Positions 1 through 64,000 of a stretch of 64,000 bases of DNA are shown piece by piece. A program made the position numbers and the translations under genes. Source of the stretch: Sinanodonta woodiana (taxonomy: Eukaryota). The stretch is taken from positions 93,766,727 through 93,830,726 of the forward strand of contig CM100994.1 of assembly GCA_046254885.1 (NCBI GenBank), given 5' to 3'. Numbering within the stretch: the stretch's first letter is position 1; each line of letters opens with the position of its first letter. A model generated the notes under the pieces. The model made no database searches. It had not been told where the DNA came from and worked only from the letters and a program-made list of their open reading frames with translations.

Positions 1-839
1 AAACGTTTTCATTTCATAATCTTTAGAAGCTGCTCTAGTTATCTGTTATTGTGTGAGTATATGTGTTTGGAAAATAAATTGAACAGCAGATACATTTTTC
101 TTTCATTTCATTTTAAGATTATGAAAGTCATTACCAAAGTGACCTGAGTCATGTTTCATGTCTCAAGTTTAATAGTGATTGATCCTCATCGAGTCCTCTT
201 TCTGTTATATATGAAGTGATTTGAGTCTTGAGTTACTAAAACATTTTTAGCCTTTGCATTTCATTGTGGATTATAACTTAAGCACTACAGTGGAAATAGT
301 GTTGACTAAAATGTGCCAAAATATACAGAGTTTACAATAATCAAAACAATGCCATTTGATTGAAACAGTTTTGAAACTCAACTTTCCCCCTTCTTTTTAG
401 TAGACTTGCTGAGTAAGTAACAGCTTTATAAAATGCAAACTGTACCCTACACAACATGCATTTTATTAATTTACTGTATGTCTTATTACCTTGTACCTTG
501 ATTGGATTCAGTTTGAAATACATATCTTTGTTGAATATATCTGTTAGTTTCAGTGATATACTTGGTTATTCATGACATGGTTTGAACCCCAGCCACCATG
601 CTATAGCTGGGTCACACTGTATATTCTTTGCCTTGGTATGATACAGTTTGTAAAACATAACATTGTTGACTATATCTGTCAGTTTAGTAAAATGTTTCTA
701 GAAGTAGTACATCCTCCTGGTATGTTTATACTATAATCAATTTTTGTCGACTTTTTTCCCTTGTGATGCCACTTGTAATGTGAAAATCATAGATGAATAC
801 GCTAAGAAAAGAAAAACAATGCTTAATCAATAATAATAA

Positions 840-2860
840 TAATTTTAAAAAAGGAAAAAAATGATTGTTTTAAAAAATACTTAATGATCATCACAAAAAA
901 ATGCGTAAAGGATCCTGTTAAAAATATAACAAAACATAATGCCTGATGATCCTATTAAAAATAACAAAAAATAATGCCTAATAATCCCCTTAAAACATAA
1001 TAATGCTTAATGATCCTTTTAAATTAAAAAATAATAATAATCATGCTTAATGATTCTGTTAAAAAGATTATGCTTAATGGTCCTCCTAAAAATAAAACAA
1101 AATAATGCTTAATGAACCTCTTAAACAATAACCAAAAACTGCTTAATGAACCTCTTAAACAATAACCAAAAACTGCTTAATGAACCTCTTAAACAATAAC
1201 CCAAAACTGCTTAATGAACCTCTTAAACAATAACCAAAAACTGCTTAATGAACCTCTTAAACAATAACCCAAAACTGCTTAATGAACCTCTTAAACAATA
1301 ACCAAAAACTGCTTAATGAACCTCTTAAACAATAACCAAAAACTGCTTAATGAACCTCTTAAACAATAACCAAAAACTGCTTAATGAACCTCTTAAACAA
1401 TAACCCAAAACTGCTTAATGAACCTCTTAAACAATAACCAAAAACTGCTTAATGAACCTCTTAAACAATAACCCAAAACTGCTTAATGAACCTCTTAAAC
1501 AATAACCAAAAACTGCTTAATGAACCTCTTAAACAATAACCAAAAACTGCTTAATGAACCTCTTAAACAATAACCAAAAACTGCTTAATGAACCTCTTAA
1601 ACAATAACCAAAAACTGCTTAATGAACCTCTTAAACAATAACCAAAAACTGCTTAATGAACCTCTTAAACAATAACCAAAAACTGCTTAATGAACCTCTT
1701 AAACAATAACCAAAACTGCTTAAGGATCTGCTTTTAAAAAAACGCTTAATGATCCTCTTAATTTAAAATAAAAAATGATCCTCTTAAAAAAAAAAAAAAA
1801 TGGCTAATGATCCTCTTAAAAGAAATAACAAAAAACAATGCTTCATGATCCTGCTATAAAAAAGATTAATGATCCTGTTAAAAAATAAATAAAAAAGATA
1901 ATGTTTAATAACAACAAAAATTGCCTAATGATCCTCAAAAGAATTAAAAACAATAAAGCTTAATGAACTTGTTGAACAAATAACAAAAAAGAATGCTTAA
2001 TGATCCTATTAAAAAAAATTCTTAATGATCCTGTTAAAAAAACCCATAAAATAATGCTTAATAATCCTCATAAAAAATAACATAAAATAATGCTTAATGA
2101 TCCTCTTAAAAAATAATTAAAAAAAAGTTTAATGAACCTCTTAAAATATATAAACAAAATAATGCTTATCGATCCTGTTGAAAATAAAAAAAATAATGTG
2201 TAATGATCCTGTTAAAAAAATATGAAAAAAATAGTGCTTAATAATCCTGTTAAAAATATATAATAAAAAAATGCTTAATGGTCTTGTTAAAATATAACAA
2301 AAAGTAATGCTTAATAAGAATTTTATTTTTAAAAAAAACTGTTAAATTCTTTTGAAGAAAAAAATGCTTAATCCTCTAACAAAATAACACAAGATAATGC
2401 TTAATGATCCTCTTGTAAAATAACATAAGATAATGCTTAATGATCCTCTTGTAAAATAACACAAGATAATGCTTAATGATCCTCTTGTAAAATAGCATAA
2501 GATAATGCTTAATGATCCTCTTGTAAAATAACACAAGATAATGCTTAATGATCCTCTTGTAAAATAACACAAGATAATGCTTAATGATCCTCTTGTAAAA
2601 TAACATAAGATAATGCTTAATGATCCTCTTGTAAAATAACATAAGATAATGCTTAATGATCTTCTTGTAAAAAAACAAAAGATAATGCTTAATGATCCTC
2701 TTGTAAAATAACATAAGATAATGCTTAATGATCCTCTTGTAAAATAACATAAGATAATGCCTAATGATCCTCTTGTAAAATAACAAAAGATAATGCTTAA
2801 TGATCCTCTTGTAAAATAACAAAATATAATGCTTAATGATCCTCTTAAACAGCAATAAAA
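840..2860. repeat. Minisatellite family built on the motif gcttaatga(a/t)cctctt. Degenerate copies span 840-2340, with a regular 34-bp unit array at about 1087-1735 (about 19 copies) and a 38-bp unit array at 2376-2860 (about 13 copies).
   Basis: Direct periodicity in the sequence: the gcttaatgaacctcttaaacaataaccaaaaact unit recurs every 34 bp, and the taatgcttaatgatcctcttgtaaaataacataaga unit recurs every 38 bp. Confidence 0.9.
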
Positions 2861-3148
2861 GCCATATGCATGTTCATGTACACATTGACTGGTTTTGGAA
2901 ATCTGAACAGTTCAATTCTTATAATATTTTATGCCAGGGACAAAATTTCTAGTGGGTGGAGATTGGCCAAGGCGTCCTATTCGAACCATGTCATTTCATG
3001 TGTAATCAAAGAATACTGCAAAAAATATATTAAAAACCCCAACATACTGGCATGGTATTGTGTACCATTTGTGATACTCCTAAGCTCCATGTATGACTAT
3101 TTTATAATGGCAGTTGTTCACACAAATTTCAGCTTGAAAGTTGCTCAG

Positions 3149-3187
3149 CCTATTCAATTTTCTTAATGGTTCTTCAAAGAGTCCAAG
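3149..3187 (+). CDS. PARP4: Candidate short upstream exon of the PARP catalytic domain (translation ..LFNFLNGSSKSP + split codon R). The donor is AAG|GTAATT at 3188. The acceptor position is uncertain.
   Basis: With the split codon ag+g=Arg it is in frame with the next exon, giving R-GLLLPK as in PARP4 (..LLHGS..R-GLLLPK). An LNGS motif resembles the LHGS of the PARP H-G-S motif. The candidate is 7-10 residues shorter than expected, and an in-frame TGA lies just upstream, so the exon start is unclear. Confidence 0.25.
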
Positions 3188-3439
3188 GTAATTAACCATT
3201 TTAGCATTTCAGATTGGTAAGTGAGCTGTTGGTCAATCAAGAGGGCTGATTAGGTTTTGTTTAATGTTTGCATTCTGTCCAATGTTTTAAAAATGACTTG
3301 TGGCAGTAAACAGATTGGATGTGGTGTGTATTCACCTTAGTGACTAGTGTTAGCAAGGTTAAAGCAGGACAGTCTGCTTATTGCGCTATAGGGAGCCTTA
3401 TACACAGCATTCTTATCGAGAATTCATGCTTCCTTTCAG

Positions 3440-3538
3440 GGGGCTTCTATTGCCCAAGACAGTGGTGGATAAATTTGGTGTAAACCGAACAGATGCAGGA
3501 AATCTTGGATGTGGAATTTACTTCTCTGATGCAGCAAG
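3440..3538 (+). CDS. PARP4: PARP catalytic-domain exon (G LLLPKTVVDKFGVNRTDAGNLGCGIYFSDAA + split codon). The donor is a GC donor (AAG|GCGAGT).
   Basis: Acceptor tcctttcag at 3431-3439. The translation matches the PARP nicotinamide-site segment (GLLLPK..G.GIYFSD). Joining phase-2 to the 7821 exon reproduces GIYFSDAAS-TCVKYSSPG, which parallels PARP4 GVYFSDSLSTSIKYSHPG. Confidence 0.75.
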
Positions 3539-3544
3539 GCGAGT

Positions 3545-3700
3545 CAAACAATATGAAGATGATATGAAAAAGACCAAATTTACCTATCATTTTGAAAAGT
3601 AAAATTTTGATTTATTAGCAGTCAGAATAAGTCAATATGAAGATGATATAAAAAAGACCAAATTTGCCAATCATTTTGAAAAGTAAACATAGGAGCAAAT
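3545..3700. repeat. Local tandem duplication of about 80-90 bp in the intron just after the exon (caatatgaagatgatat(g/a)aaaaagaccaaattt..cattttgaaaagtaaa.. appears twice).
   Basis: 3545-3623 and 3624-3715 align with a few mismatches, and both end in ttattagcagtc. Confidence 0.8.
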
Positions 3701-4649
3701 ATTAACTTATTAGCAGTCTTAAAATGAGAACAGAAAACATTGTGGCAGTTGTACATATAAATAGTTTGTATATGATTGTTTAAGTGTCTTTTGATTTGTA
3801 TGCACAAGAAATTTATTTGGTTGGAAGAATGTTCTAATAAAACATACTTGAAACTCTGGGAAATCACCAAATATTGCAATTTAGAATTCTGAATCATTTT
3901 CACATGAACTCATTGATATATCACAATTCTGTTCCATATAATGTTAAAATTCTGTCTTTCTGTGGGTCAATGAGTGTTTAAACTGAGCAGTCTAGAGGGA
4001 AAGGAGAAAAATGTAGCTAGAGAGTTGGATGTAGATGCATTGATATGTGAATGAAGATGTATGCTGAAAAGTTTTAGAACACCTAATCTTCTAGTTAATT
4101 TTGTTACTGATATTAGTATATGGGTTTAGATCTTTTTGTGACTTAATAACCTTATCTAGCTGGAGTTTTGGTCTTTATATTTGGTCTTTTAAAAACATAT
4201 TAAGTGACAAAAAGCAAGCCAGTAAGTGACTGAAAATTATTGATGTGTACACAATATGAGATCATCGGTGTATAGACTGGTAGAACTTAACATGTGAAAT
4301 TATCAATGTAGAAACTAAGATGTGAACATATGATCATCATTGTAGAACATAGCATCTGAGATTATCAGTGTAAAAGTTAACCTGTTTGGGCAGTAATCCA
4401 GATTAGGTTTTTAGTTTTATCCTAACCACCCATCAGATGCTGAAAGTTACTTGAGTAGTAAGTTTCAAATTAGTAAGGTCGACCTCTGTGACTCATGCAA
4501 AACAGCATTGCAGTACCATCACTCTTGTCAGTGCATTCACAACACATAGCTATGGGGCCTGTAGTGATTTGGCACATTGACCTGTTTGTAGCAGTAGTGC
4601 ATATACTGGTAACACAAGTACAAGTAGTATTGGCTGTGCTTATAATTTC

Positions 4650-5270
4650 TTGAGATATAGTGTCATCTCATCTCATCTCTGCCTGTGGCCCCGTCTGGGA
4701 CATAGGCCGCCAACCAGCTCCCTCCAGGCATCTCGGTTCTGGGCGAGTCTCTCCAGCTGTCCCCATGTCTTACCCATCTGCTTTACGTCTGCATCCAAAT
4801 CACGGCGCCAGGTGTTTCTGGGTCTTCCTCTCTTCCTCTTTCCTTGAGGGTTCCATGTGAGGGCTTGCCTGGTGATGTTGGGAGCAGGTTTGCGGAGGGT
4901 GTGGCCAATCCATCGCCAGCGTCTCTGAAGGATGTCATCCTTAACGGGCTGTTGCTTCGTTCTCTGCCACAGTTCGTCATTGTTGATTCTTTCTGGCCAG
5001 CGAATCTTGAGGATCTTCCTGAGGCAGGTGTTGATGAAGACCTGGATTTTCTTCATGGTGGTAGCGGTGGTTCTCCAGGTCTCTGCTCCGTACAGCAATA
5101 TCGGCTTCACGATGGTGTTGAAGACCCTGATCTTGGTGGTGACGTTAAACTGCCTTGATCCCCATATGTTCTTCAGCTGATGAAAAGCTGCCCTTGCTTT
5201 GCCGATGCGTGTCTTAACGTCTGCATCCGTTCCTCCTTGCTTGTCCAGTGAATTTTTTTATTCAAAACGT
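4650..5270 (-). mobile_element. Non-LTR retrotransposon (LINE) fragment carrying the C-terminal part of reverse transcriptase. It is 5'-truncated, with a short (atgag)n-like tail at the 3' end (about 4650-4690 on the minus strand).
   Basis: The minus-strand ORF 4673..5110 translates to ..LLYGAETWRTT..KKIQVFINTCLRKILKIRWPERINNDEL..RRWRWIGHTLRK.., which is the conserved RT thumb/C-terminal region of RTE/CR1-type LINEs. The plus-strand ORFs over the same span are antisense artifacts. Confidence 0.8.
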
Positions 5271-7820
5271 GGCATCATCCAGGCCATGGGTTAGATGACT
5301 AACTTTTTCCTCAGAAAGGACTGTTTGACCTGGTGATATGTACATTGCAATGGTCTCAGTTTGATCTCAGGTAATGATGTTGGTCACTATACTTTTGCAG
5401 GTTTGTGAGAAGCAAAGGTTTTCTTTAAACTGTTTCATGCATAAACCATGTGCTAGCTCTTGACTTTGCACACATTACTTGAAACTGATTCTTGTAGGAG
5501 ACTTGAGTCAGGGTCAACTTAAAGGTAATTGACTCCCTTATCATACAATTTCTCCTAGCATCTTGTGATTAAGGAACATGTTTGAAGAAAAAATTAATTT
5601 ACAGAGTTAAATTTGTTTTCTTGATAATATTTGCCTAATTATCCAGGGAAGAGCTTGCACATTTGCTTAAGTAGGAACTGATGATTGGTGGTACTAAGTT
5701 TCAGTCTCTATGCAATGGGAATTGGGTGTGAATTTAAAAAAAAATGTCATTGTCAGTATTATTGAAAGACAAATCCCAAACGCAAGATTTTTTTAATTTT
5801 CATGGCTGAACTTAAAATGGAACTGACTCTGATAATTTAGAGTTCCCATATCTGAGTCTTATTGCATGTTCAAAACATTTAGGATAATTGGTTGTTTTGA
5901 GTCTGGTGAATAAAAAAAGTTTTATAATAGAGGTTTGGCTATCTCATTGAAACAAATAAAGGTAAGAAAATATTGACATACACTCGTTGGTCTAATTGAA
6001 CAATAAAATAAATCAGCTTGTTACAGTGCTTGAATTTCTCGTGAATTTAAAATAGAAACATTTTGTGTAATAGGAGCATCTCACATAGCTGTCTGTCATG
6101 GCTTAAACATGCTACCTTATTTTCTATGCTATAAGTCGATACCTTTTTTTTACTTGAAAGTCAGGTTTTCATATACTCTGGATCAAATTATATGGATTAT
6201 GTCATTGAAACATCATCATTATATGGATTATGGTATCCGGTATGCTATTAAAATTGCTCTCTAATTGGTATAATCAAAAACAGGTTATATAGAAGTACCT
6301 AATTTGTGTTAAATTGCTATGTCAATAAATTGTTATAAACTCATTTGACTGCATTTCAATTTATGTGTAAAATATAAAGTCAAGTTATTGACCTGGCCTT
6401 GTCATATGCACTGAATCAATTTATATATGGACAAAGGTTGGAAACTGTACAGAATTAGTGAATTCAGCTTATACTCCGCATCGAGTTTTAGGCTGGAAAA
6501 TATGATACATATACACATGAATTAGACAGAAATGTCTTATAATTTAATTGAAATTGGTCATCTAACATGTAGCAATTGCAGAGGCTGGGGTGGGGTACTT
6601 CCAGTATATTAATTAAAATATTGTGGAAGTTCCACCCTGGCTCGTGAAGTTATAAAGTTAAATTACTGACAGAATAGATGTACAACTCTGATCCCCCAGT
6701 CAGCACTGCCGACATTAAATTATATAGAACACGAAGATGAAGTTCAAAATAATAACAATTTAATAATTTTAAAGTCAATAATTTTAAATGCTAAACTCAA
6801 TCACTTGTCCTCCAAGTGAGAGCCTACTTCATCCTGTGATTTACAGTGTGAGTTCGATTTCCCATTGGCTTTTGGTTCTACTCTAAGACTTCTCTTATTA
6901 CGTTACTCCCACTCCTCCAGGATTTAACTTCTCTCAGCTTCTCTCCTTTCTTTTCCTTTCTTCCGTCTCTCTATCAGAGACTACTGGAACCACTGTCACT
7001 GGTCTGTCTCTTGAAGCTTCCTTTAGAAGCTGCACATAGAATCCTGTCCTAAGATTTTTTCCCCGCCAATAACGCATGGCTGATCGAAGTTGCTATCTTC
7101 TGGCAGTCTCTCTAATGAACTACAACAAACTAAATCTTGCTGGCAGGGTTAAGGATATCATACTTAGCCCAAATTAGGGTCCCGTCCCTATCCTGATTCT
7201 GATTGGGTAGTGCTGTTGCCCTTTTCAATTGACTAAGTGTCCAATTCAACCTGGCTGCCAGTCTGTGGGACAAGAGGTTAAGGCACATCCACTCCTTCGG
7301 GCAACTTCTTTGATCTGCACAATATCTTCCACACCAAGATGACAGTTGCACTATTGATAGTCAGGCTTCCTACCCTAGCTACAGCAAACTTATGTAAGGG
7401 ATAGTGTTAGTCTGCGGTCATGTTTAACATTAAACAATGGCTTGTCAGAAGTACTTTGATTATACATGTTTCTATATTATTCTGGGTCAGGCAAAACGTG
7501 ATAACTTGAATAGTAAAAATTTAATGCACATTTTTGAAAAGTGCATGCAATTTCTTTATGCAGAGATTTGTCATAATTCTGATTATTTTAAATTAAAAAA
7601 CTTATATTAATAATTCATCTAACTCAGATATTAAAAGTATTAACAATGTTCATAGATTTTTATAAATCTGTTTTATTCTAGATTTTAAATAGTTCTATAG
7701 CAGATTAAAACATGAGATTAAGTTTTAATGACTGGTTGAGCGGATTAAAAATTAAATTAATTGTATACATGGCGTAAATGTTTATCTAATTATGCGTATT
7801 GATACTTTTGTTCAATGCAG

Positions 7821-8004
7821 TACATGTGTGAAGTATTCATCACCAGGCAAAGTGTGTGGCACCCGATTCCTATTACTTTGTGATGTAGCCCTTGGAAATG
7901 TTCACGAAATGAGACATACTGATCACTCTATCACAGCTCCACCAGATGGATTTGACAGTCTGCATGGTGTGAAAAGCACTCCAGAAGCTTACAGTCAGTT
8001 TGAG
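7821..8004 (+). CDS. PARP4: PARP catalytic-domain exon (..TCVKYSSPGKVCGTRFLLLCDVALGNVHEMRHTDHSITAPPDGFDSLHGVKSTPEAYSQFE).
   Basis: Acceptor ttcaatgcag at 7811-7820, donor GAG|GTTAGT at 8005. Strong similarity to the PARP catalytic core (GTRLLLICDVALG..APPGYDSVHGV..FEDDEF in PARP4). Confidence 0.85.
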
Positions 8005-9222
8005 GTTAGTAAGTGACAAACAAGTATAATAACTTACATTCATTGTTCCTTTTATGCAACAGTTTCAAAATTTGAACCTTAAAGGCTCAGATGTTGACAT
8101 AAGTATGAATGGAGTGTAAAAACATGGACTGCCTTTATTAAATGTTGAATTTACAAGTAAACGCAACCCTCACTACATACCTGTGCAGCTATTGCACATT
8201 TAGAGAAACCACAATTCTTGAGACTTAGAAGTTACAGTTGCATATGTTTAAAAAAAATATAAAGTCTCCATGTATGTAAATATAATTTACCTTTGACAAA
8301 TAATGCTACACAATGTATTTTAACTGAAGTGGTCATAATAAGGGTAATTCTCAATACAGTATAATTACTAAATTGTAGTTGATTTCAGTAGACTATAATT
8401 TATAAACACAGTGTTACTGTGAATGGATTGTCTTCCCTTGATCTGAAAGTGTTTCATGCTACAATCTGATATGATAGTTATTGGCTTCTTTTGTGCAGGA
8501 AACCAGAAAATAATCAGGAAATCAATGACTATGGTTATACAAGATCTGAGCCATGCTGGTGCAGTAGTAGGGGTGAAACTCATAATGGTAGTGCAACATT
8601 ATTAGCACATTACTGCCATTCCAGTATCATACAAAATATATCAGTTTTTCAACCTAGCTTAAATCTAGACAAAACTTACAATGGACCTTACAATCTAACC
8701 AGAACTTGAATGATTTGTATCAATAGTCATAAATATTGCCAGACATCAGACATACAATTAAAGTCTGACTGAAAACTGACAACAAAAACAAACATTTCCA
8801 AAGCCTTACAGGATCTCAACAAATTTGGCATGTATGTAGTGGTGCTAATAATTTTATATTCCTGAAATTCTTATGATTCTACATTAACTCCAATAAAACA
8901 TTTTAGAGGACCAAATATTTGTAAAACTTTCAGCTTTGGTGAAATTTATGTGCCTATTTTTCTGATGACAGGACTTGTTATTATGATATTTTTTGAGCCA
9001 CAAATTTTCAGGTATGTGTTGTTTCTTATATCAAGTTATGTAAAGTTAAATTTTTAGATTTTTTTTCTCACTTATTCTCATGGTTTTGTACATAGATTTA
9101 TTTCCAGTTTCTTCATTTTAGCCATCATTACTGGTTTCTTTTTTAACATTGATGGAAGAAGTGTTAATTCAATTTTTTTATCTTCATAATGACCAGTTTT
9201 GGCATTTAATCTCTGTTTACAG

Positions 9223-9382
9223 GACAATGAATATGCTGTGTTCAGTGCAGAACAACAGTGCATCAGGTATGTAGTGGAGTTTTCAATGACAGGGGATACA
9301 ATTACACCATTTCCACAGAATTTGATAGCAGCAACAGTTGAATCTCCTGCTGCTGATCTTTCACAGAGAATGTCAGATATAG
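9223..9382 (+). CDS. PARP4: PARP catalytic-domain C-terminal exon (DNEYAVFSAEQQCIRYVVEFSMTGDTITPFPQNLIAATVESPAADLSQRMSDI + 1 nt).
   Basis: Acceptor ctgtttacag, donor G|GTAAGT. The NEY motif carries the catalytic Glu equivalent (PARP1 ..YNEYIVYD). Confidence 0.85.
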
Positions 9383-9718
9383 GTAAGTTAATTGTATGTT
9401 AATAAGTTCCTTATAATTTCCGTTTAAATATTTTGAGAAAATGTTTTGAAAAGTTTATTGCAAGCAAGGTTTTTTAATTTAAAAAAATGTGATACTTAGC
9501 ATACAATAAAATAACTGAGCTGCATCATTTATTATTTGACTGCAATGTATCATGATAAGTTACATGCTCAGTTGTTTTTTTGTTGATGTATACTGGCACA
9601 AAATTTATAATTTAAATTAGATACAGCAGTTCTGATTTATATAAGACAAGGAAGAATATGTTATGCTGTAGAGATCTTTATTTATCTTTAATGAATGATG
9701 TATCATGCAATATAGTGT

Positions 9719-9741
9719 GTGTGTGTGTGTGTGTATGTGTG
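9719..9741. repeat. (GT)n microsatellite.
   Basis: gtgtgtgtgtgtgtgtgtatgtgtg. Confidence 0.9.
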
Positions 9742-11348
9742 CCAAACACTGTTATAGAGGTGTGTTGTATGTGCTGTTTGAATTTAAGCATTGAATTAGC
9801 TACAAAGTAGTCTGAGGTAGAAAACTACACAGGTAAAAATTAAAAATAAAAGGTGACAAGTTTGAGCAAGAAAGAGTGGTGTTGTAAAATAAATATACAA
9901 ACACAATACAAATCCTTCGCAAGAAAATAATAAAATGAAAATTTTCACAAGACATATTAATATATATTAATGTGTAATAAACTCAAAAATGGTTCAAAAG
10001 ACAAGTAACATATTACATAGAATGGAATAATTAAAATGTTTTGCAAGTGTTATTTATATCTTTTTTAATATATATTTATTTTATTTTAATTTGTTTGTCA
10101 TTTTAAATTATTTTTGTTACATGCTTATTTTAATTTATTCACTAGTCAAGATGTTTTTTGAGAAAATCAGTTTTCTGATTTATTCTTTGGTAAACAAGTA
10201 TTGTTGACCTATATCCGGACCCTGATTCAGATTTAGTAGCAACCACATAAACAGATTTTTCTATTATTTTTTTTTTAAATTACTGGGTTTTTTTCAAGGT
10301 CAAGATGGAACTATTGAATAACAAAGTAAACAAACTATTTATCCGTAAAGTAAAATTAATGGTTCTTGTTAGGGTCATGTTAGGAGTACATGAAATAAAC
10401 ATGATTATGTGATGCCCTTTTCTCAATTTTACAATATTGGAATATGATATAACCTTTGTTTTAGTGAAATATTCTAAGTTTTGAGCTTTTACACAAGATG
10501 TCAAGTCAAGTTATTCTTTTGTTGTAGCCAGCTTTTGAATTCATGTTAATTTTTCTTCAGTTTATTTGGATTTTAAAAGATAATTTTTATCTCTGAAAAT
10601 CATTTATGTGTTCATACATATTTTTTGGGAGAAAGATAATTTATCAAAACCTTCCTTAGATTTCTAACACTGGAGTGTTAAATATTGAGTTTCTACAAAG
10701 AACTGAAGATAAGCTCAGTACAGAGCTCTGCATGTCTTCCATCTTGGATATTCCATCGGGACTTGAATCTGTTATTTCATTACTAGAACTTTTGTAATTT
10801 ATTTGGGTTATTCTTGGATTAGTTTTAGAGTTATTTCTTAAAATTGTAATTATTTTATTCTATTTTACAATATTTTTCCAGAAAAATAAATTATTTGTTA
10901 AATTTGACAAAAGCTTGTTGTTTTCACTTTTTCTGTGTTACTGTTTATTAGAGCCTAAGTATGCAACACAATACAAGTAATAATTTGTAATAATCAAAAT
11001 GTTTCACAAGATATGTTTCATATTACCAGTATCATGCTAAAATATAAAAGTAAAAATGAAACTGTTCCCAAGATAAGTGGCACATTAAAGTGTACATGTT
11101 GTTAACTAATAGTGTGAGATCAAGGATATATTCAAAGGAAAGATAATGAAATGAAGATTAATCTCAGATATAGATGAAATTTAGTTTTATTCTAATAATA
11201 TTTCAGAGATAACTAGCCCTGGCAATTTTAAACCGATAGACAAAAACTTCATAGCTAAATGTATATGACAATTTTTAAAAATTTATTTCTCTTTATTGAC
11301 ATTTTGAAAATAAAATATTAAAGTGTTTGTTTCTTCTGTATTTTTAAG

Positions 11349-11479
11349 ATATCACTGATGTGAAGAACATACAGGACCCATTATCCAAGGTCAAGGCAGG
11401 ACTGCAAGGAACTGGCAAAGAATCTGTCCCATTAAAAAGTGTCCATGTCCGAGCCAAAATGCTAGACCTTGTAGCCCAT
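11349..11479 (+). CDS. PARP4: VIT-domain first exon ((D)ITDVKNIQDPLSKVKAGLQGTGKESVPLKSVHVRAKMLDLVAH).
   Basis: Acceptor ttttaag at 11342-11348, donor CAT|GTGAGT. Phase-1 continuity with the previous exon. Matches the PARP4 segment ..KAGLQDASGNLVPLEDVHIKGRIIDTVAQ. Confidence 0.85.
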
Positions 11480-11649
11480 GTGAGTGCATAGTTAGATTGA
11501 TTTCCATGGACTGTTTATTTTGATTAACTTATTGATTAGGTTAACTCTGATTGACTCATTGATTAGATTGATTTTTATTGTCCTATCGATTAGATTGACT
11601 TTGATTGACTCATTCATTAGTAATGGTTAAAGGACTCATCAACATGAAA

Positions 11650-11935
11650 ATCTATTAGAACCAGTGCAGGGAGGAGGGAGGCAGCAAGTGGCCAAGTTGT
11701 CTAAAGTGCTCTCTGTTACAGATCACTGCCATCTCACTTCTGACTGCGTGGGTTTGATTCTCAGATTAGGCCAATGTGGGTATGTGAGAAAGCTATCCAG
11801 TAGCTTCTCGTGGGTTCTTCTGGGTTGGTTCTTTCCATGGTATTTTCCATGTTCTTCCTCCACCATTAATACTGGCCGCCTTGTATAGCCTATTGTGTGC
11901 TGAAAAATGGCTTTAAACACTAAAACAACAACAAC
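11650..11935 (+). mobile_element. tRNA-derived SINE copy (SINE family A, 1 of 4 in the window).
   Basis: Shares the core ..cactgccatctcac..ctgcgtgggtt..a..tct.agatt.g.caatgt..tatgtgagaaagct..ccagtagcttctcgtgggtt..ttcctccac.attaatactggccgcc with 51525-51690, 53020-53260 and (in reverse complement) 52850-52985. The head carries a B-box-like gggttcaagtct. Confidence 0.7.
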
Positions 11936-13097
11936 TGTACCAGTGCAAAAAGAGAAATTACTTTGCCAAGTGACACCACAATGCCATTGCCATGGAAGTA
12001 AATTACTTTTCCAAGATACACCACAACAGTTGACCTGGACATGTCTTGTCAGAATTAAGTCCTGCAACCCACTGGTAATGACTCTGCCATACAAATCATC
12101 AAGCCACCTTGACTTTTCCACATACAGTTTGAAGAAAAGCTTATGATCATGTCCATTTTAAGACTGCTCTTAAAACTTGCCTGTTTCAACTGCAGGAACA
12201 AACTTAGAGACCTAATAATGTTTTGTATCTTATATGTTTTCACCATGTTTTTATATTTTACAATTTCTTGATTTTTGTTATTTCTTTTTCTGTAGTGTAG
12301 TCATATCATTATAGATGTTGTAAAGTGGTTAGAGCTTCTAAAGATTAGGTGCTGTACAAAGTCCTCATTGTTATTATTACGTACAGTTGGATCTATTTAT
12401 AGCAAATTTTAATTTAGCAAATTTATAAGATTATTCTGTGATTTTAATGTTTTGCATTATTTATTCATTTATACCCACTACAGATACAATTTGGTGAGGT
12501 TTACTGGCTTCATCCAATCTCTTTTCCAGTTTCTCTATTCTCCATTCATTATACTTAATTTATATCATGTAAACTCAATCTTAGAAATTGACCTGGTCTG
12601 GTCAAAGCAGGATTCAAACTTCAAACCTACTAATTGCAAGTTATGCATACCACTGTCTGAGTCATTTCTTCAATGTCATTGTCACTGTACAGAAACACTT
12701 ATTTATAGTATGAAGGATGTAGCTAATGCCATTTGAGACTGATAAGCACATTTTTATGACTGTAGGATGTGTGACATATCACTCGTACAGTTTCTTCATC
12801 AATGTAAATTTATGTCGGCGGAGACATGCTATAATTACTCTTCTTGATTTACTATAATGTCTATGAACAGTTCATTTCTATGGATTTGGGATTCATTAAC
12901 AAATTCATTGCACTAATTTGTTGATGCAAGGATAGATAATACAATTTCCTAGACTTGTATGTATAAAAAAAGTAAATAAACAAATAAAAAATTTTTTAGC
13001 TTGAACTCCAGAGTTGCCATTATGTTCAGATTTGACTTTATTTTTATGAGATATATTTTTTAAAATATATTTATCACACATTATACATTGGTAACAG

Positions 13098-13224
13098 GTA
13101 GTTGTACTACAGTATTACCACAACAGCAGTGACACTCCTATTGAAGCCAAGTATGTGTTTCCTCTGGATGACTCAGCAGCAGTTTGTGGCTTTGAAGCTT
13201 TCATCAATGGAAAGCACATTGTAG
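13098..13224 (+). CDS. PARP4: VIT-domain exon (VVVLQYYHNSSDTPIEAKYVFPLDDSAAVCGFEAFINGKHIVG, ending in phase 1).
   Basis: Acceptor aacag at 13093-13097, donor G|GTAAGG. Near-identical to PARP4 ..HVPIEAKYIFPLDDKAAVCGFEAFINGKHIVG. Confidence 0.9.
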
Positions 13225-14015
13225 GTAAGGGAATATTAGTGTTATTTTTCACATCAAATATTTGATATAACATTGCATAAACTGATTTGATTTTTGTAGT
13301 TATGGGGATTTAGTAAATTGGAATATATTTCTCTATCAAAAACTTGGAGTGTTTAAATATTGAACTTAGATTAATGCATATTAATGAGGTAAATTAAATT
13401 TGATTGATTGAGATTCATATGCTGTATTTGTGATTTATTGGGTTTATTATTGTCAACATCTTAGTTGGTTTTGATTATAAGTAAAAAAAAAACTATATAT
13501 TAATTATGCCTTTATTGTTGATTGGGAAGCTCCATATTTTTCTGTTGCCAACATTTACCATTTTATGTTTTACTATGGGTTTTATCTATCTTGCTGGTCG
13601 ATATTGAATCTTTCTTTTTACACATATAACCTCCTGTATGGCGCTAAATAGCCTAAAAGTGCTGGTGCACCACTAAAATTAAATTAATCAATCAACCTTA
13701 GACAGAATCTTCATCAGGATATAGTAAAATAGGTTAAAAAACACTTGATGTAAACTTTTGGTTGTGTTTTACACTGCTACATAAACCTGCTTAGGCGAAA
13801 GGGTCAACTGTTAAGAATAACCATTAACGATACTTCAGTATAGAAAAGAAAAATCTGCCATAGGATCGGAAGTTTTTGTCAGATACTGACAGAGCTCTCA
13901 TGTTTGACATAAAGTTTGAACTCTTGGGTGAAATATTCTTTTTCTACACTGTTGTATATGAAGGAATCTGTTAATACTATATGATGTTGTACTTTAAATA
14001 TGCATGTGTTTTCAG

Positions 14016-14107
14016 GTGAGGTGAAAGAGAAAAGCAAGGCAAGGAAGGAGTACAAGGAGGCAATAGAAAAAGGACATGGGGCTTATCTTATGGAAGAAGA
14101 AACTCCA
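14016..14107 (+). CDS. PARP4: VIT-domain exon ((G)EVKEKSKARKEYKEAIEKGHGAYLMEEETP).
   Basis: Acceptor ttttcag, donor CCA|GTATGT. Matches PARP4 EIKEKEEAQQEYLEAVTQGHGAYLM. Confidence 0.9.
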
Positions 14108-14189
14108 GTATGTTATCTGTTATCCACACCCTTTAGTACTGAGGATATTATGATACCCTCTCTCAATATTCTGGCTCTCTTTCAACAAT

Positions 14190-15400
14190 GATTCTGATAC
14201 CATTTCTGTCTTTCAACAAGGATTCTGATACCCTTTCTCAGTCTTTCAACAAGGATTCTGATACCCTTTCTCAGTCTTTCAACAAGGATTCTGATACCCT
14301 TTCTCAGTCTTTTAACAAGGATTCTGATACCCTTTCTCAGTCATTCTGGATCTCTTTCAACAAGGATTGTGATACACTTTCTCAGTATTTCTGGCTCCTT
14401 TCAACGATGATTGTGATACTCTTTTTCAGTATTTCTGGCTCCTTTCAACAAGGATTGTGATACCCTTTCTCAGTATTTCTGGCTCGCTTTTAACAATGAT
14501 TGTCATACCCTTTCTCAATCTTCTATTTCTTTTATAACAATGATTGTGACACTCTTTCTCAGTATTTCTGGCTCTCTTTTAACAAGGATTGTGATACCCT
14601 TCTCAGTATTTCTGGCTCCCTTTCAACAATGATTGTGATACCCTTTCTCAGTATTTCTGGCTCGCATTCAACAAGGATTGTGATACCCTTTCTCAGTATT
14701 TCTGGCTCCCTTTTAACAAGGATTGTGATACCCTTTCTAAGTATTTCTGGCTCCCTTTCAACAATGATTGTGATATCCTTTCTCAGTATTTCTGACTCTC
14801 TTTCAACAAGGATTGTGATACCCTTTCTCAGTATTTCTGGCTCCCTTTTAACAAGGATTGTGATACCCTTTCTCAGTATTTCTGGCTCCCTTTTAACAAT
14901 GATTGTCATACCCTTTCTCAGTCTTCTGATTCACTTTTAACAATGATTGTGATGCCCTTTCTCAGTATTTCTGGCTCCCTTTCAACAATGATTGTGATAC
15001 CCTTTCTCAGTTTTTCTGGCTCCCTTTTAACAAGGATTGTCATACCCTTTCTCAGTCTTCTGATTCTCTAATAACAATGATTGTGATTCCCTTTCTCAGT
15101 ATTTCTGGCTCCCTTTCGACACGGATTGTGACACCCTTTCTCAGTATTTCTGGCTCTCTTATAAAAATGATTGTGATACCTTTCTCAGTCTTTCTGACTC
15201 TCTTTTAACAATGATTGTGATACCTTTCTCAGTCTTTCTGACTCTCTTTTAACAATGATTGTGATACCTTTCTCAGTCTTTCTGGCTCTCTTTTAACACT
15301 GATTGTGATACCTTTCTCAGTCTTTCTGGCTCTCTTTTAACACTGATTGTGATACCTTTCTCAGTCTTTCTGGCTCTCTTTTAACACTGATTGTGATGCC
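14190..15400. repeat. Minisatellite with a 36-bp unit (14200-14340) that shifts to a 46-47-bp unit (tgattgtgataccctttctcagtatttctggctccctttcaacaa), about 25 copies.
   Basis: Visible periodicity in the sequence. The overlapping long ORFs on both strands (146 aa, 116 aa) are repeat artifacts. Confidence 0.9.
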
Positions 15401-15461
15401 CTTTAATCACCTGTAGAGTTTATAAAAAGGTAACATCACATTTATGACCTAAACACAAATA

Positions 15462-16278
15462 CAGTGGTACCTCGGGTTACGAACGCCTCAGGTCACGAAC
15501 GATTCGGGTTACGAACAACAACTTAGAATTTTTTTTGTCTCTGGTTACTAACGATGGCGAGAGAAAGAGAGAGCAAGATTTAACGAGAAATGATCGCGTA
15601 CAGTACAAACGAAGGGCACGCAGCACATGTTCTAGCATCACTCTTAGTGCAAGCCTAGTAGCCTAGTTTTACACGCATGTGTAGCCTCGCTTTCGTTGGC
15701 CTTACTACAGCTAAAGAGCAGCAGTCGTCCTATGATGAGCATCCAGTGACCGTTTCAGCTGCCAGGATTAAAAAAAGTTTGCTGCAAGTGGGCAGACATC
15801 GAAGACATCATTGTGAACCATCATCCAAACAAACTTGTTGCTGACAGGGCAGAAAACGTGATGGCTCACTTCAGAAAGATACTCCAGCAAAGGAAGCGAC
15901 AAATTTTCCTTGATAGTTGGCTGCCAAGAAACCGCAACACGAAACTCCTGAAACGAATGTTTCAGAATAGCAAACAAAGTGACAAATTTCCCAAGATCGT
16001 TTTCTTGCTAAGAAAGATGGACTAAATCTTTATTTATTTGACAAAATTTTAATTTTTTTTGCTTGTTTTCTTTCTTTTTTTTAATACGTGAAGTACAAGT
16101 ATTTTTTTTTACATTTTGTCAGGCAAACGACCAAATGTTAATAAAACATAACGACTCTTTCATCTTGAAACAGATTGTCAATATTTCATTGATTTCAATG
16201 TTTTGGGTTACGAACGTTTCGGGTTACGAACTGAGTTCTGGAACAAATTCAGCTCGTAACCCGAGGTACCACTGTAAT
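15462..16278. mobile_element. Tc1/mariner-like MITE (about 817 bp) with roughly 25-bp TIRs (cagtggtacctcgggttacgaac) and flanking TA dinucleotides.
   Basis: The left end acagtggtacctcgggttacgaacg.. and the right end ..cgtaacccgaggtaccactgt are reverse complements, and gggttacgaac appears as subterminal direct repeats. The termini are TA|CAGTG..CACTG|TA, as in Tc1. There is no transposase ORF, only a 70-aa ORF. Confidence 0.75.
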
Positions 16279-16775
16279 ACCATACAACCTTCAAATTGCA
16301 TAGCTCTAATTGACATGATATAATTGCATAGCTCTAATTGACATGATATAATTGCATAGCTCTAATTGACATGATATAATTGCATAGCTCTAATTGACAT
16401 GCTATAATTGCATAGCTCTAATTGACATGATATAATTGCATAGTTCTAATTGACATGATATAATTGCATAGCTCTAATTGACATGACATAATTGCATAGC
16501 TCTTATTGACATGATATAATTGCATAGCTCTAATTGACATGATATAATTGCATAGCTCTAATTGACATGATATAATTGCATAGCTCTAATTGACATGACA
16601 TAATTGCATAGCTCTAATTGACATGTTATAATTGCATAGCTTTAATTGACATGACATAATTGCATAGCTCTAATTGACATGATATAATTGCATAGCTTTA
16701 ATTGACATGACATCATTGCATAGCTCTAATTGACATGTTATAATTGCATAGCTCTAATTGACATGATATAAAGCT
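16266..16775. repeat. 28-bp minisatellite (taattgcatagctctaattgacatgata), about 18 copies.
   Basis: Direct periodicity in the sequence. Confidence 0.9.
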
Positions 16776-16967
16776 GAATAAATGCACCTAGTTTTCACAA
16801 GTATTCTGAAAAGATGTCTGTTTGGGATTTTAATACTATGACAGCCTTTTCTAGTAAATTTGAAAATAAATATTATGCTTTTTATAAGAATTGTTATAAT
16901 ATATAAGTAACAATAGTTTCTTTAGAAAAATTTAATTTGTTTAGTGTATTTAATTCTTCTTTTACAG

Positions 16968-17132
16968 GATGTATTCTCAGTCAGTGTTGGTAATTTACCA
17001 CCCAACAGTGATGTCCTAATTAAAATTACCTTCATTACTGAATTGCAAGTCTCTGGAGATAATGTATGTTTTTATCTTCCATCTTCTGTGGCTCCATGGC
17101 TAAAGGATGCAGCACTAGCTCAGGAAAAACAG
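16968..17132 (+). CDS. PARP4: VIT-domain exon (DVFSVSVGNLPPNSDVLIKITFITELQVSGDNVCFYLPSSVAPWLKDAALAQEKQ).
   Basis: Acceptor cttttacag, donor CAG|GTGATA. Matches PARP4 DVFTVSVGNLPPKAKVLIKITYITEL..PATVAPW.. Confidence 0.9.
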
Positions 17133-17369
17133 GTGATAATCATTATTCCCATAATGATTGTTATAGTTTTCTAATAGTATGCTATACAACTAAATATTAA
17201 ACTTTGATTAAATTCCTAGCAATATGGCATTGATAAATCAGTTTTATATAATGCTAAATATGCATGACCTCCTTTCTAAAAAATAAATTGTATACAACAT
17301 TTTGTTTAGAACCTAGAAACAGCACAAAAAATATGAACATATGTAGTTAGCATGCCACTTACCATAATA

Positions 17370-20300
17370 AGCGACTGTAAATCACAATAACATTAGCAAG
17401 CATTACATTGTACTGTAAATCACAGTGACATTAGCAAGCATTACATTGTACTGTAAATCACAGTGACATTAGTAAGCATTACATTGTACTGTAAATCACA
17501 ACATTAGCAAGCATTACATTGTACTGTAAATAACAATGACATTAGCAAGCATTACATTGTACTGTAAATCACAACATTAGCAAGCATTACACTACTGTAA
17601 ATAACAACATTAGCAAGCATTACATTGTACTGTAAATAACAATAACATTAGCAAGCATTACATTATACTGTAAATCACAATGACATTAGCAAGCATTACA
17701 TTATACTGTAAATCACAACATTAGTAAGCATTACATTGTACTGTAAATCACAACATTAGCAAGCATTACATTGTACTGTAAATCACAATGACATTAGCAA
17801 GCATTACATTGTACTGTGAATCACAACATTAGCAAGCATTACATTGTACTGTAAATCACAACATTAGCAAGCATTACATTATACTGTTAATCACAACATT
17901 AGCAAGCATTACATTGTACTGTAAATCACAATGACATTAGCAAGCATTACATTGTACTGTAAATCACAATAACATTAGCAAGCATTACATTGTACTGTAA
18001 ATCACCATAACATTAGCAAGCATTACATTGTACTGTAAATCACAATAACATTAGCAAGCATTACACTACTGTAAATCACAACATTAGCAAGCATTACATT
18101 TTACTGTTAATCACAACATTAGCAAGCATTACATTATACTGTAAATCACAATGACATTAGCAAGCATTACATTGTACTGTAAATCACAATAACATTAGCA
18201 AGCATTACATTGTACTGTAAATAACAATGACATTAGCAAGCATTACATTGTACTGTAAATCACAACATTAGCAAGCATTACATTGTACTGTAAATCACAA
18301 CATTAGCAAGCATTACATTGTACTGTAAATCACCATAACATTAGCAAGCATTACATTGTTACTGTAAATCACAATAACATTAGCAAGCATTACATTGTAC
18401 TGGGAATCACAACATTAGCAAGCATTACATTGTACTGGGAATCACAACATTAGCAAGCATTACATTATACTGTTAATCACAACATTAGCAAGCATTACAT
18501 TGTACTGTAAATAATAGCAAGCATCACATTGTACTGTAAATAATAGCAAGCATCACATTGTACTGTAAATAATAGCAAGCATTACAATGTACTGTAAATC
18601 ACAACATTAGCAAGCCTTACATTGTACTGTAAATAATAGCAAGCATCACATTGTACTGTAAATAATAGCAAGCATTACATTGTACTGTAAATCACAACAT
18701 TAGCAAGCATTACATTGTACTGTAAATCACAACATTAGCAAGCATTACATTGTACTGTAAATCACAATAACATTAGCTAGCATTACATTGTACTGTAAAT
18801 TACAATAACATTAGCAAGCATTACATTGTACTGTAAATCACAACATTAGCAAGCATTACATTGTACTGTAAATAATAGCAAGCATCACATTGTACTGTAA
18901 ATAATAGCAAGCATTACAATGTACTGTAAATCACAACATTAGCAAGCCTTACATTGTACTGTAAATAATAGCAAGCATCACATTGTACTGTAAATAATAG
19001 CAAGCATTACAATGTACTGTAAATCACAACATTAGCAAGCATTACATTGTACTGTAAATAATAGCAAGCATCACATTGTACTGTAAATAATAGCAAGCAT
19101 TACAATGTACTGTAAATCACAACATTAGCAAGCATTACATTGTACTGTGAATCACAATAACATTAGCAAACTTTATATTGTACTGTAAATCACAATAACA
19201 TTAGCAAGCATTACATTATACTGTAAATCACAATAATATTAGCAAGTGTTACATTGTACTGTAAATCACAATAACATTAGCAAGCATTACACTACTGTAA
19301 ATCACAACATTAGCAAGCATTACATTGTACTGTAAATCACAACATTACCAAGCATTACATTGTACTGTGAATCACAATAACATTAGCAAGCATTACATTG
19401 TACTGTGAATCACAATAACATTAGCAAGCATTACATTGTACTGTAAATCGCAATGACATTAGCAAGCATTACATTGTACTGTAAATAACAATGACATTAG
19501 CAAGCACTACATTGTACTGTAAATAATAGCAAGCATTACATTTTACTGTAAATCACAATAACATTAGCTAGCATTACATTGGACTGTAAATCACAACATT
19601 AGCAAGCATTGCATTGTACTGTAAATCACAATAACATTAGCAAGCATTACATTGTACTGTAAATCACAACATTAGCAAGCATTACATTTTACTGTTAATC
19701 ACAACATTAGCAAGCATTACATTGTACTGTGAATCACAATAACTTTAGCAAGCATTACATTGTACTGTAAATCACAATAACATTAGCAAGCATTACATTG
19801 TACTGTAAATCACAATAACATTAGCAAGCATTACATTGTACTGTAAATCACAACATTAGCAAGCATTACATTTAACTGTTAATCACAACATTAGCAAGCA
19901 TTACATTGTACTGTGAATCACAATAACATTAGCAAGCATTACATTGTACTGTAAATCACAGTTACATTAGCAAGCATTACATTGTACTGTAAATCACAAT
20001 AACATTAGCAAGCATTACATTGTACTGTAAATCAGAATAACATTAGCAAGTATTACATTGTACTGTAAATCACAATGACATTAGCAAGCATTACATTGTA
20101 CTGTAAATCACCATAACATTAGCAAGCATTACATTGTACTGTAAATCACAATAACATTAGCAAGCATTACTTTGTACTGTAAATCAGAATAACATTAGCA
20201 AGTATTACATTGTACTGTAAATCACGGTGACATTAGCAAGCATTACACTACTGTAAATAACAACATTAGCAAGCATTACATTGTACTGTTAATCACAACA

Positions 20301-23300
20301 TTAGCAAGCATTACATTGTACTGTTAATCACAACATTAGCAAGCATTACATTATACTGTAAATCACCATAACATAAGCAAGCATTACACTACTGTAAATC
20401 ACAACATTAGCAAGCATTACATTGTATTGTAAATCACAACATTAGCAAGCATTACATTGTATTGTAAATCACAACATTAGCAAGCATTACATTGTATTGT
20501 AAATCACAACATTAGCAAGCATTACATTATACTGTAAATCACCATAACATAAGCAAGCATTACACTACTGTAAATCACAACATTAGCAAGCATTACATTG
20601 TATTGTAAATCACAACATTAGCAAGCATTACATTATACTGTAAATCACAACATTAGCAAGCATTACATTGTACTGTAAATCACCATAACATAAGCAAGCA
20701 TTACACTACTGTAAATCACAACATTAGCAAGCATTACATTGTACTGTAAATCACCATAACATTAGCAAGCATTACATTATACTGTAAATCACCATAACAT
20801 TAGCAAGCATTACACTACTGTTAATCACAACATTAGCAAGCATTACACTACTGTTAATCACAACATTAGCAAGCATTACATTGTACTGTAAATCACAGTG
20901 ACATTAGCAAGCATTACACTACTGTAAATCACAACATTAGCAAGCATTACATTATACTGTAAATCACAACATTAGCAAGCATTACATTGTACTGTAAATC
21001 ACAACATTAGCAAGCATTACATTATACTGTAAATCACCATAACATAAGCAAGCATTACACTACTGTAAATCACAACATTAGCAAGCATTACATTGTACTG
21101 TGAATCACAACATTAGCAAGCATTGCATTGTACTGTAAATCACAACATTAGCAAGCATTACATTGTACTGTAAATCACAACATTAGCAAGCATTACATTG
21201 TACTGTGAATCACAACATTAGCAAGCATTACATTGTACTGTAAATCACAACATTAGCAAGCATTACATTGTACTGTAAATCACAACATTAGCAAGCATTA
21301 CATTTTACTGTTAATCACAACATTAGCAAGCATTACATTGTACTGTGAATCACAATAACATTAGCAAGCATTACATTGTACTGTGAATCACAATAACATT
21401 AGCAAGCATTACATTGTACTGTAAATCACAGTTACATTAGCAAGCATTACATTGTACTGTAAATCACAATAACATTAGCAAGCATTACATTGTACTGTAA
21501 ATCAGAATAACATTAGCAAGTATTACATTGTACTGTAAATCACAATGACATTAGCAAGCATTACATTGTACTGTAAATCACAACATTAGCAAGCATTACA
21601 TTTAACTGTTAATCACAACATTAGCAAGCATTACATTGTACTGTGAATCACAATAACATTAGCAAGCATTACTTTGTACTGTAAATCAGAATAACATTAG
21701 CAAGTATTACATTGTACTGTAAATCACAGTGACATTAGCAAGCATTACACTACTGTAAATAACAACATTAGCAAGCATTACATTGTATTGTAAATCACAA
21801 CATTAGCAAGCATTACATTGTACTGTTAATCACAACATTAGCAAGCATTACATTGTACTGTGAATCACAACATTAGCAAGCATTACACTACTGTAAATCA
21901 CAACATTAGCAAGCATTACATTATACTGTAAATCACCATAACATAAGCAAGCATTACACTACTGTAAATCACAACATTAGCAAGCATTACATTGTATTGT
22001 AAATCACAACATTAGCAAGCATTACATTGTACTGTGAATCACAACATTAGCAAGCATTGCATTGTACTGTAAATCACAACATTAGCAAGCATTACATTGT
22101 ACTGTAAATCACAACATTAGCAAGCATTACATTGTACTGTGAATCACAACATTAGCAAGCATTACATTGTACTGTAAATCACAACATTAGCAAGCATTAC
22201 ATTGTACTGTAAATCACAACATTAGCAAGCTTTACATTGTACTGTGAATCACAACATTAGCAAGCATTACATTGTACTGTAAATCACAACATTAGCAAGC
22301 ATTACATTGTACTGTAAATCACAACATTAGCAAGCATTACATTGTACTGTGAATAACAACATTAGCAAGCATTACATTGTACTGGGAATCACAACATTAG
22401 CAAGCATTACATTGTACTGTGAATCACAACATTAGCAAGCATTACATTGTACTGGGAATCACAACATTAGCAAGCATTACATTGTACTGTAAATCAGAAT
22501 AACATTAGCAAGCATTACATTGTACTGGGAATCACAACATTAGCAAGCATTACATTGTACTGTGAATCACAACATTAGCAAGCATTACATTGTACTGGGA
22601 ATCACAACATTAGCAAGCATTACATTGTACTGTGAATCACAACATTAGCAAGCATTACATTGTACTGTGAATCACAACATTAGCAAGCATTGCATTGTAC
22701 TGGGAATCACAACATTAGCAAGCATTACATTGTACTGTAAATCAGAATAACATTAGCAAGCATTACATTGTACTGGGAATCACAACATTAGCAAGCATTA
22801 CATTGTACTGTGAATCACAACATTAGCAAGCATTACATTGTACTGGGAATCACAACATTAGCAAGCATTACATTGTACTGTGAATCACAACATTGGCAAG
22901 CATTACATTGTACTGTGAATCACAACATTAGCAAGCATTACATTGTACTGTGAATCACAACATTAGCAAGCATTACATTGTACTGTGAATCACAACATTA
23001 GCAAGCATTGCATTGTACTGGGAATCACAACATTAGCAAGCATTACATTGTACTGGGAATCACAACATTAGTAAGCATTACATTGTACTGGGAATCACAA
23101 CATTAGCAAGCATTACATTGTACTGGGAATCACAACATTAGCAAGCATTACATTGTACTGTAAATCAGAATAACATTAGCAAGCATTACATTGTACTGGG
23201 AATCACAACATTAGCAAGCATTACATTGTACTGTGAATCACAACATTAGCAAGCATTACATTGTACTGGGAATCACAACATTAGCAAGCATTACATTGTA

Positions 23301-24335
23301 CTGTGAATCACAACATTAGCAAGCATTACATTGTACTGTGAATCACAACATTAGCAAGCATTACATTGTACTGTGAATCACAACATTAGCAAGCATTACA
23401 TTGTACCGTGAATCACAACATTAGCAAGCATTGCATTGTACTGGGAATCACAACATTAGCAAGCATTACATTGTACTGGGAATCACAACATTAGCAAGCA
23501 TTACATTGTACTGTAAATCAGAATAACATTAGCAAGCATTACATTGTACTGGGAATCACAACATTAGCAAGCATTACATTGTACTGTGAATCACAACATT
23601 AGCAAGCATTACATTGTACTGGGAATCACAACATTAGCAAGCATTACATTGTACTGTGAATCACAACATTGGCAAGCATTACATTGTACTGTGAATCACA
23701 ACATTAGCAAGCATTACATTGTACTGTGAATCACAACATTAGCAAGCATTACATTGTACTGTGAATCACAACATTAGCAAGCATTGCATTGTACTGGGAA
23801 TCACAACATTAGCAAGCATTACATTGTACTGGGAATCACAACATTAGTAAGCATTACATTGTACTGGGAATCACAACATTAGCAAGCATTACATTGTACT
23901 GGGAATCACAACATTAGCAAGCATTACATTGTACTGTAAATCAGAATAACATTAGCAAGCATTACATTGTACTGGGAATCACAACATTAGCAAGCATTAC
24001 ATTGTACTGTGAATCACAACATTAGCAAGCATTACATTGTACTGGGAATCACAACATTAGCAAGCATTACATTGTACTGTGAATCACAACATTAGCAAGC
24101 ATTACATTGTACTGTGAATCACAACATTAGCAAGCATTACATTGTACTGTAAATCACAACATTAGCAAGTATTACATTGTACCGTGAATCACAACATTAG
24201 CAAGCATTGCATTGTACTGGGAATCACAACATTAGCAAGCATTACATTGTACTGGGAATCACAACATTAGTAAGCATTACATTGTACTGGGAATCACAAC
24301 ATTAGCAAGCATTACATTGTACTGGGAATTACAAC
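17370..24335. repeat. About 7-kb satellite array. The unit is about 35 bp (cattagcaagcattacattgtactgtaaatcacaa), with 39- and 41-bp variants (..aatcacaat(a/g)acattagc..) and a 29-30-bp variant block at about 18490-19100. About 190 copies. The distal third shows alternating variants (gggaatcac / gtgaatcac) and a periodic cagaataacattagc variant.
   Basis: Direct reading of the sequence. Subfamily structure and alternating variants are visible. Confidence 0.95.
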
Positions 24336-24821
24336 CAGTATTTATTGGCCTTAATGCTACCATACTTTATGATCTTTTCATCACATTTTAAAATGAATAA
24401 CATATTAGCATAAATTAATTAATTTGCTAAATTTGTTATATTATTTATAACTGCAAATATTTCATGATTGAGAAGTTTAGCAGTACCCATTTCATCAATG
24501 ATGTTTTGCAACTGACCAGCTAGAAGGACTGTTGAATGTTGTTTGTTAGAATTACTGCAGGTGATGTTTAGTTTGTAATTTTATTAAACATATATATGTT
24601 ACTGTCAAATGTGCTTTCATTTTATTTGAAGTTTGACAATCCCTTTATGTTGAATAAAACAGTCAACATCTAATTTGGTTTGAAGTTTGATAATCCTTTT
24701 CTGTTGAATAATGCAATCACATTTAATTTTGTTTGTTTTGGTAAATCCTTTTTTGTTGAAATAACATGATCCCATTCCTGTTTTACATTGCCTAGCAATA
24801 CAAACACACATAATACTGAAG

Positions 24822-27800
24822 TACCATATTTTGGTGTGTATAACGCACACTTTTTTAACCTAATTTTCTTATCTGAAGTCGGGTGTTCGCGTTGTATACA
24901 AGAACTAAAAAACAAAGATTTTTTCCAGGTCGATCTGAAGAGGATGATGGCACTATAACCGCTTATATGTATCACATTCACAACTTGTGAAATATTAAAT
25001 CCATTATACATTGCAATGTAACTAAAATGTTTAACTGTACTACGGTACTTGCCGTATTAAAGAAATAAATAATGCTTACAAATAGTCTTGTTCTTTGATT
25101 GCTTATGTTAAAAACTGGTTTCATTTCACATCACTGTGTCAAGTTTTGTTCTGTGCCTTGGCTGTAAATACATGTACATTGTAACGTCCCGAGCTTTATT
25201 TATTAACAATGTCAGTTTTGACCAGATGTCAACATGGGCTTTTAATCACAAGACAGAAAGCTACTTAAGTTTAAATGATTTAATGAACGATAATAAGGAT
25301 AAATATTAACTGTGCAATATGCACGAACAGATCAAGAATATGATCATAATGTTCAGTCAAAACTCCGAAATAGTTCTAAAATGAGTTGAATATATTTGAA
25401 AATTCCTTCATCACATAAATATGTGGCTCAGTGTAATGTTAAGAAAGTAAACAGTCACTGAAAACAGTTAAACTTGATGTATTTCTCAGTGATAGAATAT
25501 AACCCCAAACAAATGGGATAATAAATAACACGTATTTAAAACGATACCACTTGAATGTGTTTCCCAGTGAATTTATATGTTGTGGTCCAGAATGCACTAA
25601 TATTTCTGAATTTATATTTAGAACTGTTTTTCCTTCTTTATAGTCAACTATATATCACATTAATGTAATATAGAAATAATGAATACTCCGTGTAGAAATA
25701 TTATAATTAATTCTCCCTTCTATACGTCTAGTTATTTACCGTAGCAACGGTACTGATATTTTCATATATTTATTTGATTGAATATCCACATATATTTCCT
25801 AGGGAAGCATCAGTCTTTAATACTGAATAATATATTGTAGTTTAATTTCATATCATTTGGAAGATTATATCATCCGTAATGATTTATATTGTTACAATGC
25901 GATCTATATAGTACACTTACATTAGTTGTATTAAGCTCTCTGTTCACTTCTTGTCTACAGTCTTTGCCGGTCAGAATGCGTCTGCAAAACACTTCACACG
26001 ACTGGTATTTATACCCTTGAGACCCATTGGTCTTACGCGGAGACTGATGGGAAGAATATAGGTCGTAAGTGCGTGGGGGAAACACACGAGTGGTTTGATG
26101 ATACTTAACAACATGTTAGGAACGCTCAAAAGTATGATGGCGGGTGAATTGTGATTCGCACTAATACAAATATTTTGGTAATGGTTTCTTAGTATTTGAA
26201 CACTTGATGTGAAGATATTCAAGTCAGAATTAAACACTTTATCTCAGAAAATGGATATACTAAGCAAAATAGTGTTAGACAATTTAAAAGAGAACAAACC
26301 ACAATGACCAAAAAGACCAATTTGGACCAACATTGACAACGGAATACAAACCCGTACGAAGTAAGTGCCAATCACAATCACCCAAATTATCAATATATTA
26401 ATACTCTAAAATATCATGAATGTGATATTAAAACATTTGTACACATATTTATTATTCCTAGCTTTGATGAATCCCTACAAGTCGTTTTATGTCTTCATAA
26501 ATGTACTAAAATATATCTTATTTTGTTGACCTTTGGTATAGACATGAACCACTAAAAGTTAATATTTAATGCTAAAAAGTGTGAAAATTATATTTAAACG
26601 AGCCACAATCACTTTTATATTTTATAGCACCATAATTTATCACATACATAATGACTGGCAACTTGTTCAAAAGGTGTGCAAAGTGCCGGATTGGAGCGGA
26701 ACAAATACCACTGTGTGGATTACCGTACTTGTTCTGTAAATCTTCAGTATTCCATAACTGTTGGTCTAATCAAATTTTTCTTCATTTTTTGTTGTTGGTT
26801 GAATTGAAATATACAGTGGAACCCCACTATAACACGGTAGTTGGGAGCCATAAAATCTGACCGTGTTATGAACCGTGCCATGTTATAAGCAACCATGTAC
26901 AATACCAACATGTTTTTGGATTTAATGGGGGGGGGGGTTGTTGCATAGAGTCTGGTGCGAAAATGCATGGCACAATTACCATTTTTAATCAATATATATT
27001 AAATGAGAAAAACATTTGCTGTGGTAACAAAAATTGCAGATTTAATATATTACTTTATTCAGAGAACCATGCATTGGTACATACACGTGTCTAATTTATA
27101 TATACATGTATACTATATTGCTTGAAAAGATTATCAACACCGTGTACTCAGCAGCAATTCCTGTAACATACATTGAATCCATAATACAAATATTTCCATT
27201 GAATATATCCATGCATGGATGTAAAATATTCAATATTTTTGTCACAGAACATTATGTGACTGAATTTAATGGAAAAAAAATACATAACGGGTGTACGTAA
27301 TGAATGATGAAATAGTACTTGTACCTAGATTAAATATCGGAAGCTAATGTGTATTCTTATAATAACTACATGTACATCTCAGGTTCTTTCTGTCTCTGAA
27401 TTTAGTCATTGTAAATTTCAGCACATTTTCCCACCCAAGCTGCTAGTCAAAGACCTTTGAATTTGCCGCCCAGCTAGTCCCGCTAATACGTCATGTTCTT
27501 TTGATGTACTCTAATAAATACAGCAGGTAGAACTGGCTGTGTTTTAAACACATAATAAAGTAATCAACACTAACTTTGTCTCCCAGTTATGCGTCCCAGA
27601 TTTAAAAAAAAAAGAAAGTTGCATTCAACTATGCGTAATTAAGCATTTCCGAGACCTCTGTGTCATATACATTTTATATTACTTTATTTCTCATCTGTCA
27701 AAAGTTATTTTTTAATTTTTTTAAATAAAAACTCTGATTTTTAGCTGCTTTCTGCTAATGTCACGTTTGCTCAATGCAAAGTCAATTATTGTTCTCAGTT

Positions 27801-28592
27801 GTAGAATTCGAATTTCCTAGTCAACAGATTGCATAAAACAACACTGCCAAGCCACGCGCGAATGTTGGCGGCTTTTTTTCTTTGATGCTGTTTAAATCAT
27901 TGCCCCCTGATTTGAACAAGTTTAGCTCGGCAGTTCACTTTGATGATAAACAATGTATTTATTTTAATTGATTTATACATTCTGGTGAGATTTTTTATTA
28001 TCAACTGCTGCATTGGCTGTTGCTTAGTTGTGTATGAATACATAGAACATATATCAGAGATTACAGAAACGATTGTATTAGGAATGCATTCAAGACAAAC
28101 AAAAAGTAGACTTGATGGCTTCATTGCTCAGGGATCAGGAATAATAATATTGACATTTATGAGCTGTCATTTTTCAACAATAAACAAAGATCAAAGTTCT
28201 CAGTAGGCCCAGCAATTGGTTCATATTCTGGCACATAACTAGAATTTTTAAAAGTAATTTTTAGGAGCCATACAACGATTATTTTATATTCAATTTTGTG
28301 TGTGATTTCCTCCTCAAAATTATAATACATTTTCTACATGATTTTTCCCCCTGCAGTTTTTAGACGAGTATGAGAATGTTAATTAAACTCTTGACATTTG
28401 TTATTTTTATACTTACTAATGTTAATGTCAGAGTAACTTTAGGGGACATATTTTTTTGCGACTACGGGTTCTAAAATGCATTATCTCACATGCACGTTAT
28501 ATGGCAGAACTATGTTTTTTCCACTTATTTTGGGTTGAAAATTGGGGTGTGCGTGATACATCGGTGCACATTATACACACCAAAATATGGTA
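24822..28592. mobile_element. Non-autonomous TIR element, copy 1 (family B). It has roughly 28-bp TIRs (taccatattttggtgtgtataacgcacac / gtgcacattatacacaccaaaatatggta) and carries a roughly 1.46-kb nested insertion at about 25185-26648 relative to copy 2. It also contains a G9 homopolymer at about 26927.
   Basis: The termini are inverted repeats. The body is co-linear and about 85-90% identical to 57537-59880, apart from the block 25185-26648, which copy 2 lacks. Both copies are flanked by TA. Confidence 0.75.
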
Positions 28593-30032
28593 TGTTTGTA
28601 AATTCAGTACCACTAACACTTTCTATTTTGCCCATTTGTAATTTCATTGATGCTGTTTGAGGAAAGGCAATTTTTATAATTAAAAAATATATGCAAGGTA
28701 ACTCTGATTTCTCAAATGTTCATATGAAAATAATATGAAATTCTAAATTGCTTCTATGGGTGATTACTCTATGACAGAATGCAACAGCAGATCATGGTGT
28801 ATGTTGTTTGGTTCACTGATTATGCATTAATCTTATACATGGATAAATATGTTAGAGACTGTAAACCTTGTTGTAAATTGTGAATGGTCTGACTGGTTGA
28901 TTTGCTTGTATTTAGAATTCTGATCCATTCTAGAGGTGGAGGAATGACGGGGGTCTCATTATTATGTATTCTATAATGTATTGCATAAATTATAGTAAAT
29001 ACTTAAATTCTGTTTAATTGTTTTTGAACTTCCTCTACTGTGTAATTTAACTTACCAGTTTGAGGTAGTACTGTAAACTGAGAAACCAGTCATTTCTTTT
29101 TGTTGGTAAATTGGGATGTGCACAACAAGTTCATAATTTTGTCACAATTTCTTGTGGCAGAGCTTGCATGTGTACTGATACTTCTTTGCATGTATATGCA
29201 TAGGGTAAGTGGGAGGTACAAATAACTGAAGAATGTATGAATAGAATGGTGCTTTTGTTGCAGCCATAAATGTTTAACAATACAAAAATATATTTTTTTT
29301 CATAGCATTACAAATCACATGAAATGTCATGATGTACCAGTTTACAGATTTCAAGGTTGTTATAAATTCAAAAAGGCAGAAAAAGTAGTTTTTACCAATG
29401 TGATTTTTGCAGTTAAAATACTTTGCCATAATAAAATGTAGAAGTGCATTCAATAAAATATTTATTGTTAAAAAAAAAAATTGTGTAAAAGTTTAAAAAA
29501 AAATATTTTTGATTATCTTTTGATCATAAAGAATTAGAAAATCATGATTACATTGATTTTTAGGGAATACATGTTTTTCATTCCTAAAACCTTGACGAGA
29601 AACCCTTAACTGATGGTTTTAATTGTATATTGTACTATCTGACTATTCATGAATGGATTTGATGTACAGGGCATGCAGGCTTTTTTCGGAATGATCAGCG
29701 TCCCAAACATATAAACATGTGGATGTAATTTCATTGTCTTTCCTGTCAAGCTTAGGCAGGTTTTTCTTTTACAATGTTGTAGTTGCTGTTTGTTTTTGTT
29801 GCATAGCTGTCAGTAAGTATTATGTGGGCTTTATATTTTCTAAAATCTGCTGGAGCTTGATAACTAACAATATCTGGAAAAATGCTACTCTCCCATCACA
29901 GAGGTAAGTCATATTGACCCTCTATGGTTTTGGATTGGGTTAAGACAAGGGTAACATTAGGTTAGGATGAGGAATTATACATTGAATTGCTGTTTATGCA
30001 AAATTTCACATTGTACACAATTCTTATTACAG

Positions 30033-30155
30033 GAAAGCCTTCATTCTGTGAAAATAAAGGACAACAAAAGATGTGAATGTTCAGTTCAGATTTCTGTTGA
30101 GATGCCCTTTGACATCAGAAAAATCTACTCACCAACTCATCGATTAAAAGTCAAG
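30033..30155 (+). CDS. PARP4: Last VIT-domain exon (ESLHSVKIKDNKRCECSVQISVEMPFDIRKIYSPTHRLKVK).
   Basis: Acceptor ttcttattacag, donor AAG|GTAGAGT. Matches PARP4 ..TVEKICIKEIGTKQSFSLTMSIEMPYVIEFIFSDTHELKQK. The SPTH motif is typical of the VIT C-terminus. Confidence 0.85.
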
Positions 30156-30162
30156 GTAGAGT

Positions 30163-30450
30163 AGCAGCAGAGGGGTCGTATCTGACAGCTTTTTTTGCTT
30201 AAACACGATTAAGGCCTCAAAACGATAAAACGAGCCTTCCTTCAAAATCTCACATTTCGAACCAAAAAAAAATTTAGTCCCCGTTTGTCAAACAGAGCCC
30301 TAGCAGTTAAAGCCGTTGTTTGCCAAAATGAGACCTATAACAGTATTTTTTTTGTTAACATATATCACCGTTGCAACAGGCTCGTGCTTCCGTTTCCATG
30401 GCTAATCAAACTTTTGCCTGAAATTTGTAAAGTTCGACCCCTCTGCTGCT
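30163..30450. repeat. Left TIR (288 bp). The TIR is itself bounded by 16-bp inverted repeats (agcagcagaggggtcg ... cgacccctctgctgct).
   Basis: Read directly in the sequence. The same nested structure appears in the right TIR at 35442-35723. Confidence 0.9.
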
Positions 30451-30463
30451 AAGGGTTACGGTT

Positions 30464-31134
30464 TCAACAAAAAAAATTATCAAGTCCGATACGATATCGT
30501 GTTTGAGGATCATATAAATTAATCGTTACAAATCCATGCGGAGCCGACTGAGCATGACTAAAAAAGTTTTTAAAAACATTAAAATCCATGTTTCCACCGC
30601 ACCAAGTTTGCCAGATATTGCGTAGCGTATGCGTATCAACGCCGTTAAACACAGCAAGGATGTTACAGTTGTCCCTGATTACCTTTGGAATCTGAGTGTA
30701 TCGTTGAGTGACATATCACATCAGTGCTTTTATGCCTTCCTCGCGAAAATATTCTAGCGGGTTTTTTTTGATTGTCTAACATAACGTCATCGTACACAAC
30801 TAATTTGGTAACGCTACCGTCTATATCGTCAATGGATGGTGCGTCATCGATATCTGTAATAAACTCTGACACTGTTTTCGGTGATCTCTGATGCATTATC
30901 GTTAAAATCCTTTAACACCTCGTAGCACCGTTGATCATCTACGCTAGGTGCAACTAAATATAACTTGTTCCATTTCATCCATCTTATTATTAGATTGAGT
31001 AGCAATTGCGTTTTTCCGCTCCCAGATGGTCCGATTATAATCATCCGGATAGAATTTGGTAGCGCTGCAACGTGTTTAACCGGTTCCCTTGTCGTAGTCG
31101 CTGAAAAATCAATTACATTCATATCGCTATACAT
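30464..31134 (-). pseudogene. FtsK/HerA-superfamily, poxvirus-A32-like DNA-packaging ATPase of about 223 aa, disrupted by two frameshifts (near 30850-30895 and near 30705-30715).
   Basis: Three consecutive minus-strand ORFs in different frames carry, in order: Walker A IIIGPSGSGKTQLLLNL; then ..LYLVAPS.., then Walker B KLVVYDDVM.. and SRGRH; then (after a frame change) VTQRYTQIPKVIRDNCNILAVFNGV.., which is the Q..iPk.iR.N.n motif region characteristic of A32/polinton/virophage packaging ATPases. Confidence 0.8.
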
Positions 31135-31139
31135 TAATT

Positions 31140-31430
31140 ATGGATCTATATTGTGTAAAGTGTAAAACGCGTACTAGTACAAACGATATGATGACGGTTA
31201 CCACAAAAAGCAATCGAGCAGCCCTTACTGGTAAGTGTGCAACATGCGGTGTAAAGAAATTTAAATTTATTTCCGCTAAGGGTATTAAAAAAAGCGAGGA
31301 GGTGATATTGCAGCCAAAGTATCAAAACTCTCCGGAATTCGGGTTAACATCTATAACATCAAATACATCAGCTGGTCTTGGTGGTCGATCGACTGCAGCT
31401 TCGTGTTTTGCCTTTACCCTATTATACTGA
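31140..31430 (+). CDS. Small C4 zinc-ribbon protein (CVKC..17 aa..CATCG). The zinc-ribbon core of about 55 aa lies exactly in the gap between two minus-strand ORFs.
   Basis: MDLYCVKCKTRTSTNDMMTVTTKSNRAALTGKCATCGVKKFKFISAKG: CxxC-x17-CxxC with basic residues. The 3' half of the ORF overlaps the convergent 183-aa ORF and may be non-coding. Confidence 0.45.
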   Translation: MDLYCVKCKTRTSTNDMMTVTTKSNRAALTGKCATCGVKKFKFISAKGIKKSEEVILQPKYQNSPEFGLTSITSNTSAGLGGRSTAASCFAFTLLY

Positions 31431-31873
31431 ATATGATTAGCGTTATTAGTAGTATCCTTAGCGAACATCATTGACGGGCCTGCTGACCTTGTATAGTCGT
31501 CAGAATATCTTGCTAGCCCGATTACTGTTGTTGCAACATCGACATCGTTTTCTATAGATTCGATTTCTCGCCCGTCAATGAGATATCTTGCTGAACCAAA
31601 TAACGCCATGATGCCGTTGTTGACAAAACCAACTCGGACATTTGCGTCATCTGCGTATGGATTATTATTTGCTTGAATAAGTTCTCCTTCGATTTCGATA
31701 AACGCTTCACACGGCAAAAAGTATTTACTGGTATCATGGACTTGAAGTTTAATTCGCGATCGTAGGTCAGGTTGTTCTGCATGATAAGAATAATACTGAT
31801 AATCACGGACAGAATCATCCTTGCGCACTGGCGCGTCCATATCGAAGGCCGGATCAGCTGTTCTTTGAAACAT
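31322..31873 (-). CDS. 183-aa ORF in the viral-like element. Function unknown. A structural or capsid-like role is inferred from its position next to the packaging ATPase.
   Basis: Uninterrupted ORF with CpG-rich viral-like composition. No motif I can assign with confidence. Its start overlaps the stop of the upstream 169-aa ORF in another frame, which suggests the two may be fragments of one larger gene. Confidence 0.4.
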   Translation of the reverse strand: MFQRTADPAFDMDAPVRKDDSVRDYQYYSYHAEQPDLRSRIKLQVHDTSKYFLPCEAFIEIEGELIQANNNPYADDANVRVGFVNNGIMALFGSARYLIDGREIESIENDVDVATTVIGLARYSDDYTRSAGPSMMFAKDTTNNANHIQYNRVKAKHEAAVDRPPRPADVFDVIDVNPNSGEF

Positions 31874-31902
31874 ATTATTGTAATTGCGTTGACGTTTTCA
31901 AT

Positions 31903-32412
31903 TCATCGTCGTTTTCGTTGTAAATGTTTCAAATTTCTTTTTAAATTCTCTGACGCTAGACCGCTTCCTGCTATCGCGTTCAACAGCGTATTCGTTGTTG
32001 TATCAGAAGATGGCGAGGCCGCTAGCAACGCAGCCGGAGCCGCCAACGAAGTTAGTTTTTTTTCTACTGCATCGTTTATTACGCTGGCTACACTTTTAGG
32101 CATCACTGTGGTAGAAGGTAACGGCGTTGGTTTTTGTCGCTGCCGTCTCACCAGTGATACTGTTTTGTCTTTTGCTGCAGAAAGTGCCTTGCTGGCAAGG
32201 CTACCAACAGCGCTGATTCCTTTATCACGTAACACATCTATGGCTTTCGTTGATAGTTGTTTAGCTAACGGTGCCACCTTGGGAGCCATTCTTGCAAATA
32301 AACCCGCTATGGTGTCACCGAGACCATTCCCATAAAACGCGCGGTAAACTGGTAATCGTGAGTTTACAACGTAAACGCTGACTGGTTTATCATGGTTGTA
32401 ATGTATGATCAT
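31903..32412 (-). CDS. 169-aa ORF, rich in Ala/Ser/Lys and low-complexity. Possibly a minor virion or membrane-interacting protein, or part of a fragmented larger gene.
   Basis: ORF only. Its composition resembles the A/G/S-rich minor capsid or cement proteins of adeno- and polinton-like viruses. This is inference. Confidence 0.35.
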   Translation of the reverse strand: MIIHYNHDKPVSVYVVNSRLPVYRAFYGNGLGDTIAGLFARMAPKVAPLAKQLSTKAIDVLRDKGISAVGSLASKALSAAKDKTVSLVRRQRQKPTPLPSTTVMPKSVASVINDAVEKKLTSLAAPAALLAASPSSDTTTNTLLNAIAGSGLASENLKRNLKHLQRKRR

Positions 32413-32474
32413 CTTATAACAACTAGCAGTTTTTTAATTATGAAAAACCCCACGAAGATAAATTGACCCACAGT

Positions 32475-32885
32475 TTAGTCGCTGTGATAACCATCCATGA
32501 GTTCGTCTATGGGTTCTCGATATGTGCCAACGTCCATGATACCCCCACGGAATAAACGCGCGCAAATATCTGGTGATTCATTAATTATTTCCGGTAAATT
32601 ATTTCCGGCTCGTATTCCTCCAATAAGAACCTGAAGACGTGATATATCACTGAGAATATTGCCTGGACAAGTAATACTAGCGCTTCCAACTACGCCACTA
32701 CGTAAATATCCGTGTCCTTTTTTAGAGGTGCCAGTTACCCCATCGTCTTTTTGTTTTTGTTTTTGTAGCCACTCGACCCGTCTACTTTTAACGAGATCAC
32801 TAAAAGCTTTGAAATTTTCATCTTTTGGTGGTAGTGTATTTCTGTGTATCCGCGCCAAGTACATCATTCGAATCCATTTATCCAA
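32475..32885 (-). CDS. 136-aa ORF, function unknown.
   Basis: ORF co-oriented with the neighbouring element genes. Confidence 0.35.
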   Translation of the reverse strand: MDKWIRMMYLARIHRNTLPPKDENFKAFSDLVKSRRVEWLQKQKQKDDGVTGTSKKGHGYLRSGVVGSASITCPGNILSDISRLQVLIGGIRAGNNLPEIINESPDICARLFRGGIMDVGTYREPIDELMDGYHSD

Positions 32886-32997
32886 CGCGGATACATTTTC
32901 CTCGTAACCTGGATTTGCATGTATCTCTCGTTGACGCAGGTAAAAATGTTCAACAGTAAAATCAATTACTTGATCCCATTTATCAAAGCCTCTAATT

Positions 32998-33501
32998 TTA
33001 TCTATTGTACTTTTTTTTAAATACTTTACTGGGTATATTTTCTCTGATATCTCTTTGTTGCTGTATTATATCATCTATTTCTTGTTGTGTTTCTTGTTGT
33101 AATAGCTCTTCTTCTGGTTGCATTGCGGTGGCACCTGGCTCCTCTTCATCAGCCATTGTAACATAAGGTTGCTGTTGTTCAGATGTTGATGTTATAGCAA
33201 GTGGCTGCTTCACATCCCCCCGTCGGCGATATGCTGTAGCAACTGCTATTTCCACAGGAAGTGTTTCCAGATACTTTTTTGATTGTTTGGTCTGCGCTGT
33301 TATCTTTTCAAGTTCGCCAAGAATGGGTGTAGTTGCACTGGTTATTGGCTTAAATAACTGTTCACTTCCAACAACAAAATCGTCTTTTTGTTCTTGGCGA
33401 GTCTGCAACTGCTTCCTTAGCCTATCTCGTACAGGAATAAACTGTTTAATAGCAGTCAAACGCTCCCTGGCCGATTTGGTTGTAAGCGATTCATTCACCA
33501 T
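32998..33501 (-). CDS. 167-aa ORF, acidic and Gln-rich with predicted coiled or disordered character. Possibly a scaffold- or phosphoprotein-like product.
   Basis: ORF. An EEEPGATAMQPEEELLQQETQQEIDDIIQQQ acidic stretch. Confidence 0.35.
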   Translation of the reverse strand: MVNESLTTKSARERLTAIKQFIPVRDRLRKQLQTRQEQKDDFVVGSEQLFKPITSATTPILGELEKITAQTKQSKKYLETLPVEIAVATAYRRRGDVKQPLAITSTSEQQQPYVTMADEEEPGATAMQPEEELLQQETQQEIDDIIQQQRDIRENIPSKVFKKKYNR

Positions 33502-33723
33502 GTATTATTACGTTACAGTTTCAAAATGATTTTCAAATTTCCCGCGAGTGTATATAAACACAGACTGGTACTATGTTAAACTGCATGTTAGCGAGTACAG
33601 TAACATTTTTACCAAGGAATGCTAAATAGTTGTCTTATACATATAATTACACGCAGTAACAATTTTACGTATATAAATTGCAAAAAAAATATAAGTTTTG
33701 TTTGTTATTAACAGAATTAATTA

Positions 33724-34026
33724 TTAATTTGATTCCTCGATAATCTTTTTTATGTGCTTGACTTGCTGGTAAATCTCTTTTCGGACCTCGAAAGCATTGC
33801 CAAGTCGTTTCCGTATTGTTTCAACGATAGTGTACAATTCAATAAATACTTTTACGTCTTGGTTATATAAATTTTGATGAATCGCATATTGTAATCGCTT
33901 TTTAAAGGCATATGACCTAGGTAGCGTATTACGACCTTTTTTTGATTGCTGGTCAATAAGTTCATACTGCGATACAATATTTTCGACGTCAAGTTTATCA
34001 TTCAAGACGACCCCTTGATTTTTCAA
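33724..34026 (-). CDS. 100-aa basic ORF, the first gene of the minus-strand block. Function unknown.
   Basis: ORF followed by an AT-rich putative promoter region at 34030-34130. Confidence 0.3.
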   Translation of the reverse strand: MKNQGVVLNDKLDVENIVSQYELIDQQSKKGRNTLPRSYAFKKRLQYAIHQNLYNQDVKVFIELYTIVETIRKRLGNAFEVRKEIYQQVKHIKKIIEESN

Positions 34027-34165
34027 TTTTGAAATTTCATCCGTTATATTTTTTATATCAACACTAATATTTTTATCTTGATCATTTATTATTATATTAA
34101 CAATTTATATCTTTGATTTTAAAAAAAAAACAAAACAAGAAAAACAAGGCAAGACAATGCAGGCA

Positions 34166-34220
<55 letters not shown>

Positions 34221-34222
34221 TT
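34166..34222. repeat. (ATT)19 microsatellite followed by a poly-T run.
   Basis: Read directly in the sequence. Confidence 0.95.
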
Positions 34223-35039
34223 TTTTTTTTTTTTAAAAATGCAAAATAATTGACAGGCTTATTATGAGCGGTTATTCATTATCACGAGTCCCTTATTCAG
34301 GCCTTTGTGTCTCCATAGGGTCTTTTTACAAACACATATTTTACATTTTTCACATATAGACAACACCAAGGTCAGTCAAACCCATTCTGGGTTTGCCCAT
34401 TCCCGGGCATTTCCGACCTTTGCCCTATGATCGTTTCTGTAGGCCGGTAGCCCATTCTGTGCTACCCTATTGGGATCCTCGTGAGAATTTAGAGCTTTCA
34501 TCAATGCCTGTCATTTATTTTTACGTCCACACACTTTGACGCCCAGATAAGTAATCTCCGGCAAGCAACCTATCTCAGCAAACACTGTGATAGGTTACTT
34601 ATAAGGTACATATTTGGGGGTGGGCGGATCCTTCGAAAGCCTACGAACCAATCAAAAGCAACCCAGAAAATTAACCTGGTTGCATTGACAGAAAACAGTC
34701 AACCTTACGACCGAGGTAACGGCGTGGGTTGCTTTTTTTTATTTGCTTTGCAAGCTTTCGAAAGCTCCAAAAGCTTAACGACTCATATTCTATATAAGCT
34801 GAATGATGCAGCGATATCAAGGAAAAGGTTGTGCTAATTTGAATCGCTTTGAACCATTAAATCGCTAAGAACTTATTAATAGCGTTCAACAGCACTTAAA
34901 TAAAACCAAATATTTGAAACAAATAATAAACAAAAGAATACAGCGTTGCGATAACAGCATAAATTTCATTAGTTTTTATTTTAAAAAAATGAATTAATCA
35001 AAACATTAATTGGACTTCAAGGGGAGATCACTCTAAGTG

Positions 35040-35432
35040 ACTTTTATGGAGTTACCTCCCCTTAAAAAATTATCTTCCCTTGAATTTTTTTATCTCCCCT
35101 TGAAATTTTTTTTATCTCCCCTTGAAAAAAATATCTCTCCTTTAAAAAAATTTCTCCCCTTTAAATTTTTTTTTTATCTCCCCTTGAAATTTTGTATCTC
35201 CCTTTGAATTTTTTTATCTCCCCTTGAAAAACAGAGTTATCTCCTCTTAAAAAAGTTATCTCCCCTTAAAAAAATTACCTCCCTTGAAAAAATAATTACC
35301 TCCCTTTGAAAAAAATTATCTCCCCTTAAAAAAGTTATCTCCCCTTAAAAAAGTTATCTCCCTTAAAAAAAGTTATCTCCCCTTAAAAAAATACCTCCCC
35401 TTAAATTTTTTTTATCTCCCCTTGAAAAAAAA
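35040..35432. repeat. Tandem repeat of about 19-21 bp (ttatctccccttgaaaaaa), about 19 copies, inside the element and abutting the right TIR.
   Basis: Read directly in the sequence. Confidence 0.9.
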
Positions 35433-35441
35433 AATTAACAC

Positions 35442-35723
35442 AGCAGCAGAGGGGTCGAACCCTACAAATTTCAGGCAAAAGTTTGATTAGCTGTGGAAAC
35501 GGAAGCGCGAGCCTGTTGCAACGGTGATATATTTTAACAAAAAAATACTGTTATAGGTCTCATTTTGGCAAACAACGGCTTTAACTGCTAAAGCTCTGTT
35601 TGACAAACGGGGACTAAATTTTTTTGTTTGTTTGAAATGTGAGATTTTGAAGGAAGGCTCGTTTTATCGTTTTGAGGCCTTAATCGTGTTTAAGCAAAAA
35701 AAGTTGTCCAATACTCTGCTGCT
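35442..35723. repeat. Right TIR (282 bp) of the viral-like element. It is also bounded by the 16-bp inverted repeats agcagcagaggggtcg ... cgac(c/t)c.. / ..ctctgctgct.
   Basis: It is the reverse complement of 30163-30450. Confidence 0.9.
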
Positions 35724-36715
35724 AGAGTAAAACAGAAATAAGTAAATTACATTTTTCTGAAATATTTCAAGGTAGATTTTGTCAGCATTTAGAAAATAAC
35801 GCATTGTTTCTGTGAACATAGAAAAAGGAAAGCAAATAATGGCATTTGAGGTATACAGGAATAGTCAGTGTTTGTCCTTGTGTTTTTGGATCACCTGGCC
35901 TTACAGTCAAGTGAGCTTTTAATGTCGTCCTCTATTTGTATGCCATTCATCAACATTTGTTTTGTTATCTCTCTGGAGACTGATTGCTATCCAGTTTTGA
36001 TCAGGTAGGAATATGGGCTTATATCATCCAGAGTTTTAAAGAGAAAGATAATGACCAGGATTGTGTGTATCCTTGGCATGACTGCACTCAAGAGATTGTA
36101 TTTCTGATCTGATTTTGTATTAGGTTGGTAGGTAGGCTTAAATCATCAATATTTCAAATGAATACTGTTGTGAGTGAGCTCCATGCAGTATGTTAATGAG
36201 ATGATATTTTGTCTAATTGACTAAAATTGTCAGTATGTTTGTAACTCAATTTCTTATCAGATATTTATCAAACATGTTTAAGCTGTCCATGAATTTATTA
36301 TGAGCAAAATCTGTACATATTAATAAAGTGTCCTTGCATCAGATTTGTTGAGCTTCTTATCAGTCAGAACCTGATTGTGATCAAACCTGATTGTGATCAA
36401 ATCCAATTTGACTTTGTACGTTTTCTAAAATCATCAAGAATATAGTTATGAGCTGTTTATCAAACTTGATAAATTGGCTTATGTCATTAAGATCTTGATT
36501 TATTTGTTCTGTGTGAGATTCACACATCACTGGTGTCATCGAACTGACTGAGTTAGTCAGCATTCTAGCAAATATACTTCTGATGAGATTTTAATCAAAT
36601 TAGCTTATATTTTCAAGATGTTGGATGAGTTTGTTTAGGAGTAAATTCTGAATATTTACAAGTTAATACACTTTGATCTGTATCAATAAAGTATTTATTC
36701 CATCTTATTGTCTGA

Positions 36716-37150
36716 ATTAGCTGAGCTGTTATCTCTCTCAAGAAACTGTCATCTAGCTTGTTATCTCTCTCAAGATACTGTCATCTGGTTATCTCTCTTT
36801 TGTGACTCATCTAGCTTGTTATCTCTCAAGAGACTATCATCTAGCTTGTTATCTCTTTCAAGATACTGTCATATGGTTATCTCTCATTAGTGACTCATCT
36901 AGCTTGTTATTTCTGTCAAGAGACTGTCATCTAGCTTATTATCTCTCTAGAGACTGTCATCTGGCTTATCTCTCTCTAGTGACTGTCATCTAGCTTGTTA
37001 TCTCTCAAGAGACTGCCATCTATCTTAATATCACTATCAATGGACTCATTTATCTTGTTATCTCTCTCTGGAGACTGTCATCTAGCATTATATATCTCTC
37101 TTGCAACTGTAATCTTGCTTTCTTGTCTTTCTCTAGAGACTCATCTAGTT
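36716..37150. repeat. Minisatellite of about 30 bp (ctgtcatctagcttgttatctctcaagaga), about 14 copies.
   Basis: Read directly in the sequence. Confidence 0.85.
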
Positions 37151-37581
37151 TCAGTAAAACATGTAAAGATGTTTAAATAATTAGGATCTTCAATAGCTTG
37201 TTATGACCGAGAGACAGTATATGCTAATTGTGTTTGTCAGGAAGTTAAAAAAATTCAGATAGTATTTAAAAATAGACAAATCTATTATATAAACTATTTA
37301 AAATTTGGATGCCATATAATTTCAGATATCATGGTTATTATAAAATTAGTATTGTTGTTGCAAACAATGTGATTATTAATAAATGATATTACTTCTTTTA
37401 TCTACAGTAAAATCATTAATCTTGTCTTAAATTTCTGTCAGAATAGATGCAGGTATATTTTAGTTATTAAATGAGAGCACTCACACCAGTAAATATGTTA
37501 ATGATAATGTATAGAAAGTAAGTGATTTAAAAAGGCACTGAGTACAATTATTAAGATATCAAATTATTAATTCCTTGTCAG

Positions 37582-37716
37582 AAAACAGATACAAAGGCAG
37601 TTGTAGAAATACCAAAGAACTCCAGGCTGGATGAGGGATTTGAACTTCAGGTTTCACTTGCAGAAATCCATGTGCCAAGAATGTGGGTGGAAAAGCATAC
37701 AGAAAAAGATTCACAG
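37582..37716 (+). CDS. PARP4: Exon between VIT and vWA (KTDTKAVVEIPKNSRLDEGFELQVSLAEIHVPRMWVEKHTEKDSQ).
   Basis: Acceptor ttccttgtcag, donor CAG|GTACAT. Matches PARP4 ..LPRMWVEKHPEKESE. Confidence 0.9.
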
Positions 37717-37899
37717 GTACATACATACCACACGGGCTATAATGCAATTTATGATACCCTGAAGCATTTTGTGATTGGGATTGCTTGCTTTATTTTAATT
37801 TCAGATATATAAGATATTTAAAAAAAAGCATTGATCTCAGAATGAGATTCATGTTTATAGCTTATGATGAACTGTGCTATTCTGGGATACCTTATACCG

Positions 37900-38085
37900 A
37901 GGGGTCACTGTAGAAATATTGACATTTTATCTTACAATCAAGCACATAATTGACCAATCAGTGTGAGACCCACTCTGGCTAACAATCAAGCTCATAATTG
38001 ACCAATCAGTGTGAGACCCAGTCTGGCTAACAATAAGGCACATAATTGATCAATCAGTATGAGACCAATTCTGGCTAATAATCAG
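37900..38085. repeat. Tandem repeat of about 54 bp, 3 copies (aatcaagc.cataattgaccaatcagtgtgagaccc..tctggctaaca).
   Basis: Read directly in the sequence. Confidence 0.85.
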
Positions 38086-38089
38086 ACAA

Positions 38090-40950
38090 GTAGGTCTGTA
38101 GTTTGTAATAGCTGGTCTCTGCCTAAATTGTGGAAACAGTTTGCAATAGCTAGTCTCTGCCTAAGCTGTGGAGACAGTTTGTAATAACTGGTCTCTGCCT
38201 AAACTGTGGAGAGTTTGCAATAGCTGTTCTCTGCTTAAACTGTGGAGAGTTTGCAATAGCTGGTCTCTGCATAAACTGTGGAGAGTTTGTAATAACTGGT
38301 CTCTGCCTAAGATGTGGAGAGTTTGCAATAGCTGGTCTCTGCCTAAACTGTGGAGAGTTTGCAATAGCTGGTATCTGCCTAAACTGTGGAGAGTTTGCAA
38401 TTGCTGGTCGCTGCATAAACTGTGGAGACAGTTTGTAATAACTGGAACTGTGGAGACAGTTTGTAATAACTGGTCTCTGCCTAAACTGTGGAGAGTTTGC
38501 AATAGCTGGTGTCTGCCTAAGTTGTGGAGAGTTTGCAATAGCTGGTCTCTGCCTAAACTGTGGAGACAGTTTGTAACAACTGGTCTCTGCCTAAACTGTG
38601 GAGAGTTTGCAATAGCTGGTCTCTGCATAAACTGTGGAGACATTTTGTAATAGCTGGTCTCTGCCTAAACTGTGGAGAGTTTGCAATAGCTGGTCTCTGC
38701 CTAAGTTGTGGAGACAGTTTGTAATAACTGGTCTCTGCCTAAACTGTGGAGACAGTTTGTAATGACTGGTCTCTGCCTAAACTGTGGAGAGTTTGCAATA
38801 GCTAGTCTCTAAGTTGTGGAGAGTTTGCAATAGCTGGTCTCTGCCTAAACTGTGGAGACAGTTTGTAATAACTGGTCTCTGCCTAAACTGTGGAGACAGT
38901 TTGTAATAACTGGTCTCTGCCTAAACTGTGGAGACAGTTTGTAATAGCTGGTCTCTGCCTAAGTTGTGGAGACAGTTTGTAATAGCTTGTCTCTGCCTAA
39001 ACTGTAGAGACAGTTTGTAATAGCTGGTCTCTGCCTAAACTGTGGAGACAGTTTGCAATAGCTGGTCTCTGCCTGAGTTGTGGAGACAGTTTGTAATAAC
39101 TGGTCTCTGCCTAAATTGTGGAGACAGTTTTTAATAGCTTGTCTCTGCCTAAATTGTGGAAACAGTTTGCAATAGCTAGTCTCTGCTTAAACTGTGGAGA
39201 CAGTTTGTAATAACTGGTCTCTGCCTAAGCTGTGGAGAGTTTGCAATAGCTGGTCTCTGCCTAAACTGTGGAGAGTTTGCAATAGCTGGTATCTGCCAAA
39301 GTTGTGGAGAGAGTTTATAATAACTAGTCTCTGCCTAAACTGTGGAGAGTTTGCAATAGCTGGTCTCTGCATAAACTGTGGAGACAGTTTGTAATAACTG
39401 GTCTCTGCATAAGCTGTGGAGACAGTTTGCAATAGCTGGTCTCTGCATAAACTGTGGAGACAGTTTGTAATAACTGGTGTCTGCCTAAACTGTGGAGAGT
39501 TTGCAATAGCTGGTGTCTGCCTAAGTTGTGGAGAGTTTGCAATAGCTGGTCTCTGCCTAAACTGTGGAGACAGTTTGTAATAACTGGTCTCTGCCTAAAC
39601 TGTGGAGAGTTTGCAATAGCTAGTCTCTGCCTAAGTTGTGGAGAGTTTGCAATAGCTGGTCTCTGCATAAACTGTGGAGACAGTTTGTAATAGCTTATCT
39701 CTGCCTAAATTGTGGAGAGAGTTTGTAATAACTGTTCTCTGCCTAAACTGTGGAGACAGTTTGTAATAACTGGTCTCTGCCTAAACTGTGGAGACAGTTT
39801 GTAATAACTGGTCTCTGCCTAAACTGTGGAGACAGTTTGTTATAACTGGTCTCTGCATTAACTGTGGAGACAGTTTGTAATAGCTGGTCTCTGCCTAAAC
39901 TGTGGAGACAGTTTGTAATAACTGGTCTCTGCATAAACTGTGGAGACAGTTTGTAATAACTGGTCTCTGCCTAAACTGTAGAGACATTTTGTAATAGTTG
40001 GTCTCTGCCTAAACTGTGGAGACAGTTTGCAAGAGCTAGTCTCTGCCTAAACTGTGGAAACAGTTTGTAATAGCTGGTCTCTGCCTAAACTGTGGAGACA
40101 GTTTGTAATAGCTAGTCTCTGCCTGAGTTGTGGAGACAGTTTGTAATAGCTGGTCTCTGCCTAAGTTGTGGAGACAGTTTGTAATAACTGGTCTCTGCCT
40201 AAACTGTGGAGACAGTTTGTAATAGCTAGTCTCTGCCTAAGTTGTGGAGACAGTTTGTAATAACTGGTCTCTGCCTAAACTGTGGAGACAGTTTGTAATA
40301 GTTAGTCTCTGCCTAAGTTGTGGAGACAGTTTGTAATAGCTAGTCTCTGCCTAAGCTGTGGAGACAGTTTGTAATAGTTAGTCTCTGCCTAAGTTGTGGA
40401 GACAGTTTGTAATAGCTGGTCTCTGCCTAAACTGTAGAGACAGTTTGTAATAGCTGGTCTCTGCCTAAACTGTGGAGACAGTTTTTAATAGCTGGTCTCT
40501 GCCTAAACTGTGGAGACAGTTTGTAATAGCTGGTGTCTGCCTAAACTGTGGAGACAGTTTGTAATAGCTAGTCTCTGCCTGAGTTGTGGAGACAGTTTGT
40601 AATAACTGGTCTCTGCCTAAACTGTGGAGACAGTTTGTAATAGTTAGTCTCTGCCTAAGTTGTGGAGACAGTTTGTAATAGCTAGTCTCTGCCTAAGCTG
40701 TGGAGACAGTTTGTAATAGTTAGTCTCTGCCTAAGTTGTGGAGACAGTTTGTAATAGCTGGTCTCTGCCTAAACTGTAGAGACAGTTTGTAATAGCTGGT
40801 CTCTGCCTAAACTGTGGAGACAGTTTTTAATAGCTGGTCTCTGCCTAAACTGTGGAGACAGTTTGTAATAGCTGGTCTCTGCCTAAACTGTGGAGACAGT
40901 TTTTAATAGCTAGTCTCTGCCTAAGTTGTAGAGACAGTTTGTAATAGCTG
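38090..40950. repeat. 2.9-kb satellite with a 38-41-bp unit (ctgtggagacagtttgtaatagctggtctctgcctaaa), about 70 copies.
   Basis: Read directly in the sequence. The overlapping 160-aa ORFs on both strands are artifacts. Confidence 0.95.
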
Positions 40951-41327
40951 TGTCAATATGTTGCTGTAGCTGGTTTCAGTCTCAACTTTGACTCATTTTG
41001 GCAACAGCTAGTCTCTGTCTGTAAACTGTTGACACATTGGTTTCTATTTAAGCTGTTGACACATTTTGTTAACAATTAGTCTCAATATGTTGACACATTT
41101 TTCAATAACTGGTCTCGCAATATGTAAGCTGTTGACACATTTTGAAATTTCTACTCTTTATTTAAGCTGACTGCATTTTGATAGGCCTCTTGTGGAATAA
41201 ATACATCAATAATTTAAATGCAATATGTCATGAAATGATGTTTTTTGCTCCCCCTCCCTTGACTGACAAGTTTATATTACACAAATGCAATTACTTTGTT
41301 CTATTGTTGATTTTTCTACTTTTTTAG

Positions 41328-41447
41328 GCCTGCATGTTGACCTTCTATCCCGAGTTTGAGAGTGAGAAGGAAGAGTCAACTGAAATTCTTTTCCTAATTG
41401 ACATGTCAAACTCTATGAAAGGTGATGCTGAAAGAGATGCTAAAAAG
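41328..41447 (+). CDS. PARP4: vWA-domain first exon (ACMLTFYPEFESEKEESTEILFLIDMSNSMKGDAERDAKK).
   Basis: Acceptor cttttttag, donor AAG|GTCAGC (weak). The DxSxS MIDAS motif (LIDMSNSM) is present. Matches PARP4 ACMLVFQPD..ICLDCSSSMEG. Confidence 0.85.
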
Positions 41448-41854
41448 GTCAGCCTAATACATTCATCTTTACCATGGTGTTTTGAAATTTAATAATAGTT
41501 ACAACAAAACAATCAAGAACTTTTATGCTTCAATGTAAATAAACTTTTTCACAAAAAAAATCCTGTTAAATGTACCTGTAGTTTGACTTAAATTACTGAA
41601 ATTAATGTAGAGCATTTTGGAATTGAAATGTTTTTGTTAATGAAATTAAACAAAACCTTGAAACACCTTGATCAACAAATCAACTTAAAATCGATGTATC
41701 TTGATCTTATTAACAGATAACATTCTGGCATCAATCTCCTATTTTCACTAATGATACTGATTGTCTATCAATTATAGTAATGTATTATCTGAATATTAGA
41801 TAGAACTTCAAAAGAATTTAAAAAGTATTTTTTTTACTAACACTAGACGTTATT

Positions 41855-42060
41855 CGTGGAAAGAATCATGATAATAACCCTAGTAACAAGATGGAAAGAA
41901 TCATGGTAATAACCCTAGTAACAAGATGGAAAGAATCATGGTAATAACCCTAGTAACAAGATGGAAAGAATCATGATAATAACCCTAGTAACAAGATGGA
42001 AAGAATCATGGTAATAACCCTAGTAACAAGATGGAAAGAATCATGGTAATAACCCTAGTA
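41855..42060. repeat. 39-bp tandem repeat, 5 copies (agaatcatggtaataaccctagtaacaagatggaa), followed by a 2-copy 57-bp duplication at about 42075-42190.
   Basis: Read directly in the sequence. Confidence 0.85.
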
Positions 42061-42381
42061 ACAAGACCTGTTGCAAAACCAAACCTTGTCTGTCTCCTAT
42101 TTCCCTTACAGTGTCTTTAAGATCCCTCCCCCCAAAACCTTGTCTGTCTCCTATTTCCCTTACAGTGTCTTCAAGATCCCCCCCCCCCAAACAATGTGCA
42201 GATGATTGCATAGTTTTATTACAATTGTTTCTTTCTGTATAACTTCCTTTTGTCACTTTATTGCATAATATTATGTCCAGTTGAAAGTATATGCCATAAT
42301 CAACATATACCAATGCCTTTCTCTGCCAGATGAAAATTGTAGTTGAATCTCATCATTAAAGAAATGTATTTTTCATTAAAG

Positions 42382-42522
42382 GTGCTTGATCTTGCATTGC
42401 ATCAGCTTCCAGCAACCTATTACTTCAACATTACTGTATTTGGCACATCAAGCTCAGACTTGTTTTCGGCATCACAGAAAATATCCAAGTCAACACTGGA
42501 GAGAGCGCAGGAACATGTCAAA
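42382..42522 (+). CDS. PARP4: vWA-domain exon (VLDLALHQLPATYYFNITVFGTSSSDLFSASQKISKSTLERAQEHVK).
   Basis: Acceptor cattaaag, donor AAA|GTAAAA. Matches PARP4 ..IALHALSL..VNIIQFGTGYKELF.. Confidence 0.8.
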
Positions 42523-43289
42523 GTAAAAATTGTTACATAACATCACATATCTCATACATTTTAACTGTTCTTATGAAATTTTCTTAAATAGACTTTAAAA
42601 GTTGTGAGGTTTTTCTTTGCAAAGGTTCATAACATGTAAAATTAATTCAGCTTATTTCATATAGAACAAAATTAAGTTTGATGTAGAAAGAATTGTTTGT
42701 TTGATGTAGAAATAGTTCAGCTTGTTTCATATGGATACAGTTCAGTTTGTTTTGTATAATAACAGTTTACCGGTAGTTTGTTTCATATAAAAATATGGAT
42801 ATTGAATTCAAATGGAGTTTTTTTTTTATATATAAAGAATTCAGTTCGTTTTTTGTATTAGAAAAATCAGTTTGTTTTGTATACAAAGAAAACTGTTTTG
42901 TATTACAAAAAGTCAGTTTGTTTTGTATAGAAGGAATTAGCATATTTGTAAAAATCATACTATATTACTCAGAATTTACAGAGTAAAAAAGAACTCAAAA
43001 GTCAAAATAGAATGTTATACATCATAGTCTTCCACTTGGCATCAGTACTGTTAGCCAAGACCAATTCTATTGTATTATCACCTTTTGAAATTGGCATCCC
43101 TTACTTTCAGGGATTTAAATTAAAAAAGTATTGATGAGGAGTATTACAAATATCTTGATAAACATTGTAAAGATATTGCTGAATATAAAAAAAGTATTGA
43201 TGAACACAAAACTTTTGATAAAGATTAAAAAAGTCATGAACTTTAAAGAAGTCTTGAAAAATATAAAAAGAAATTGAAAAAGTTTTTGT

Positions 43290-45545
43290 CAAGATTGAAA
43301 TTAAGTATTGATGAACATAAACTTGGTCTAGTTGAATACAGAAAATCTTGTGATGAACATAAACATGGTCTAGTTGAATACAGAAAATCTTGTGATGAAC
43401 ATAAACTTGCTCTAGTTGAATACAGAAAATCTTGTGATGAACATAAACTTGGTCTAGTTGAATACAGAAAATCTTGTGATGAACATAAACTTGCTCTAGT
43501 TGAATACAGAAAATCTTGTGATGAACATAAACTTGCTCTAGTTGAATACAGAAAATCTTGTGATGAACATAATAAACTTGCTCTAGTTGAATACAGAAAA
43601 TCTTGTGATGAACATAAACTTGCTCTAGTTGAATACAGAAAATCTTGTGATGAACATAATAAACTTGCTCTAGTTGAATACAGAAAATCTTGTGATGAAC
43701 ATAAACTTGGTCTAGTTGAATACAGAAAATCTTGTGATGAACATAAACTTGGTCTAGTTGAATACAGAAAATCTTGTGATGAACATAAACTTGCTCTAGT
43801 TGAATACAGAAAATCTTGTGATGAACATAAACTTGCTCTAGTTGAATACAGAAAATCTTGTGATGAACATAAACTTGGTCTAGTTGAATACAGAAAATCT
43901 TGTGATGAACATAATAAACTTGCTCTAGTTGAATACAGAAAATCTTGTGATGAACATAATAAACTTGCTCTAGTTGAATACAGAAAATCTTGTGATGAAC
44001 ATAAACTTGGTCTAGTTGAATACAGAAAATCTTGTGATGAACATAAACTTGGTCTAGTTGAATACAGAAAATCTTGTGATGAACATAAACTTGCTCTAGT
44101 TGAATACAGAAAATCTTGTGATGAACATAAACTTGCACTAGTTGAATACAGAAAATCTTGTGATGAACATAATAAACTTGGTCTAGTTGAATACAGAAAA
44201 TCTTGTGATGAACATAAACTTGGTCTAGTTGAATACAGAAAATCTTGTGATGAACATAAACTTGCTCTAGTTGAATACAGAAAATCTTGTGATGAACATA
44301 AACTTGCTCTAGTTGAATACAGAAAATCTTGTGATGAACATAAACTTGCTCTAGTTGAATACAGAAAATCTTGTGATGAACATAATAAACTTGCTCTAGT
44401 TGAATACAGAAAATCTTGTGATGAACATAAACTTGCTCTAGTTGAATACAGAAAATCTTGTGATGAACATAATAAACTTGCTCTAGTTGAATACAGAAAA
44501 TCTTGTGATGAACATAAACTTGGTCTAGTTGAATACAGAAAATCTTGTGATGAACATAAACTTGGTCTAGTTGAATACAGAAAATCTTGTGATGAACATA
44601 AACTTGCTCTAGTTGAATACAGAAAATCTTGTGATGAACATAAACTTGCTCTAGTTGAATACAGAAAATCTTGTGATGAACATAATAAACTTGCTCTAGT
44701 TGAATACAGAAAATCTTGTGATGAACATAAACTTGCTCTAGTTGAATACAGAAAATCTTGTGATGAACATAATAAACTTGCTCTAGTTGAATACAGAAAA
44801 TCTTGTGATGAACATAAACTTGGTCTAGTTGAATACAGAAAATCTTGTGATGAACATAATAAACTTGCTCTAGTTGAATATAGAAAATCTTGTGATGAAC
44901 ATAAACTTGCTCTAGTTGAATACAGAAAATCTTGTGATGAACATAATAAACTTGCTCTAGTTGAATACAGAAAATCTTGTGATGAACATAAACTTGCTCT
45001 AGTTGAATACAGAAAATCTTGTGATGAACATAAACTTGGTCTAGTTGAATACAGAAAATCTTGTGATGAACATAAACTTGCTCTAGTTGAATACAGAAAA
45101 TCTTGTGATGAACATAAACTTGCTCTAGTTGAATACAGAAAATCTTGTGATGAACATAATAAACTTGCTCTAGTTGAATACAGAAAATCTTGTGATGAAC
45201 ATAAACTTGGTCTAGTTGAATACAGAAAATCTTGTGATGAACATAAACTTGGTCTAGTTGAATACAGAAAATCTTGTGATGAACATAAACTTGCTCTAGT
45301 TGAATACAGAAAATCTTGTGATGAACATAAACTTGCTCTAGTTGAATACAGAAAATCTTGTGATGAACATAATAAACTTGCTCTAGTTGAATACAGAAAA
45401 TCTTGTGATGAACATAAACTTGCTCTAGTTGAATACAGAAAATCTTGTGATGAACATAAACTTGGTCTAGTTGAATACAGAAAATCTTGTGATGAACATA
45501 AACTTGCTCTAGTTGAATACAGAAAATCTTGTGATGAACATAAAG
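43290..45545. repeat. 2.3-kb satellite with 60/63-bp units (tcttgtgatgaacataaacttg(c/g)tctagttgaatacagaaaa, with an optional +aat), about 37 copies. It is flanked by degenerate related repeats at 43100-43290 and 45545-45960.
   Basis: Read directly in the sequence. The 898-aa and 760-aa ORFs across it are repeat artifacts (perfectly periodic translations). Confidence 0.95.
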
Positions 45546-46164
45546 AAAACTCTTGATGAAGATAAAATAATTTTGATAAAATATGAAAAGTCTTGATAAA
45601 AATAGAAAGCTCTTGATGGCAATAAAATGGTGATGATAAGAATTTAAAATGTTTTGCCTATTATAAAAATGATGAATGTAAAAAAATGTCTTGCATATTA
45701 TAAAAAGTCTTGGATGATATATTATAAAACTCATGATTAATATAATTTTAAAAAAAAATTCAAAAAATTCTTGATGAACATAAAATGGTCTTGACGAAAA
45801 CAAGAAAACATTGGTGAACAGTATTCTGGTCTCTCCAGATGAAAATTAAAAGTTCATGATGAATATTAAAAAAGGTCTTGATAAATATAAATATTCCTAG
45901 TGACTATGAAAAGGTCTTGATGAAAACAAAATGGTTGTTGAACTTTAAAAATTATTGGAGCAGTATTTGAGTAGTGGTTGTGTACATACATTTATTGTCA
46001 CAAGCTTTGAACACCATTCCTTCATAATAGATTGTCACATTCAAATTGGCATCCCCTTGGAGGCTCTCATTTGATAAATTTTAATATCAAAATCATGCTT
46101 GTTTAATATATTTTTTTAACATAGTTTTGCTTTAAGGAAAAATATAAATAATTTTCCCATGATG

Positions 46165-46930
46165 GGATCAGCTTTGCTATATTCCACTAAAATGGGATCA
46201 ACCCAGAACAAAGTTTATGCAGGGATCAGCCTAGCATAAAATTGTTAAGATGGGATCAGAACAGAACAAAGTTTATGCAGGGATCAGCCTAGCCTAGATT
46301 TGTTAAGATGGGATCAGAACAGAACAAAGTTTATGCAGGGATCAGCCTAGATTTGTTAAGATGGGATCAGAACAGAACAAAGTTTATGCAGGGATCAGCC
46401 TAGATTTGTTAAGATGGGATCAGAACAGAACAAAGTTTATGCAGGGATCAGCCTAGCATAGATTTGTTAAGATGGGATCAGAACAGAACAGATTCTATGC
46501 AGGGATCAGCCTAGCATAGATTTAGTTAAGAAGGGATCAACCCAAAACAAATTCTATGCAGGGATCAGCCTAGTATAGGATTAGTTAAGATGGGATCAGA
46601 TCAGAATATACTAGTATGCTAAGATCAGCCTAGTACCAATTTTACTTGAGCTGGAATGAGCCAAGCATGGTTTCTACTTGAGCTGGAATCAGCCCAGAAT
46701 AATCCGTAATGCTGGAATCAGCCCAGAATAGTCCGTAATGCTGGAATCAGCCCAGAAATAGTCCATAATGCTGGAATCAGCCCAGAATAGTCCGTAATGC
46801 TGGAATCAGCCCAGAATAGTCCGTAATGCTGGAATCAGCCCAGAATAATCCATAATGCTGGAATCAGCCCAGAATAGTACGTAATGCTGGAATCAGCCCA
46901 GAATAGTCCGTAATGCTGGAATCAGCCTTC
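46165..46930. repeat. Two adjacent minisatellites: a 58-bp unit (gggatcagcctag..atgggatcagaacagaacaaagtttatgca) with 7 copies at 46165-46565, and a 29-bp unit (taatgctggaatcagcccagaatagtccg) with 9 copies at 46640-46925.
   Basis: Read directly in the sequence. Confidence 0.9.
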
Positions 46931-47319
46931 CACCAATTGGGATTTATAGTTTTCTACATTCAGATTCTAGCCCATAAGTAACCCCCCACAGAGAGAGCCC
47001 ATAAGTAACCCCCCACAGAGAGAGCCAAAGATATTAAATTATTTAAGTTATTTTATTTATGATGTTGATGTTGTTGAATATTGATAAAAGTAAATGGTAG
47101 TTGATTTGAGAGAAAGGGAGTGAGTGAGCGATATATGCAAATACTTGTGTATTATCCTATATTTTCTTACAATGCATGTATTAAATCTTTCCTTGTACAT
47201 TTTAGTATTTTTAGTTGTGTATACATTGCAGCATTAAAGTCTCTCATACCAGTTTTAACAACTTCAATAGAAATATGGTATATAATCAACACAATGTGTT
47301 TCTGGCTTCACTTAAGTCA

Positions 47320-48470
47320 TAAATTATGTAAAGTAGATTCATTTCAGTTATCCCCTTCAAAAGTATCTCAGATCTTATGTACAGTAGATTCATTTCAGTT
47401 ATCCCCTTCAGAAGTATCTCAGATTTTATGTACAGTAGATTCATTTCAGTTATCCCCTTCAGAAGTATCTCAGATTTTATGTACAGTAGATTCATTTCAG
47501 TTATCCCCTTCAGAAGTATCTCAGATCTTATGTACAGTAGATTCATTTCAGTTATCTCCTTCAAACGAATCTCAGATCTTATGTACAGTAGATTCATTTC
47601 AGTTATCCCCTTCAGAAGTATCTCAGATTTTATGTACAGTAGATTCATTTCAGTTATCCCCTTCAGAAGTATCTCAGATCTTATGTACAGTAGATTCATT
47701 TCAGTTATCCCCTTCAGAAGTATCTCAGATTTTATGTACAGTAGATTCATTTCAGTTATCCCCTTCAGAAGTATCTCAGATTTTATGTACAGTAGATTCA
47801 TTTCAGTTATCCCCTTCAGAAGTATCTCAGATCTTATGTACAGTAGATTCATTTCAGTTATCTCCTTCAAACGAATCTCAGATCTTATATACAGTAGATT
47901 CATTTCAGTTATCCTCTTCAGAAGTATCTCAGATTTTATGTACAGTAGATTCATTTCAGTTATCCCCTTCAGAAGTATCTCAGATTTTATGTACAGTAGA
48001 TTCATTTCAGTTATCCCCTTCAGAAGTATCTCAGATCTTATGTACAGTAGATTCATTTCAGTTATCTCCTTCAGAAGTATATCAGATCTTATGTACAGTA
48101 GATTCATTTCAGTTATCTCCTTCAAACGAATCTCAGATCTTATGTACAGTAGATTCATTTCAGTTATCCCCTTCAGAAGTATCTCAGATTTTATGTACAG
48201 TAGATTCATTTCAGTTATCCCCTTCAGAAGTATCTCAGATTTTATGTACAGTAGATTCATTTCAGTTATCCCCTTCAGAAGTATCTCAGATTTTATGTAC
48301 AGTAGATTCATTTCAGTTATCCCCTTCAGAAGTATCTCAGATCTTATGTACAGTAGAATTCATTTCAGTTATCCCCTTCAGAAGTATCTCAGATCTTATG
48401 TACAGTAGATTCATTTCAGTTATCTCCTTCAGAAGTATCTCAGATCTTATGTACAGTAGATTCATTTCAG
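47320..48470. repeat. 51-bp minisatellite (atgtacagtagattcatttcagttatccccttcagaagtatctcagatctt), about 22 copies.
   Basis: Read directly in the sequence. The 451/343/341-aa ORFs are artifacts. Confidence 0.95.
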
Positions 48471-48533
48471 TTTAATTTCATTGAAATTATCTCATATATT
48501 TTGTACAGTTGTAAATCTTTTTATTGCTTACAG

Positions 48534-48721
48534 TGCCTGAGTGCCATCTATGGGTCAAGTGATTTCTTCCCTCCCTTAAGGTCCTTTCATCTTCTTTGCC
48601 CAATGGAAAGCCATCAGAATATCTTCCTCATATCGGATGGTCATGTGAACCATAATGACTTCATCTTGAACTCTATCAAGAGGGCTGCCAAACGAAGCAG
48701 GCTGTTTACATTGGGAGTTGG
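48534..48721 (+). CDS. PARP4: vWA-domain exon (CLSAIYGSSDFFPPLRSFHLLCPMESHQNIFLISDGHVNHNDFILNSIKRAAKRSRLFTLGVG + 2 nt).
   Basis: Acceptor ttattgcttacag, donor GG|GTTAGT. Matches PARP4 ..NILLVSDGHLQDESLTLQLVKRS..TRLFACGIG. Confidence 0.9.
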
Positions 48722-49074
48722 GTTAGTAATTTGGTCAGTGTTTTCAATGTTGCCATGATGTGTAGAGGAAAGGGGTGAGTTGGTGGTGGTGCATGGAGTA
48801 CTGAACATAGCTGTCTGTGGATGTGTCTATATGTCTATCTGTCCAATATGTCAGTACTCAATCTGTATTGAACAGCGTAATGAATTTCTTTTGAGATAAT
48901 TGGATTTCACTAATGACTGCTAATGCTTGATTTCAGAAAATAAAATTGTTTTGTTGTTGAAATAATTTCTCTTTGGGAAATTTGATTTGGAGATAACTAT
49001 TATTTTTTTAAATGTAGGATGTATATGGCGGGTCACTTATTACCATGCATAATTATGCTTAAGCTGATACATAA

Positions 49075-50310
49075 GCAGCAGATGTAGACATTGATCATAA
49101 AGTACAGATGTAGACATTGATCATAAAGTACATAGACATTGATCATAAAATACAGATGTAGACATTGATCATAAAGTACAGACATAGACATTGATCATAA
49201 AATACAGATGTAGACATTGATCACAAAGTAAAGACATAGACATTGATCACAAAGTACATAGACATTGATCACAGAGTACAGACATAGACATTGATCACAG
49301 AGTACAGACATAGACATTGATCACAAAGTACATAGATATTGATCACAGAGTACAGACATAGACATTGAGTACAGACATAGACATTGATCACAAAGTACAT
49401 AGACATTGATCACAGAGTACAGACATAGACATTGATCACAGAGTACATAGACATTGATCACAGAGTACAGACATAGACATTGATCACAAAGTAAAGACAT
49501 AGACATTGATCACAAAGTACATAGACATTGATCACAGAGTACAGACATAGACATTGATCACAAAGTACATAGACATTGATCATAAAGTACAGATGTAGAC
49601 ATTGATCACAAAGTACAGACATAGCCATTGATCATAAAATACAGATGTAGACATTGATCATAAAGTACAGACAGACATTGATCACAAAGTACAGATGTAG
49701 ACATTGATCATAAAATACAGATGTAGACATTGATCATAAAGTACAGACAGACATTGATCACAAAGTACAGATGTAGACATTGATCATAAAGTACAGATGT
49801 AGACATTAATCATAAAGTACAGACATAGACATTGATCACAAAGTACAGACGTAGACATTGATCATAAAGTACAGACATAGACATTAATCATAAAATACAG
49901 ATGTAGACATTGATCATAAGTACAGACATAGACATTGATCACAAAGTACAGATGTAGACATTGATCATAAAGTACAGACGTAGACATTGATCACAAAGTA
50001 CAGACGTAGACATTGATCATAAAGTGCAGATGTAGACATTGATCACAAAGTACAGATGTAGACATTGATCATTAAATACAGATGTAGACATTGATCATAA
50101 AGTACAGATGTAGACATTGATCATAAAGTACAGATGTAGACATTGATTATAAAGTACAGATGTAGACATTGATTATAAAGTACAGATGTAGACATTGATC
50201 ATAAAGTACAGATGTAGACATTGATCATAAAGTACAGATGTAGACATTGATCATAAAGTACAGACATAGACATTGATCATTATGTACAGATGTAGACATT
50301 GATCATAAAG
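49075..50310. repeat. Satellite with units of about 21-26 bp (acattgatcataaagtacagatgtag), about 50 copies.
   Basis: Read directly in the sequence. Confidence 0.9.
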
Positions 50311-50436
50311 ATACAAACAGTTAAGAGACATCATGCAAAAGCATTTCAGTTTATGATATTTAAAACATATTTCCTATTTTTACCAATAATAATACCTTAT
50401 AGATAAACTTTTGCAAGAATTTAATTCTTCCTGCAG

Positions 50437-50536
50437 TCAAGCAGTCAACCACCACCAGATGAGATGTATTGCCAGCCTTGGAGGTGGAACATACGAGTAT
50501 TATAATGCCAGTACCAAGTCAGCATGGCAAAGGAAG
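50437..50536 (+). CDS. PARP4: vWA-domain C-terminal exon ((G)QAVNHHQMRCIASLGGGTYEYYNASTKSAWQRK).
   Basis: Acceptor cttcctgcag, donor AAG|GTGAGA. Matches PARP4 ..ANRHVLRILSQCGAGVFEYFNAKSKHSWRKQ. Confidence 0.9.
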
Positions 50537-51524
50537 GTGAGAGATATATGTATTATAATACTAACACCAAATCAGCTTGGCAGATGTTGTTGTGAAAACA
50601 TGTGGGTATTAGAACACCAGCAATAAATCAGTTTGGCTTATTTAAACAAAATGAGATATATGAATATTTCATTAGTAAAGAAACTGTATGAATTACGTGC
50701 TAAGATGTGGGATGTATTATTTAATAAGTTTCATAAATTTCACATTAAATGAACATGTTTTTTTCCATTCTATTTATCATTTTACCTGATTATTAAATTG
50801 TCAAGAAGAAGTTGAAGGTTGGGTGAACCAGACAAATAAATTTCTCAGGAGCTAGGCTTATTATCAGAAAAAATATTCTTTAGACATATTTGCTAAACTT
50901 TTGAAAAATAATTGTAGGTAGTCTTGATTGAGTAATGGCTTATCATTGGATGAATATAATAGCTATAGAAAGTAAGTAGGTGCTGTACCATTGTAAATTA
51001 TATGTAAGACATGGTGCTAATATAAGTAGAACAATGCCTAACATTAAATTATACAACAATCAAGGTGTTTCTTTTATGAATAGCAAAACCTTTTCTTCTG
51101 TTTGTATCTAACATTTAATATTTAATTTACTTAAAGACTCCTAACTACTGGGAAATTTTAAATATACCAAAACTGATTATTGAATAATACAAAAGTTAAA
51201 TGGCTATTTATGGCCGAATTCAAGTCTTTTATATCCTGAGATTTTAAGTTATGAAAATCAGTTGTTCATAGTTAACATTCTTTCTCAGACTTCCATTGGG
51301 AAATTTAAATTAGATGATACACTGTTTTAGAGACATTTAGTAATATAATCCATAAAGTGTATGCATTGTAAATTTAATAACTTTTCCTGATGTATTTGCA
51401 GTAAAACAGGTCATATTACAACTTGTATTAAATATTCTATCTGTAAAATAAACATTCTGTGTTATTTGTATATAATTTCGTATTGATAGACTCAATCATA
51501 ACACATTATGAATACAACCATAGG

Positions 51525-51690
51525 CCCTGAATGGCCGAGTGGTCTATAGCACTGTTCATTACAGACCACTGCCATCTCACCTCTTTCTGCGTGGGTTCAA
51601 GTCTAAGATTCGGCAAATGTAGTTATGTGAGAAAGCTTGCCAGTAGCTTCTTGTGGGTTGGTGTCCCAAGATGTATAGATGTTACAGTAG
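51525..51690 (+). mobile_element. SINE family A copy (5' tRNA-related head plus core). It is 3' truncated or diverged.
   Basis: ggccctgaatggccgagtggtctatagcactg..ccactgccatctcac..gcgtgggttcaagtctaagattcggcaaatgtagttatgtgagaaagcttgccagtagcttcttgtgggttgg is homologous to 11650-11935, 53020-53260 and the reverse complement of 52850-52985. Confidence 0.7.
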
Positions 51691-52030
51691 TCAACAAAAA
51701 GACCTAAAAACGGTAAAGTTTAGACATTGGTCAGTGAATAAGCCAACCCTTCCTTTTTCTTGTCAGGCCATTATTTTTTTCTGAATTATTTAGCTTATAC
51801 ATGAGTATATACTGTAATAATGAAATAATAAGTCCCATAATCAGTATCGGCACTTTTAATAATTGGCTATATGCAGTATCGGCATAATCGGCAAAAAGTG
51901 ACATTGGTACAGCTTTAACTGCAAATGCATCCATTCAATAACTGCCTATCTTATAGGACCATTCTTACATTTCATTGGTAATTCCTCTAGATGGGTTTTA
52001 CTGTATCAATTGACCTTACTCTAATTACAG

Positions 52031-52201
52031 GTCACATCTCAGCTGGAGCAGGCATCCCAACCTAGGCTGATGGAAGTTAGTGTTGATTGGATACAGGGAA
52101 ATGAAAAGGCTTCAGATCTTCTGCAAGCCCCAAGTAGTATTCCCAGTATATTCAGCGGGTGTAGACAAGTTGTTTATGGCTTTGTCCCTAACTGCATGCA
52201 G
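52031..52201 (+). CDS. PARP4: C-terminal region exon (VTSQLEQASQPRLMEVSVDWIQGNEKASDLLQAPSSIPSIFSGCRQVVYGFVPNCMQ).
   Basis: Acceptor taattacag, donor CAG|GTAAAA. Matches PARP4 ..SVKWQQLNPDVPEALQAPAQVPSLFLNDRLLVYGFIPHCTQ. Confidence 0.9.
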
Positions 52202-52849
52202 GTAAAAAGTGCAGAGTCAAAGAAAATATTAATCTCAAATGTTATTTTTCTGGAATATTCTCTCTGTTTACTAAGACTTTCTCCTAAGTCTGTCATCTAT
52301 TTATGTGTGTTGCACTTTTTAGCTGTCATTTGTATGTAAGCAATTGATTCTTAAATTTGATTTCCTAGTTTTGTATGCTATCTTTAAGCCAAGATGTAGC
52401 CTGATATTATATTGTTCAGCTCTAGATTCATTCTGTGTTTGTTATCAATTTTGTTTCCTCACAGAAACTTGAGTTGTGCACCATCTACAGTTACCAAACG
52501 TTTTAAATAAGAACCCTATCAAATAGTCTGGTTCCCTGCTTTGTATGCTCTTGTGTCACTCTCCGTATAAAAAGTCTGGTGAACACTGATGCCGTATTGT
52601 CACATGATGAAAATGTATGGCCTTATATGGAGGGATCTAGTTAATTTAACCATGGCACAGTTATTCCTTTTCTGTTTTGTTTGCTAGTTACAGTAACCAA
52701 ATGTCACATTTGCTCCTTCATGGAATTGGGTTGCTATTTCAATCCTAGTATCTGTCAAAGTCTGAAGTGTAATGTACAATGAAGATAAAATTGATTAAGG
52801 AATTATTTCAGCTAGAATATTTTAGTTGAACTACTGACTTATGCGAAGC

Positions 52850-52985
52850 TACTGGCAAGCTTTCTCACATTCAAACATTGGTCGAATCTAAGACTGGAAC
52901 CCACGCAGACAAGTGAGATGACAGTGATTCATAATGGAGAGTGCTTTAGACCACTCAGCCATTCAGGGCACCCACAAAGTGCACA
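52850..52985 (-). mobile_element. SINE family A copy, inverted orientation.
   Basis: The reverse complement matches the head and core of 51525-51690 (..ctgaatggctgagtggtctaaagcactc..cactgtcatctcac..tgcgtgggttccagtcttagattcgaccaatg..gtgagaaagcttgccagtagcttcg). Confidence 0.65.
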
Positions 52986-53019
52986 TGCATTTGAACAATT
53001 AGTTTTGTTTGTTCATTTG

Positions 53020-53260
53020 ATTAGGGCCCCCGAGTAGTCCGTTATGGACCACTGCCATATTACTGCTGTATACATATGTTTGAGTCCAAGATTAAGCAAA
53101 TGTAGTTATGTGAAAAAGCTTGCCAGTAGCTTCTCGTGGGTTGGTGGTTCTTTCCTGTATTTTTCCAGGTTCTTCCTCCACTAATACTGGCCGCCATATA
53201 TAGCCAATATTGTGCTTAAAAATGGCGTTAAACCGTAAAAAACAAATATTGTTCATTTGA
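53020..53260 (+). mobile_element. SINE family A copy (full-length-like, with the ..ttcctccactaatactggccgcc..tatagcc..tgtgct.aaaaatggc tail region).
   Basis: Co-linear with 11650-11935 along the whole core and tail. Confidence 0.7.
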
Positions 53261-53454
53261 TTAGAATTTTTAACGTAAGTTTTTTTTTAAAAAATCAGTC
53301 AAATCGCTATGATGTCTGCAGTGAGGCAGTTTATAGTGATGTCTAGCACAGGGGCTTCATGCTGCAGACATGTAGCATGATGTCCAACCCGGTCACTTTA
53401 TCCTGATACCAAGTACTAACACTTACCTCTTAATGCTGAGCCAACCGAGGCAGC

Positions 53455-53545
53455 CATTTGTACCATTTTATTTTTCTAAGTCTTTTTCTATGACTTGACC
53501 AGGGATCAAACCCATGACCTCCTGCTTGCATGGCGGATGCTCTAA
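53455..53545 (-). other. tRNA-like sequence (D-arm tagtggttagagca, T-arm gggtttgatccc) on the minus strand. Probably a tRNA-derived SINE head or a tRNA pseudogene rather than a functional tRNA.
   Basis: The reverse complement ..ccagtggcctagtggttagagcatccgccatgcaagcaggaggtcatgggtttgatccctggtcaag.. carries A- and B-box-like elements. The acceptor stem pairs imperfectly and the anticodon arm is atypical. Confidence 0.35.
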
Positions 53546-54677
53546 CCACTAGGCCACTGGACAAGACAAACTTTAAAAACTTTGCTACTGAATTTGATAG
53601 ATGCAAATATAGTAAAATTGGTTCATAATTCAACTTTAAATGTGGGCAAGCCTTGTAAAAAAAATTATAACATGCCCTTGAAAAATCATTGAAAAATTCT
53701 TAAATTTGGTCTGAGATTTTTATACTAACCATTTCTACACAGTTATGGCTGCTAAGCAAAAATTTCTAATTTTTCTGTTTCTTTGAATAAAAAATTCCAC
53801 CTTTAGTTTGGAGAATTAAAGAAGTGATTGTTTTTTCAAATAGATTAACAAAAGTATGCTGCTTTAAAGCATCTTTAATACAGTGAAACCCCAATATAAA
53901 ATATTACATAGCTAATTTTGTTCGTGACTAGAGATATATTTAAGATAATTATCACTTGTAGGTAAACTAGTTATCTTGGATCTTAGTTCAAGATATTCCT
54001 TGTGGAAATTCCTTGTTTACCTTACATTTGTCATGTTCTTTATTAAAATGAAAGTCAGAGACCTGATCTTGTTTATAACTTAGATTGTTCTAGGAAATTA
54101 ATTTTTTATCATAATTCGGGTCATTTTATTGTGTCAGGATTTTAAATTAATGTTGTTTACATCAATATTATTCATTCCTGTTTTTAACTTCCCTTACATT
54201 CAGGTTTAATTTGAGAGATTTTTATTTTAAATTTCATTTTTGTCACAAAGTGCTTATTGGCTTTAAGATTAAAACACTATTTTGGACTTATTTTGAATTC
54301 ATTCAGTAACATTCACCATTATTACATCATTGTGATATATCAAGATCGTTAGCACTTCAGAGCATTTAGATTATGGTCATATTCAAGATTGTAATTCATT
54401 TGGAACCCCACTGAAATCATTTGGAACACCACTGGAATTCATTCTAAATGCTCTATACATGTGGATGTGTGATAGAACATTTAGGACTGTTTGGCATTTA
54501 ATTCACAATACTGTAAGTTCTTTTTAAATTTTTCAACTTTGTATTCTAGGGCAACAAAATCTTGGCTCAATTTTTAAAAATGTTTTGGTTGTTTGCATTT
54601 CTGCTACTTAGTTTAAAACCATAGAGTTATAATATAATATCTTCTATGCCATCATCCATTATTTTTCATTTATTCAG

Positions 54678-54758
54678 GCTGTATTGCATGCAGAAGTAAA
54701 TGGTCAAGAGATCTCAACTCAAGTCTCCACAGCTGAGTTAAACATTACAAATGGTCAG
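54678..54758 (+). CDS. PARP4: Exon (AVLHAEVNGQEISTQVSTAELNITNGQ).
   Basis: Acceptor tttattcag, donor CAG|GTCAGT. Matches PARP4 ATLCALIQEKEFRTMVSTTELQKTTG. Confidence 0.85.
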
Positions 54759-54869
54759 GTCAGTATATAGGTATTTTCAGGTTTTTTCTTCCCCTGCATT
54801 ATTTAAATGTTTTTGTTCTTGTTATTACTTGATTATCAGATTGTCACCAAATTGTTTTGTAAAGGTACA

Positions 54870-55760
54870 TGGAAGATATCAATTATTACTGTAACAGGGG
54901 TTAAAAGTGAAGTATAATGGGAAGATATAAGGTATTACTGTAACAGGAGTTAAAAGTGAAGGTTACAGAGAAGATATCAAGTGTTACTGTAACAGGGGTT
55001 AAAAGTGAAGGTTACAGGGAAGATATCAATTATTACTGTAACAGGGGTTGAAAGTGAAGGTTACAGAGAAGATATCAAGTGTTACTGTAACAGGGGTTAA
55101 AAGTGAAGGTTACAGAGAAGATATCAAGTGTTACTGTAACAGGAGTTATAAGTGAAGGTTATAGAGAAGATATAAAGTGTTACTGTAACAGGGGTTAAAA
55201 TTGAAGGTTACAGAGAAGATATCAAGTGTTACTGTAACAGGTGTTAAAATTGAAGGTTACAGAGAAGATATCAATTATTACTGTAACAGGGGTTAAATTT
55301 AAGTGAAGGTTACAAAGAAGATATCAAGTGTTACTGTAACAGGTTGAAAGTGAAGGTTACATAGAAGATATCAAGTGTTACTGTAACAGGGGTTGAAAGT
55401 GAAGGTTAAAGGGAAGATATAAAGTATTATTGTAACAGGAGTTAAAAGTGAAGGTTACAGAGAAGATATCAATTATTACTGTAACAGGGGTTAAAAGTGA
55501 AGGTTACAGAGAAGATATCAAGTGTTACTGTAACAGGGTTTGAAAGTGAAGGTTACAGAGAAGATATCAATTATTACTGTAACGGGTGTTAAAATTGAAG
55601 GTTACAGAGAAGATATCAATTATTACTGTAACAGGGGTTAAAAGTAAAGGTTACAGAGAAGATATAAAGTGTTACTGTAACAGGGTTTGAAAGTAAAGGT
55701 TACAGAGAAGATATCAATTATTACTGTAACGGGTTAAAAGTGAAAGTTACAGAGAACATA
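54870..55760. repeat. Minisatellite of about 57 bp (ttactgtaacaggggttaaaagtgaaggttacagagaagatatcaagtg), about 15 copies.
   Basis: Read directly in the sequence. Confidence 0.9.
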
Positions 55761-57536
55761 TCAAGTATTACAAAATCAATATAAACTGTAAAGAAACTTA
55801 ATGAAAACAAATTATTTTTGCATTGCTGGAATAGCTTCAAACTAATTTATCATTTCTACTGCAAGTTAGTATTAGTTATCAATGCTAGATTATCATAAGC
55901 TATTATTTGTTATCATTTCATGATAAAAACAACTAATAATGCAAAATTTGATTTGTTTTAATCACTTCATCTTGTGTTTCAAAACTTTAAACATCAGTAT
56001 GTAATACCAATATGTATTTAATTAGCATACTTGCTGACATTATTTTTGATTGAATTAAAGTTTTTCACTGATAAGTTCATTGTGTATTTGCCATAATATC
56101 AGAAACCACAAGTGAATCTGGCAAGAGGCAGAAACATAATAATAGCAGAAATCGCGATATCTAGTCAGTACTTGTTCATTAGGCAGGCCATAATTGTAAT
56201 ACATTTGGCAGACACATTAAGGAATATATAAAATTCATAAGAAACATGATATAAACATTCATTGATTAAATATTTAGCTAATTAACAAAAAATATCATAG
56301 TCCTTATTATATTAAACAATGTGACATTGGATAATTCAGTGTGGTATTTAAGGTCAAGCTTGTTCTCTGATATCACTCATTTTGTCATGATAATAACATA
56401 GCCAAGAAATTAATATTACCACTACATACAGATTTTTACAACCTACAGTTATCATTAATCGGTTTGGAACATAATTTAAGCATGTGTGGTCATATCAGGA
56501 AAATTACATTTTTTATTTCGTCATTGGATAGAAAATTGTCATTTGACCAATAAAAACTATAGCCAGAAGCTTTGATTATCCCCATGAAGATCAACATGCC
56601 AAGAAAGGCAGACATTTCAGACACACTCATCTCTATCCACTTAACGTCAATGATTTCATGATCCAGTTTTTATTCAGCTGCAAATTTATTAATTTCACTT
56701 ACAATCTTTTCAAAAAGTCCAGCTGAAAAATATAATTGGAAATAGTCTACTTTTGGTGATGTTTCGTGCAAAACTTCGGTCAATATATTGCACGTCTGCA
56801 AACCAATTTGGCTCTTCTTCATCGGTGTCACTCAAGTCTGATGACTTTTCAATGTTAATATCTGATGACAGAATTTCAGATTCTTCATCATTAAAGGCAT
56901 CATTGTTTAAAAAAATGGCATTTCATTGGAACTGAATCCAGAAAAATAATTTTTACTTTACAGACAAATTACTGTAATCAACAGACAAGGATGAAAATGC
57001 TATGAAATCGGAATTCCCTTTATGATTAAAAACAATTCACTTCCCGTAACATCTGTTATACAATTTCAATGAAATTTTGCATATTGAAATGAAGGGAAGA
57101 TGAACAACACAAACAGTCTCCATCATGTTTTTTTATTTTAAATTCCTCGCAATTGTTTAAGATTTTGAATTGTAAACATGTTAAGGCTACATTATACTGA
57201 CAGTGTATGGAAGAAGACTAGCAATATTTGCTGCACAAATAAATAATAAAGAATGTGATTTTATACATAAAGACATGATCACATCATGAATTTATACTAC
57301 CAATGTAAAATTCAGAATCATTTTTTAAACACATACAATTATGAGTAACTTTCATATGTTGAAAAGTTATGTTGATGCAGCTGTGGAATAAAAGCTATGT
57401 ACACACTGTAATTGGTCCATTAGATTTAAATGTCCTAATGATAGGAATTATATCATTAAAATCAAAATATGATTTTTTCTTTCTTTCTACAGCAATTAAT
57501 TAACTTGCAGCGAATCAACATTAAATGGAATATGTA

Positions 57537-58845
57537 CCGTATTTTGCTGTGTATAACGCACACTTTTTTCCCCTAATTTTCTTATCTTAACTTGGGATGC
57601 GCGTTGTATACAAGAACTAAAAAAAAAATTTTTTCCAGGTCGATTTGAAGAGGATGAAGGCACTATAGCCGCCTACATGTATCACAATCACTATTTGTGA
57701 AATATATATCCATGATTGTACATTGCATTGTAACCAAAATGTTTACCGGTACTAGCCGTATTAAAGAAATAAATAATGCTTACAAATAGTCTTGTTCTTT
57801 GATTGCTTATGTTATTCAACTGGTTTCATTTCACATCACTGTGTCAAGTTTTGTTATGTGCCTCAGGCGGAAATACATGTATATAATGACTGGCAACTTA
57901 TTCAAAAGCTGTGCAAAGTGCCGCATTGGAGCGGAACAAATACCACTGTGTGGATTACCGTACTTGTTCCGTAAATGTTCAGTATTCCATAACTGTTGGT
58001 CTAATCAAATTTTTCTTCATTTATTATTGGTTGAATTGAAATTTTACAGTGGGGCCCTGCTATAACATGGTAGTTGGGAGCCATAAAATCCGACCGTGTT
58101 ATGAATCGAACCATGTTATAAGCAGCCATGTACAATACCAACATGTTTTCGAATTGGGGGGGGGTGCATAAAGACGGGTGCGAAAATGCATGGCACAATT
58201 ACCGTTTTTAATCAATATATATATTAAATGAGAAAAACATTTGCTGTGGTAACAAAAATTGCAGATATAATATATTACTTTATTCAGAGAACCATGCATT
58301 GGTACATACACATGTTTAATTTATATATAGATGTATAATATATTGCTTGAATAAATTATCAACACAGTGTACTCACCAGCGAATCCTGTAACATACATTG
58401 AATCCATAATACAAATATTTCAATTGAATATATCCACACACAGATGTAAAATATTCAATAATTTTGTCACAGAATATTATGTGACTGAATTCAATGCAGA
58501 AAAAAAAATATGTAACAGGTGTACGTAATGAATGATGAAATAGTACTTGTACCTAGATTAAATAATGAAAGCTAACTTATATTCTTACAATAACTACATG
58601 TACATCTCTGGTTCTTTCTGTCTCTGAATTCAGTCGTAAATTTCAGCACATTTTCCCACCCAAGCTGATAGTCAAAGTCCTTTGAACTTTCCGCCCAGCT
58701 AGCCCAGCTAATACGTCATGTTCTTTTGATGTACTCTAATAAATACAGCAGGCAGAACTGGCTGTATTTTAAGAACATGATAAAATAATCAACTCTAACT
58801 TTGTCTCCCAGTTATTTGCATGCATGGAGTGATTTATGCGTCCCT

Positions 58846-58894
<49 letters not shown>

Positions 58895-59880
58895 TGCATT
58901 CAGATATGTGTAATTAAGCATTTCCGAGACCTCTGTACAGTCGTATGCATTTTGTATTACTAATTTCTCATCTGTCAATAGTTATTTTTTATTTTATTTT
59001 TTTAAAAACTGATTTTTAGCTGCTTTTTGCTAATAACACGTTTGCTCATGGCAAAGTCAATTATAGTTCTCAGATGCAGAATTTGAATATCCTAGTCAAC
59101 AGATGGCATAAAACAACACCACCAAGCCATGCGCCAATGTTGACAGCTTTTTTCTTTGATGCTGTTTAAGTCAATGCCCCCTGATTTGAACAAGTTTAGC
59201 TCGGCAGTTCACTTTGATGATAAACAATGTATTTATTTTAATTGATTTATACATTCTGGTGAGATCTTTTATTATCAACTGCTGCATTGGCTGTTGCTTA
59301 GTTGTGTACAAAATAAATAGAACATATATTGGATATTACAGAAATGATTGTACTAGGAATGCAATCAAGACAAACAAAAAGTAGACTTGATGACTTCATT
59401 GCTCAGGGATCAGTAATAATAATATTGACATTTATGAGCTGTCATTTTTCAACAATAAACAAAGATGAAAGTTCTCAGTGGGCCCAGTAATTGGTTCGTA
59501 TTTCCTATGTTTATTCTGGCACAAAACTAGAAGACATTTGTTAATTTTAGGAGCCATACAATGATTATTTTATAATTTTGTGTGATTTCCCCCTTTAAAT
59601 TATAATACATTTTCTACATGATTTTTCCCCCTGCAGTTTTTAGACGAGTATGAGAATGTTAATTAAATTCTTAACGATTTTTTATTTTTAATACTTATTA
59701 GTGTTAATGTTCTCATCAGAACATCTTTAGGGGACATATTTTTTTAAAACTACGGGTTCTAAAATGCATTATATCACATGCGCGTTATATGGCAAAACTA
59801 CGTTTTTTCCACTTATTTTGGGTCAAAAATCGGAGTGTGTGTTGTACATTGGTGCGCGTTATACACACCAAAATATGGTA
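57537..59880. mobile_element. Non-autonomous TIR element family B, copy 2 (2.34 kb, with no nested insertion). It contains a G8 tract and an (AT)n microsatellite at 58847-58892.
   Basis: The termini taccgtattttgctgtgtataacgcacac / gtgcgcgttatacacaccaaaatatggta are inverted. The body is co-linear with 24822-25185 plus 26648-28592. Confidence 0.75.
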
Positions 59881-61011
59881 ACATATTCATAGTTGATACT
59901 GTATAATGCATAGAAATATGTAGGGAAGGAGCAAAGATTTTTAAAAAGATGTATGCAGAGATGGGGGGGGGCATGGTAACGGCGTAGAAAAGCATATCTG
60001 GGGAATAAAGGGTTAAATACAAAAAATTATTCTATAGCAGCAAATGATAGACACAGTTATAAGTTGGACACTCCCATTTGAGTCTATTAAAAGTTGTAGT
60101 TAATACATTTTTCTTTAATTATAGTGAAATGTGAACTGACTTTGAGATTTTAACATACATGCCAAGTTTTCTGGAACCAAATCCGGGATTTTGGTGTTCA
60201 AAATCTGGGAGATCGGGTCCAAATCTAGGAGATTAGTGTAACAACTATTTTGCTCATAATTTTAAGTGCAAATCATACCACAACAAAGTAAAATAGATAT
60301 ATCCTCTATCCATGCACTATTAAACTTGCAAACATATTTCTTTATTTTTGAAGGCATTTTTTCCATCGAATCCGTTAGTGGACGTTTAGTCATAGCACCA
60401 TATTTTTTTAACTAACTCATAACCCCGGAAGTAGTTGTAGGAATTTACCTCAATAATTTACCTCATATTTGTATGTGTTTGGTAATTTGCTTCCGGCGGA
60501 AAGCACTACATAATGTACAACAGCAAAGGCCGATGATATTTCGATTGTAATGTATCTCCTTCCATTTCAGAATATAGTTCTCAATTGGGGGACTAGTCTG
60601 GTTCACTGACCGCTCTCCAGACTAAATGGGAACGCATTACATCCGAGTTTTATTTCTCGAACTGACGGAAAAGGCAGAGAATATTCCGATTGTAATGACT
60701 TTATTGATGGATTACGGTGGTCGTGAGCAGTGTTTTGAATGTGGGTTTTTTTAAAACTGGAAATACCTATGCTTGGCAGTTTTTTTTTAATTTCCGGGAG
60801 ATTTTGTTGGCAAATCGGTAGATCAAAAAAATGGGGTCAAAAATCAAAAGACTCCCAGACAATTCGGGAGACTTGGCATGTATGTTTTAATGACCTTTTT
60901 ATATTGCATACAAGGAAATGTTTACTTTTAAAAAAAATTTGAAAAGTTGCATTTGTTTCTCGGAAATGATAATCTTGTATAAATGTGTTTATATTAATTT
61001 TATTCTCACAG

Positions 61012-61092
61012 ATGCTTCACCAGTTGACTGCTCGTGCAGTGATCCGAGATTTTGAAAATGGAATTTTGGATGGTGATAGGATACTTCATCAG
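61012..61092 (+). CDS. PARP4: Exon (MLHQLTARAVIRDFENGILDGDRILHQ).
   Basis: Acceptor ttctcacag, donor CAG|GTTAGT. Matches PARP4 MIHKLAARALIRDYEDGILHE. Confidence 0.9.
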
Positions 61093-61620
61093 GTTAGTCG
61101 ACAGACATGTATCTATTGTATTAGGGAGGTGAAAATCATTAGAGGAGGAGTATTATAAGAAAAAGAACAGCAACAACAATGATAATGTCAGATATATAGC
61201 ATTGAAAATGATTATTGTTACAATAAATAAGTGATGATCATTAAATAAAAATAATACTAGGATAGTTTTTTTGTGTGTACTTTTGTGGGATTCAGTTTTC
61301 ATGTTGTGCAAGGACATTTTGTTATTAATAAATTGTTGGATTGAGGATGAAGTCCTGTTGTTTCCATGGAAACATAATTGTTTATTGGGACTTTAAATTT
61401 GTGGTTTTAAAAAGAATGAAATAGGTTAGAATACTCAGTTGTCAGGATCACCCTAGGTGGGTGTCTTGCAAAGTTATTGCCAGAAGGTTAGGATACTCAG
61501 TTTCAAAATAGCAAAAGTTAGATTTCTTAAATATAGAATTTTATATTTGTATGTTACCAAGTCAGTAGGATTTGTTATATTACATCCTTTCATGCATGTA
61601 TGTAACCTTTGTATTTATAG

Positions 61621-61722
61621 ATGTTAAAATTGGAGAGAAAACAGACCATTATTGAGTTGAGTAAGGAGTATTCCATAGTTACACCCTACACAAGTTTTGT
61701 GGCTGTTGAAGAGAGAGAAGAG
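61621..61722 (+). CDS. PARP4: Exon (MLKLERKQTIIELSKEYSIVTPYTSFVAVEEREE).
   Basis: Acceptor tgtatttatag, donor GAG|GTAGGT. Matches PARP4 ..LKSLIIKLSKENSLITQFTSFVAVEKRDE. Confidence 0.9.
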
Positions 61723-61789
61723 GTAGGTTAATACAACTGCAGGCTCTAAAGAGATTTTAGTCAAGGTTCTTTTTATATTGATATTGAGG

Positions 61790-63190
61790 TACAGTGTATC
61801 TGGCTTAACATGTTATATAGATATTGTGGTACAGTGTATCTGGCTTAACATGTTATATAGATATTGTGGTAGAGTGTATCTGGCTTAACATGTTATATAG
61901 ATATTGTGGTAGAGTGTATCTGGCTTAACATGTTATATAGATATTGTGGTACAGTGTATCTGGCATAACATGTTATAGATATTGTGGTACAGTGTATCTG
62001 GCTTAACATGTTAATAAAATATATAGGTATTGTGGTAGAGTGTATCTGGCTTAACATGTTATATAGGTATTGTGGTAGAGTGTATCTGGCTTAACATGTT
62101 ATATAGATATTGTGGTAGAGTGTATCTGGCTTAACATGTTATATAGATATTGTGGTAGAGTGTATCTGGCTTAACATGTTATATAGGTATTGTGGTAGAA
62201 TGTATCTGGCTTAACATGTTATATAGGTATTGTGGTAGAGTGTATGTGGTTTAACATGTTATTAAGATATTGTGGTAGAGTGTATCTGGCTTAACATGTT
62301 ATATAGGTATTGTGGTACAGTGTATATGGCTTAACATGTTATATAGATATTGCAGTAGAGTGTATCTGGCTTAACATGTTATATAGATATTGTGGTACAG
62401 TGTATCTGGCTTAACATGTTATATAGATATTGTGGTACGGTGTATCTGGCTTAGCATGTTATATAGATATTGTGGTAGAGTGTATCTGGCGTAACATGTT
62501 ATATAGATATTGTGGTAGAGTGTATCTGGCTTAACATGTTATATAGATATTGTGGTAGATTGTATCTGGCTTAACATGTTATATAGATATTGTGGTACAG
62601 TGTATCTGGCTTAACATGTTATATAGATATTGTGGTACAGTGTATCTGGCTTAACATGTTATATAGATATTGTGGTAGATTGTATCTGGCTTAACATGTT
62701 ATATAGATATTGTGGTAGAGTGTATCTGGCGTAACATGTTATATAGATATTGTGGTAGATTGTATCTGGCTTAACATGTTATATAGATAGTGTGGTAGAT
62801 TGTATCTGGCTTAACATGTTATATAAATATTGTGGTACAGTGTATCTGGCTTAACATGTTATATAGATATTGTGGTACAGTGTATCTGGCTTAACATGTT
62901 ATATAGATATTGTGGTACAGTGTATCTGGCTTAACATGTTATATAGGTATTGTGGTAGAGTGTATCTGGCTTAACATGTTATATAGATATTGTGGTAGGG
63001 TGTATGTGGTTTAACATGTTATATAGATATTGTGGTAGAGTGTATCTGGCTTAACATGTTATATTGATATTGTGGTACAGTGTATCAGGCTTAACATGTT
63101 ATATAGATATTGTGGTAGAGTGTATCTGGCTTAACATGTTATATAGATATTGTGGTAGAGTGTATCCGGCTTAACATGTTATATTGATAT
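61790..63190. repeat. 40-bp satellite (ggcttaacatgttatatagatattgtggtagagtgtatct), about 35 copies.
   Basis: Read directly in the sequence. Confidence 0.95.
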
Positions 63191-63840
63191 TGTCATGCAT
63201 TGTGTCTCAAAAAAATGGCATTTACATATTTTAGAGTGTACTTAAAGGAGAAAGCAGAAAATCTTATTATTTCACAAGAATACTGAACCAATTACATTGC
63301 GATTAAACTCTCAAATGTGAGGATCCACTTTGACATCTTACCCATGCTAAAACTAATTAAACTGCTAGGGATGGTGAAGGGTAGTAAGGATAAAGGTTGG
63401 GAAGAGTTTCTTCCCTTGTTTTGTTGTTTATAGATTGTAATGACAAAATCTTCATTTCATCTTTACACGGTTGCTGATTTGAGAAGTAGAGGTGCCTCTT
63501 CCTAAGAATAATATGATTGGTTTAATGAAAGTGTTCTTGGAGAAACATAATTTACTGGGGAAAAAATTACTGTTTGAAGGATTTTACCTGTGTTGCCTTT
63601 ATGGTTTATTTGAATATACCCATTAGCATAATTTTATTTCCTTTTATATTTGATTTTGTTTTCTTCATGTTTAAATTTATTTGGAAGGGTTACATTTTTC
63701 AAAATTTGTTATGACCGTGTAGCCCTAATTCTGCTTGGGAGTTAATAAACACAACTATATACAATGTATATACATATAGTTTTGACATTTCCTCTCCACT
63801 CTGACAGCTTTATAAATTTCATTTGTTTTTTTTCTTTTAG

Positions 63841-63948
63841 GATAAAGAGAAGCATGATGGCCCTTCTGTTGCAGAACTAGTCGCTCTTGAAAAAGTTGAT
63901 ATTCTACCATACATGCAGTGGGAAAATGTTGATGATTTTGATGAAATG
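63841..63948 (+). CDS. PARP4: Exon (DKEKHDGPSVAELVALEKVDILPYMQWENVDDFDEM). The gene continues beyond the window.
   Basis: Acceptor tttttcttttag, donor ATG|GTATTA. Matches PARP4 ..IAKEDVDFLPYMSWQG. Confidence 0.85.
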
Positions 63949-63960
63949 GTATTAGCTATT

Positions 63961-64000
63961 GTTACAGTCTCTCTCTCTCTGTCTCTGTCTTTCTCTCTCT
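63961..64000. repeat. (CT)n microsatellite running to the window end.
   Basis: tctctctctctctgtctctgtctttctctctct. Confidence 0.9.

Follow-up and report, generated by a model that had tools for sequence, protein, structure and literature searches.

A decaying Maverick/adintovirus-like element beside a PARP4 splice donor in Sinanodonta woodiana, with the donor probably kept by the target-site duplication

What kind of DNA entered the PARP4 intron that begins at 30156 in Sinanodonta woodiana, and how did the splice donor beside it come through the insertion? In the window (the whole stretch of 64,000 nucleotides that was analyzed), a first-pass annotation had placed a viral-like element 7 bp downstream of the PARP4 exon ending at 30155, with its terminal inverted repeat (TIR) starting at 30163; the junction sequence and the inverted repeat both agreed with this placement. 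The account that we consider probable is a Maverick/adintovirus-like integration in which the donor was kept by the duplication of the target and which persists as a decaying, most likely tolerated copy. The exon and the ends of the element are defined by the following features.

30033–30155, plus strand: PARP4 coding exon of 123 nt (41 codons, phase 0-0), recognized by orthologue collinearity and an AG acceptor with a pyrimidine tract
30156–30162, plus strand: 5′ splice site GTAGAGT (AAG/GTAGAGT), non-consensus at +4 to +6
30158–30162, no strand: left target-site duplication AGAGT, equal to donor positions +3 to +7
30163–30450, no strand: left TIR, 288 nt, with terminus AGCAGCAGAGGGGTCG; its inner end has an inverted copy of the same 16-mer and folds back
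35442–35723, no strand: right TIR, 282 nt, ending in CTCTGCTGCT, with a 6-bp deletion near its outer tip
35724–35728, no strand: right target-site duplication AGAGT, flanking the right terminus
37582–37716, plus strand: next PARP4 exon (KTDTKAVVEIPK...KDSQ), phase 0-0, from orthologue alignment

The host gene, PARP4, lies on the plus strand of the window, with catalytic-domain exons at about 3.4, 7.8, and 9.2 kb, VIT-region exons at 11.3, 13.1, 14.0, and 17.0 kb, and exons from 41328–41447 onward that reach into the vWA domain. The concatenated exons matched PARP4 proteins with VIT, VIT_2, and vWA domains (E = 1e-111), with the best identities to Crassostrea gigas (59% over 73% of the query) and Solemya velum (61% over 39%) and about 50–53% identity to vertebrate PARP4 proteins. 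An open frame was found in every PARP4 exon detected by homology, from 3438 to about 52200, and exons g–j were in phase on detailed checking. As a separate observation, the PARP4-like proteins closest among those with DNA (P0030 and P0031) are encoded by uninterrupted 1.6-kb open reading frames (ORFs) running from VIT to vWA; their eukaryotic loci (L013 and L014; ENA ERZ25066847 and ERZ25067903) are intronless where PARP4 here has at least eight introns.

The exon at 30033–30155, whose product reads ESLHSV...SPTHRLKVK, encodes a conserved segment that lies after the Pfam VIT domain and before the vWA domain. It had been described as the VIT-domain exon, a label that does not hold, given that the Pfam VIT envelope (138.5 bits) stops 34 aa before the exon begins. 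The proposed splice from this exon to 37582 agrees with an orthologue alignment continuous across the junction: ...SPTHRLKVK/KTDTKAVVEI was collinear with PARP4 orthologues such as SPTHPLKVKKTDTKAVIEL, and in the multiple alignment ...MPFDIRKIYSPTHRLKVK/KTDTKAVVEIPK ran gap-free against SPTHSLKMKKTDTKAVVEL and SPTHPLKVKKTDTKAVIEL across 30155/37582. At 30153–30157, which reads AAG/GT, the GT directly follows the last homology-supported codon with no alternative in-frame site, and an in-frame TAG stands two codons past 30155 (30160–30162). The exon end at 30155 and the donor at 30156 thus appear well supported by orthologue collinearity together with the in-frame stop.

That the insertion left the donor in place was correct, the sequence being unchanged through +8, whereas its description as a GTAGAGT consensus was not, since GTAGAG fits the metazoan donor consensus (GTRAGT) at +1 to +3 only. 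The other PARP4 donors in the window, among them GTGATA, GTACAT, GTCAGC, and GTAAAA, are equally non-consensus. Bulged U1 registers at 5′ splice sites have reportedly been described by Roca et al. in 2012, and by bulging out +4, GTA(G)AGT could pair in the manner of GTAAGT; this register would involve bases up to +7, the final base of the duplication. The exons at 16968–17132, 30033–30155, 37582–37716, and 41328–41447 are all phase 0-0, and skipping of the 123-nt exon would therefore keep the reading frame.

The element spans 30163–35723 (5,561 bp), and its first base is the eighth base after the exon (intron +8). The left junction (30147–30178) reads aaa gtc aag, then gtagagt, then AGCAGCAGAGGGGTCG; the right junction (35714–35735) reads CTCTGCTGCT, then agagt, then aaaacag. 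The earlier claim that the target-site duplication AGAGT coincides with donor positions +3 to +7 was upheld, as AGAGT flanks both ends, a 5-base flank match with a chance of about 0.0017 at the local base composition. After the insertion, the donor sequence is identical from −3 through +8, and the computed intron length has grown from 1,860 to 7,426 nt. Symmetrical ends give the 5-bp AGAGT, and a 6-bp TAGAGT requires the terminal T at 35723 to be assigned to the target. In three independent insertions, the base following ...CTGCTGCT varies (A, G, or C), which favors assigning the T at 35723 to the element itself. A 5-bp duplication of AGAGT is thus the probable reading and TAGAGT, which is formally possible, the less likely one; under both, the empty site would be predicted as CAAGGTAGAGTAAAACAG. 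The flanks of the three insertions (AGAGT..., GTACGT..., CAACAT...) share no target motif, and no family preference for donor-like sequence is visible among these three flanks. At the right edge, 35724–35733 reads AGA/GTAAAAC, which contains a donor-like GTAAAA matching in type the PARP4 donor used at 42522/GTAAAA; exonization of part of the element could turn it into a cryptic donor.

The termini of the element, AGCAGCAG...CTGCTGCT, are the exact points at which the pairing of the TIRs ends. The repeat finder paired the TIRs in three collinear blocks with 93–98% complementarity, and the global alignment over 288/282 nt contained 13 substitutions (10 transitions) and three indels, corresponding to about 4.6% substitution divergence. 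By our reading of the alignment, about 4 of these 13 substitutions resemble the decay of CpG sites. The terminal 16-mer occurs three times in the 64-kb window, all within the element, against zero expected by chance, and no second copy of any part of the element was found elsewhere in the window. Inverted copies of the terminal motif AGCAGCAGAGGGG stand at the two limits of each terminal repeat, an architecture also observed in the relatives L016 (about 2660–2922) and L017 (2398–2547) with different module lengths. Because it recurs in these two diverged relatives, this architecture looks conserved at the ends of the lineage, where it may represent repeated binding sites or a foldback.

Repeats of other kinds also occur in the window. 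Upstream of the exon at 30033–30155, much of the 12.9-kb intron is taken up by a 7-kb minisatellite (17374–24335) in which a 35-bp unit is repeated about 196 times, and further large arrays lie at 895–2849, 14308–15404, 38100–40950, 47324–48472, 49079–50315, 54872–55771, and 61773–63193. In the array at 43309–45544 (42-bp unit), one frame is open for 769 codons. A dispersed repeat of about 2.35 kb is present as two same-strand copies that are 86.5% identical and lie in different PARP4 introns (24821–28592 and 57534–59880), the former being interrupted by about 1.47 kb (25180–26644). A GC-richer patch (about 0.40) at 4400–5200, within an intron of the PARP catalytic region and with plus-strand frames of up to 150 codons, may be another mobile-element fragment.

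The interior of the element contains the following features.

30464–31134, minus strand: pseudogene of an A32/FtsK-type packaging ATPase, carrying Walker A GPSGSGKT and broken by frameshifts at two places, near 30875 and 30713
31140–31342 (ORF to 31430), plus strand: zinc-ribbon (DUF5679) gene, Pfam DUF5679 at 47.8 bits
31340–31391, no strand: internal deletion junction; homology to L016 stops at 31340–31342, and homology to the major capsid protein (MCP) of L002 begins at 31391
31322–31873, minus strand: double-jelly-roll (DJR) major capsid protein, truncated to its N-terminal 165–175 aa or so (N-terminal third)
31903–32412, minus strand: 169-aa ORF, 64–65% identical to the L001 and L002 ORFs beside the MCP gene and also present in the Potamilus locus L003
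32475–33501, minus strand: homologue of a 363-aa protein of the relatives, with a frameshift near 33013–33032; L001 176–1264 aligns in two frames by tblastn
33724–34026, minus strand: 100-aa ORF with no family match
34250–34860, plus strand: non-coding, GC-richer stretch with a CCAAT-like site at 34648 and TATATAAG at 34791–34798
35045–35440, no strand: subterminal array of 19- to 22-bp repeats (TTATCTCCCCTTAAAAAAG), about 400 bp, adjoining the right TIR

The viral-like identity proposed in the first-pass annotation was corroborated by the A32 ATPase, the DJR capsid fragment, the TIRs, and the duplication. The ORFs lie mostly on the minus strand, that is, antisense to PARP4. The first ATPase ORF alone reached 24.1 bits against Pfam Pox_A32, which passes the cutoff, and the three frames joined reached 44.7 bits; intact homologues (219–221 aa, up to 88% identity) align in three frames, which is the basis for placing the two frameshifts. 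The capsid fragment is 79% identical to an N-terminal MCP ORF of L002, the adjoining ORF of which matches PF21738 (DJR-like_dom, 62.4 bits), and further matches to the fragment came from the freshwater mussels Sinanodonta and Potamilus. The 169-aa ORF, which had no Pfam family above the cutoff, and the homologue of the 363-aa protein keep the same order in the relatives. Of the PLA2-like ORF of L016, only about the first 17 codons have a counterpart in the zinc-ribbon gene; the similarity stops at about 31342, the remainder of that part having gone with the internal deletion. Since integrase-side homology ends at 31340 and capsid-side homology begins at 31391, this junction joins an integrase-side module to a truncated capsid gene, with the middle of the element deleted; the MCP C-terminus, a 140-aa gene, a protease-like ORF, the integrase, and anything between them are missing there. 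No polymerase (polymerase B), integrase, or protease was found among the ORFs and Pfam matches of 30163–35723, and PHROGs gave no meaningful matches. The element carries at least three frameshifts. ORFs are thus present, as had been stated, yet "ORF-dense" is misleading for broken pseudogene pieces, and the copy is best described as defective, internally deleted, non-autonomous, and decaying. The site TATATAAG, reported near 34790 on the plus strand, was located as listed above, and no ORF of any length follows it on that strand. Rfam and tRNA scans of the whole window gave no matches, so that no known RNA gene corresponds to 34250–34860. The element also has an AT-rich stretch that includes an (ATT)n run.

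The base composition sets the element apart from its surroundings. The CpG richness noted for about 5.5 kb of inserted DNA was confirmed, the CpG observed/expected ratio being 1.16 over the 5,561 bp (224 CpG against 243 GpC) versus 0.06–0.30 in the host intron flanks (35 against 138 outside the element). The ratio rose to 1.29 in the coding part, and the relatives ranged from 0.9 to 1.23. Because a virus-like CpG content has been kept, we infer that the element is much younger than the surrounding intron. The insertion is nevertheless not brand new: its TIR arms are 4.6% apart, so "recent" applies only in a relative sense.

The relatives of the ATPase and the capsid fragment come from bivalve genomes and metagenomes, and the parts absent from this copy can be read from them. 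In L017, an rve integrase (PF00665, 35.4 bits; cutoff, 32.6) is followed by a zinc-ribbon-PLA2 gene and the ATPase, and the terminal module, bounded by AGCAGCAGAGAGGG...CCCTCTCTGCTGCT and then unrelated sequence, ends in the ...CTCTGCTGCT motif. L016 has the same arrangement, carries the N-terminus of the integrase, is 77% identical at the DNA level to 30456–31340, and ends in ...CCCTCCCTGCTGCT/GTACGT. In L016, L017, and L018, DUF5679 precedes or is fused to Phospholip_A2_4 (parvovirus-type PLA2). One 165-aa protein with a DUF5679 zinc ribbon fused to PLA2 was observed at L017 819–1316 and L018 4–501; the fusion gene is divergent from the packaging ATPase and lies beside the rve integrase, and L016 has two separate ORFs. 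On the capsid side, L001 and L002 carry the capsid gene, then the 140-aa gene, then an ORF with sub-threshold similarity to Peptidase_C5 (16–18 bits; cutoff, 21.3). Polymerase B was not seen in L001, L002, L016, or L017, metagenome contigs of only 2.7–4.6 kb. The degraded Potamilus locus L003, interrupted by a GIY-YIG retroelement, was of no help for classification. Scans of IMG/VR with the capsid fragment, the ATPase, and the 16-nt terminus retrieved no relatives, nine IMG/VR matches to the 16-mer having no extended similarity to the element, and a 26-mer of the TIR had no exact match in JGI metagenome contigs.

The element matches a Maverick/adintovirus-like lineage, the name "Maverick/Polinton" being based only on the integrase, ATPase, DJR capsid, TIRs, and duplication. 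The likeness to Mavericks/Polintons, including adintoviruses, comprises TIRs of several hundred base pairs with 5′-AG...CT-3′ ends and a short repeated motif, a DJR capsid gene (here an N-terminal fragment) with an A32-type ATPase, and, in the relatives, an rve integrase, a parvovirus-like PLA2, and a weak adenain-like ORF. [quoted passage not shown] Vertebrate Mavericks, whose end motifs and duplications are treated in PMC8097293, have ends built of a short repeated motif, for instance (AGT)2; the motif is (AGC)2AG in our element versus (AG)3 or (AGT)2 in vertebrate Mavericks. The differences are its size (5.56 kb versus 15–20 kb or more), the frameshifts and the lack of polymerase B, integrase, and protease, and a duplication that is probably 5 bp rather than the canonical 6 bp (5–6 bp across the wider group). 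With polymerase B seen nowhere, full Maverick/Polinton membership is only tentative for the lineage and does not apply to this copy. Polinton-like viruses and Mavirus-type virophages from protist genomes share rve-type integration, TIRs, and 5- to 6-bp duplications (PMC12220804), but the host here is an animal and no association with a giant virus was seen.

The terminal modules also raise the idea that two inverted 290-bp MITE copies came by chance to flank a fragment of viral DNA instead of one element having its own TIRs. Each 288/282-nt repeat is indeed bounded by inverted copies of AGCAGCAGAGGGGTCG in a MITE-like manner, but there is no separate duplication around either repeat (inner flanks AAGGG and AACAC versus outer AGAGT), AGAGT flanks the pair only, and no solo copy of the module occurs in the 64-kb window. 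The same kind of module stands directly after the ATPase gene in L016 and L017, which makes it a feature of the lineage, and the idea was rejected on these three grounds as highly improbable. A single element might instead have been deleted before it inserted, its 5.56-kb form consisting of ends and a partial virion module mobilized in trans by full-length relatives. Clean ends and a perfect duplication despite the loss of the integrase would agree with this, as would the CpG content that is still virus-like, but the ATPase, with two frameshifts in 670 bp, shows a density close to that of the TIRs, with three indels in 570 bp, which fits decay in place. The 31340–31391 junction was seen in this copy only, and we regard a pre-deleted form as rather unlikely.

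Integration followed by decay in place leaves the question of the effect on PARP4, for which the first-pass annotation had put forward altered splicing, chimeric or antisense transcripts, and silencing as candidates. The left TIR as RNA was predicted to fold into a long hairpin (minimum free energy, −83.5 kcal/mol; z = −3.4) whose GC-rich, 16-bp closing stem begins exactly at 30163. The insertion could disturb PARP4 expression by lowering the use of the GTAGAG donor, which is weak in the linear register, and the symmetrical exon could be skipped in frame with a loss of 41 aa; intron retention or local silencing would be other outcomes. Such a disturbance could arise from the 288-nt foldback starting at intron +8, from a TIR-TIR duplex of about 280 bp across 5 kb of the pre-mRNA, from the four-fold longer intron, or from antisense transcription, the ATPase pseudogene being oriented toward the exon with no AATAAA or ATTAAA on its strand between its stop and the exon, and a TATA-like site being present on the plus strand at 34791. 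Against this, the donor is the same from −3 through +8, the other PARP4 donors are equally non-consensus, U1 binds co-transcriptionally before the right TIR is synthesized, and the broken genes of the element give no evidence of active promoters. Disturbance of PARP4 is unlikely in our view. A trans-mobilized "mini-adintovirus" of 5.56 kb, and/or a foldback TIR that alters inclusion of the 123-nt exon to give an allele-specific isoform, is a bolder proposal that we consider very doubtful. The open PARP4 exons and the donor unchanged through +8 point to, without proving, a tolerated insertion, although the copy may be haplotype-specific and mildly deleterious instead of neutral.

In the proposed history, a Maverick/Polinton (adintovirus-like) element would have entered an intron of PARP4 whose length at that time was about 1.86 kb, with an rve-type integrase, as suggested by the relatives, making staggered cuts 5 bp apart in the target at AGAGT (intron +3 to +7). 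Gap repair would have doubled AGAGT, with the exon-side copy keeping AAG/GTAGAGT intact, and the first base of the element, an A, would coincide with the former +8 base by chance. Since a staggered cut followed by repair leaves the full AGAGT on the exon side, the donor would have been preserved by the integration mechanism itself. The copy has lost its middle (the end of the capsid gene, the integrase, the protease-like ORF, and a polymerase if there was one) and has gathered frameshifts, and it most likely persists as a tolerated, roughly neutral intronic element antisense to PARP4.

Intronic transposons near splice sites are likewise tolerated at less than 10 nt from an exon with the core splice signal kept; the difference here is that the signal was kept because the duplicated target equals donor positions +3 to +7. 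The locus adds an example and no new principle, being an ordinary though neatly placed intronic insertion. It nonetheless offers a clean, dated Maverick/adintovirus-like insertion in an animal gene, with both ends, the duplication, and an inferable pre-insertion sequence. Its geometry suggests that, where target and splice donor overlap, the staggered-cut mechanism alone can keep the donor intact. If the insertion is polymorphic, the locus would provide a natural experiment on how foreign, CpG-rich, hairpin-forming DNA is tolerated at position +8 of a 5′ splice site.

Follow-up and report, generated by a model that had tools for sequence, protein, structure and literature searches.

Ends, composition and genomic setting of the element

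Within the window, i.e. the 64,000-nucleotide stretch of Sinanodonta woodiana DNA analysed here, positions 30163-35723 (5,561 bp) form an element bounded by inverted arms at 30163-30451 (289 nt) and 35442-35723 (282 nt). The arms are 92.7% identical over 289 columns and differ by 10 transitions, 3 transversions and 9 gap columns. The outermost sequence of the element reads 5'-AGCAGCAG...CTGCTGCT-3', and AGAGT is perfectly duplicated on either side of it; such a match at a fixed offset has a chance probability of about 1/1024. The original prediction had described terminal inverted repeats of about 285 bp and about 93% identity with AG..CT termini and a 5-bp target-site duplication, and all of these were recovered. 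The features of the locus are:

30158..30162, no strand: target-site duplication copy 1, AGAGT, read from the sequence and identical to 35724-35728
30163..30451, no strand: terminal arm beside the ATPase gene, 289 nt, inverted repeat with 35442-35723
30464..31134, minus strand: pseudogene of an A32/FtsK-HerA-type packaging ATPase (Pfam Pox_A32 and homologues)
31140..31340, plus strand: zinc-ribbon (DUF5679) N-terminal stump of a PLA2X-type gene, ~67 codons (Pfam DUF5679)
31340..31352, no strand: deletion junction, capsid codon ~175 to PLA2X codon ~67 (blastn)
31352..31873, minus strand: N-terminal ~175 codons of a double-jelly-roll major capsid protein (homologues, PF21738)
31903..32412, minus strand: gene2, 169 aa, conserved virion-module protein (homologues in relatives)
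32475..33501, minus strand: gene1, ~340-aa conserved protein (two tblastn segments in different frames to a 363-aa protein of related locus L001)
33724..34085, minus strand: ORF8, small ~120-aa family protein (HMMER homologues)
34111..35044, no strand: non-coding stretch (sequence and composition)
35045..35437, no strand: subterminal array of ~20 copies of a 19-20-nt unit (TTATCTCCCCTTAAAAAAG), at the gene1 end only
35442..35723, no strand: terminal arm at the gene1 end, 282 nt, with its outer motif shortened by a 6-nt deletion
35724..35728, no strand: target-site duplication copy 2, AGAGT, read from the sequence

No duplication flanks either arm singly: the ATPase-side arm lies between AGAGT and AAGGG, and the gene1-side arm between AACAC and AGAGT. 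The AGAGT duplication thus belongs to the whole 5,561-bp unit, and the copy entered the intron of a PARP4-like gene as one unit. Both arms are also delimited internally, inverted copies of a terminal motif of ~16-30 nt being found at either arm edge; in the ATPase-side arm, the outer end is AGCAGCAGAGGGGTCG and the inner end its inverted copy CGACCCCTCTGCTGCT. The interior of this arm is 77% identical to the arms of related loci L002 and L088, and arms of like build follow the ATPase gene in L002 (2669-2920) and L084 (1238-1538) and precede gene1 in L123 (9188-9444).

The higher GC and abundant CpG noted earlier were confirmed: GC is 0.374 in the element versus 0.328 in the remaining window, and the CpG observed/expected ratio (o/e) is 1.16 (224 CpG) versus 0.23, with values of 0.14-0.19 in the 500-bp flanks and 0.06-0.3 in the surrounding intron. 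The element's ratio equals that of its relative L125 (0.83-1.48). Matches to PARP (3.4-9.4 kb), VIT (11.3-17.2 kb) and VWA_3 (41.3-50.6 kb) mark host exons that are all on the plus strand, so that the element lies antisense within an intron of a PARP4-like gene, as had been proposed.

Gene remnants and the internal junction

The minus-strand coding content amounts to eight ORF pieces from five genes, with a sixth gene stump on the plus strand; the minus-strand ORFs described earlier do exist, but as such pieces. The predicted A32-type packaging ATPase is borne out by its N-terminal piece, which matches Pox_A32 (PF04665, E=3e-05, 24.1 bits) above the Pfam cutoff of 22.8, and the ATPase motifs are present in the window. 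Intact homologues of 219-221 aa, 64-89% identical, all carry PF04665. Nucleotide alignment with L125 (ATPase gene 82% identical in DNA), L084, L085 and L002 placed two 2-bp deletions, neither within a homopolymer run, which spread the gene over three frames. The ATPase gene of the window is a pseudogene.

The DUF5679 stump beside it (E=1.6e-12, Pfam) lacks the PLA2 domain, and its ORF runs on into antisense capsid sequence to 31430; its homologues, at up to 96% identity, span only the first 70% of the ORF. In the PLA2X gene of relatives, DUF5679 continues into a PF08398 PLA2 domain and the integrase gene comes next. The capsid stump, the ORF of which ends at a stop at 31322, has homologues of 54-79% identity, several with the double-jelly-roll-like domain PF21738, and is 30% identical (E=8e-18) to the capsid protein of L103, which itself matches PF21738 at 6e-54. 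A complete capsid gene is present in L001, L125 and L123. When mapped by blastn against L125, L001, L002, L084-L086 and L092, capsid homology stops at 31352 and PLA2X homology begins at 31337-31340, and colinearity with L001 (gene1-gene2-capsid-core-protease) breaks off within the capsid gene. About 10 kb is lost between the two sides of the junction, comprising the replicase, the integrase, the protease and most of the capsid gene. Consistent with the original prediction, tblastn with family proteins found no polymerase, integrase or protease encoded in the window. No database protein shares either of the chimeric ORF tails at the junction, and no second copy with an identical junction was found.

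Gene2 is the sole intact gene of the element. It is 64% identical to a 155-aa protein of L001, its position is conserved in L125, L004 and L123, and it shows weak similarity to a 124-aa protein of L103. Gene1 has a coiled-coil/acidic N-half, which matches a 370-aa protein of L103 (E=3e-07), and a conserved C-end; an A-run near 33010-33030 contains the one frameshift that breaks it. An exhaustive HMMER search yielded 23 homologues of ORF8 (best E=1e-22), one of which follows the putative penton gene of the Potamilus element L004 (14392-14770); the A-run after MIKIK is one base short in ORF8. These A-run frameshifts in gene1 and ORF8 could be real or assembly errors. The region 31322-33501, which had been suggested to be one gene, thus comprises three (gene1, gene2 and the capsid stump), and the view that the ORFs other than the ATPase are capsid or scaffold fragments holds for one ORF, the N-terminal third of the double-jelly-roll capsid protein. 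Nor is the morphogenetic module retained: the copy lacks the core protein, the protease and the putative penton, its capsid gene breaks off near codon 175, and its ATPase gene is a pseudogene.

The non-coding stretch consists of an A/T run and (ATT)18, followed by a GC-rich block that contains CpG (34251-34800) and includes CCAAT- and TATA-like strings. Neither as DNA nor in translation does it match any of the relatives retrieved, it gives no Rfam or tRNA hit, and its folding is unexceptional (z=-1.84). The whole 1.9 kb from arm to gene1 (33502-35441) matches none of the relatives at the DNA level and may contain an extra rearrangement or foreign sequence.

Full-length relatives and known systems

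Database names of the homologues include Sinanodonta woodiana and Potamilus streckersoni, and related contigs, some metagenomic and others from the unionids Potamilus and Sinanodonta, give a parent size of ~14-15 kb. In full-length relatives, the genes lie between inverted arms of ~250-300 nt that also end AGCAGCAG...CTGCTGCT. They comprise gene1, gene2, the double-jelly-roll capsid, a pX-like core protein, an adenain-like protease, a small TM protein, a putative penton and the A32 packaging ATPase. An SF1-helicase replicase with an HNH tail takes the place of the pPolB of classical Polintons, and an rve integrase and a zinc-ribbon+PLA2 gene, 'PLA2X', are also present. L125 (14.7 kb) includes putative penton, PLA2X, rve, SF1-helicase replicase, HNH, ATPase, gene1, gene2, capsid and core protein. 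Potamilus loci L004 and L123 have the same genes and the adenain-like gene, with the left arm immediately before gene1. In nine of nine short ATPase contigs and in L002, integrase-PLA2-DUF5679 is divergent to the ATPase gene, after which comes the arm. The gene order of L125 deviates (ATPase, arm-like spacer, gene1, with the integrase/replicase block inverted), and the parental order was inferred chiefly from L002, L004, L123, L103 and the short contigs. These relatives (L125, L001, L002, L004 and L123) speak against the miniature element or undescribed small dsDNA virus lineage that had been envisaged and, together with the junction, support the other earlier suggestion, an internally deleted non-autonomous polinton-type derivative.

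The replicases of L103, L125 and L004 are of ~950 aa with a C-terminal SF1 helicase (AAA_30/AAA_19); BLASTP of the N-terminal 770 aa against the pPolB of L122 revealed no inactivated polymerase domain. L122, a distant relative, is a complete TIR-bounded 14.7-kb element with pPolB and rve, while L103, also distant, encodes the SF1-helicase protein and ends in the same terminal motif. Thus, of the pPolB and integrase sought in full-length relatives, the integrase was found, whereas pPolB is absent from close relatives and present in L122, and a classical pPolB Polinton is not supported as the parent.

Polintons/Mavericks usually have a 6-bp target duplication, versus the 5 bp found here, and the arms of this element are closed on the inside by an inverted terminal motif. 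The window copy also differs from them in being without pPolB and integrase, and L125 and L004 in using the SF1-helicase replicase. The likeness lies in long inverted arms, a short target duplication, a double-jelly-roll capsid and an A32 ATPase, in relatives with rve integrase and adenain-like protease, and in L122 with its pPolB and complete TIRs. The termini are similarly of the AG...CT trinucleotide-repeat type, (AGC)2AG here versus (AG)3 or (AGT)2 in vertebrate Mavericks (PMC8097293). Alpha adintoviruses (PMC8502044) are likewise animal-associated and share the hexon-like capsid, ATPase, adenain, pX-like core protein, rve integrase, inverted terminal repeats, integration into host DNA and the parvovirus-type PLA2 gene 'PLA2X'. 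Adintoviruses are, however, defined with PolB (Starrett et al. 2021, PMC8502044); in the mussel family, a DUF5679 zinc ribbon precedes the PLA2 domain, which the window copy lacks. In some MELD viruses, S1H takes the place of PolB (PMC8502044). In Tlr1-like PLVs (Krupovic, Yutin, Koonin 2016, PMC5499653), as in L103, L125 and L004, an SF1 helicase replaces pPolB beside the same morphogenetic module. PLVs with S1H fused to an inactivated pDNAP are known, and most PLVs have no integrase (PMC5499653), unlike the mussel family with its rve integrase.

In unionids, PLV/Orthopolintovirales regions are reported to make up as much as 16% of genomes (bioRxiv 10.1101/2025.04.19.649669), and Polintons of Megalonaias nervosa were recently active (PMC9976758). 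The regions described in these two studies come from the same host group and belong to the same viral class as the family analysed here, and like it they are very numerous and often degraded; the studies are catalogues, in which the gene-level anatomy of the family and this deletion derivative are not described. Like non-autonomous deletion derivatives of DNA transposons, the element has kept its ends and duplication and lost its enzymes by internal deletion; it differs in that no amplified family with this junction was found and in that 5.6 kb is far larger than a MITE.

Origin of the defective copy

Taken together, 30163-35723 very probably represents a single defective integrated copy from a family of polinton-like (Maverick/adintovirus/PLV-type) dsDNA virus-transposons in unionid mussels, although its target duplication of 5 bp, where Polintons/Mavericks usually have 6 bp, counts against this reading. 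The element would then be an ordinary representative of a known kind, from a family very abundant in freshwater mussels, and small only through the deletion of its middle. We propose that the family integrase acted on the two outer terminal motifs and inserted the copy as a unit, a 5-bp staggered cut giving rise to the target duplication. Because the copy encodes none of the enzymes, it is mobilisable only in trans, and any movement, past or future, would need proteins from intact relatives. It was probably already defective on arrival and mobilised in this way. Damage before arrival is suggested by CpG that is undiminished in a CpG-depleted intron and by arm differences that are not of the CpG-decay type, an age argument that presupposes an insert methylated like its surroundings. 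At present the copy is inert intronic DNA.

A less probable but serious alternative is that a full-length element of ~15 kb inserted and never moved in short form, the 10-kb deletion, frameshifts and arm differences all having arisen later in place. Integrated elements commonly suffer internal deletions. Vertebrate Mavericks, for instance, are mostly degraded (PMC8097293). Also in its favour, the relatives closest to the two stumps (DUF5679, 96%; capsid, 98.7% in DNA) carry no deletion at the junction point. No second copy with the same junction and no protein sharing the chimeric tails was found, which leaves post-insertion deletion as a rival to mobilisation in trans. Against deletion in place stand the lack of CpG loss relative to the intron and the 13 arm substitutions and indels: only two of the 13 substitutions fall at CpG sites, and there are four adjacent double changes, a pattern better explained by inheritance from the donor.

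Each arm is self-contained and edged by inverted terminal motifs, much like a MITE, and one could imagine two independent ~290-bp MITEs with short TIRs of their own flanking and moving viral DNA, the arms being non-viral. This composite transposon is improbable: same-family arms directly follow the ATPase gene in L002, L084, L087, L088 and L090, with unrelated sequence past the arms at the different loci, and an arm immediately precedes gene1 in Potamilus L123, indicating that the arms are the regular ends of the family. Moreover, distant L103 ends in the same terminal motif and the arm has no further copy in the 64-kb window. A genuine dsDNA virus or mini-polinton lineage of ~5.5 kb, complete in gene content as seen, would account for the compact, co-oriented ORFs and viral hallmark genes; it is highly unlikely given that a single sharp junction truncates both the capsid and the PLA2X gene in comparison with many relatives, that the ATPase is frameshifted twice, and that all relatives with enough sequence extend into integrase, protease, full capsid and replicase. 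Equally implausible is a chimeric assembly, or a viral contaminant contig placed in the intron by mistake: composition does shift abruptly at both borders, yet the perfect 5-bp duplication sits precisely at the ends of the inverted arms, and both flanks come from one PARP4-like gene with correctly ordered exons. Finally, locus L124 is 98.7% identical to part of the capsid stump, indicating that this subfamily was recently active.

Ends and setting of the element

The original prediction had placed a sharply bounded element in a PARP4 intron, and both points stood up. The element (30163-35723) has a GC content of 0.374 and a CpG observed/expected ratio (o/e) of 1.16, against 0.328 and 0.23 in the remainder of the window and a CpG o/e of 0.14-0.19 in its immediate flanks, and this step coincides with inverted arms and a target duplication. 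Host exons on the + strand match PARP (3.4-9.4 kb), VIT (11.3-17.2 kb) and VWA_3 (41.3-50.6 kb), a domain order that is the PARP4 architecture, and the insert lies antisense to this gene in the intron separating the VIT from the VWA exons.

Features of the element, in gene order on the gene-sense (minus) strand, 35723 to 30163, after the paired end features
30158-30162 and 35724-35728: target duplication AGAGT, bordering the whole element
30163-30451 (289 nt) and 35442-35723 (282 nt): arms, mutually inverted, 92.7% identity over 289 columns
35723-35442: arm, gene1 end
35437-35045: tandem array of ~20 copies of a 19-20-nt unit, TTATCTCCCCTTAAAAAAG, directly inside this arm only
Between array and ORF8: non-coding stretch, including an (ATT)18 run and a GC-rich block that contains CpG
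34085-33724, minus: ORF8; 23 homologues of ~120 aa, best E=1e-22 (exhaustive HMMER search)
33501-32475, minus: gene1, matching a 363-aa protein of the relative L001; one frameshift, in an A-run
32412-31903, minus: gene2, intact, 169 aa
31873-31352, minus: capsid stump, N-terminal ~175 codons; 54-79% identity to Sinanodonta, Potamilus and metagenome proteins
31140 to about 31340, plus (opposite strand): PLA2X stump, DUF5679 zinc ribbon, E=1.6e-12
31134-30464, minus: ATPase, N-terminal piece above Pfam's own Pox_A32 (PF04665) threshold
30451-30163: arm, ATPase end, starting thirteen bases past the ATPase stop codon

The arms differ by 10 transitions, 3 transversions and 9 gap columns. The termini read 5'-AGCAGCAG…CTGCTGCT-3', and long inverted repeats with AG...CT-type termini, a Polinton/Maverick feature, are present. 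The flanks of the single arms are AGAGT-arm-AAGGG and AACAC-arm-AGAGT, so that only the outer pair matches. Since no duplication flanks either arm singly, AGAGT is a property of the whole 5,561-bp unit; a composite transposon or MITE pair, in which each flanking unit has its own duplication, does not fit these flanks. Also rejected were a 6-bp duplication and a hAT-like 8-bp duplication at shifted borders: the 5-bp AGAGT fits and no 6-bp reading does. Integrases of the rve/retroviral type generate duplications of 4-6 bp. The duplication flanks the whole unit, whose ends bear the family motif; a family integrase of the rve type would have joined both outer ends to target DNA cleaved with a stagger of 5 bp.

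The same arms were observed in relatives. In five contigs (L002, L084, L087, L088 and L090) the forward terminal motif lies 10-130 nt past the ATPase and its inverted copy ~250-300 nt beyond, followed by sequences that are mutually unrelated. L123, a Potamilus locus, has a like structure ahead of gene1 (left arm 9188-9444, 35 bp ahead of the gene1 start). The arms are therefore regular ends of the family, seen in at least five independent insertions, and not chance MITEs, and inverted motif copies at both borders of each arm are a conserved family feature.

The introns of the PARP4-like gene are packed with long minisatellite arrays of 26-51-nt units (17374-24335, 38100-40950, 43309-45544, 47324-48472, 49079-50315, 61773-63193 and others). 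One is 7 kb of a 35-nt unit, and some have a strong GC skew and are nearly CpG-free. A ~2.4-kb repeat occurs in two direct copies (86.6%; 24821-25179 plus 26645-28592, and 57534-59880), the first split by ~1.5 kb; its CpG o/e (0.5-0.7) is above that of the surrounding intron, so it is probably another, younger transposable element. At 4676-5257 (minus strand) a 194-aa ORF resembles, by eye, the C-terminal part of a LINE-type reverse transcriptase (…ILLYGAETW…).

Remaining genes and the deletion junction

Pfam searches of all ORFs in the window returned Pox_A32 and DUF5679 as the only informative matches, and gave no direct match for the capsid stump, gene1, gene2 or ORF8. The Pox_A32 match confirms the predicted A32-type gene, in frameshifted form. 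Of its 51 homologues, the intact ones, with 219-221 aa and 64-89% identity, all bear PF04665. The gene is an A32/FtsK-HerA packaging ATPase of the shared morphogenetic module, in the form of a pseudogene with two 2-bp deletions, neither in homopolymers. Several homologues of the capsid stump bear PF21738 (double-jelly-roll-like), and the stump is 30% identical (E=8e-18) to the capsid protein of the distant relative L103, which itself matches PF21738 at 6e-54. By this homology, the stump is an N-terminal fragment of the double-jelly-roll major capsid protein of the Polinton/adintovirus/polinton-like virus (PLV) module. A JGI metagenome contig (L124), compared at 31420-31749, is 98.7% identical to the stump down to ~31455; below this it diverges abruptly from the window while still being capsid sequence, reflecting either subfamily recombination or a chimeric metagenome assembly.

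ORF8 is one base short in an A-run after MIKIK, and one homologue, in a Potamilus element, sits past the putative penton gene. Upstream of it, the GC-rich block (34251-34800, minus strand) contains CCAAT-like and TATAAG strings and two small hairpins with a common CAGAATGGG loop; the tandem array at 35045-35437 has no counterpart beside the arms of relatives. The non-coding part gave no Rfam match at the gathering threshold and no tRNA, and its fold z-score of -1.84 is not exceptional. Its sole E-value match, to CrcZ, scored 18 bits where the gathering threshold is 95, and is meaningless. None of the fetched loci matched 33502-35441, whether compared as DNA or in translation.

The limits of the deletion were defined from two sets of relatives. 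On the capsid side, L001 (a 4.6-kb ENA contig) is colinear with the window from gene1 as far as the capsid gene. The remainder of that gene comes next, then one for a core-like protein of 160 aa and an adenain-like ORF, so assigned from a weak Peptidase_C5 match (E=0.0025, partial ORF, below Pfam's threshold). This comparison divides 31322-33501, which had been suggested for reading as one gene, into three. On the ATPase side, L002 and nine short contigs (L084-L092) all carry a divergent gene 5' of the ATPase. This gene, PLA2X, encodes a DUF5679 zinc ribbon followed by a parvovirus-type PLA2 (PF08398; YxGxG…HDxxY), and in L002 and L085-L092 the N-terminus of an rve integrase comes after it. 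Homology on the capsid side stops at 31352 and on the PLA2X side starts at 31337-31340. There is therefore one sharp tail-to-tail junction, between capsid codon ~175 and PLA2X codon ~67.

Subtraction against L125, a close relative, indicates that ~10-11 kb are gone from the window copy. The window contains no pPolB, no rve integrase (its gene falls within the deleted interval), no penton (minor capsid) protein and no adenain-like protease; no enzyme gene remains in the copy. Of the two origins originally put forward, that of a miniature virus is refuted, because the capsid and PLA2X genes are cut at the junction and relatives carry the missing genes. An internally deleted polinton-type derivative, the other proposal, was right in outline.

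Relatives and their replication genes

L125, a 14.7-kb ENA contig, is CpG-rich throughout, and its ATPase gene has 82% DNA identity to that of the window. Besides the ATPase, gene1, gene2, capsid and core genes, it has those for a TM protein, a putative penton of 290 aa, PLA2X, an rve integrase (2948-3896) and an SF1-helicase protein (AAA_30/AAA_19) that has an HNH tail, as well as one zinc-finger and one HNH_3 ORF. L004 (Potamilus streckersoni) has gene1, gene2, capsid, putative penton, the ORF8 homologue and the same SF1-helicase protein as L125; between the last two, at 15544-17298, lies a reverse-transcriptase ORF with a GIY-YIG-like end (translation, by eye), probably a Penelope-like element inserted in the viral one. 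L123 also encodes core protein, an adenain-like gene, a TM protein and a putative penton. Putative pentons are so named solely from a conserved 265-290-aa gene and a weak DUF5901 match.

In two distant relatives, L103 and L122, the ATPase shows 34-40% identity. L122, 14.7 kb long, is a complete element and has inverted ends of 135 nt, pPolB (PF03175) and rve (PF00665). L103 opens with AGCAGCAGGGGGGG… behind 101 nt of flank that is unrelated; its morphogenetic and integrase (PF00665) genes are the same, but it encodes an SF1-helicase protein instead. Both share the gene1, gene2, capsid, core protein order with the family; pPolB is found in L122 only, and its place is taken by the SF1-helicase protein in L125 and L004. 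Integrase, PLA2X, ATPase, gene1, putative penton, capsid and core genes are syntenic between L103 and L122, with the 953-aa helicase protein at 614-3475 in the former and a 1306-aa pPolB at 704-4624 in the latter. As read from these gene maps, the difference is a module swap inside one lineage. BLASTP found no similarity between the L103 helicase protein and L122 pPolB, and the N-terminal 770 aa of the helicase protein had no match in Pfam or among PDB sequences.

Two loci are rearranged. In L125 the PLA2X-integrase-helicase-HNH block (2368-9360) is inverted relative to nine other contigs and flanked by ~50-nt inverted repeats (2368-2416 / 8302-8352), and the ATPase is joined head-to-tail to gene1 via a ~340-bp arm-like spacer with one (forward) terminal motif only. 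A circular or concatemeric form, tandem integration and an assembly artefact are possible causes; a simple collapse of inverted arms by the assembler was rejected, as the orientation of the join is absent from a linear genome with inverted ends. L123 contains three tandem gene1-gene2-capsid units (9188-17260), the later two each beginning with the terminal AGCAGCAG motif right at the preceding capsid stop codon (11319, 14270), which looks like end-into-self or nested integration.

All matches in an IMG/VR scan with the ATPase alignment were aquatic PLV-like contigs of ~30% identity, none of them a close relative. In the metagenome scan, close relatives were confined to 1-2-kb contigs, and the longer useful loci, L103 and L122, are distant; one further PLV-like contig (P0050, L003), 26% identical, was uninformative.

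Affinities and origin of the copy

With Polintons/Mavericks the family shares its morphogenetic module and integrase, its inverted ends and its AG…CT termini. Mavericks usually have 6-bp duplications and end motifs of (AG)3 or (AGT)2 (PMC8097293); the window copy has a 5-bp duplication and neither pPolB nor rve integrase. These three departures from Polintons reflect its derivation by deletion from a PLV-like relative, not novelty. PLA2X, a parvovirus-type PLA2 with a pX-like tail, has been described for Alpha adintoviruses (PMC8502044); the gene of this type in the relatives consists of DUF5679 plus PF08398, and the window retains its zinc-ribbon stump only. Alpha PolB is absent from close relatives. 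An SF1-helicase replicase is known from polinton-like viruses (PMC5499653), and close family members carry one in place of pPolB; of the PLV fusion of SF1 helicase and inactivated pDNAP, the helicase domain is present in L103 and L125.

Unionidae are reported to carry the top load of endogenous dsDNA viral regions among surveyed eukaryotes, up to 16% of the assembly, assigned to PLVs and Orthopolintovirales (2025-26 preprint, 10.1101/2025.04.19.649669), and Megalonaias Polintons are reported to be recently active (PMC9976758). Going by published surveys, the locus itself is one dead intronic copy among tens of thousands of unionid polinton/PLV-derived regions. Its value is that of a clean, duplication-bounded specimen that fixes the family ends and the 5-bp duplication, and that led to an animal-associated lineage with rve integrase, PLA2X and an SF1-helicase replicase, not pPolB. 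The family, rather than the window copy, might merit proper description: its replicase swap, modular arms, head-to-tail join and motif-led tandem units are of modest interest. It bears on replication-module swapping among polintons, adintoviruses and polinton-like viruses, and may bear on the high amount of such DNA in freshwater mussels.

Was the copy deleted before or after it inserted? Its CpG o/e equals that of L125 (0.83-1.48) although the surrounding intron is almost CpG-free, CpG sites are hit in only 2 of the 13 arm substitutions, and four pairs of adjacent double changes separate the arms, all of which favours deletion before insertion. Judged by the CpG content and the arm substitution pattern, the copy seems to have brought its damage with it and not acquired it at the locus, and we lean towards a copy that arrived already defective and was moved in trans. 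Decay in place after insertion gains from the search with both chimeric ORFs, which found no second copy of the junction; given the CpG and arm data, we regard it as rather unlikely.

A bolder form of movement in trans, which we consider doubtful, is that the window copy is a mini-genome moved, or even packaged, by a currently active, not formally described animal-infecting polinton-like lineage of unionid mussels. Such a lineage would combine an SF1-helicase replicase, rve integrase, zinc-ribbon-PLA2, adenain and a double-jelly-roll capsid, with modular ~290-nt arms bordered by inverted integrase-recognition motifs as ends. One integrase could then accept arms, mini-genomes and full genomes as substrates, and the L125 junction and L123 tandems would be traces of circular or self-integrated intermediates.

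What the first reader, a model, noticed from the sequence alone, without database searches (positions are those of the whole stretch)
30163..30450. Each 285-bp TIR is itself a palindromically bounded unit: nested inverted repeats (agcagcagaggggtcg ... cgacccctctgctgct)
The left TIR begins with agcagcagaggggtcg and ends with cgacccctctgctgct. The right TIR (35442-35723) has the same structure. So the element reads [16-bp IR - 256 bp - 16-bp IR'] - cargo - [16-bp IR - 256 bp - 16-bp IR']. Two explanations fit. One is a cargo flanked by two inverted copies of a 288-bp MITE, mobilised as a composite. The other is TIRs whose ends can form terminal hairpins or cruciform structures, as in linear-genome replication origins. 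Either would be mechanistically interesting for how this viral gene block became mobile.
Basis: seen in the sequence. Interest (0 to 1): 0.7.

Follow-up and report, generated by a model that had tools for sequence, protein, structure and literature searches.

The report
Palindrome-bounded end repeats of a Polinton
A decayed virus-like transposon (Polinton/Maverick type) in what looks like a freshwater-mussel genome has ~285-bp end repeats that each start with the element's 16-base terminal signal and finish with an inverted copy of it, and its relatives share this layout, so each end repeat looks like a complete miniature element.

Summary
The left repeat (30163-30450) is bounded by an exact inverted 16-mer. 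The right repeat (35442-35723) keeps the inner 16-mer but has a 6-bp deletion in the outer one. The whole 5.56-kb element is flanked by a 5-bp duplication (AGAGT); the single repeats are not. The cargo is a degraded, internally deleted Polinton/Maverick (adintovirus-like) gene set: a frameshifted A32-type packaging ATPase, a truncated DUF5679/PLA2 gene and the N-terminus of a double-jelly-roll capsid protein. Relatives occur in unionid mussels and in metagenome contigs. In five relatives the ATPase is followed by a 150-301-bp module that starts exactly at AGCAGCAG+G-box. In four of these the module visibly ends ...CTGCTGCT next to unrelated flanks; a sixth contig shows only the inner motif. 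The inner motif is therefore conserved, even where the module interior is non-homologous. More distant relatives that carry a protein-primed polymerase (ends AGTAGT...) lack the inner copy. A recent capture of viral genes by two MITEs is not supported, because the layout is ancestral to this lineage. Hairpin potential is limited to the 16-bp closing stem. Best reading: each end repeat is a discrete two-ended mini-element. Whether such modules move on their own could not be tested. This is a new variant of a known kind, of moderate interest.

The parts
30158..30162 (.). Left copy of the 5-bp target-site duplication AGAGT
   Evidence: Read directly. Identical 5-mer at 35724-35728. The position of the terminus is fixed by relatives, which all end ...CTGCTGCT followed by A, G, C or T.
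30163..30450 (.). Left terminal inverted repeat = one 288-bp module
   Evidence: 92.7% identical to the reverse complement of 35442-35723. Its outer half is homologous (about 75%) to the end modules of L010, L013 and L016.
30163..30178 (+). Outer terminal motif AGCAGCAGAGGGGTCG (the true end of the element)
   Evidence: The same terminus, AGCAGCAG + G-rich box, is found in L011, L013, L014 and L016.
30435..30450 (-). Inner, inverted copy of the terminal motif, 13 bp from the ATPase stop codon
   Evidence: Exact 16-mer on the minus strand. Conserved in 8 of 8 aligned inner ends; the core AGCAGCA and four of the six following positions are invariant, with a sharp boundary at the first A.
30464..31134 (-). 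Packaging ATPase pseudogene (Pox_A32 / FtsK-HerA type), two frameshifts
   Evidence: Pfam PF04665 E=3e-5 on the N-terminal ORF. Three-frame reading. The frameshift-corrected protein is 89% identical to P0001, and 51 homologues were found.
31140..31430 (+). Truncated DUF5679 zinc-ribbon gene; relatives have DUF5679-PLA2 (PLA2X-like) here. Homology to relatives stops at about 31337 (deletion junction).
   Evidence: PF18930 E=1.6e-12. BLAST to L010, L011 and L012 ends at 31337. Relatives carry DUF5679+Phospholip_A2_4.
31322..31873 (-). N-terminal 183-aa fragment of a double-jelly-roll major capsid protein
   Evidence: Homologues at 54-79% identity, several carrying PF21738 (DJR-like). Named hosts are Sinanodonta woodiana and Potamilus streckersoni.
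31903..34026 (-). Four further ORFs (169, 136, 167 and 100 aa) of unknown function, presumably virion or accessory genes
   Evidence: ORF list. No Pfam family above threshold. Not followed further.
35045..35440 (.). Array of about 20 copies of a 19-20-bp unit (TTATCTCCCCTTAAAAAAG) abutting the right TIR
   Evidence: No counterpart at the left end.
35442..35723 (.). Right terminal inverted repeat = second, inverted copy of the module (282 bp)
35442..35457 (+). Inner copy of the terminal motif in the right TIR
   Evidence: Exact 16-mer. Its first 48 nt are 'outer-type': 85% identical to the outer end of L013.
35714..35723 (-). Remnant (10 nt, AGCAGCAGAG) of the outer terminal motif; 6 bp deleted
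   Evidence: Global alignment of left TIR against the reverse complement of the right TIR.
35724..35728 (.). Right copy of the 5-bp target-site duplication AGAGT
   Evidence: Read directly.

Best explanation
The 5.56-kb element (30163-35723) is an old, internally deleted and pseudogenised Polinton/Maverick-type (adintovirus-like) endogenous virus. In its lineage each terminal inverted repeat is exactly one discrete 150-300-bp module. The module is delimited by two inverted copies of the element's terminal recognition sequence (AGCAGCAG, a G-rich box, then a looser ~30-50-nt extension). The element is therefore 'module - genes - inverted module', formally like an IS-bounded composite transposon, but the layout is ancestral to the lineage and was not made at this locus.

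Shown: the two outer copies were the working ends of the integration that produced this copy (5-bp TSD around the whole element and none around single modules). The inner copies keep every feature of a true end, up to the last nucleotide.

Inferred: the terminal sequence is the cis site used by the lineage's rve integrase. Given its AGC-AGC-AG reiteration, it may also serve a protein-primed polymerase, with both enzymes supplied in trans for this dead copy. Outer plus outer ends move the whole element. The outer plus inner end of one module would define a 288-bp mini-element that can be replicated or integrated alone and can replace the end of a virus genome. This explains why module interiors turn over while both bounding motifs persist. 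The partly palindromic interior suggests that the module began as a left TIR fused to a right TIR, that is, a total internal-deletion derivative.
For: Anatomy:
- Exact inverted 16-mer at the borders of the left TIR, and the inner 16-mer in the right TIR; no other copy in 64 kb and 0 expected.
- TIR homology ends exactly at the inner motif.
- TSD only around the whole element.

Identity:
- A32 ATPase, DUF5679 and DJR capsid fragment.
- Close relatives carry an rve integrase and DUF5679-PLA2 next to the orthologous ATPase.
- Relatives with 59% identical integrase are complete Polintons with pPolB (PF03175), 249-330-bp TIRs starting AGTAGT, and a 6-bp TSD in L024.

Family conservation:
- L010, L011, L013, L014 and L016 have a module starting exactly at AGCAGCAG (AGCAGCAT in L013). 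In L011, L013, L014 and L016 it ends ...CTGCTGCT followed by unrelated flanks. L020 shows the inner motif before the contig ends.
- The distance from the ATPase stop to the inner motif varies from 7 to 402 bp, so the motif is not a gene-end signal.

Module behaviour:
- The interiors of L011 and L014 are unrelated to the others. On the ATPase NJ tree L011 falls among the sequences closest to W rather than in the well-supported L014/L020/L021 group (bootstrap 96), and its ATPase is 87% identical to that of L013; its exact placement has low bootstrap support.
- L011 also keeps a second, degenerate inner motif 16 bp further in, as expected if a new module was added to an older end.

Renewal of the inner end:
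- The window's inner 48 nt are 81-85% identical to the OUTER end of L013, but only 54-62% to the orthologous inner ends.
- The two arms of one module match each other better than arms of other elements (4 of 120 permutations).

Palindromic origin:
- With 20 nt masked at each end, the units of W, L016 and L013 still align to their own reverse complement (z = 4.3, 4.4, 2.7; 0-5 of 300 shuffles).

Published ranges for Polintons (TIR 100-1500 bp, TSD 5-8 bp) are quoted from 10.1101/2023.08.22.554363.
Against: - No solo module was seen. There is none in the 64-kb window, and the host genome could not be searched, so independent mobility of the module is a prediction, not an observation.
- Only one member, this window, shows both ends, so 'TIR = exactly one module' is established for one element.
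- The inner ends of L010, L011, L014, L016 and L020 share their own signature (..GAYGACAACA..; 69-75% to each other). This points to vertical inheritance and selection inside the virus lineage, which would equally fit a role in virus replication or in assembly of an end complex.
- The arm-matching statistic rests on 5 elements. An ungapped version of the test was not significant (16 of 120).
- This copy has neither integrase nor pPolB, and pPolB was seen only in more distant relatives.
Confidence: 0.4

Rival explanations
1. Mini-panhandle. The inner copy exists to pair with the terminal 14-17 nt of the same strand. In a protein-primed linear genome, the displaced single strand would fold so that its 3' end is base-paired with the nearby inner copy. 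This would rebuild a duplex origin at each end without having to find the other end. Heteroduplex repair in that stem would keep the two arms alike.
For: - The terminus carries a trinucleotide reiteration (AGCAGCAG; AGTAGT in the pPolB-bearing relatives), like the adenovirus 3'-GTAGTA used for jumping-back (PMC5175343).
- Panhandles formed by ITR pairing are the standard, though unproven, model for displaced strands (PMC11886824).
- All five complete units fold with the two motifs as the closing stem and beat shuffles (z -3.75, -6.3, -4.8, -7.4, -3.8).
- One clear compensatory change is seen at stem position 9 (A:T in W, G:C in L013).
- The arms evolve in concert (4 of 120).
- The sharp boundary of the inner copy at the last terminal nucleotide is what pairing with a free end predicts.
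Against: - A 14-17-bp stem closing a 120-270-nt loop is weak compared with the 288-bp inter-TIR panhandle that is available anyway.
- The interior is not consistently structured (body-only z -0.22 for W, -1.4 to -1.6 for L010, L011 and L013; host-flank controls range from +1.7 to -3.3).
- pPolB-bearing relatives L022 and L024 have no inverted terminal copy within 900 bp, so protein-primed Polintons do not need it.
- pPolB has not been shown in this sub-lineage.
Confidence: 0.25
2. Accessory binding site. The inner copy is a second binding site for the end-recognition protein (integrase), used to build an ordered nucleoprotein complex on each long TIR, as in the IR/DR repeats of Sleeping Beauty-type transposons. 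It is never cut.
For: - The geometry is similar: long TIR of 150-300 bp with one site at the outer border and one at the inner border.
- IR/DR elements use the inner site to enforce synapsis before cleavage (PMC5224488).
- Extra copies of the inner motif occur in L011 and L013, as in binding-site arrays.
- A conserved 'inner-type' signature is shared across both ATPase clades.
Against: - The sites are inverted here, not direct as in IR/DR.
- The best-conserved part of the inner copy is the extreme terminal AGCAGCAG, which a non-cleaved accessory site would not need. From my own knowledge, not checked in the papers read here, the inner DRs of SB lack the terminal nucleotides.
- The spacing between the two sites is not conserved (about 120 to 270 bp).
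Confidence: 0.15
3. Literal reading 1 of the first reader. At or shortly before this insertion, two copies of an independent 288-bp MITE came to flank a fragment of viral genes and mobilised it as a new composite.
For: The architecture is formally that of a composite. The TSD surrounds the composite. The window's module has two 'outer-type' ends, as a free MITE would.
Against: - The same module in the same position relative to the ATPase gene is found in relatives that differ by 16-26% in the ATPase, with homologous module interiors in L010, L013 and L016.
- The cargo is explained by one large internal deletion (junction near 31322-31337) in an ordinary Polinton gene order.
- No unit-level TSDs are present.
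Confidence: 0.05
4. Relic without function. The module is the decaying remnant of an old palindrome (a TIR-TIR fusion), and the inner motif has simply not decayed yet.
For: The interior palindrome is degenerate. Inner ends are less conserved than outer ends beyond the first 14 nt (inner-inner 4-8 of 12 against outer-outer 6-11 of 12 matching positions).
Against: In all 8 aligned inner ends the core AGCAGCA and four of the six following positions are invariant, while the sequence on either side is unalignable (mean column identity 45%). The motif pair survives complete replacement of the interior in L011 and L014. The inner end was renewed from an outer-type sequence in the window lineage.
Confidence: 0.1

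Closest known systems
Polinton/Maverick elements (adintovirus-like endogenous viruses), non-autonomous deletion derivatives
   Same: Long TIRs (288/282 bp), a 5-bp TSD, and 5'-AG...CT-3' ends with a short reiteration. Genes include an A32/FtsK packaging ATPase, a DJR capsid gene and a PLA2X-like gene, with an rve integrase in close relatives and pPolB in more distant ones (ranges; PLA2X in alpha adintoviruses from PMC8502044).
   Different: The TIR ends in an inverted copy of its own terminus. The pPolB-bearing relatives examined (L022, L024) do not have this, and the papers read do not describe it. This copy has lost the integrase and polymerase genes.
IS-bounded composite transposons (Tn5/Tn10 type: two inverted IS copies, each with an outside and an inside end)
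   Same: The formal architecture is the same: [end-x-end'] cargo [end-x'-end']. The outer ends move the whole element, and the inner ends are complete ends (own knowledge of Tn5/Tn10; anatomy).
   Different: The flanking modules are non-coding, 150-300 bp, and belong to a eukaryotic virus-like element that uses a retroviral-type integrase. The arrangement is inherited by a whole lineage rather than assembled locally. Independent movement of the module has not been shown.
IR/DR terminal repeats of Sleeping Beauty-type Tc1 elements
   Same: An inverted repeat of about 200-250 bp with one recognition site at its outer border and one at its inner border. In those elements the inner site governs ordered assembly (PMC5224488).
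   Different: There the two sites are direct repeats within each IR, the enzyme is a Tc1/mariner transposase, and the TSD is TA. Here the sites are inverted and include the extreme terminal nucleotides.
Retroviral / LTR-retrotransposon LTRs, each bounded by short inverted repeats (TG...CA)
   Same: A long terminal repeat whose two borders are inverted copies of the integrase recognition end. The integrase is rve-type and the TSD is short (own knowledge).
   Different: LTRs are direct repeats made by reverse transcription, which explains why both att ends occur in each LTR. Here the long repeats are inverted, so no such by-product explanation applies.
Adenovirus-type ITRs with terminal reiteration (jumping-back) and panhandle intermediates
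   Same: Trinucleotide reiteration at the very end (AGCAGCAG against CATCAT). ITR pairing in displaced strands is the accepted model (PMC5175343; PMC11886824).
   Different: Adenovirus ITRs carry no inverted copy of the terminus at their inner border. Protein priming is not demonstrated for this sub-lineage.
Parvovirus/AAV hairpin ITRs
   Same: An ITR that is itself bounded by complementary arms (A...A'), and a parvovirus-like PLA2 domain in the family.
   Different: AAV ITRs are almost fully self-complementary. Here only 16-31 nt pair well, and the window unit's interior folds no better than shuffles. No Rep/NS1-type gene was seen.

Membership tests
Polinton/Maverick (adintovirus-like) element | Terminal inverted repeats of about 100-1500 bp | tested here: met
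   288 and 282 bp, 92.7% identical. Range.
Polinton/Maverick (adintovirus-like) element | Target-site duplication of 5-8 bp | tested here: met
   AGAGT at 30158-30162 and 35724-35728. The relative L024 has a 6-bp TACATG.
Polinton/Maverick (adintovirus-like) element | Virion module: double-jelly-roll capsid protein and FtsK/A32 packaging ATPase | tested here: met
   PF04665 on the ATPase. Capsid-fragment homologues carry PF21738. Both genes are damaged in this copy.
Polinton/Maverick (adintovirus-like) element | Retrovirus-like (rve) integrase | tested here: inconclusive
   Absent from the 5-kb cargo: no Pfam hit on any ORF. Present beside the orthologous ATPase in L014 (PF00665, E=1.4e-8) and fused to DUF5679-PLA2 in L017.
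Polinton/Maverick (adintovirus-like) element | [quoted passage not shown] | tested here: inconclusive
   Absent from this copy. Found (PF03175, 1214-1258 aa) in L022-L024, whose integrase is 59% identical to that of L014. No contig of the close sub-lineage was long enough to show its replication gene.
MITE / composite transposon built from two MITEs | Flanking modules each bounded by their own terminal inverted repeats | tested here: met
   16-bp exact match, 31 nt at 81%. Found in the relatives as well.
MITE / composite transposon built from two MITEs | Each module inserted on its own (module-level TSDs at this locus) | tested here: not met
   AGAGT|unit|AAGGG and AACAC|unit|AGAGT.
MITE / composite transposon built from two MITEs | Solo copies of the module dispersed in the host genome with their own TSDs | not testable with these tools
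   None in the 64-kb window. The host genome is not searchable.
Hairpin (parvovirus/AAV-type) terminal repeats | Repeat largely self-complementary, folding into a stable terminal hairpin | tested here: not met
   Only the 16-bp closing stem is strong. The whole unit gives z -3.75, but the interior alone gives z -0.22. The interior palindrome is detectable only as a degenerate alignment.
IR/DR-type terminal repeats (Sleeping Beauty group) | Two recognition sites per repeat in direct orientation, Tc1/mariner transposase, TA duplication | tested here: not met
   The sites are inverted, the TSD is 5 bp, and the family enzyme is an rve integrase.

The most novel reading that the evidence does not exclude
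In this mussel Polinton lineage every end repeat is a self-sufficient 150-300-bp mini-replicon/mini-transposon with two functional ends. It can (i) fold so that the inner copy rebuilds a duplex origin for the protein-primed polymerase, (ii) spread alone as a Polinton-derived MITE, and (iii) heal or replace damaged virus ends. This would be a modular 'telomere cassette' system for an integrating DNA virus, something not described for Polintons, adintoviruses or adenoviruses.
Probability: 0.2. Interest if true: 0.7.

Novelty: new variant of a known kind. Interest (0 to 1): 0.45.

Why it matters
How Polintons/Mavericks recognise, replicate and repair their ends is essentially unknown, and models rest on analogy with adenovirus and retroviruses. 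This lineage preserves a second, inverted copy of the exact terminus at the inner border of each end repeat, through complete turnover of the sequence in between. That defines the cis-acting end signal to the nucleotide (AGCAGCAG + G-box) and gives concrete substrates for integrase and polymerase assays. It also predicts a class of Polinton-derived MITEs in bivalve genomes and a route by which virus ends could be exchanged. If solo modules are absent, the inner copy must instead serve the virus itself, which would be a new feature of protein-primed or integrase-dependent genome ends.

Tried and rejected
- The 16-mer scan of IMG/VR gave 9 single hits with no flanking similarity, so they are chance matches.
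- Searches for ATPase relatives in IMG/VR, with one protein and with a 14-sequence alignment, found none.
- Degenerate terminal-motif and motif-pair patterns in IMG/VR and GTDB genomes gave 0 hits. The motif-pair pattern would not have matched the window's own variant, which has 1 mismatch.
- The Sinanodonta woodiana proteins P0042 and P0046 could not be traced to DNA, so no host chromosome was available.
- Rfam found nothing in 29500-36500.
- An ungapped permutation test for arm matching was not significant (16 of 120). The edit-distance version gave 4 of 120, which I treat as suggestive only.
- Covariation in the module interior could not be assessed, because MAFFT could not align the inner halves. 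Only the closing stem is interpretable.
- The idea of an AAV-like structured ITR was dropped after the body-only folds.
- The idea that the motif is an ATPase gene-end signal was dropped, because its distance from the stop codon varies from 7 to 402 bp.
- A 7-bp TSD (TAGAGTA, with ends GCAGCAG...CTGCTGC) was considered and rejected, because the relatives conserve the terminal T/A next to variable flanks.
- A literature search for the WGS prefix JACCEC returned only unrelated papers.
- The original Polinton paper (PMC1450207) is not held.

Full report
OBSERVATION

The left repeat (30163-30450, 288 bp) starts with AGCAGCAGAGGGGTCG and ends with its exact reverse complement. With up to two mismatches allowed, the 16-mer occurs three times in the 64-kb window, at 30163(+), 30435(-) and 35442(+). 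None was found in 100 dinucleotide-preserving shuffles. The inverted match extends to 31 nt at 81%.

The right repeat (35442-35723, 282 bp) is 92.7% identical to the reverse complement of the left one. It keeps the inner 16-mer. Its outer end has lost 6 bp, leaving only AGCAGCAGAG (35714-35723). The statement that the right TIR 'has the same structure' is therefore only partly true.

The homology between the two repeats stops to the nucleotide at the end of the inner motif. A 5-bp direct repeat, AGAGT, flanks the whole element (30158-30162 and 35724-35728). The single units have no duplications of their own. A 7-bp reading of the duplication was rejected, because relatives conserve the terminal ...CTGCTGCT next to variable flanks.

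WHAT THE ELEMENT IS

The cargo carries several recognisable genes.
- On the minus strand there is a packaging ATPase of the Pox_A32/FtsK type, broken by two frameshifts (30464-31134).
- On the plus strand there is a truncated DUF5679 zinc-ribbon gene (31140-31430).
- On the minus strand there is the N-terminal 183 aa of a double-jelly-roll capsid protein. Its homologues carry PF21738 and include proteins of the unionid mussels Sinanodonta woodiana and Potamilus streckersoni.
- Four further unassigned ORFs follow.

The frameshift-corrected ATPase has 51 homologues, up to 89% identical, on short metagenome contigs and in S. woodiana.

Close relatives place DUF5679-PLA2 and an rve integrase next to the orthologous ATPase (L014; fused into one protein in L017). 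Elements whose integrase is 59% identical (L022-L024) are complete Polintons. They have a 1214-1258-aa protein-primed polymerase (PF03175), a DJR capsid gene, an ATPase and 249-330-bp TIRs beginning AGTAGT, and L024 has a 6-bp TSD.

Homology of the window to its relatives stops at about 31337, inside the DUF5679 gene and next to the end of the capsid fragment. One large internal deletion therefore explains the small cargo. The element is a dead, internally deleted Polinton/Maverick (adintovirus-like) copy. Its TIRs and TSD fit the published ranges. The PLA2-type gene fits alpha adintoviruses.

THE NESTED MOTIF IN THE FAMILY

Downstream of the ATPase, five relatives carry a module whose sequence begins exactly at AGCAGCAG plus a G-rich box.
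- L011: 1238-1538, 301 bp, perfect 17-bp inverted ends.
- L013: 2669-2920.
- L014: 2398-2547, 150 bp.
- L016: 1156-1403.
- L010: starts at 1244; a poly-C run obscures its outer end.

In the four relatives with a readable outer end, the module ends ...CTGCTGCT and is followed by mutually unrelated flanks. L020 shows the inner motif before the contig ends.

In the 8-sequence alignment, the core AGCAGCA and four of the six following positions of the inner copy are invariant, while mean column identity is 45%. Conservation starts sharply at the first A. The distance from the ATPase stop to the inner motif varies from 7 to 402 bp, so the motif is not a gene-end signal.

The more distant pPolB-bearing relatives L022 and L024 have no inverted copy of their terminus within 900 bp. 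The feature is specific to this sub-lineage.

MODULE BEHAVIOUR

The outer halves of the modules of the window, L010, L013 and L016 are about 75% identical, similar to the ATPase genes.

The interiors of L011 and L014 are unrelated to these. On the ATPase tree L011 groups with the sequences closest to the window (87% identity to L013) rather than with the well-supported L014/L020/L021 clade. The internal branches of that group have low bootstrap support. L011 also retains a second, degenerate inner motif 16 bp further in. Interiors are thus replaced while the bounding motif pair is kept.

With 20 nt masked at each end, the modules of the window, L016 and L013 still align to their own reverse complement better than shuffles (z 4.3, 4.4, 2.7). 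They are degenerate palindromes, as expected for an old fusion of a left and a right TIR.

The window's inner 48 nt are 81-85% identical to the outer end of L013, but only 54-62% identical to the orthologous inner ends. Those inner ends share their own signature. In the window lineage the inner end was therefore overwritten by an outer-type sequence. Arms of the same module match each other better than arms of other elements (4 of 120 permutations; an ungapped version gave 16 of 120). With five elements this is suggestive only.

HAIRPIN POTENTIAL

All five complete modules fold with the two motifs as the closing stem and beat shuffles (z -3.75, -6.3, -4.8, -7.4, -3.8).

Without the terminal 20 nt on each side, the result is different. 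The window's module folds no better than shuffles (z -0.22). L010, L011 and L013 are unremarkable (-1.4 to -1.6). Only L014 and L016 stand out (-2.95, -4.83). Host-flank control windows range from +1.7 to -3.3. One compensatory change is visible in the closing stem. An AAV-like structured ITR is not supported. A 14-17-bp terminal stem is all that is consistently present.

INTERPRETATION

Shown:
- The element is a deleted Polinton-type copy.
- Its TIR equals one discrete module bounded by inverted copies of the exact terminus.
- The pair of outer ends was used for integration.
- The inner copy is conserved in the lineage through turnover of the interior.

Inferred:
- The terminal sequence is the cis site for the rve integrase.
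- Because of its AGC-AGC-AG reiteration it may also serve a protein-primed polymerase. The reiteration is analogous to the adenovirus 3'-GTAGTA used for jumping-back (PMC5175343) and to AGTAGT in the pPolB-bearing relatives.

My best reading (0.4) is that each TIR is a two-ended mini-element. The layout is formally that of an IS-bounded composite transposon, but it is ancestral to the lineage. The module should then be able to move or replicate alone and to replace virus ends.

The main rival (0.25) is that the inner copy pairs with the terminus in displaced single strands, forming a local panhandle that rebuilds a duplex origin (model background: PMC11886824). A third possibility (0.15) is an uncut accessory integrase-binding site, analogous to IR/DR repeats (PMC5224488). 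However, the sites here are inverted and include the extreme terminal nucleotides. A recent MITE capture at this locus (0.05) and a functionless relic (0.1) are unlikely, for the reasons given above.

LIMITS

- No host genome could be searched, so the existence of solo modules, which is the key discriminating test, is open.
- Only this window shows both ends of a family member.
- The replication gene of the close sub-lineage was not seen.
- Scans of IMG/VR and GTDB were empty, and Rfam found nothing.
- In the papers read I found no description of Polinton TIRs bounded by inverted terminal copies. This is absence in a limited library, not proof of novelty.

VERDICT

The feature is real and conserved in the lineage. 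The element itself is an ordinary decayed Polinton. The end-repeat architecture is a new variant of a known kind, with a testable mechanistic implication. Interest is moderate (0.45).

Noticed in passing
window 35045-35440: About 20 tandem copies of a 19-20-bp unit (TTATCTCCCCTTAAAAAAG) end 1 bp before the inner motif of the right TIR. Nothing comparable lies at the left end, where the ATPase gene abuts the TIR.
   Followed up: partly
L016:1-450 and L019:3-455: Two close relatives carry an HNH_3 + NUMOD1 (homing-endonuclease-like) gene immediately upstream of the ATPase, where other relatives have the divergent DUF5679-PLA2 gene. L019 also lacks the terminal motif within 209 bp after the ATPase.
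   Followed up: no
L017:435-1916: A more distant relative encodes one 493-aa protein that joins a DUF5679 zinc ribbon, a parvovirus-like PLA2 domain and an rve integrase core. In L014 the PLA2 and integrase are separate adjacent genes.
   Followed up: no
window 36700-49500: A run of minisatellites: 38 bp x76 at 38100-40950, 42 bp x52 at 43309-45544, 51 bp x22 at 47324-48472, and 30-88-bp units at 36727-37101. They explain the long ORFs found on both strands there, including the 898-aa and 760-aa ORFs.
   Followed up: partly
L010:1476-1500: A run of about 22 C residues sits where the outer terminus ...CCCTCTGCTGCT is expected. It is either an expansion of the C-rich part of the motif or an assembly artefact.
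   Followed up: no
proteins P0111, P0113, P0114, P0120: Integrases of this Polinton family are deposited as 'DDE-type integrase' of Candidatus Thiodiazotropha MAGs (clam symbionts). These are most likely host (bivalve) contigs mis-binned into bacterial genomes. The family has 3978 hits at E <= 0.001.
   Followed up: no
L022:1956-2277/15128-15458; L023:~490-1065/14784-15154; L024:1253-1501/15199-15447: Three complete pPolB-bearing Polintons from one ENA assembly share an identical integrase, and L022 and L024 share AGTAGT termini. L024 has a clean 6-bp TSD (TACATG) and L022 shows none. The TIR of L023 is expanded by tandem repeats of about 77 bp.
   Followed up: partly
window 34100-34250: An (ATT)18 microsatellite at 34167-34220 lies inside an A/T-rich stretch with several imperfect inverted repeats, within the non-coding right part of the cargo.
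   Followed up: no

What the first reader, a model, noticed from the sequence alone, without database searches (positions are those of the whole stretch)
30464..31134. A32-like packaging ATPase is split across three reading frames, suggesting a decaying endogenous copy
Walker A lies in ORF 30844-31134, Walker B and the arginine finger lie in ORF 30663-30896, and the C-terminal Q..IPK.IRDN region continues only after a +1 shift near 30710 into ORF 30464-30652. Reconstructed, the protein is about 223 aa, the normal size for this family. Two frameshifts in a short gene argue for an inactivated endogenous copy or sequencing indels, not a functional gene. Adjacent ORFs overlap in different frames (31873/31903), which suggests further frameshifts in a larger structural gene.
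Basis: seen in the sequence. Interest (0 to 1): 0.6.

Follow-up and report, generated by a model that had tools for sequence, protein, structure and literature searches.

The report
Frameshifted ATPase in defective endogenous virus
The split gene is a real viral DNA-packaging ATPase broken by two 2-bp deletions, and it sits in a gutted 5.6-kb polinton/adintovirus-like insertion in what looks like a freshwater-mussel genome, which is an ordinary kind of viral fossil there.

Summary
On the minus strand, 31134->30464 encodes an A32-like (FtsK/HerA) packaging ATPase read in three frames. The rejoined protein passes Pfam Pox_A32 (45.8 bits, cut-off 22.8) and is up to 88% identical to intact 219-223 aa homologues.

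A DNA alignment with seven relatives shows the cause: two 2-bp deletions. TT is lost at 30866/30867, and one AT unit of an (AT)3 run is lost at 30713-30716.

The gene lies in a 5,561-bp element (30163-35723). It has 284-290 nt terminal inverted repeats, 95% identical, with 5'-AGCAGCAG termini and a 5-bp target-site duplication (AGAGT). One internal deletion, joined at about 31341-31346, fused codon ~183 of the double-jelly-roll capsid gene to codon ~67 of the integrase gene. Everything between them is gone. A third frameshift splits a 363-aa gene at an A8 run (33011-33018).

So this is a defective endogenous polinton/adintovirus-like copy. The ATPase itself is barely decayed apart from the frameshifts: window-branch dN/dS is about 0.09, and 2 of 48 family-invariant residues are changed.

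That is a natural gene boundary.

Read-level proof of the indels is not available. Unionid mussel genomes are already reported to be full of such degraded regions, so interest is low.

The parts
30158..30162 (.). Left copy of the 5-bp target-site duplication AGAGT. An alternative register gives a 7-bp TAGAGTA at 30157-30163.
   Evidence: The same pentamer lies directly outside both termini. The termini themselves are fixed by five independent insertions that all end in ...CTGCTGCT followed by unrelated flanks.
30163..30451 (.). Left terminal inverted repeat, with outer terminus 5'-AGCAGCAGAGGGGTCG. The arm is itself bounded by an inverted copy of the 17-nt terminal motif (30162-30178 and 30435-30451).
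   Evidence: 269 matches, 14 mismatches and 3 indel events against 35441-35724; the motif occurs 3 times in the window, against 0.01 expected by chance.
30464..31134 (-). A32-like (FtsK/HerA) genome-packaging ATPase pseudogene, read in three frames: 31134-30868, 30866-30717 and 30715-30464. The likely native start is the second Met, at 31122.
   Evidence: For the 88%-identical intact homologue P0001, the predicted fold matches viral packaging ATPases and FtsK/HerA proteins.
30866..30867 (-). Frameshift 1: a 2-bp deletion (TT) between these two bases, relative to all 7 aligned relatives.
   Evidence: alignment columns 508-509.
30713..30716 (-). Frameshift 2: a 2-bp deletion, (AT)3 shortened to (AT)2, between the codons for DVI and YVT.
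   Evidence: alignment columns 661-662.
31140..31340 (+). First ~67 codons (DUF5679 zinc ribbon) of the gene divergent from the ATPase. In relatives this gene continues into PLA2-like and rve integrase domains. Here it is cut off and runs into antisense capsid sequence until a stop at 31430.
   Evidence: DUF5679 at E=1.6e-12. L002 has a 493-aa ORF with DUF5679, PLA2 and rve. DNA homology to all relatives stops at 31337-31340; 96% identity to P0076 ends at residue 67.
31341..31346 (.). Junction of the internal deletion. Capsid codon ~183 on the minus strand is joined to integrase-gene codon ~67 on the plus strand.
   Evidence: plus the sequence itself (GTTAAC|CCGAATTCCGG).
31347..31873 (-). N-terminal ~38% (about 175-183 aa) of a double-jelly-roll major capsid protein. 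The remaining ~300 aa are absent.
   Evidence: homologues carry PF21738 and include unionid mussel proteins; in L014 the capsid continues for 322 more aa with DJR-like_dom at E=5.5e-17.
31903..32412 (-). Apparently intact 169-aa gene of unknown function, with a basic C-terminus. It is conserved upstream of the capsid gene in relatives.
   Evidence: 64-67% identity over the full length to the 155-166 aa proteins of L013, L014 and L016.
32478..33504 (-). Homologue of a 363-aa virion-module gene, split into two frames (33501-33013 and 33032-32493).
   Evidence: tblastn with L013 176-1267.
33011..33018 (-). Frameshift 3: an A8 homopolymer where the 363-aa gene changes frame. It has one A too many, or two too few.
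   Evidence: IPSKVFKK|STIDKIRGF here against IPSLILTKASRDEIRGY in L013.
33727..34104 (-). 126-codon open stretch of unknown status, inside the element.
   Evidence: no Pfam hit and no homologue found among the loci fetched.
35045..35437 (.). AT-rich array of 19-22 nt tandem repeats just inside the right TIR.
35441..35723 (.). Right terminal inverted repeat, ending ...CTCTGCTGCT.
35724..35728 (.). Right copy of the target-site duplication AGAGT.

Best explanation
A polinton/adintovirus-like dsDNA virus integrated into the germline of the host through its retrovirus-type integrase. The host is most likely a unionid freshwater mussel. Integration left 284-290 nt terminal inverted repeats with 5'-AG...CT-3' ends and a 5-bp target duplication.

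This copy (30163-35723, 5.56 kb) is defective. A single internal deletion joined the capsid gene at codon ~183 to the integrase gene at codon ~67. That removed the rest of the capsid gene, the downstream virion genes, the replication module and the integrase catalytic domain.

The packaging ATPase is the terminal gene next to the left repeat. It would normally be a hexameric FtsK/HerA-type motor that pumps the genome into preformed capsids. With no selection on it, it picked up two 2-bp slippage-type deletions that put Walker A, Walker B and the C-terminal domain in three different frames. A neighbouring 363-aa gene picked up a homopolymer frameshift.

Shown directly: the gene's identity, the exact indels, the repeats, the target duplication, and the truncations on both sides of the junction. 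Inferred: that the indels are real mutations rather than assembly errors, that the deletion was one event, and the host identity.
For: - Indels: two 2-bp deletions against 7 of 7 relatives.
- Element: TIRs 95% identical. The terminus ...CTGCTGCT is followed by unrelated flanks in the window and in L001, L003, L007 and L010. AGAGT lies directly outside both ends.
- Truncations: integrase-side homology stops at 31337-31340 in every relative. Capsid homology stops at about 31352-31420, while relatives continue for about 300 aa and then into a 160-aa gene and an adenain-like gene.
- Third frameshift.
- Decay is the norm in this family. L005 has a stop codon and a lost ATG, L010 a 1-bp deletion, and L012 a stop plus a frameshift. 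L013, L014 and L015 have fragmented capsid genes.
- Host: partial hits are annotated proteins of Sinanodonta woodiana and Potamilus streckersoni.
- Literature: unionid genomes hold the highest dsDNA viral-region content reported, mostly polinton-like, with pseudogenisation common (bioRxiv 10.1101/2025.04.19.649669). Degraded endogenous adintoviruses with frameshifts are described in PMC8502044.
- Rate check: the TIR arms differ by 3 indel events in about 580 nt. Three frameshifts in about 3 kb of coding sequence is therefore not more than neutral decay would give (my inference).
Against: - No reads are available, so the two 2-bp deletions and the A8 length are not verified.
- Apart from the frameshifts, the ATPase looks selected. 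Window-branch dN/dS is about 0.09 on sites invariant in four close relatives. Only 2 of 48 family-invariant residues are changed, no more than in several intact homologues. That fits very recent inactivation, but it fits an intact gene with assembly errors equally well.
- The fuller relative L016 has the ATPase followed directly by the 363-aa gene rather than by a terminus. The gene order I infer for the full-length ancestor therefore rests on the five terminal loci, not on a complete reference genome.
- No empty-site allele was available to confirm the target duplication.
Confidence: 0.8

Rival explanations
1. The ATPase is actually intact, and the two frameshifts (and perhaps the A8 one) are assembly or polishing errors in a long-read assembly. 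The element would still be an internally deleted copy, but with a complete ATPase ORF.
For: - The ATPase keeps a purifying-selection signature and almost all invariant residues.
- No in-frame stop codon occurs in the rejoined frame.
- The third shift is in an A8 homopolymer, a classic long-read error site.
- Fully resolved multi-kilobase minisatellite arrays suggest a long-read assembly.
Against: - Both ATPase indels are 2-bp losses, one in a 2-nt run (TT) and one in a 3-unit dinucleotide repeat. They are not the 1-bp homopolymer errors typical of long reads.
- The A8 run inside the ATPase itself (30762-30769) is in frame.
- Relatives from independent assemblies carry comparable lesions.
- The copy is defective regardless, so no selection would maintain the ORF.
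Confidence: 0.13
2. The 5.56-kb unit was already a deleted, non-autonomous derivative when it integrated. It would resemble a defective-interfering genome or a non-autonomous Maverick, mobilised in trans by a helper's integrase, and may be multi-copy. The ATPase frameshifts would then be later decay or irrelevant.
For: - It has clean TIRs and a TSD around a very short element.
- The terminal motif recognised at the ends is present at both ends of each TIR arm.
- The retained genes sit next to the two termini, as expected if only the ends are needed in cis.
Against: - The search for proteins spanning the deletion junction found none. All 14 homologues of the chimeric 96-aa ORF stop matching at residue ~67-80.
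- Deletion after insertion explains the same structure with no extra assumption.
- The host genome could not be searched.
Confidence: 0.2
3. The three frames are read deliberately, through programmed ribosomal frameshifting or small introns, so the gene is functional as it stands.
For: Nothing beyond the absence of stop codons in the rejoined frame.
Against: - Intact relatives encode the same protein in one continuous ORF.
- The shifts coincide exactly with 2-bp deletions relative to those ORFs.
- The 2-bp gaps leave no room for introns.
- Two consecutive +1/-2 events in a 220-codon gene have no precedent that I know of (own knowledge).
Confidence: 0.01

Closest known systems
Endogenised adintoviruses and Polinton/Maverick elements (Adintoviridae / Polintoviricetes; Starrett et al. 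2021, PMC8502044; Krupovic, Bamford & Koonin 2014, PMC4028283)
   Same: - Double-jelly-roll capsid gene and an A32/FtsK-type packaging ATPase.
- rve integrase in relatives, and a parvovirus-type PLA2 domain in relatives.
- An adenain-like protease in relatives, though only a weak match.
- TIRs with 5'-AG termini and a short TSD.
- Germline copies degraded by frameshifts and deletions, as in the human chromosome 7 relic.
   Different: - No protein-primed PolB was found in the window or in any relative fetched. The fullest relative (L016) carries a superfamily-1 helicase module instead, like the 'MELD viruses with other replicases'.
- In relatives PLA2 lies in the integrase gene with a DUF5679 zinc ribbon, rather than fused to a pX-like domain.
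- This copy is only 5.6 kb.
Polinton-like / Orthopolintovirales viral regions of Unionidae genomes (bioRxiv 10.1101/2025.04.19.649669)
   Same: The likely host clade is the same, since hits fall in Sinanodonta and Potamilus. The viral supergroup is the same, and short or pseudogenised ORFs are the rule there too.
   Different: I could not check whether this locus or lineage is among the 107,631 bivalve regions catalogued. That survey does not describe element termini or this deletion structure.
Poxvirus A32 / STIV2 B204 / adenovirus IVa2 / PRD1 P9-type packaging ATPases (FtsK-HerA superfamily)
   Different: Only 12-18% sequence identity to any of them. The window copy cannot make the protein, because it carries two frameshifts.

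Membership tests
A32-like packaging ATPase (Pfam PF04665, FtsK-HerA superfamily) | Profile match above the curated gathering score | tested here: met
   The rejoined protein scores 45.8 bits against a 22.8 cut-off (E=7.1e-12), covering residues 27-171 of the protein and positions 12-159 of the profile.
A32-like packaging ATPase (Pfam PF04665, FtsK-HerA superfamily) | Walker A (GxxxxGK[ST]) and Walker B (hhhhDD) in the canonical order, followed by a conserved Arg/His and a Gln motif | tested here: met
   GPSGSGKT is at 31009-31032 and LVVYDD at 30786-30803. SRGRHK and YVTQRYTQ are invariant or nearly invariant in the family alignment. The assignment of the arginine finger is inferred, not tested.
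A32-like packaging ATPase (Pfam PF04665, FtsK-HerA superfamily) | RecA-like FtsK/HerA fold | tested here: met
A32-like packaging ATPase (Pfam PF04665, FtsK-HerA superfamily) | Continuous ORF able to encode the enzyme | tested here: not met
   Two 2-bp deletions are present. The longest single-frame piece is 97 codons.
Polinton/Maverick in the strict sense | [quoted passage not shown] | tested here: not met
   No PolB in the element or elsewhere in the window, judged from ORF lists and Pfam on ORFs only. The fullest relative, L016, has an SF1 helicase (AAA_19/AAA_30 plus UvrD_C_2) and no PolB hit.
Polinton/Maverick in the strict sense | rve (retrovirus-like) integrase | tested here: not met
   Only the 67-codon DUF5679 stub remains in the window. 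The rve domain is present in relatives L002 and L016.
Polinton/Maverick in the strict sense | TIRs with 5'-AG...CT-3' termini and a 5-6 bp TSD (feature list from my own knowledge of Kapitonov & Jurka 2006 and Pritham et al. 2007) | tested here: met
   The arms are 284-290 nt with termini AGCAGCAG.../...CTGCTGCT, and the TSD is AGAGT.
Adintovirus-like / polinton-like virus virion module | Double-jelly-roll major capsid protein | tested here: inconclusive
   The window keeps only the N-terminal ~183 aa, which has no Pfam hit of its own. It is 70-83% identical to the N-termini of proteins whose C-terminal parts carry PF21738 DJR-like_dom.
Adintovirus-like / polinton-like virus virion module | Adenain-type maturation protease and a penton protein | tested here: not met
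   Both are absent from the window. In relatives, Peptidase_C5 scores only 16-18 bits, below the 21.3 cut-off. No penton protein was identified.

The most novel reading that the evidence does not exclude
The 5.56-kb unit is a non-autonomous, internally deleted derivative that integrated, and perhaps spread, as such. It would use a helper's integrase acting on a 17-nt terminal motif that is present, inverted, at both ends of each ~290-nt repeat arm. It would belong to a mussel-associated polinton-like lineage that replicates with an SF1 helicase module rather than protein-primed PolB.
Probability: 0.15. Interest if true: 0.4.

Novelty: new member of a known kind. Interest (0 to 1): 0.15.

Why it matters
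It matters little beyond annotation. The three ORFs should be merged and labelled as one ATPase pseudogene inside a defective endogenous polinton/adintovirus-like element. They should not be called as three hypothetical genes or as host genes.

The locus does give cleanly defined termini (AGCAGCAG...), a TSD and a datable TIR pair (about 5% divergence) for a lineage that is very abundant in unionid mussel genomes. That could help catalogue and date those insertions.

Tried and rejected
- IMG/VR scan with the ATPase profile found no relative.
- The metagenome scan returned only 1-2 kb contigs, so no complete reference element was obtained that way.
- P0039, the Sinanodonta protein, could not be located on its chromosome.
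- A PDB sequence search with the family profile gave only generic P-loop hits. The fold search was needed instead.
- PHROGs gave only a weak terminase/ATPase match for the ATPase and nothing useful for the neighbours.
- A search for other copies of the deletion junction, through the chimeric 96-aa ORF, found none.
- Programmed frameshifting and introns were considered and rejected on the DNA alignment.
- I considered that each 290-nt arm is an independent MITE insertion. I rejected this because neither arm has its own TSD while the outer pair does, and because homology among five loci ends exactly at the outer motif.
Relatives show two separate genes there.
- The long ORFs at 43107-45803 and 47120-48475 are read-through of tandem repeats, not genes.

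Full report

Yes. Reading the minus strand from 31200 to 30400 in three frames gives three open segments:
- 30847-31137, carrying Walker A (GPSGSGKT);
- 30666-30911, carrying Walker B (LVVYDD) and SRGRHK;
- 30467-30715, carrying YVTQRYTQIPKVIRDN and the C-terminus.

Joined, they give a protein of 223-227 aa. It passes the Pfam Pox_A32 model well above its curated cut-off (45.8 against 22.8 bits, E=7e-12), and the match spans both junctions.

A database search found 46 homologues. The full-length ones are single ORFs of 219-229 aa, and the closest full-length ones are 67-88% identical to the rejoined protein over its whole length. The closest intact homologue, P0001, was modelled at pLDDT 79. 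The model matches:
- A32-like ATPases of giant viruses, adenovirus IVa2, an adintovirus FtsK-like protein, Sputnik V3 and the mavirus ATPase among viral models.

**2. What exactly broke the frame?**

I aligned the window with seven related loci from metagenome contigs (A3). There are two 2-bp deletions that none of the seven relatives shares.
- Relatives read CATTGAG where the window reads CAGAG, so TT is lost between 30867 and 30866.
- Relatives read GTGATATATGTC where the window reads GTGATATGTC, so one AT unit is lost at 30713-30716.

Both have the shape of replication slippage. Neither is the single-base homopolymer change typical of long-read error, and the A8 run inside the same gene is in frame.

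Apart from these deletions, the gene is well kept.
- On codons invariant in four close relatives, the window branch has 21 synonymous and 8 non-synonymous changes, a ratio of about 0.09.
- Only 2 of 48 family-invariant residues differ: N to K in KNPARIF, and D to N. That is no more than in several intact homologues.

Inactivation is therefore recent compared with the gene's history as a working viral gene.

**3. What is around it?**

*The neighbouring gene.* A plus-strand ORF begins six bases from the ATPase start. It opens with a DUF5679 zinc ribbon. In relatives this gene continues into a parvovirus-type PLA2 domain and an rve integrase core. L002 has a 493-aa ORF with all three domains. In the window, homology to every relative stops at 31337-31340, and the 96% match to P0076 stops at residue 67.

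*The capsid fragment.* From 31347 upward the minus strand carries the first ~183 codons of a double-jelly-roll major capsid protein. It is 70-83% identical to L013, L014 and L016. In those loci the gene continues for about 300 more codons carrying PF21738, followed by a 160-aa gene and an adenain-like gene. One deletion, joined at about 31341-31346, therefore removed everything between capsid codon ~183 and integrase-gene codon ~67.

*Further upstream on the minus strand:*
- an apparently intact 169-aa gene (31903-32412);
- a homologue of a 363-aa gene split into two frames at an A8 run, 33011-33018;
- a 126-codon open stretch of unknown status;
- an AT-rich array of 19-22 nt repeats.

**4. 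The boundaries.**

Inverted repeats of 284-290 nt lie at 30162-30451 and 35441-35724, with 269 matches, 14 mismatches and 3 indel events.

In the window and in four independent relatives (L001, L003, L007, L010), the sequence beyond the ATPase ends in ...CTGCTGCT. Unrelated DNA follows in each case. The true terminus is therefore 5'-AGCAGCAG, and the ATPase is the terminal gene.

With that terminus, the pentamer AGAGT lies directly outside both ends (30158-30162 and 35724-35728), as expected for a target-site duplication. The element is 30163-35723, or 5,561 bp. Relatives of this kind run well above 10 kb: L016 holds 12.7 kb of element-like genes and is still incomplete, and the adintovirus paper gives 10-50 kb for this virus class.

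**5. Interpretation.**

This is a germline-integrated, internally deleted copy of a polinton/adintovirus-like virus. The split ATPase is one of three frameshifted or truncated genes in it.

The host is probably a unionid freshwater mussel. Partial homologues of both the ATPase and the capsid are annotated proteins of Sinanodonta woodiana and Potamilus streckersoni. The window is otherwise minisatellite-rich, AT-rich eukaryotic DNA.

Decay is the norm in the family:
- L005, L010 and L012 carry stops or frameshifts in the ATPase;
- L013, L014 and L015 have fragmented capsid genes.

The TIR arms differ by about 5% and by 3 indel events in about 580 nt. Three frameshifts in about 3 kb of coding sequence is not more than neutral decay predicts. 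This last point is my inference.

**6.

The main claim is supported: a split A32-like ATPase of about 223 aa in an inactivated endogenous copy. The side claim is not. ORFs 31322-31873 and 31903-32412 do not overlap, and they are separate genes in all relatives. The structural gene is damaged, but by truncation at about 31346, and the extra frameshift is in a different gene at 33011-33018.

**7. Rivals.**

- *Assembly error at the indel sites* cannot be excluded without reads. I give it about 0.13. It would not rescue the element.
- *A derivative that was already deleted when it integrated* is possible. I found no second copy of the junction, but I could not search the host genome.
- *Programmed frameshifting or introns* are contradicted.

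**8. Comparison with what is known.**

The element works like, and is related to, adintoviruses and Polinton/Maverick elements (PMC8502044, PMC4028283). It fails strict Maverick membership because no protein-primed PolB was found here or in the relatives fetched. L016 has an SF1 helicase module instead.

A recent survey reports that unionid genomes carry the highest load of dsDNA viral regions of any eukaryotes examined. The load is up to 16% of the assembly, mostly polinton-like, with shortened ORFs the rule (bioRxiv 10.1101/2025.04.19.649669). Against that background this locus is an ordinary example.

**9. Verdict.**

The feature is real and correctly read in its main point, and it is of low interest (0.15). 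It is a new member of a known kind.

Noticed in passing
window 30162-30451 and 35441-35724; also L003 1238-1538 and L010 978-1196: Each terminal repeat arm is itself bounded by inverted copies of the terminal motif (TAGCAGCAGAGGGGTCG ... CGACCCCTCTGCTGCTA). The integrase-end sequence therefore occurs at both the inner and outer edge of each arm. The same motif pair, 220-300 nt apart, follows the ATPase stop in relatives.
   Followed up: partly
L016 1-12686 (metagenome contig ERZ25039459 contig_35338): This is the fullest relative. It carries an SF1 helicase module (AAA_19/AAA_30 plus UvrD_C_2), an HNH endonuclease and a split rve integrase, but no PolB hit. Its ATPase is followed by a partial TIR-like segment and then the 363-aa gene, a gene order permuted relative to the window and the five terminal loci. 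Short pieces around the divergent ATPase/DUF5679 start region occur twice (about 2368-2401 and 8302-8333). This is unexplained; it may be an end-to-end junction, an inversion or a misassembly.
   Followed up: partly
window 31140-31340; P0076-P0083; L001 1551-1923; L002 435-1916: In the close relatives the DUF5679 ORF is a separate 84-97 aa reading frame that always ends ...APEHD and overlaps the start of the PLA2 frame. In the distant L002, DUF5679, PLA2 and rve form one 493-aa ORF. The frame change between DUF5679 and PLA2 may be a conserved feature (an intron, or overlapping genes) rather than decay.
   Followed up: no
window 31122-31140: The start codons of the divergent ATPase and DUF5679/integrase genes are only 5-17 nt apart (10-17 nt in L001 and L002). 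Each promoter must therefore lie inside the other gene or be shared.
   Followed up: no
window 895-2849, 14178-15404, 17374-24335, 38100-40950, 43309-45544, 47324-48472, 49079-50315, 54872-55771, 61773-63193: The window is dominated by minisatellite arrays with 26-51 nt units. One 35-mer array is 7 kb long with 196 copies. The arrays create long spurious ORFs on both strands (for example 43107-45803 and 47120-48475) and misleading Pfam hits.
   Followed up: partly
window 4676-5257 (-): A 194-codon open stretch with a DUF6451 match (E=4e-13). It looks like the C-terminal tail of a non-LTR retrotransposon ORF2, which is my own recognition and was not tested further.
   Followed up: partly
L005, L010, L012 (ATPase); L013, L014, L015 (capsid): Many relatives from independent metagenome or genome assemblies are themselves pseudogenised by stops, 1-bp deletions or split capsid ORFs. 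The 'metagenome' hits are therefore probably host (mussel) DNA carrying endogenous copies rather than free virus.
   Followed up: partly
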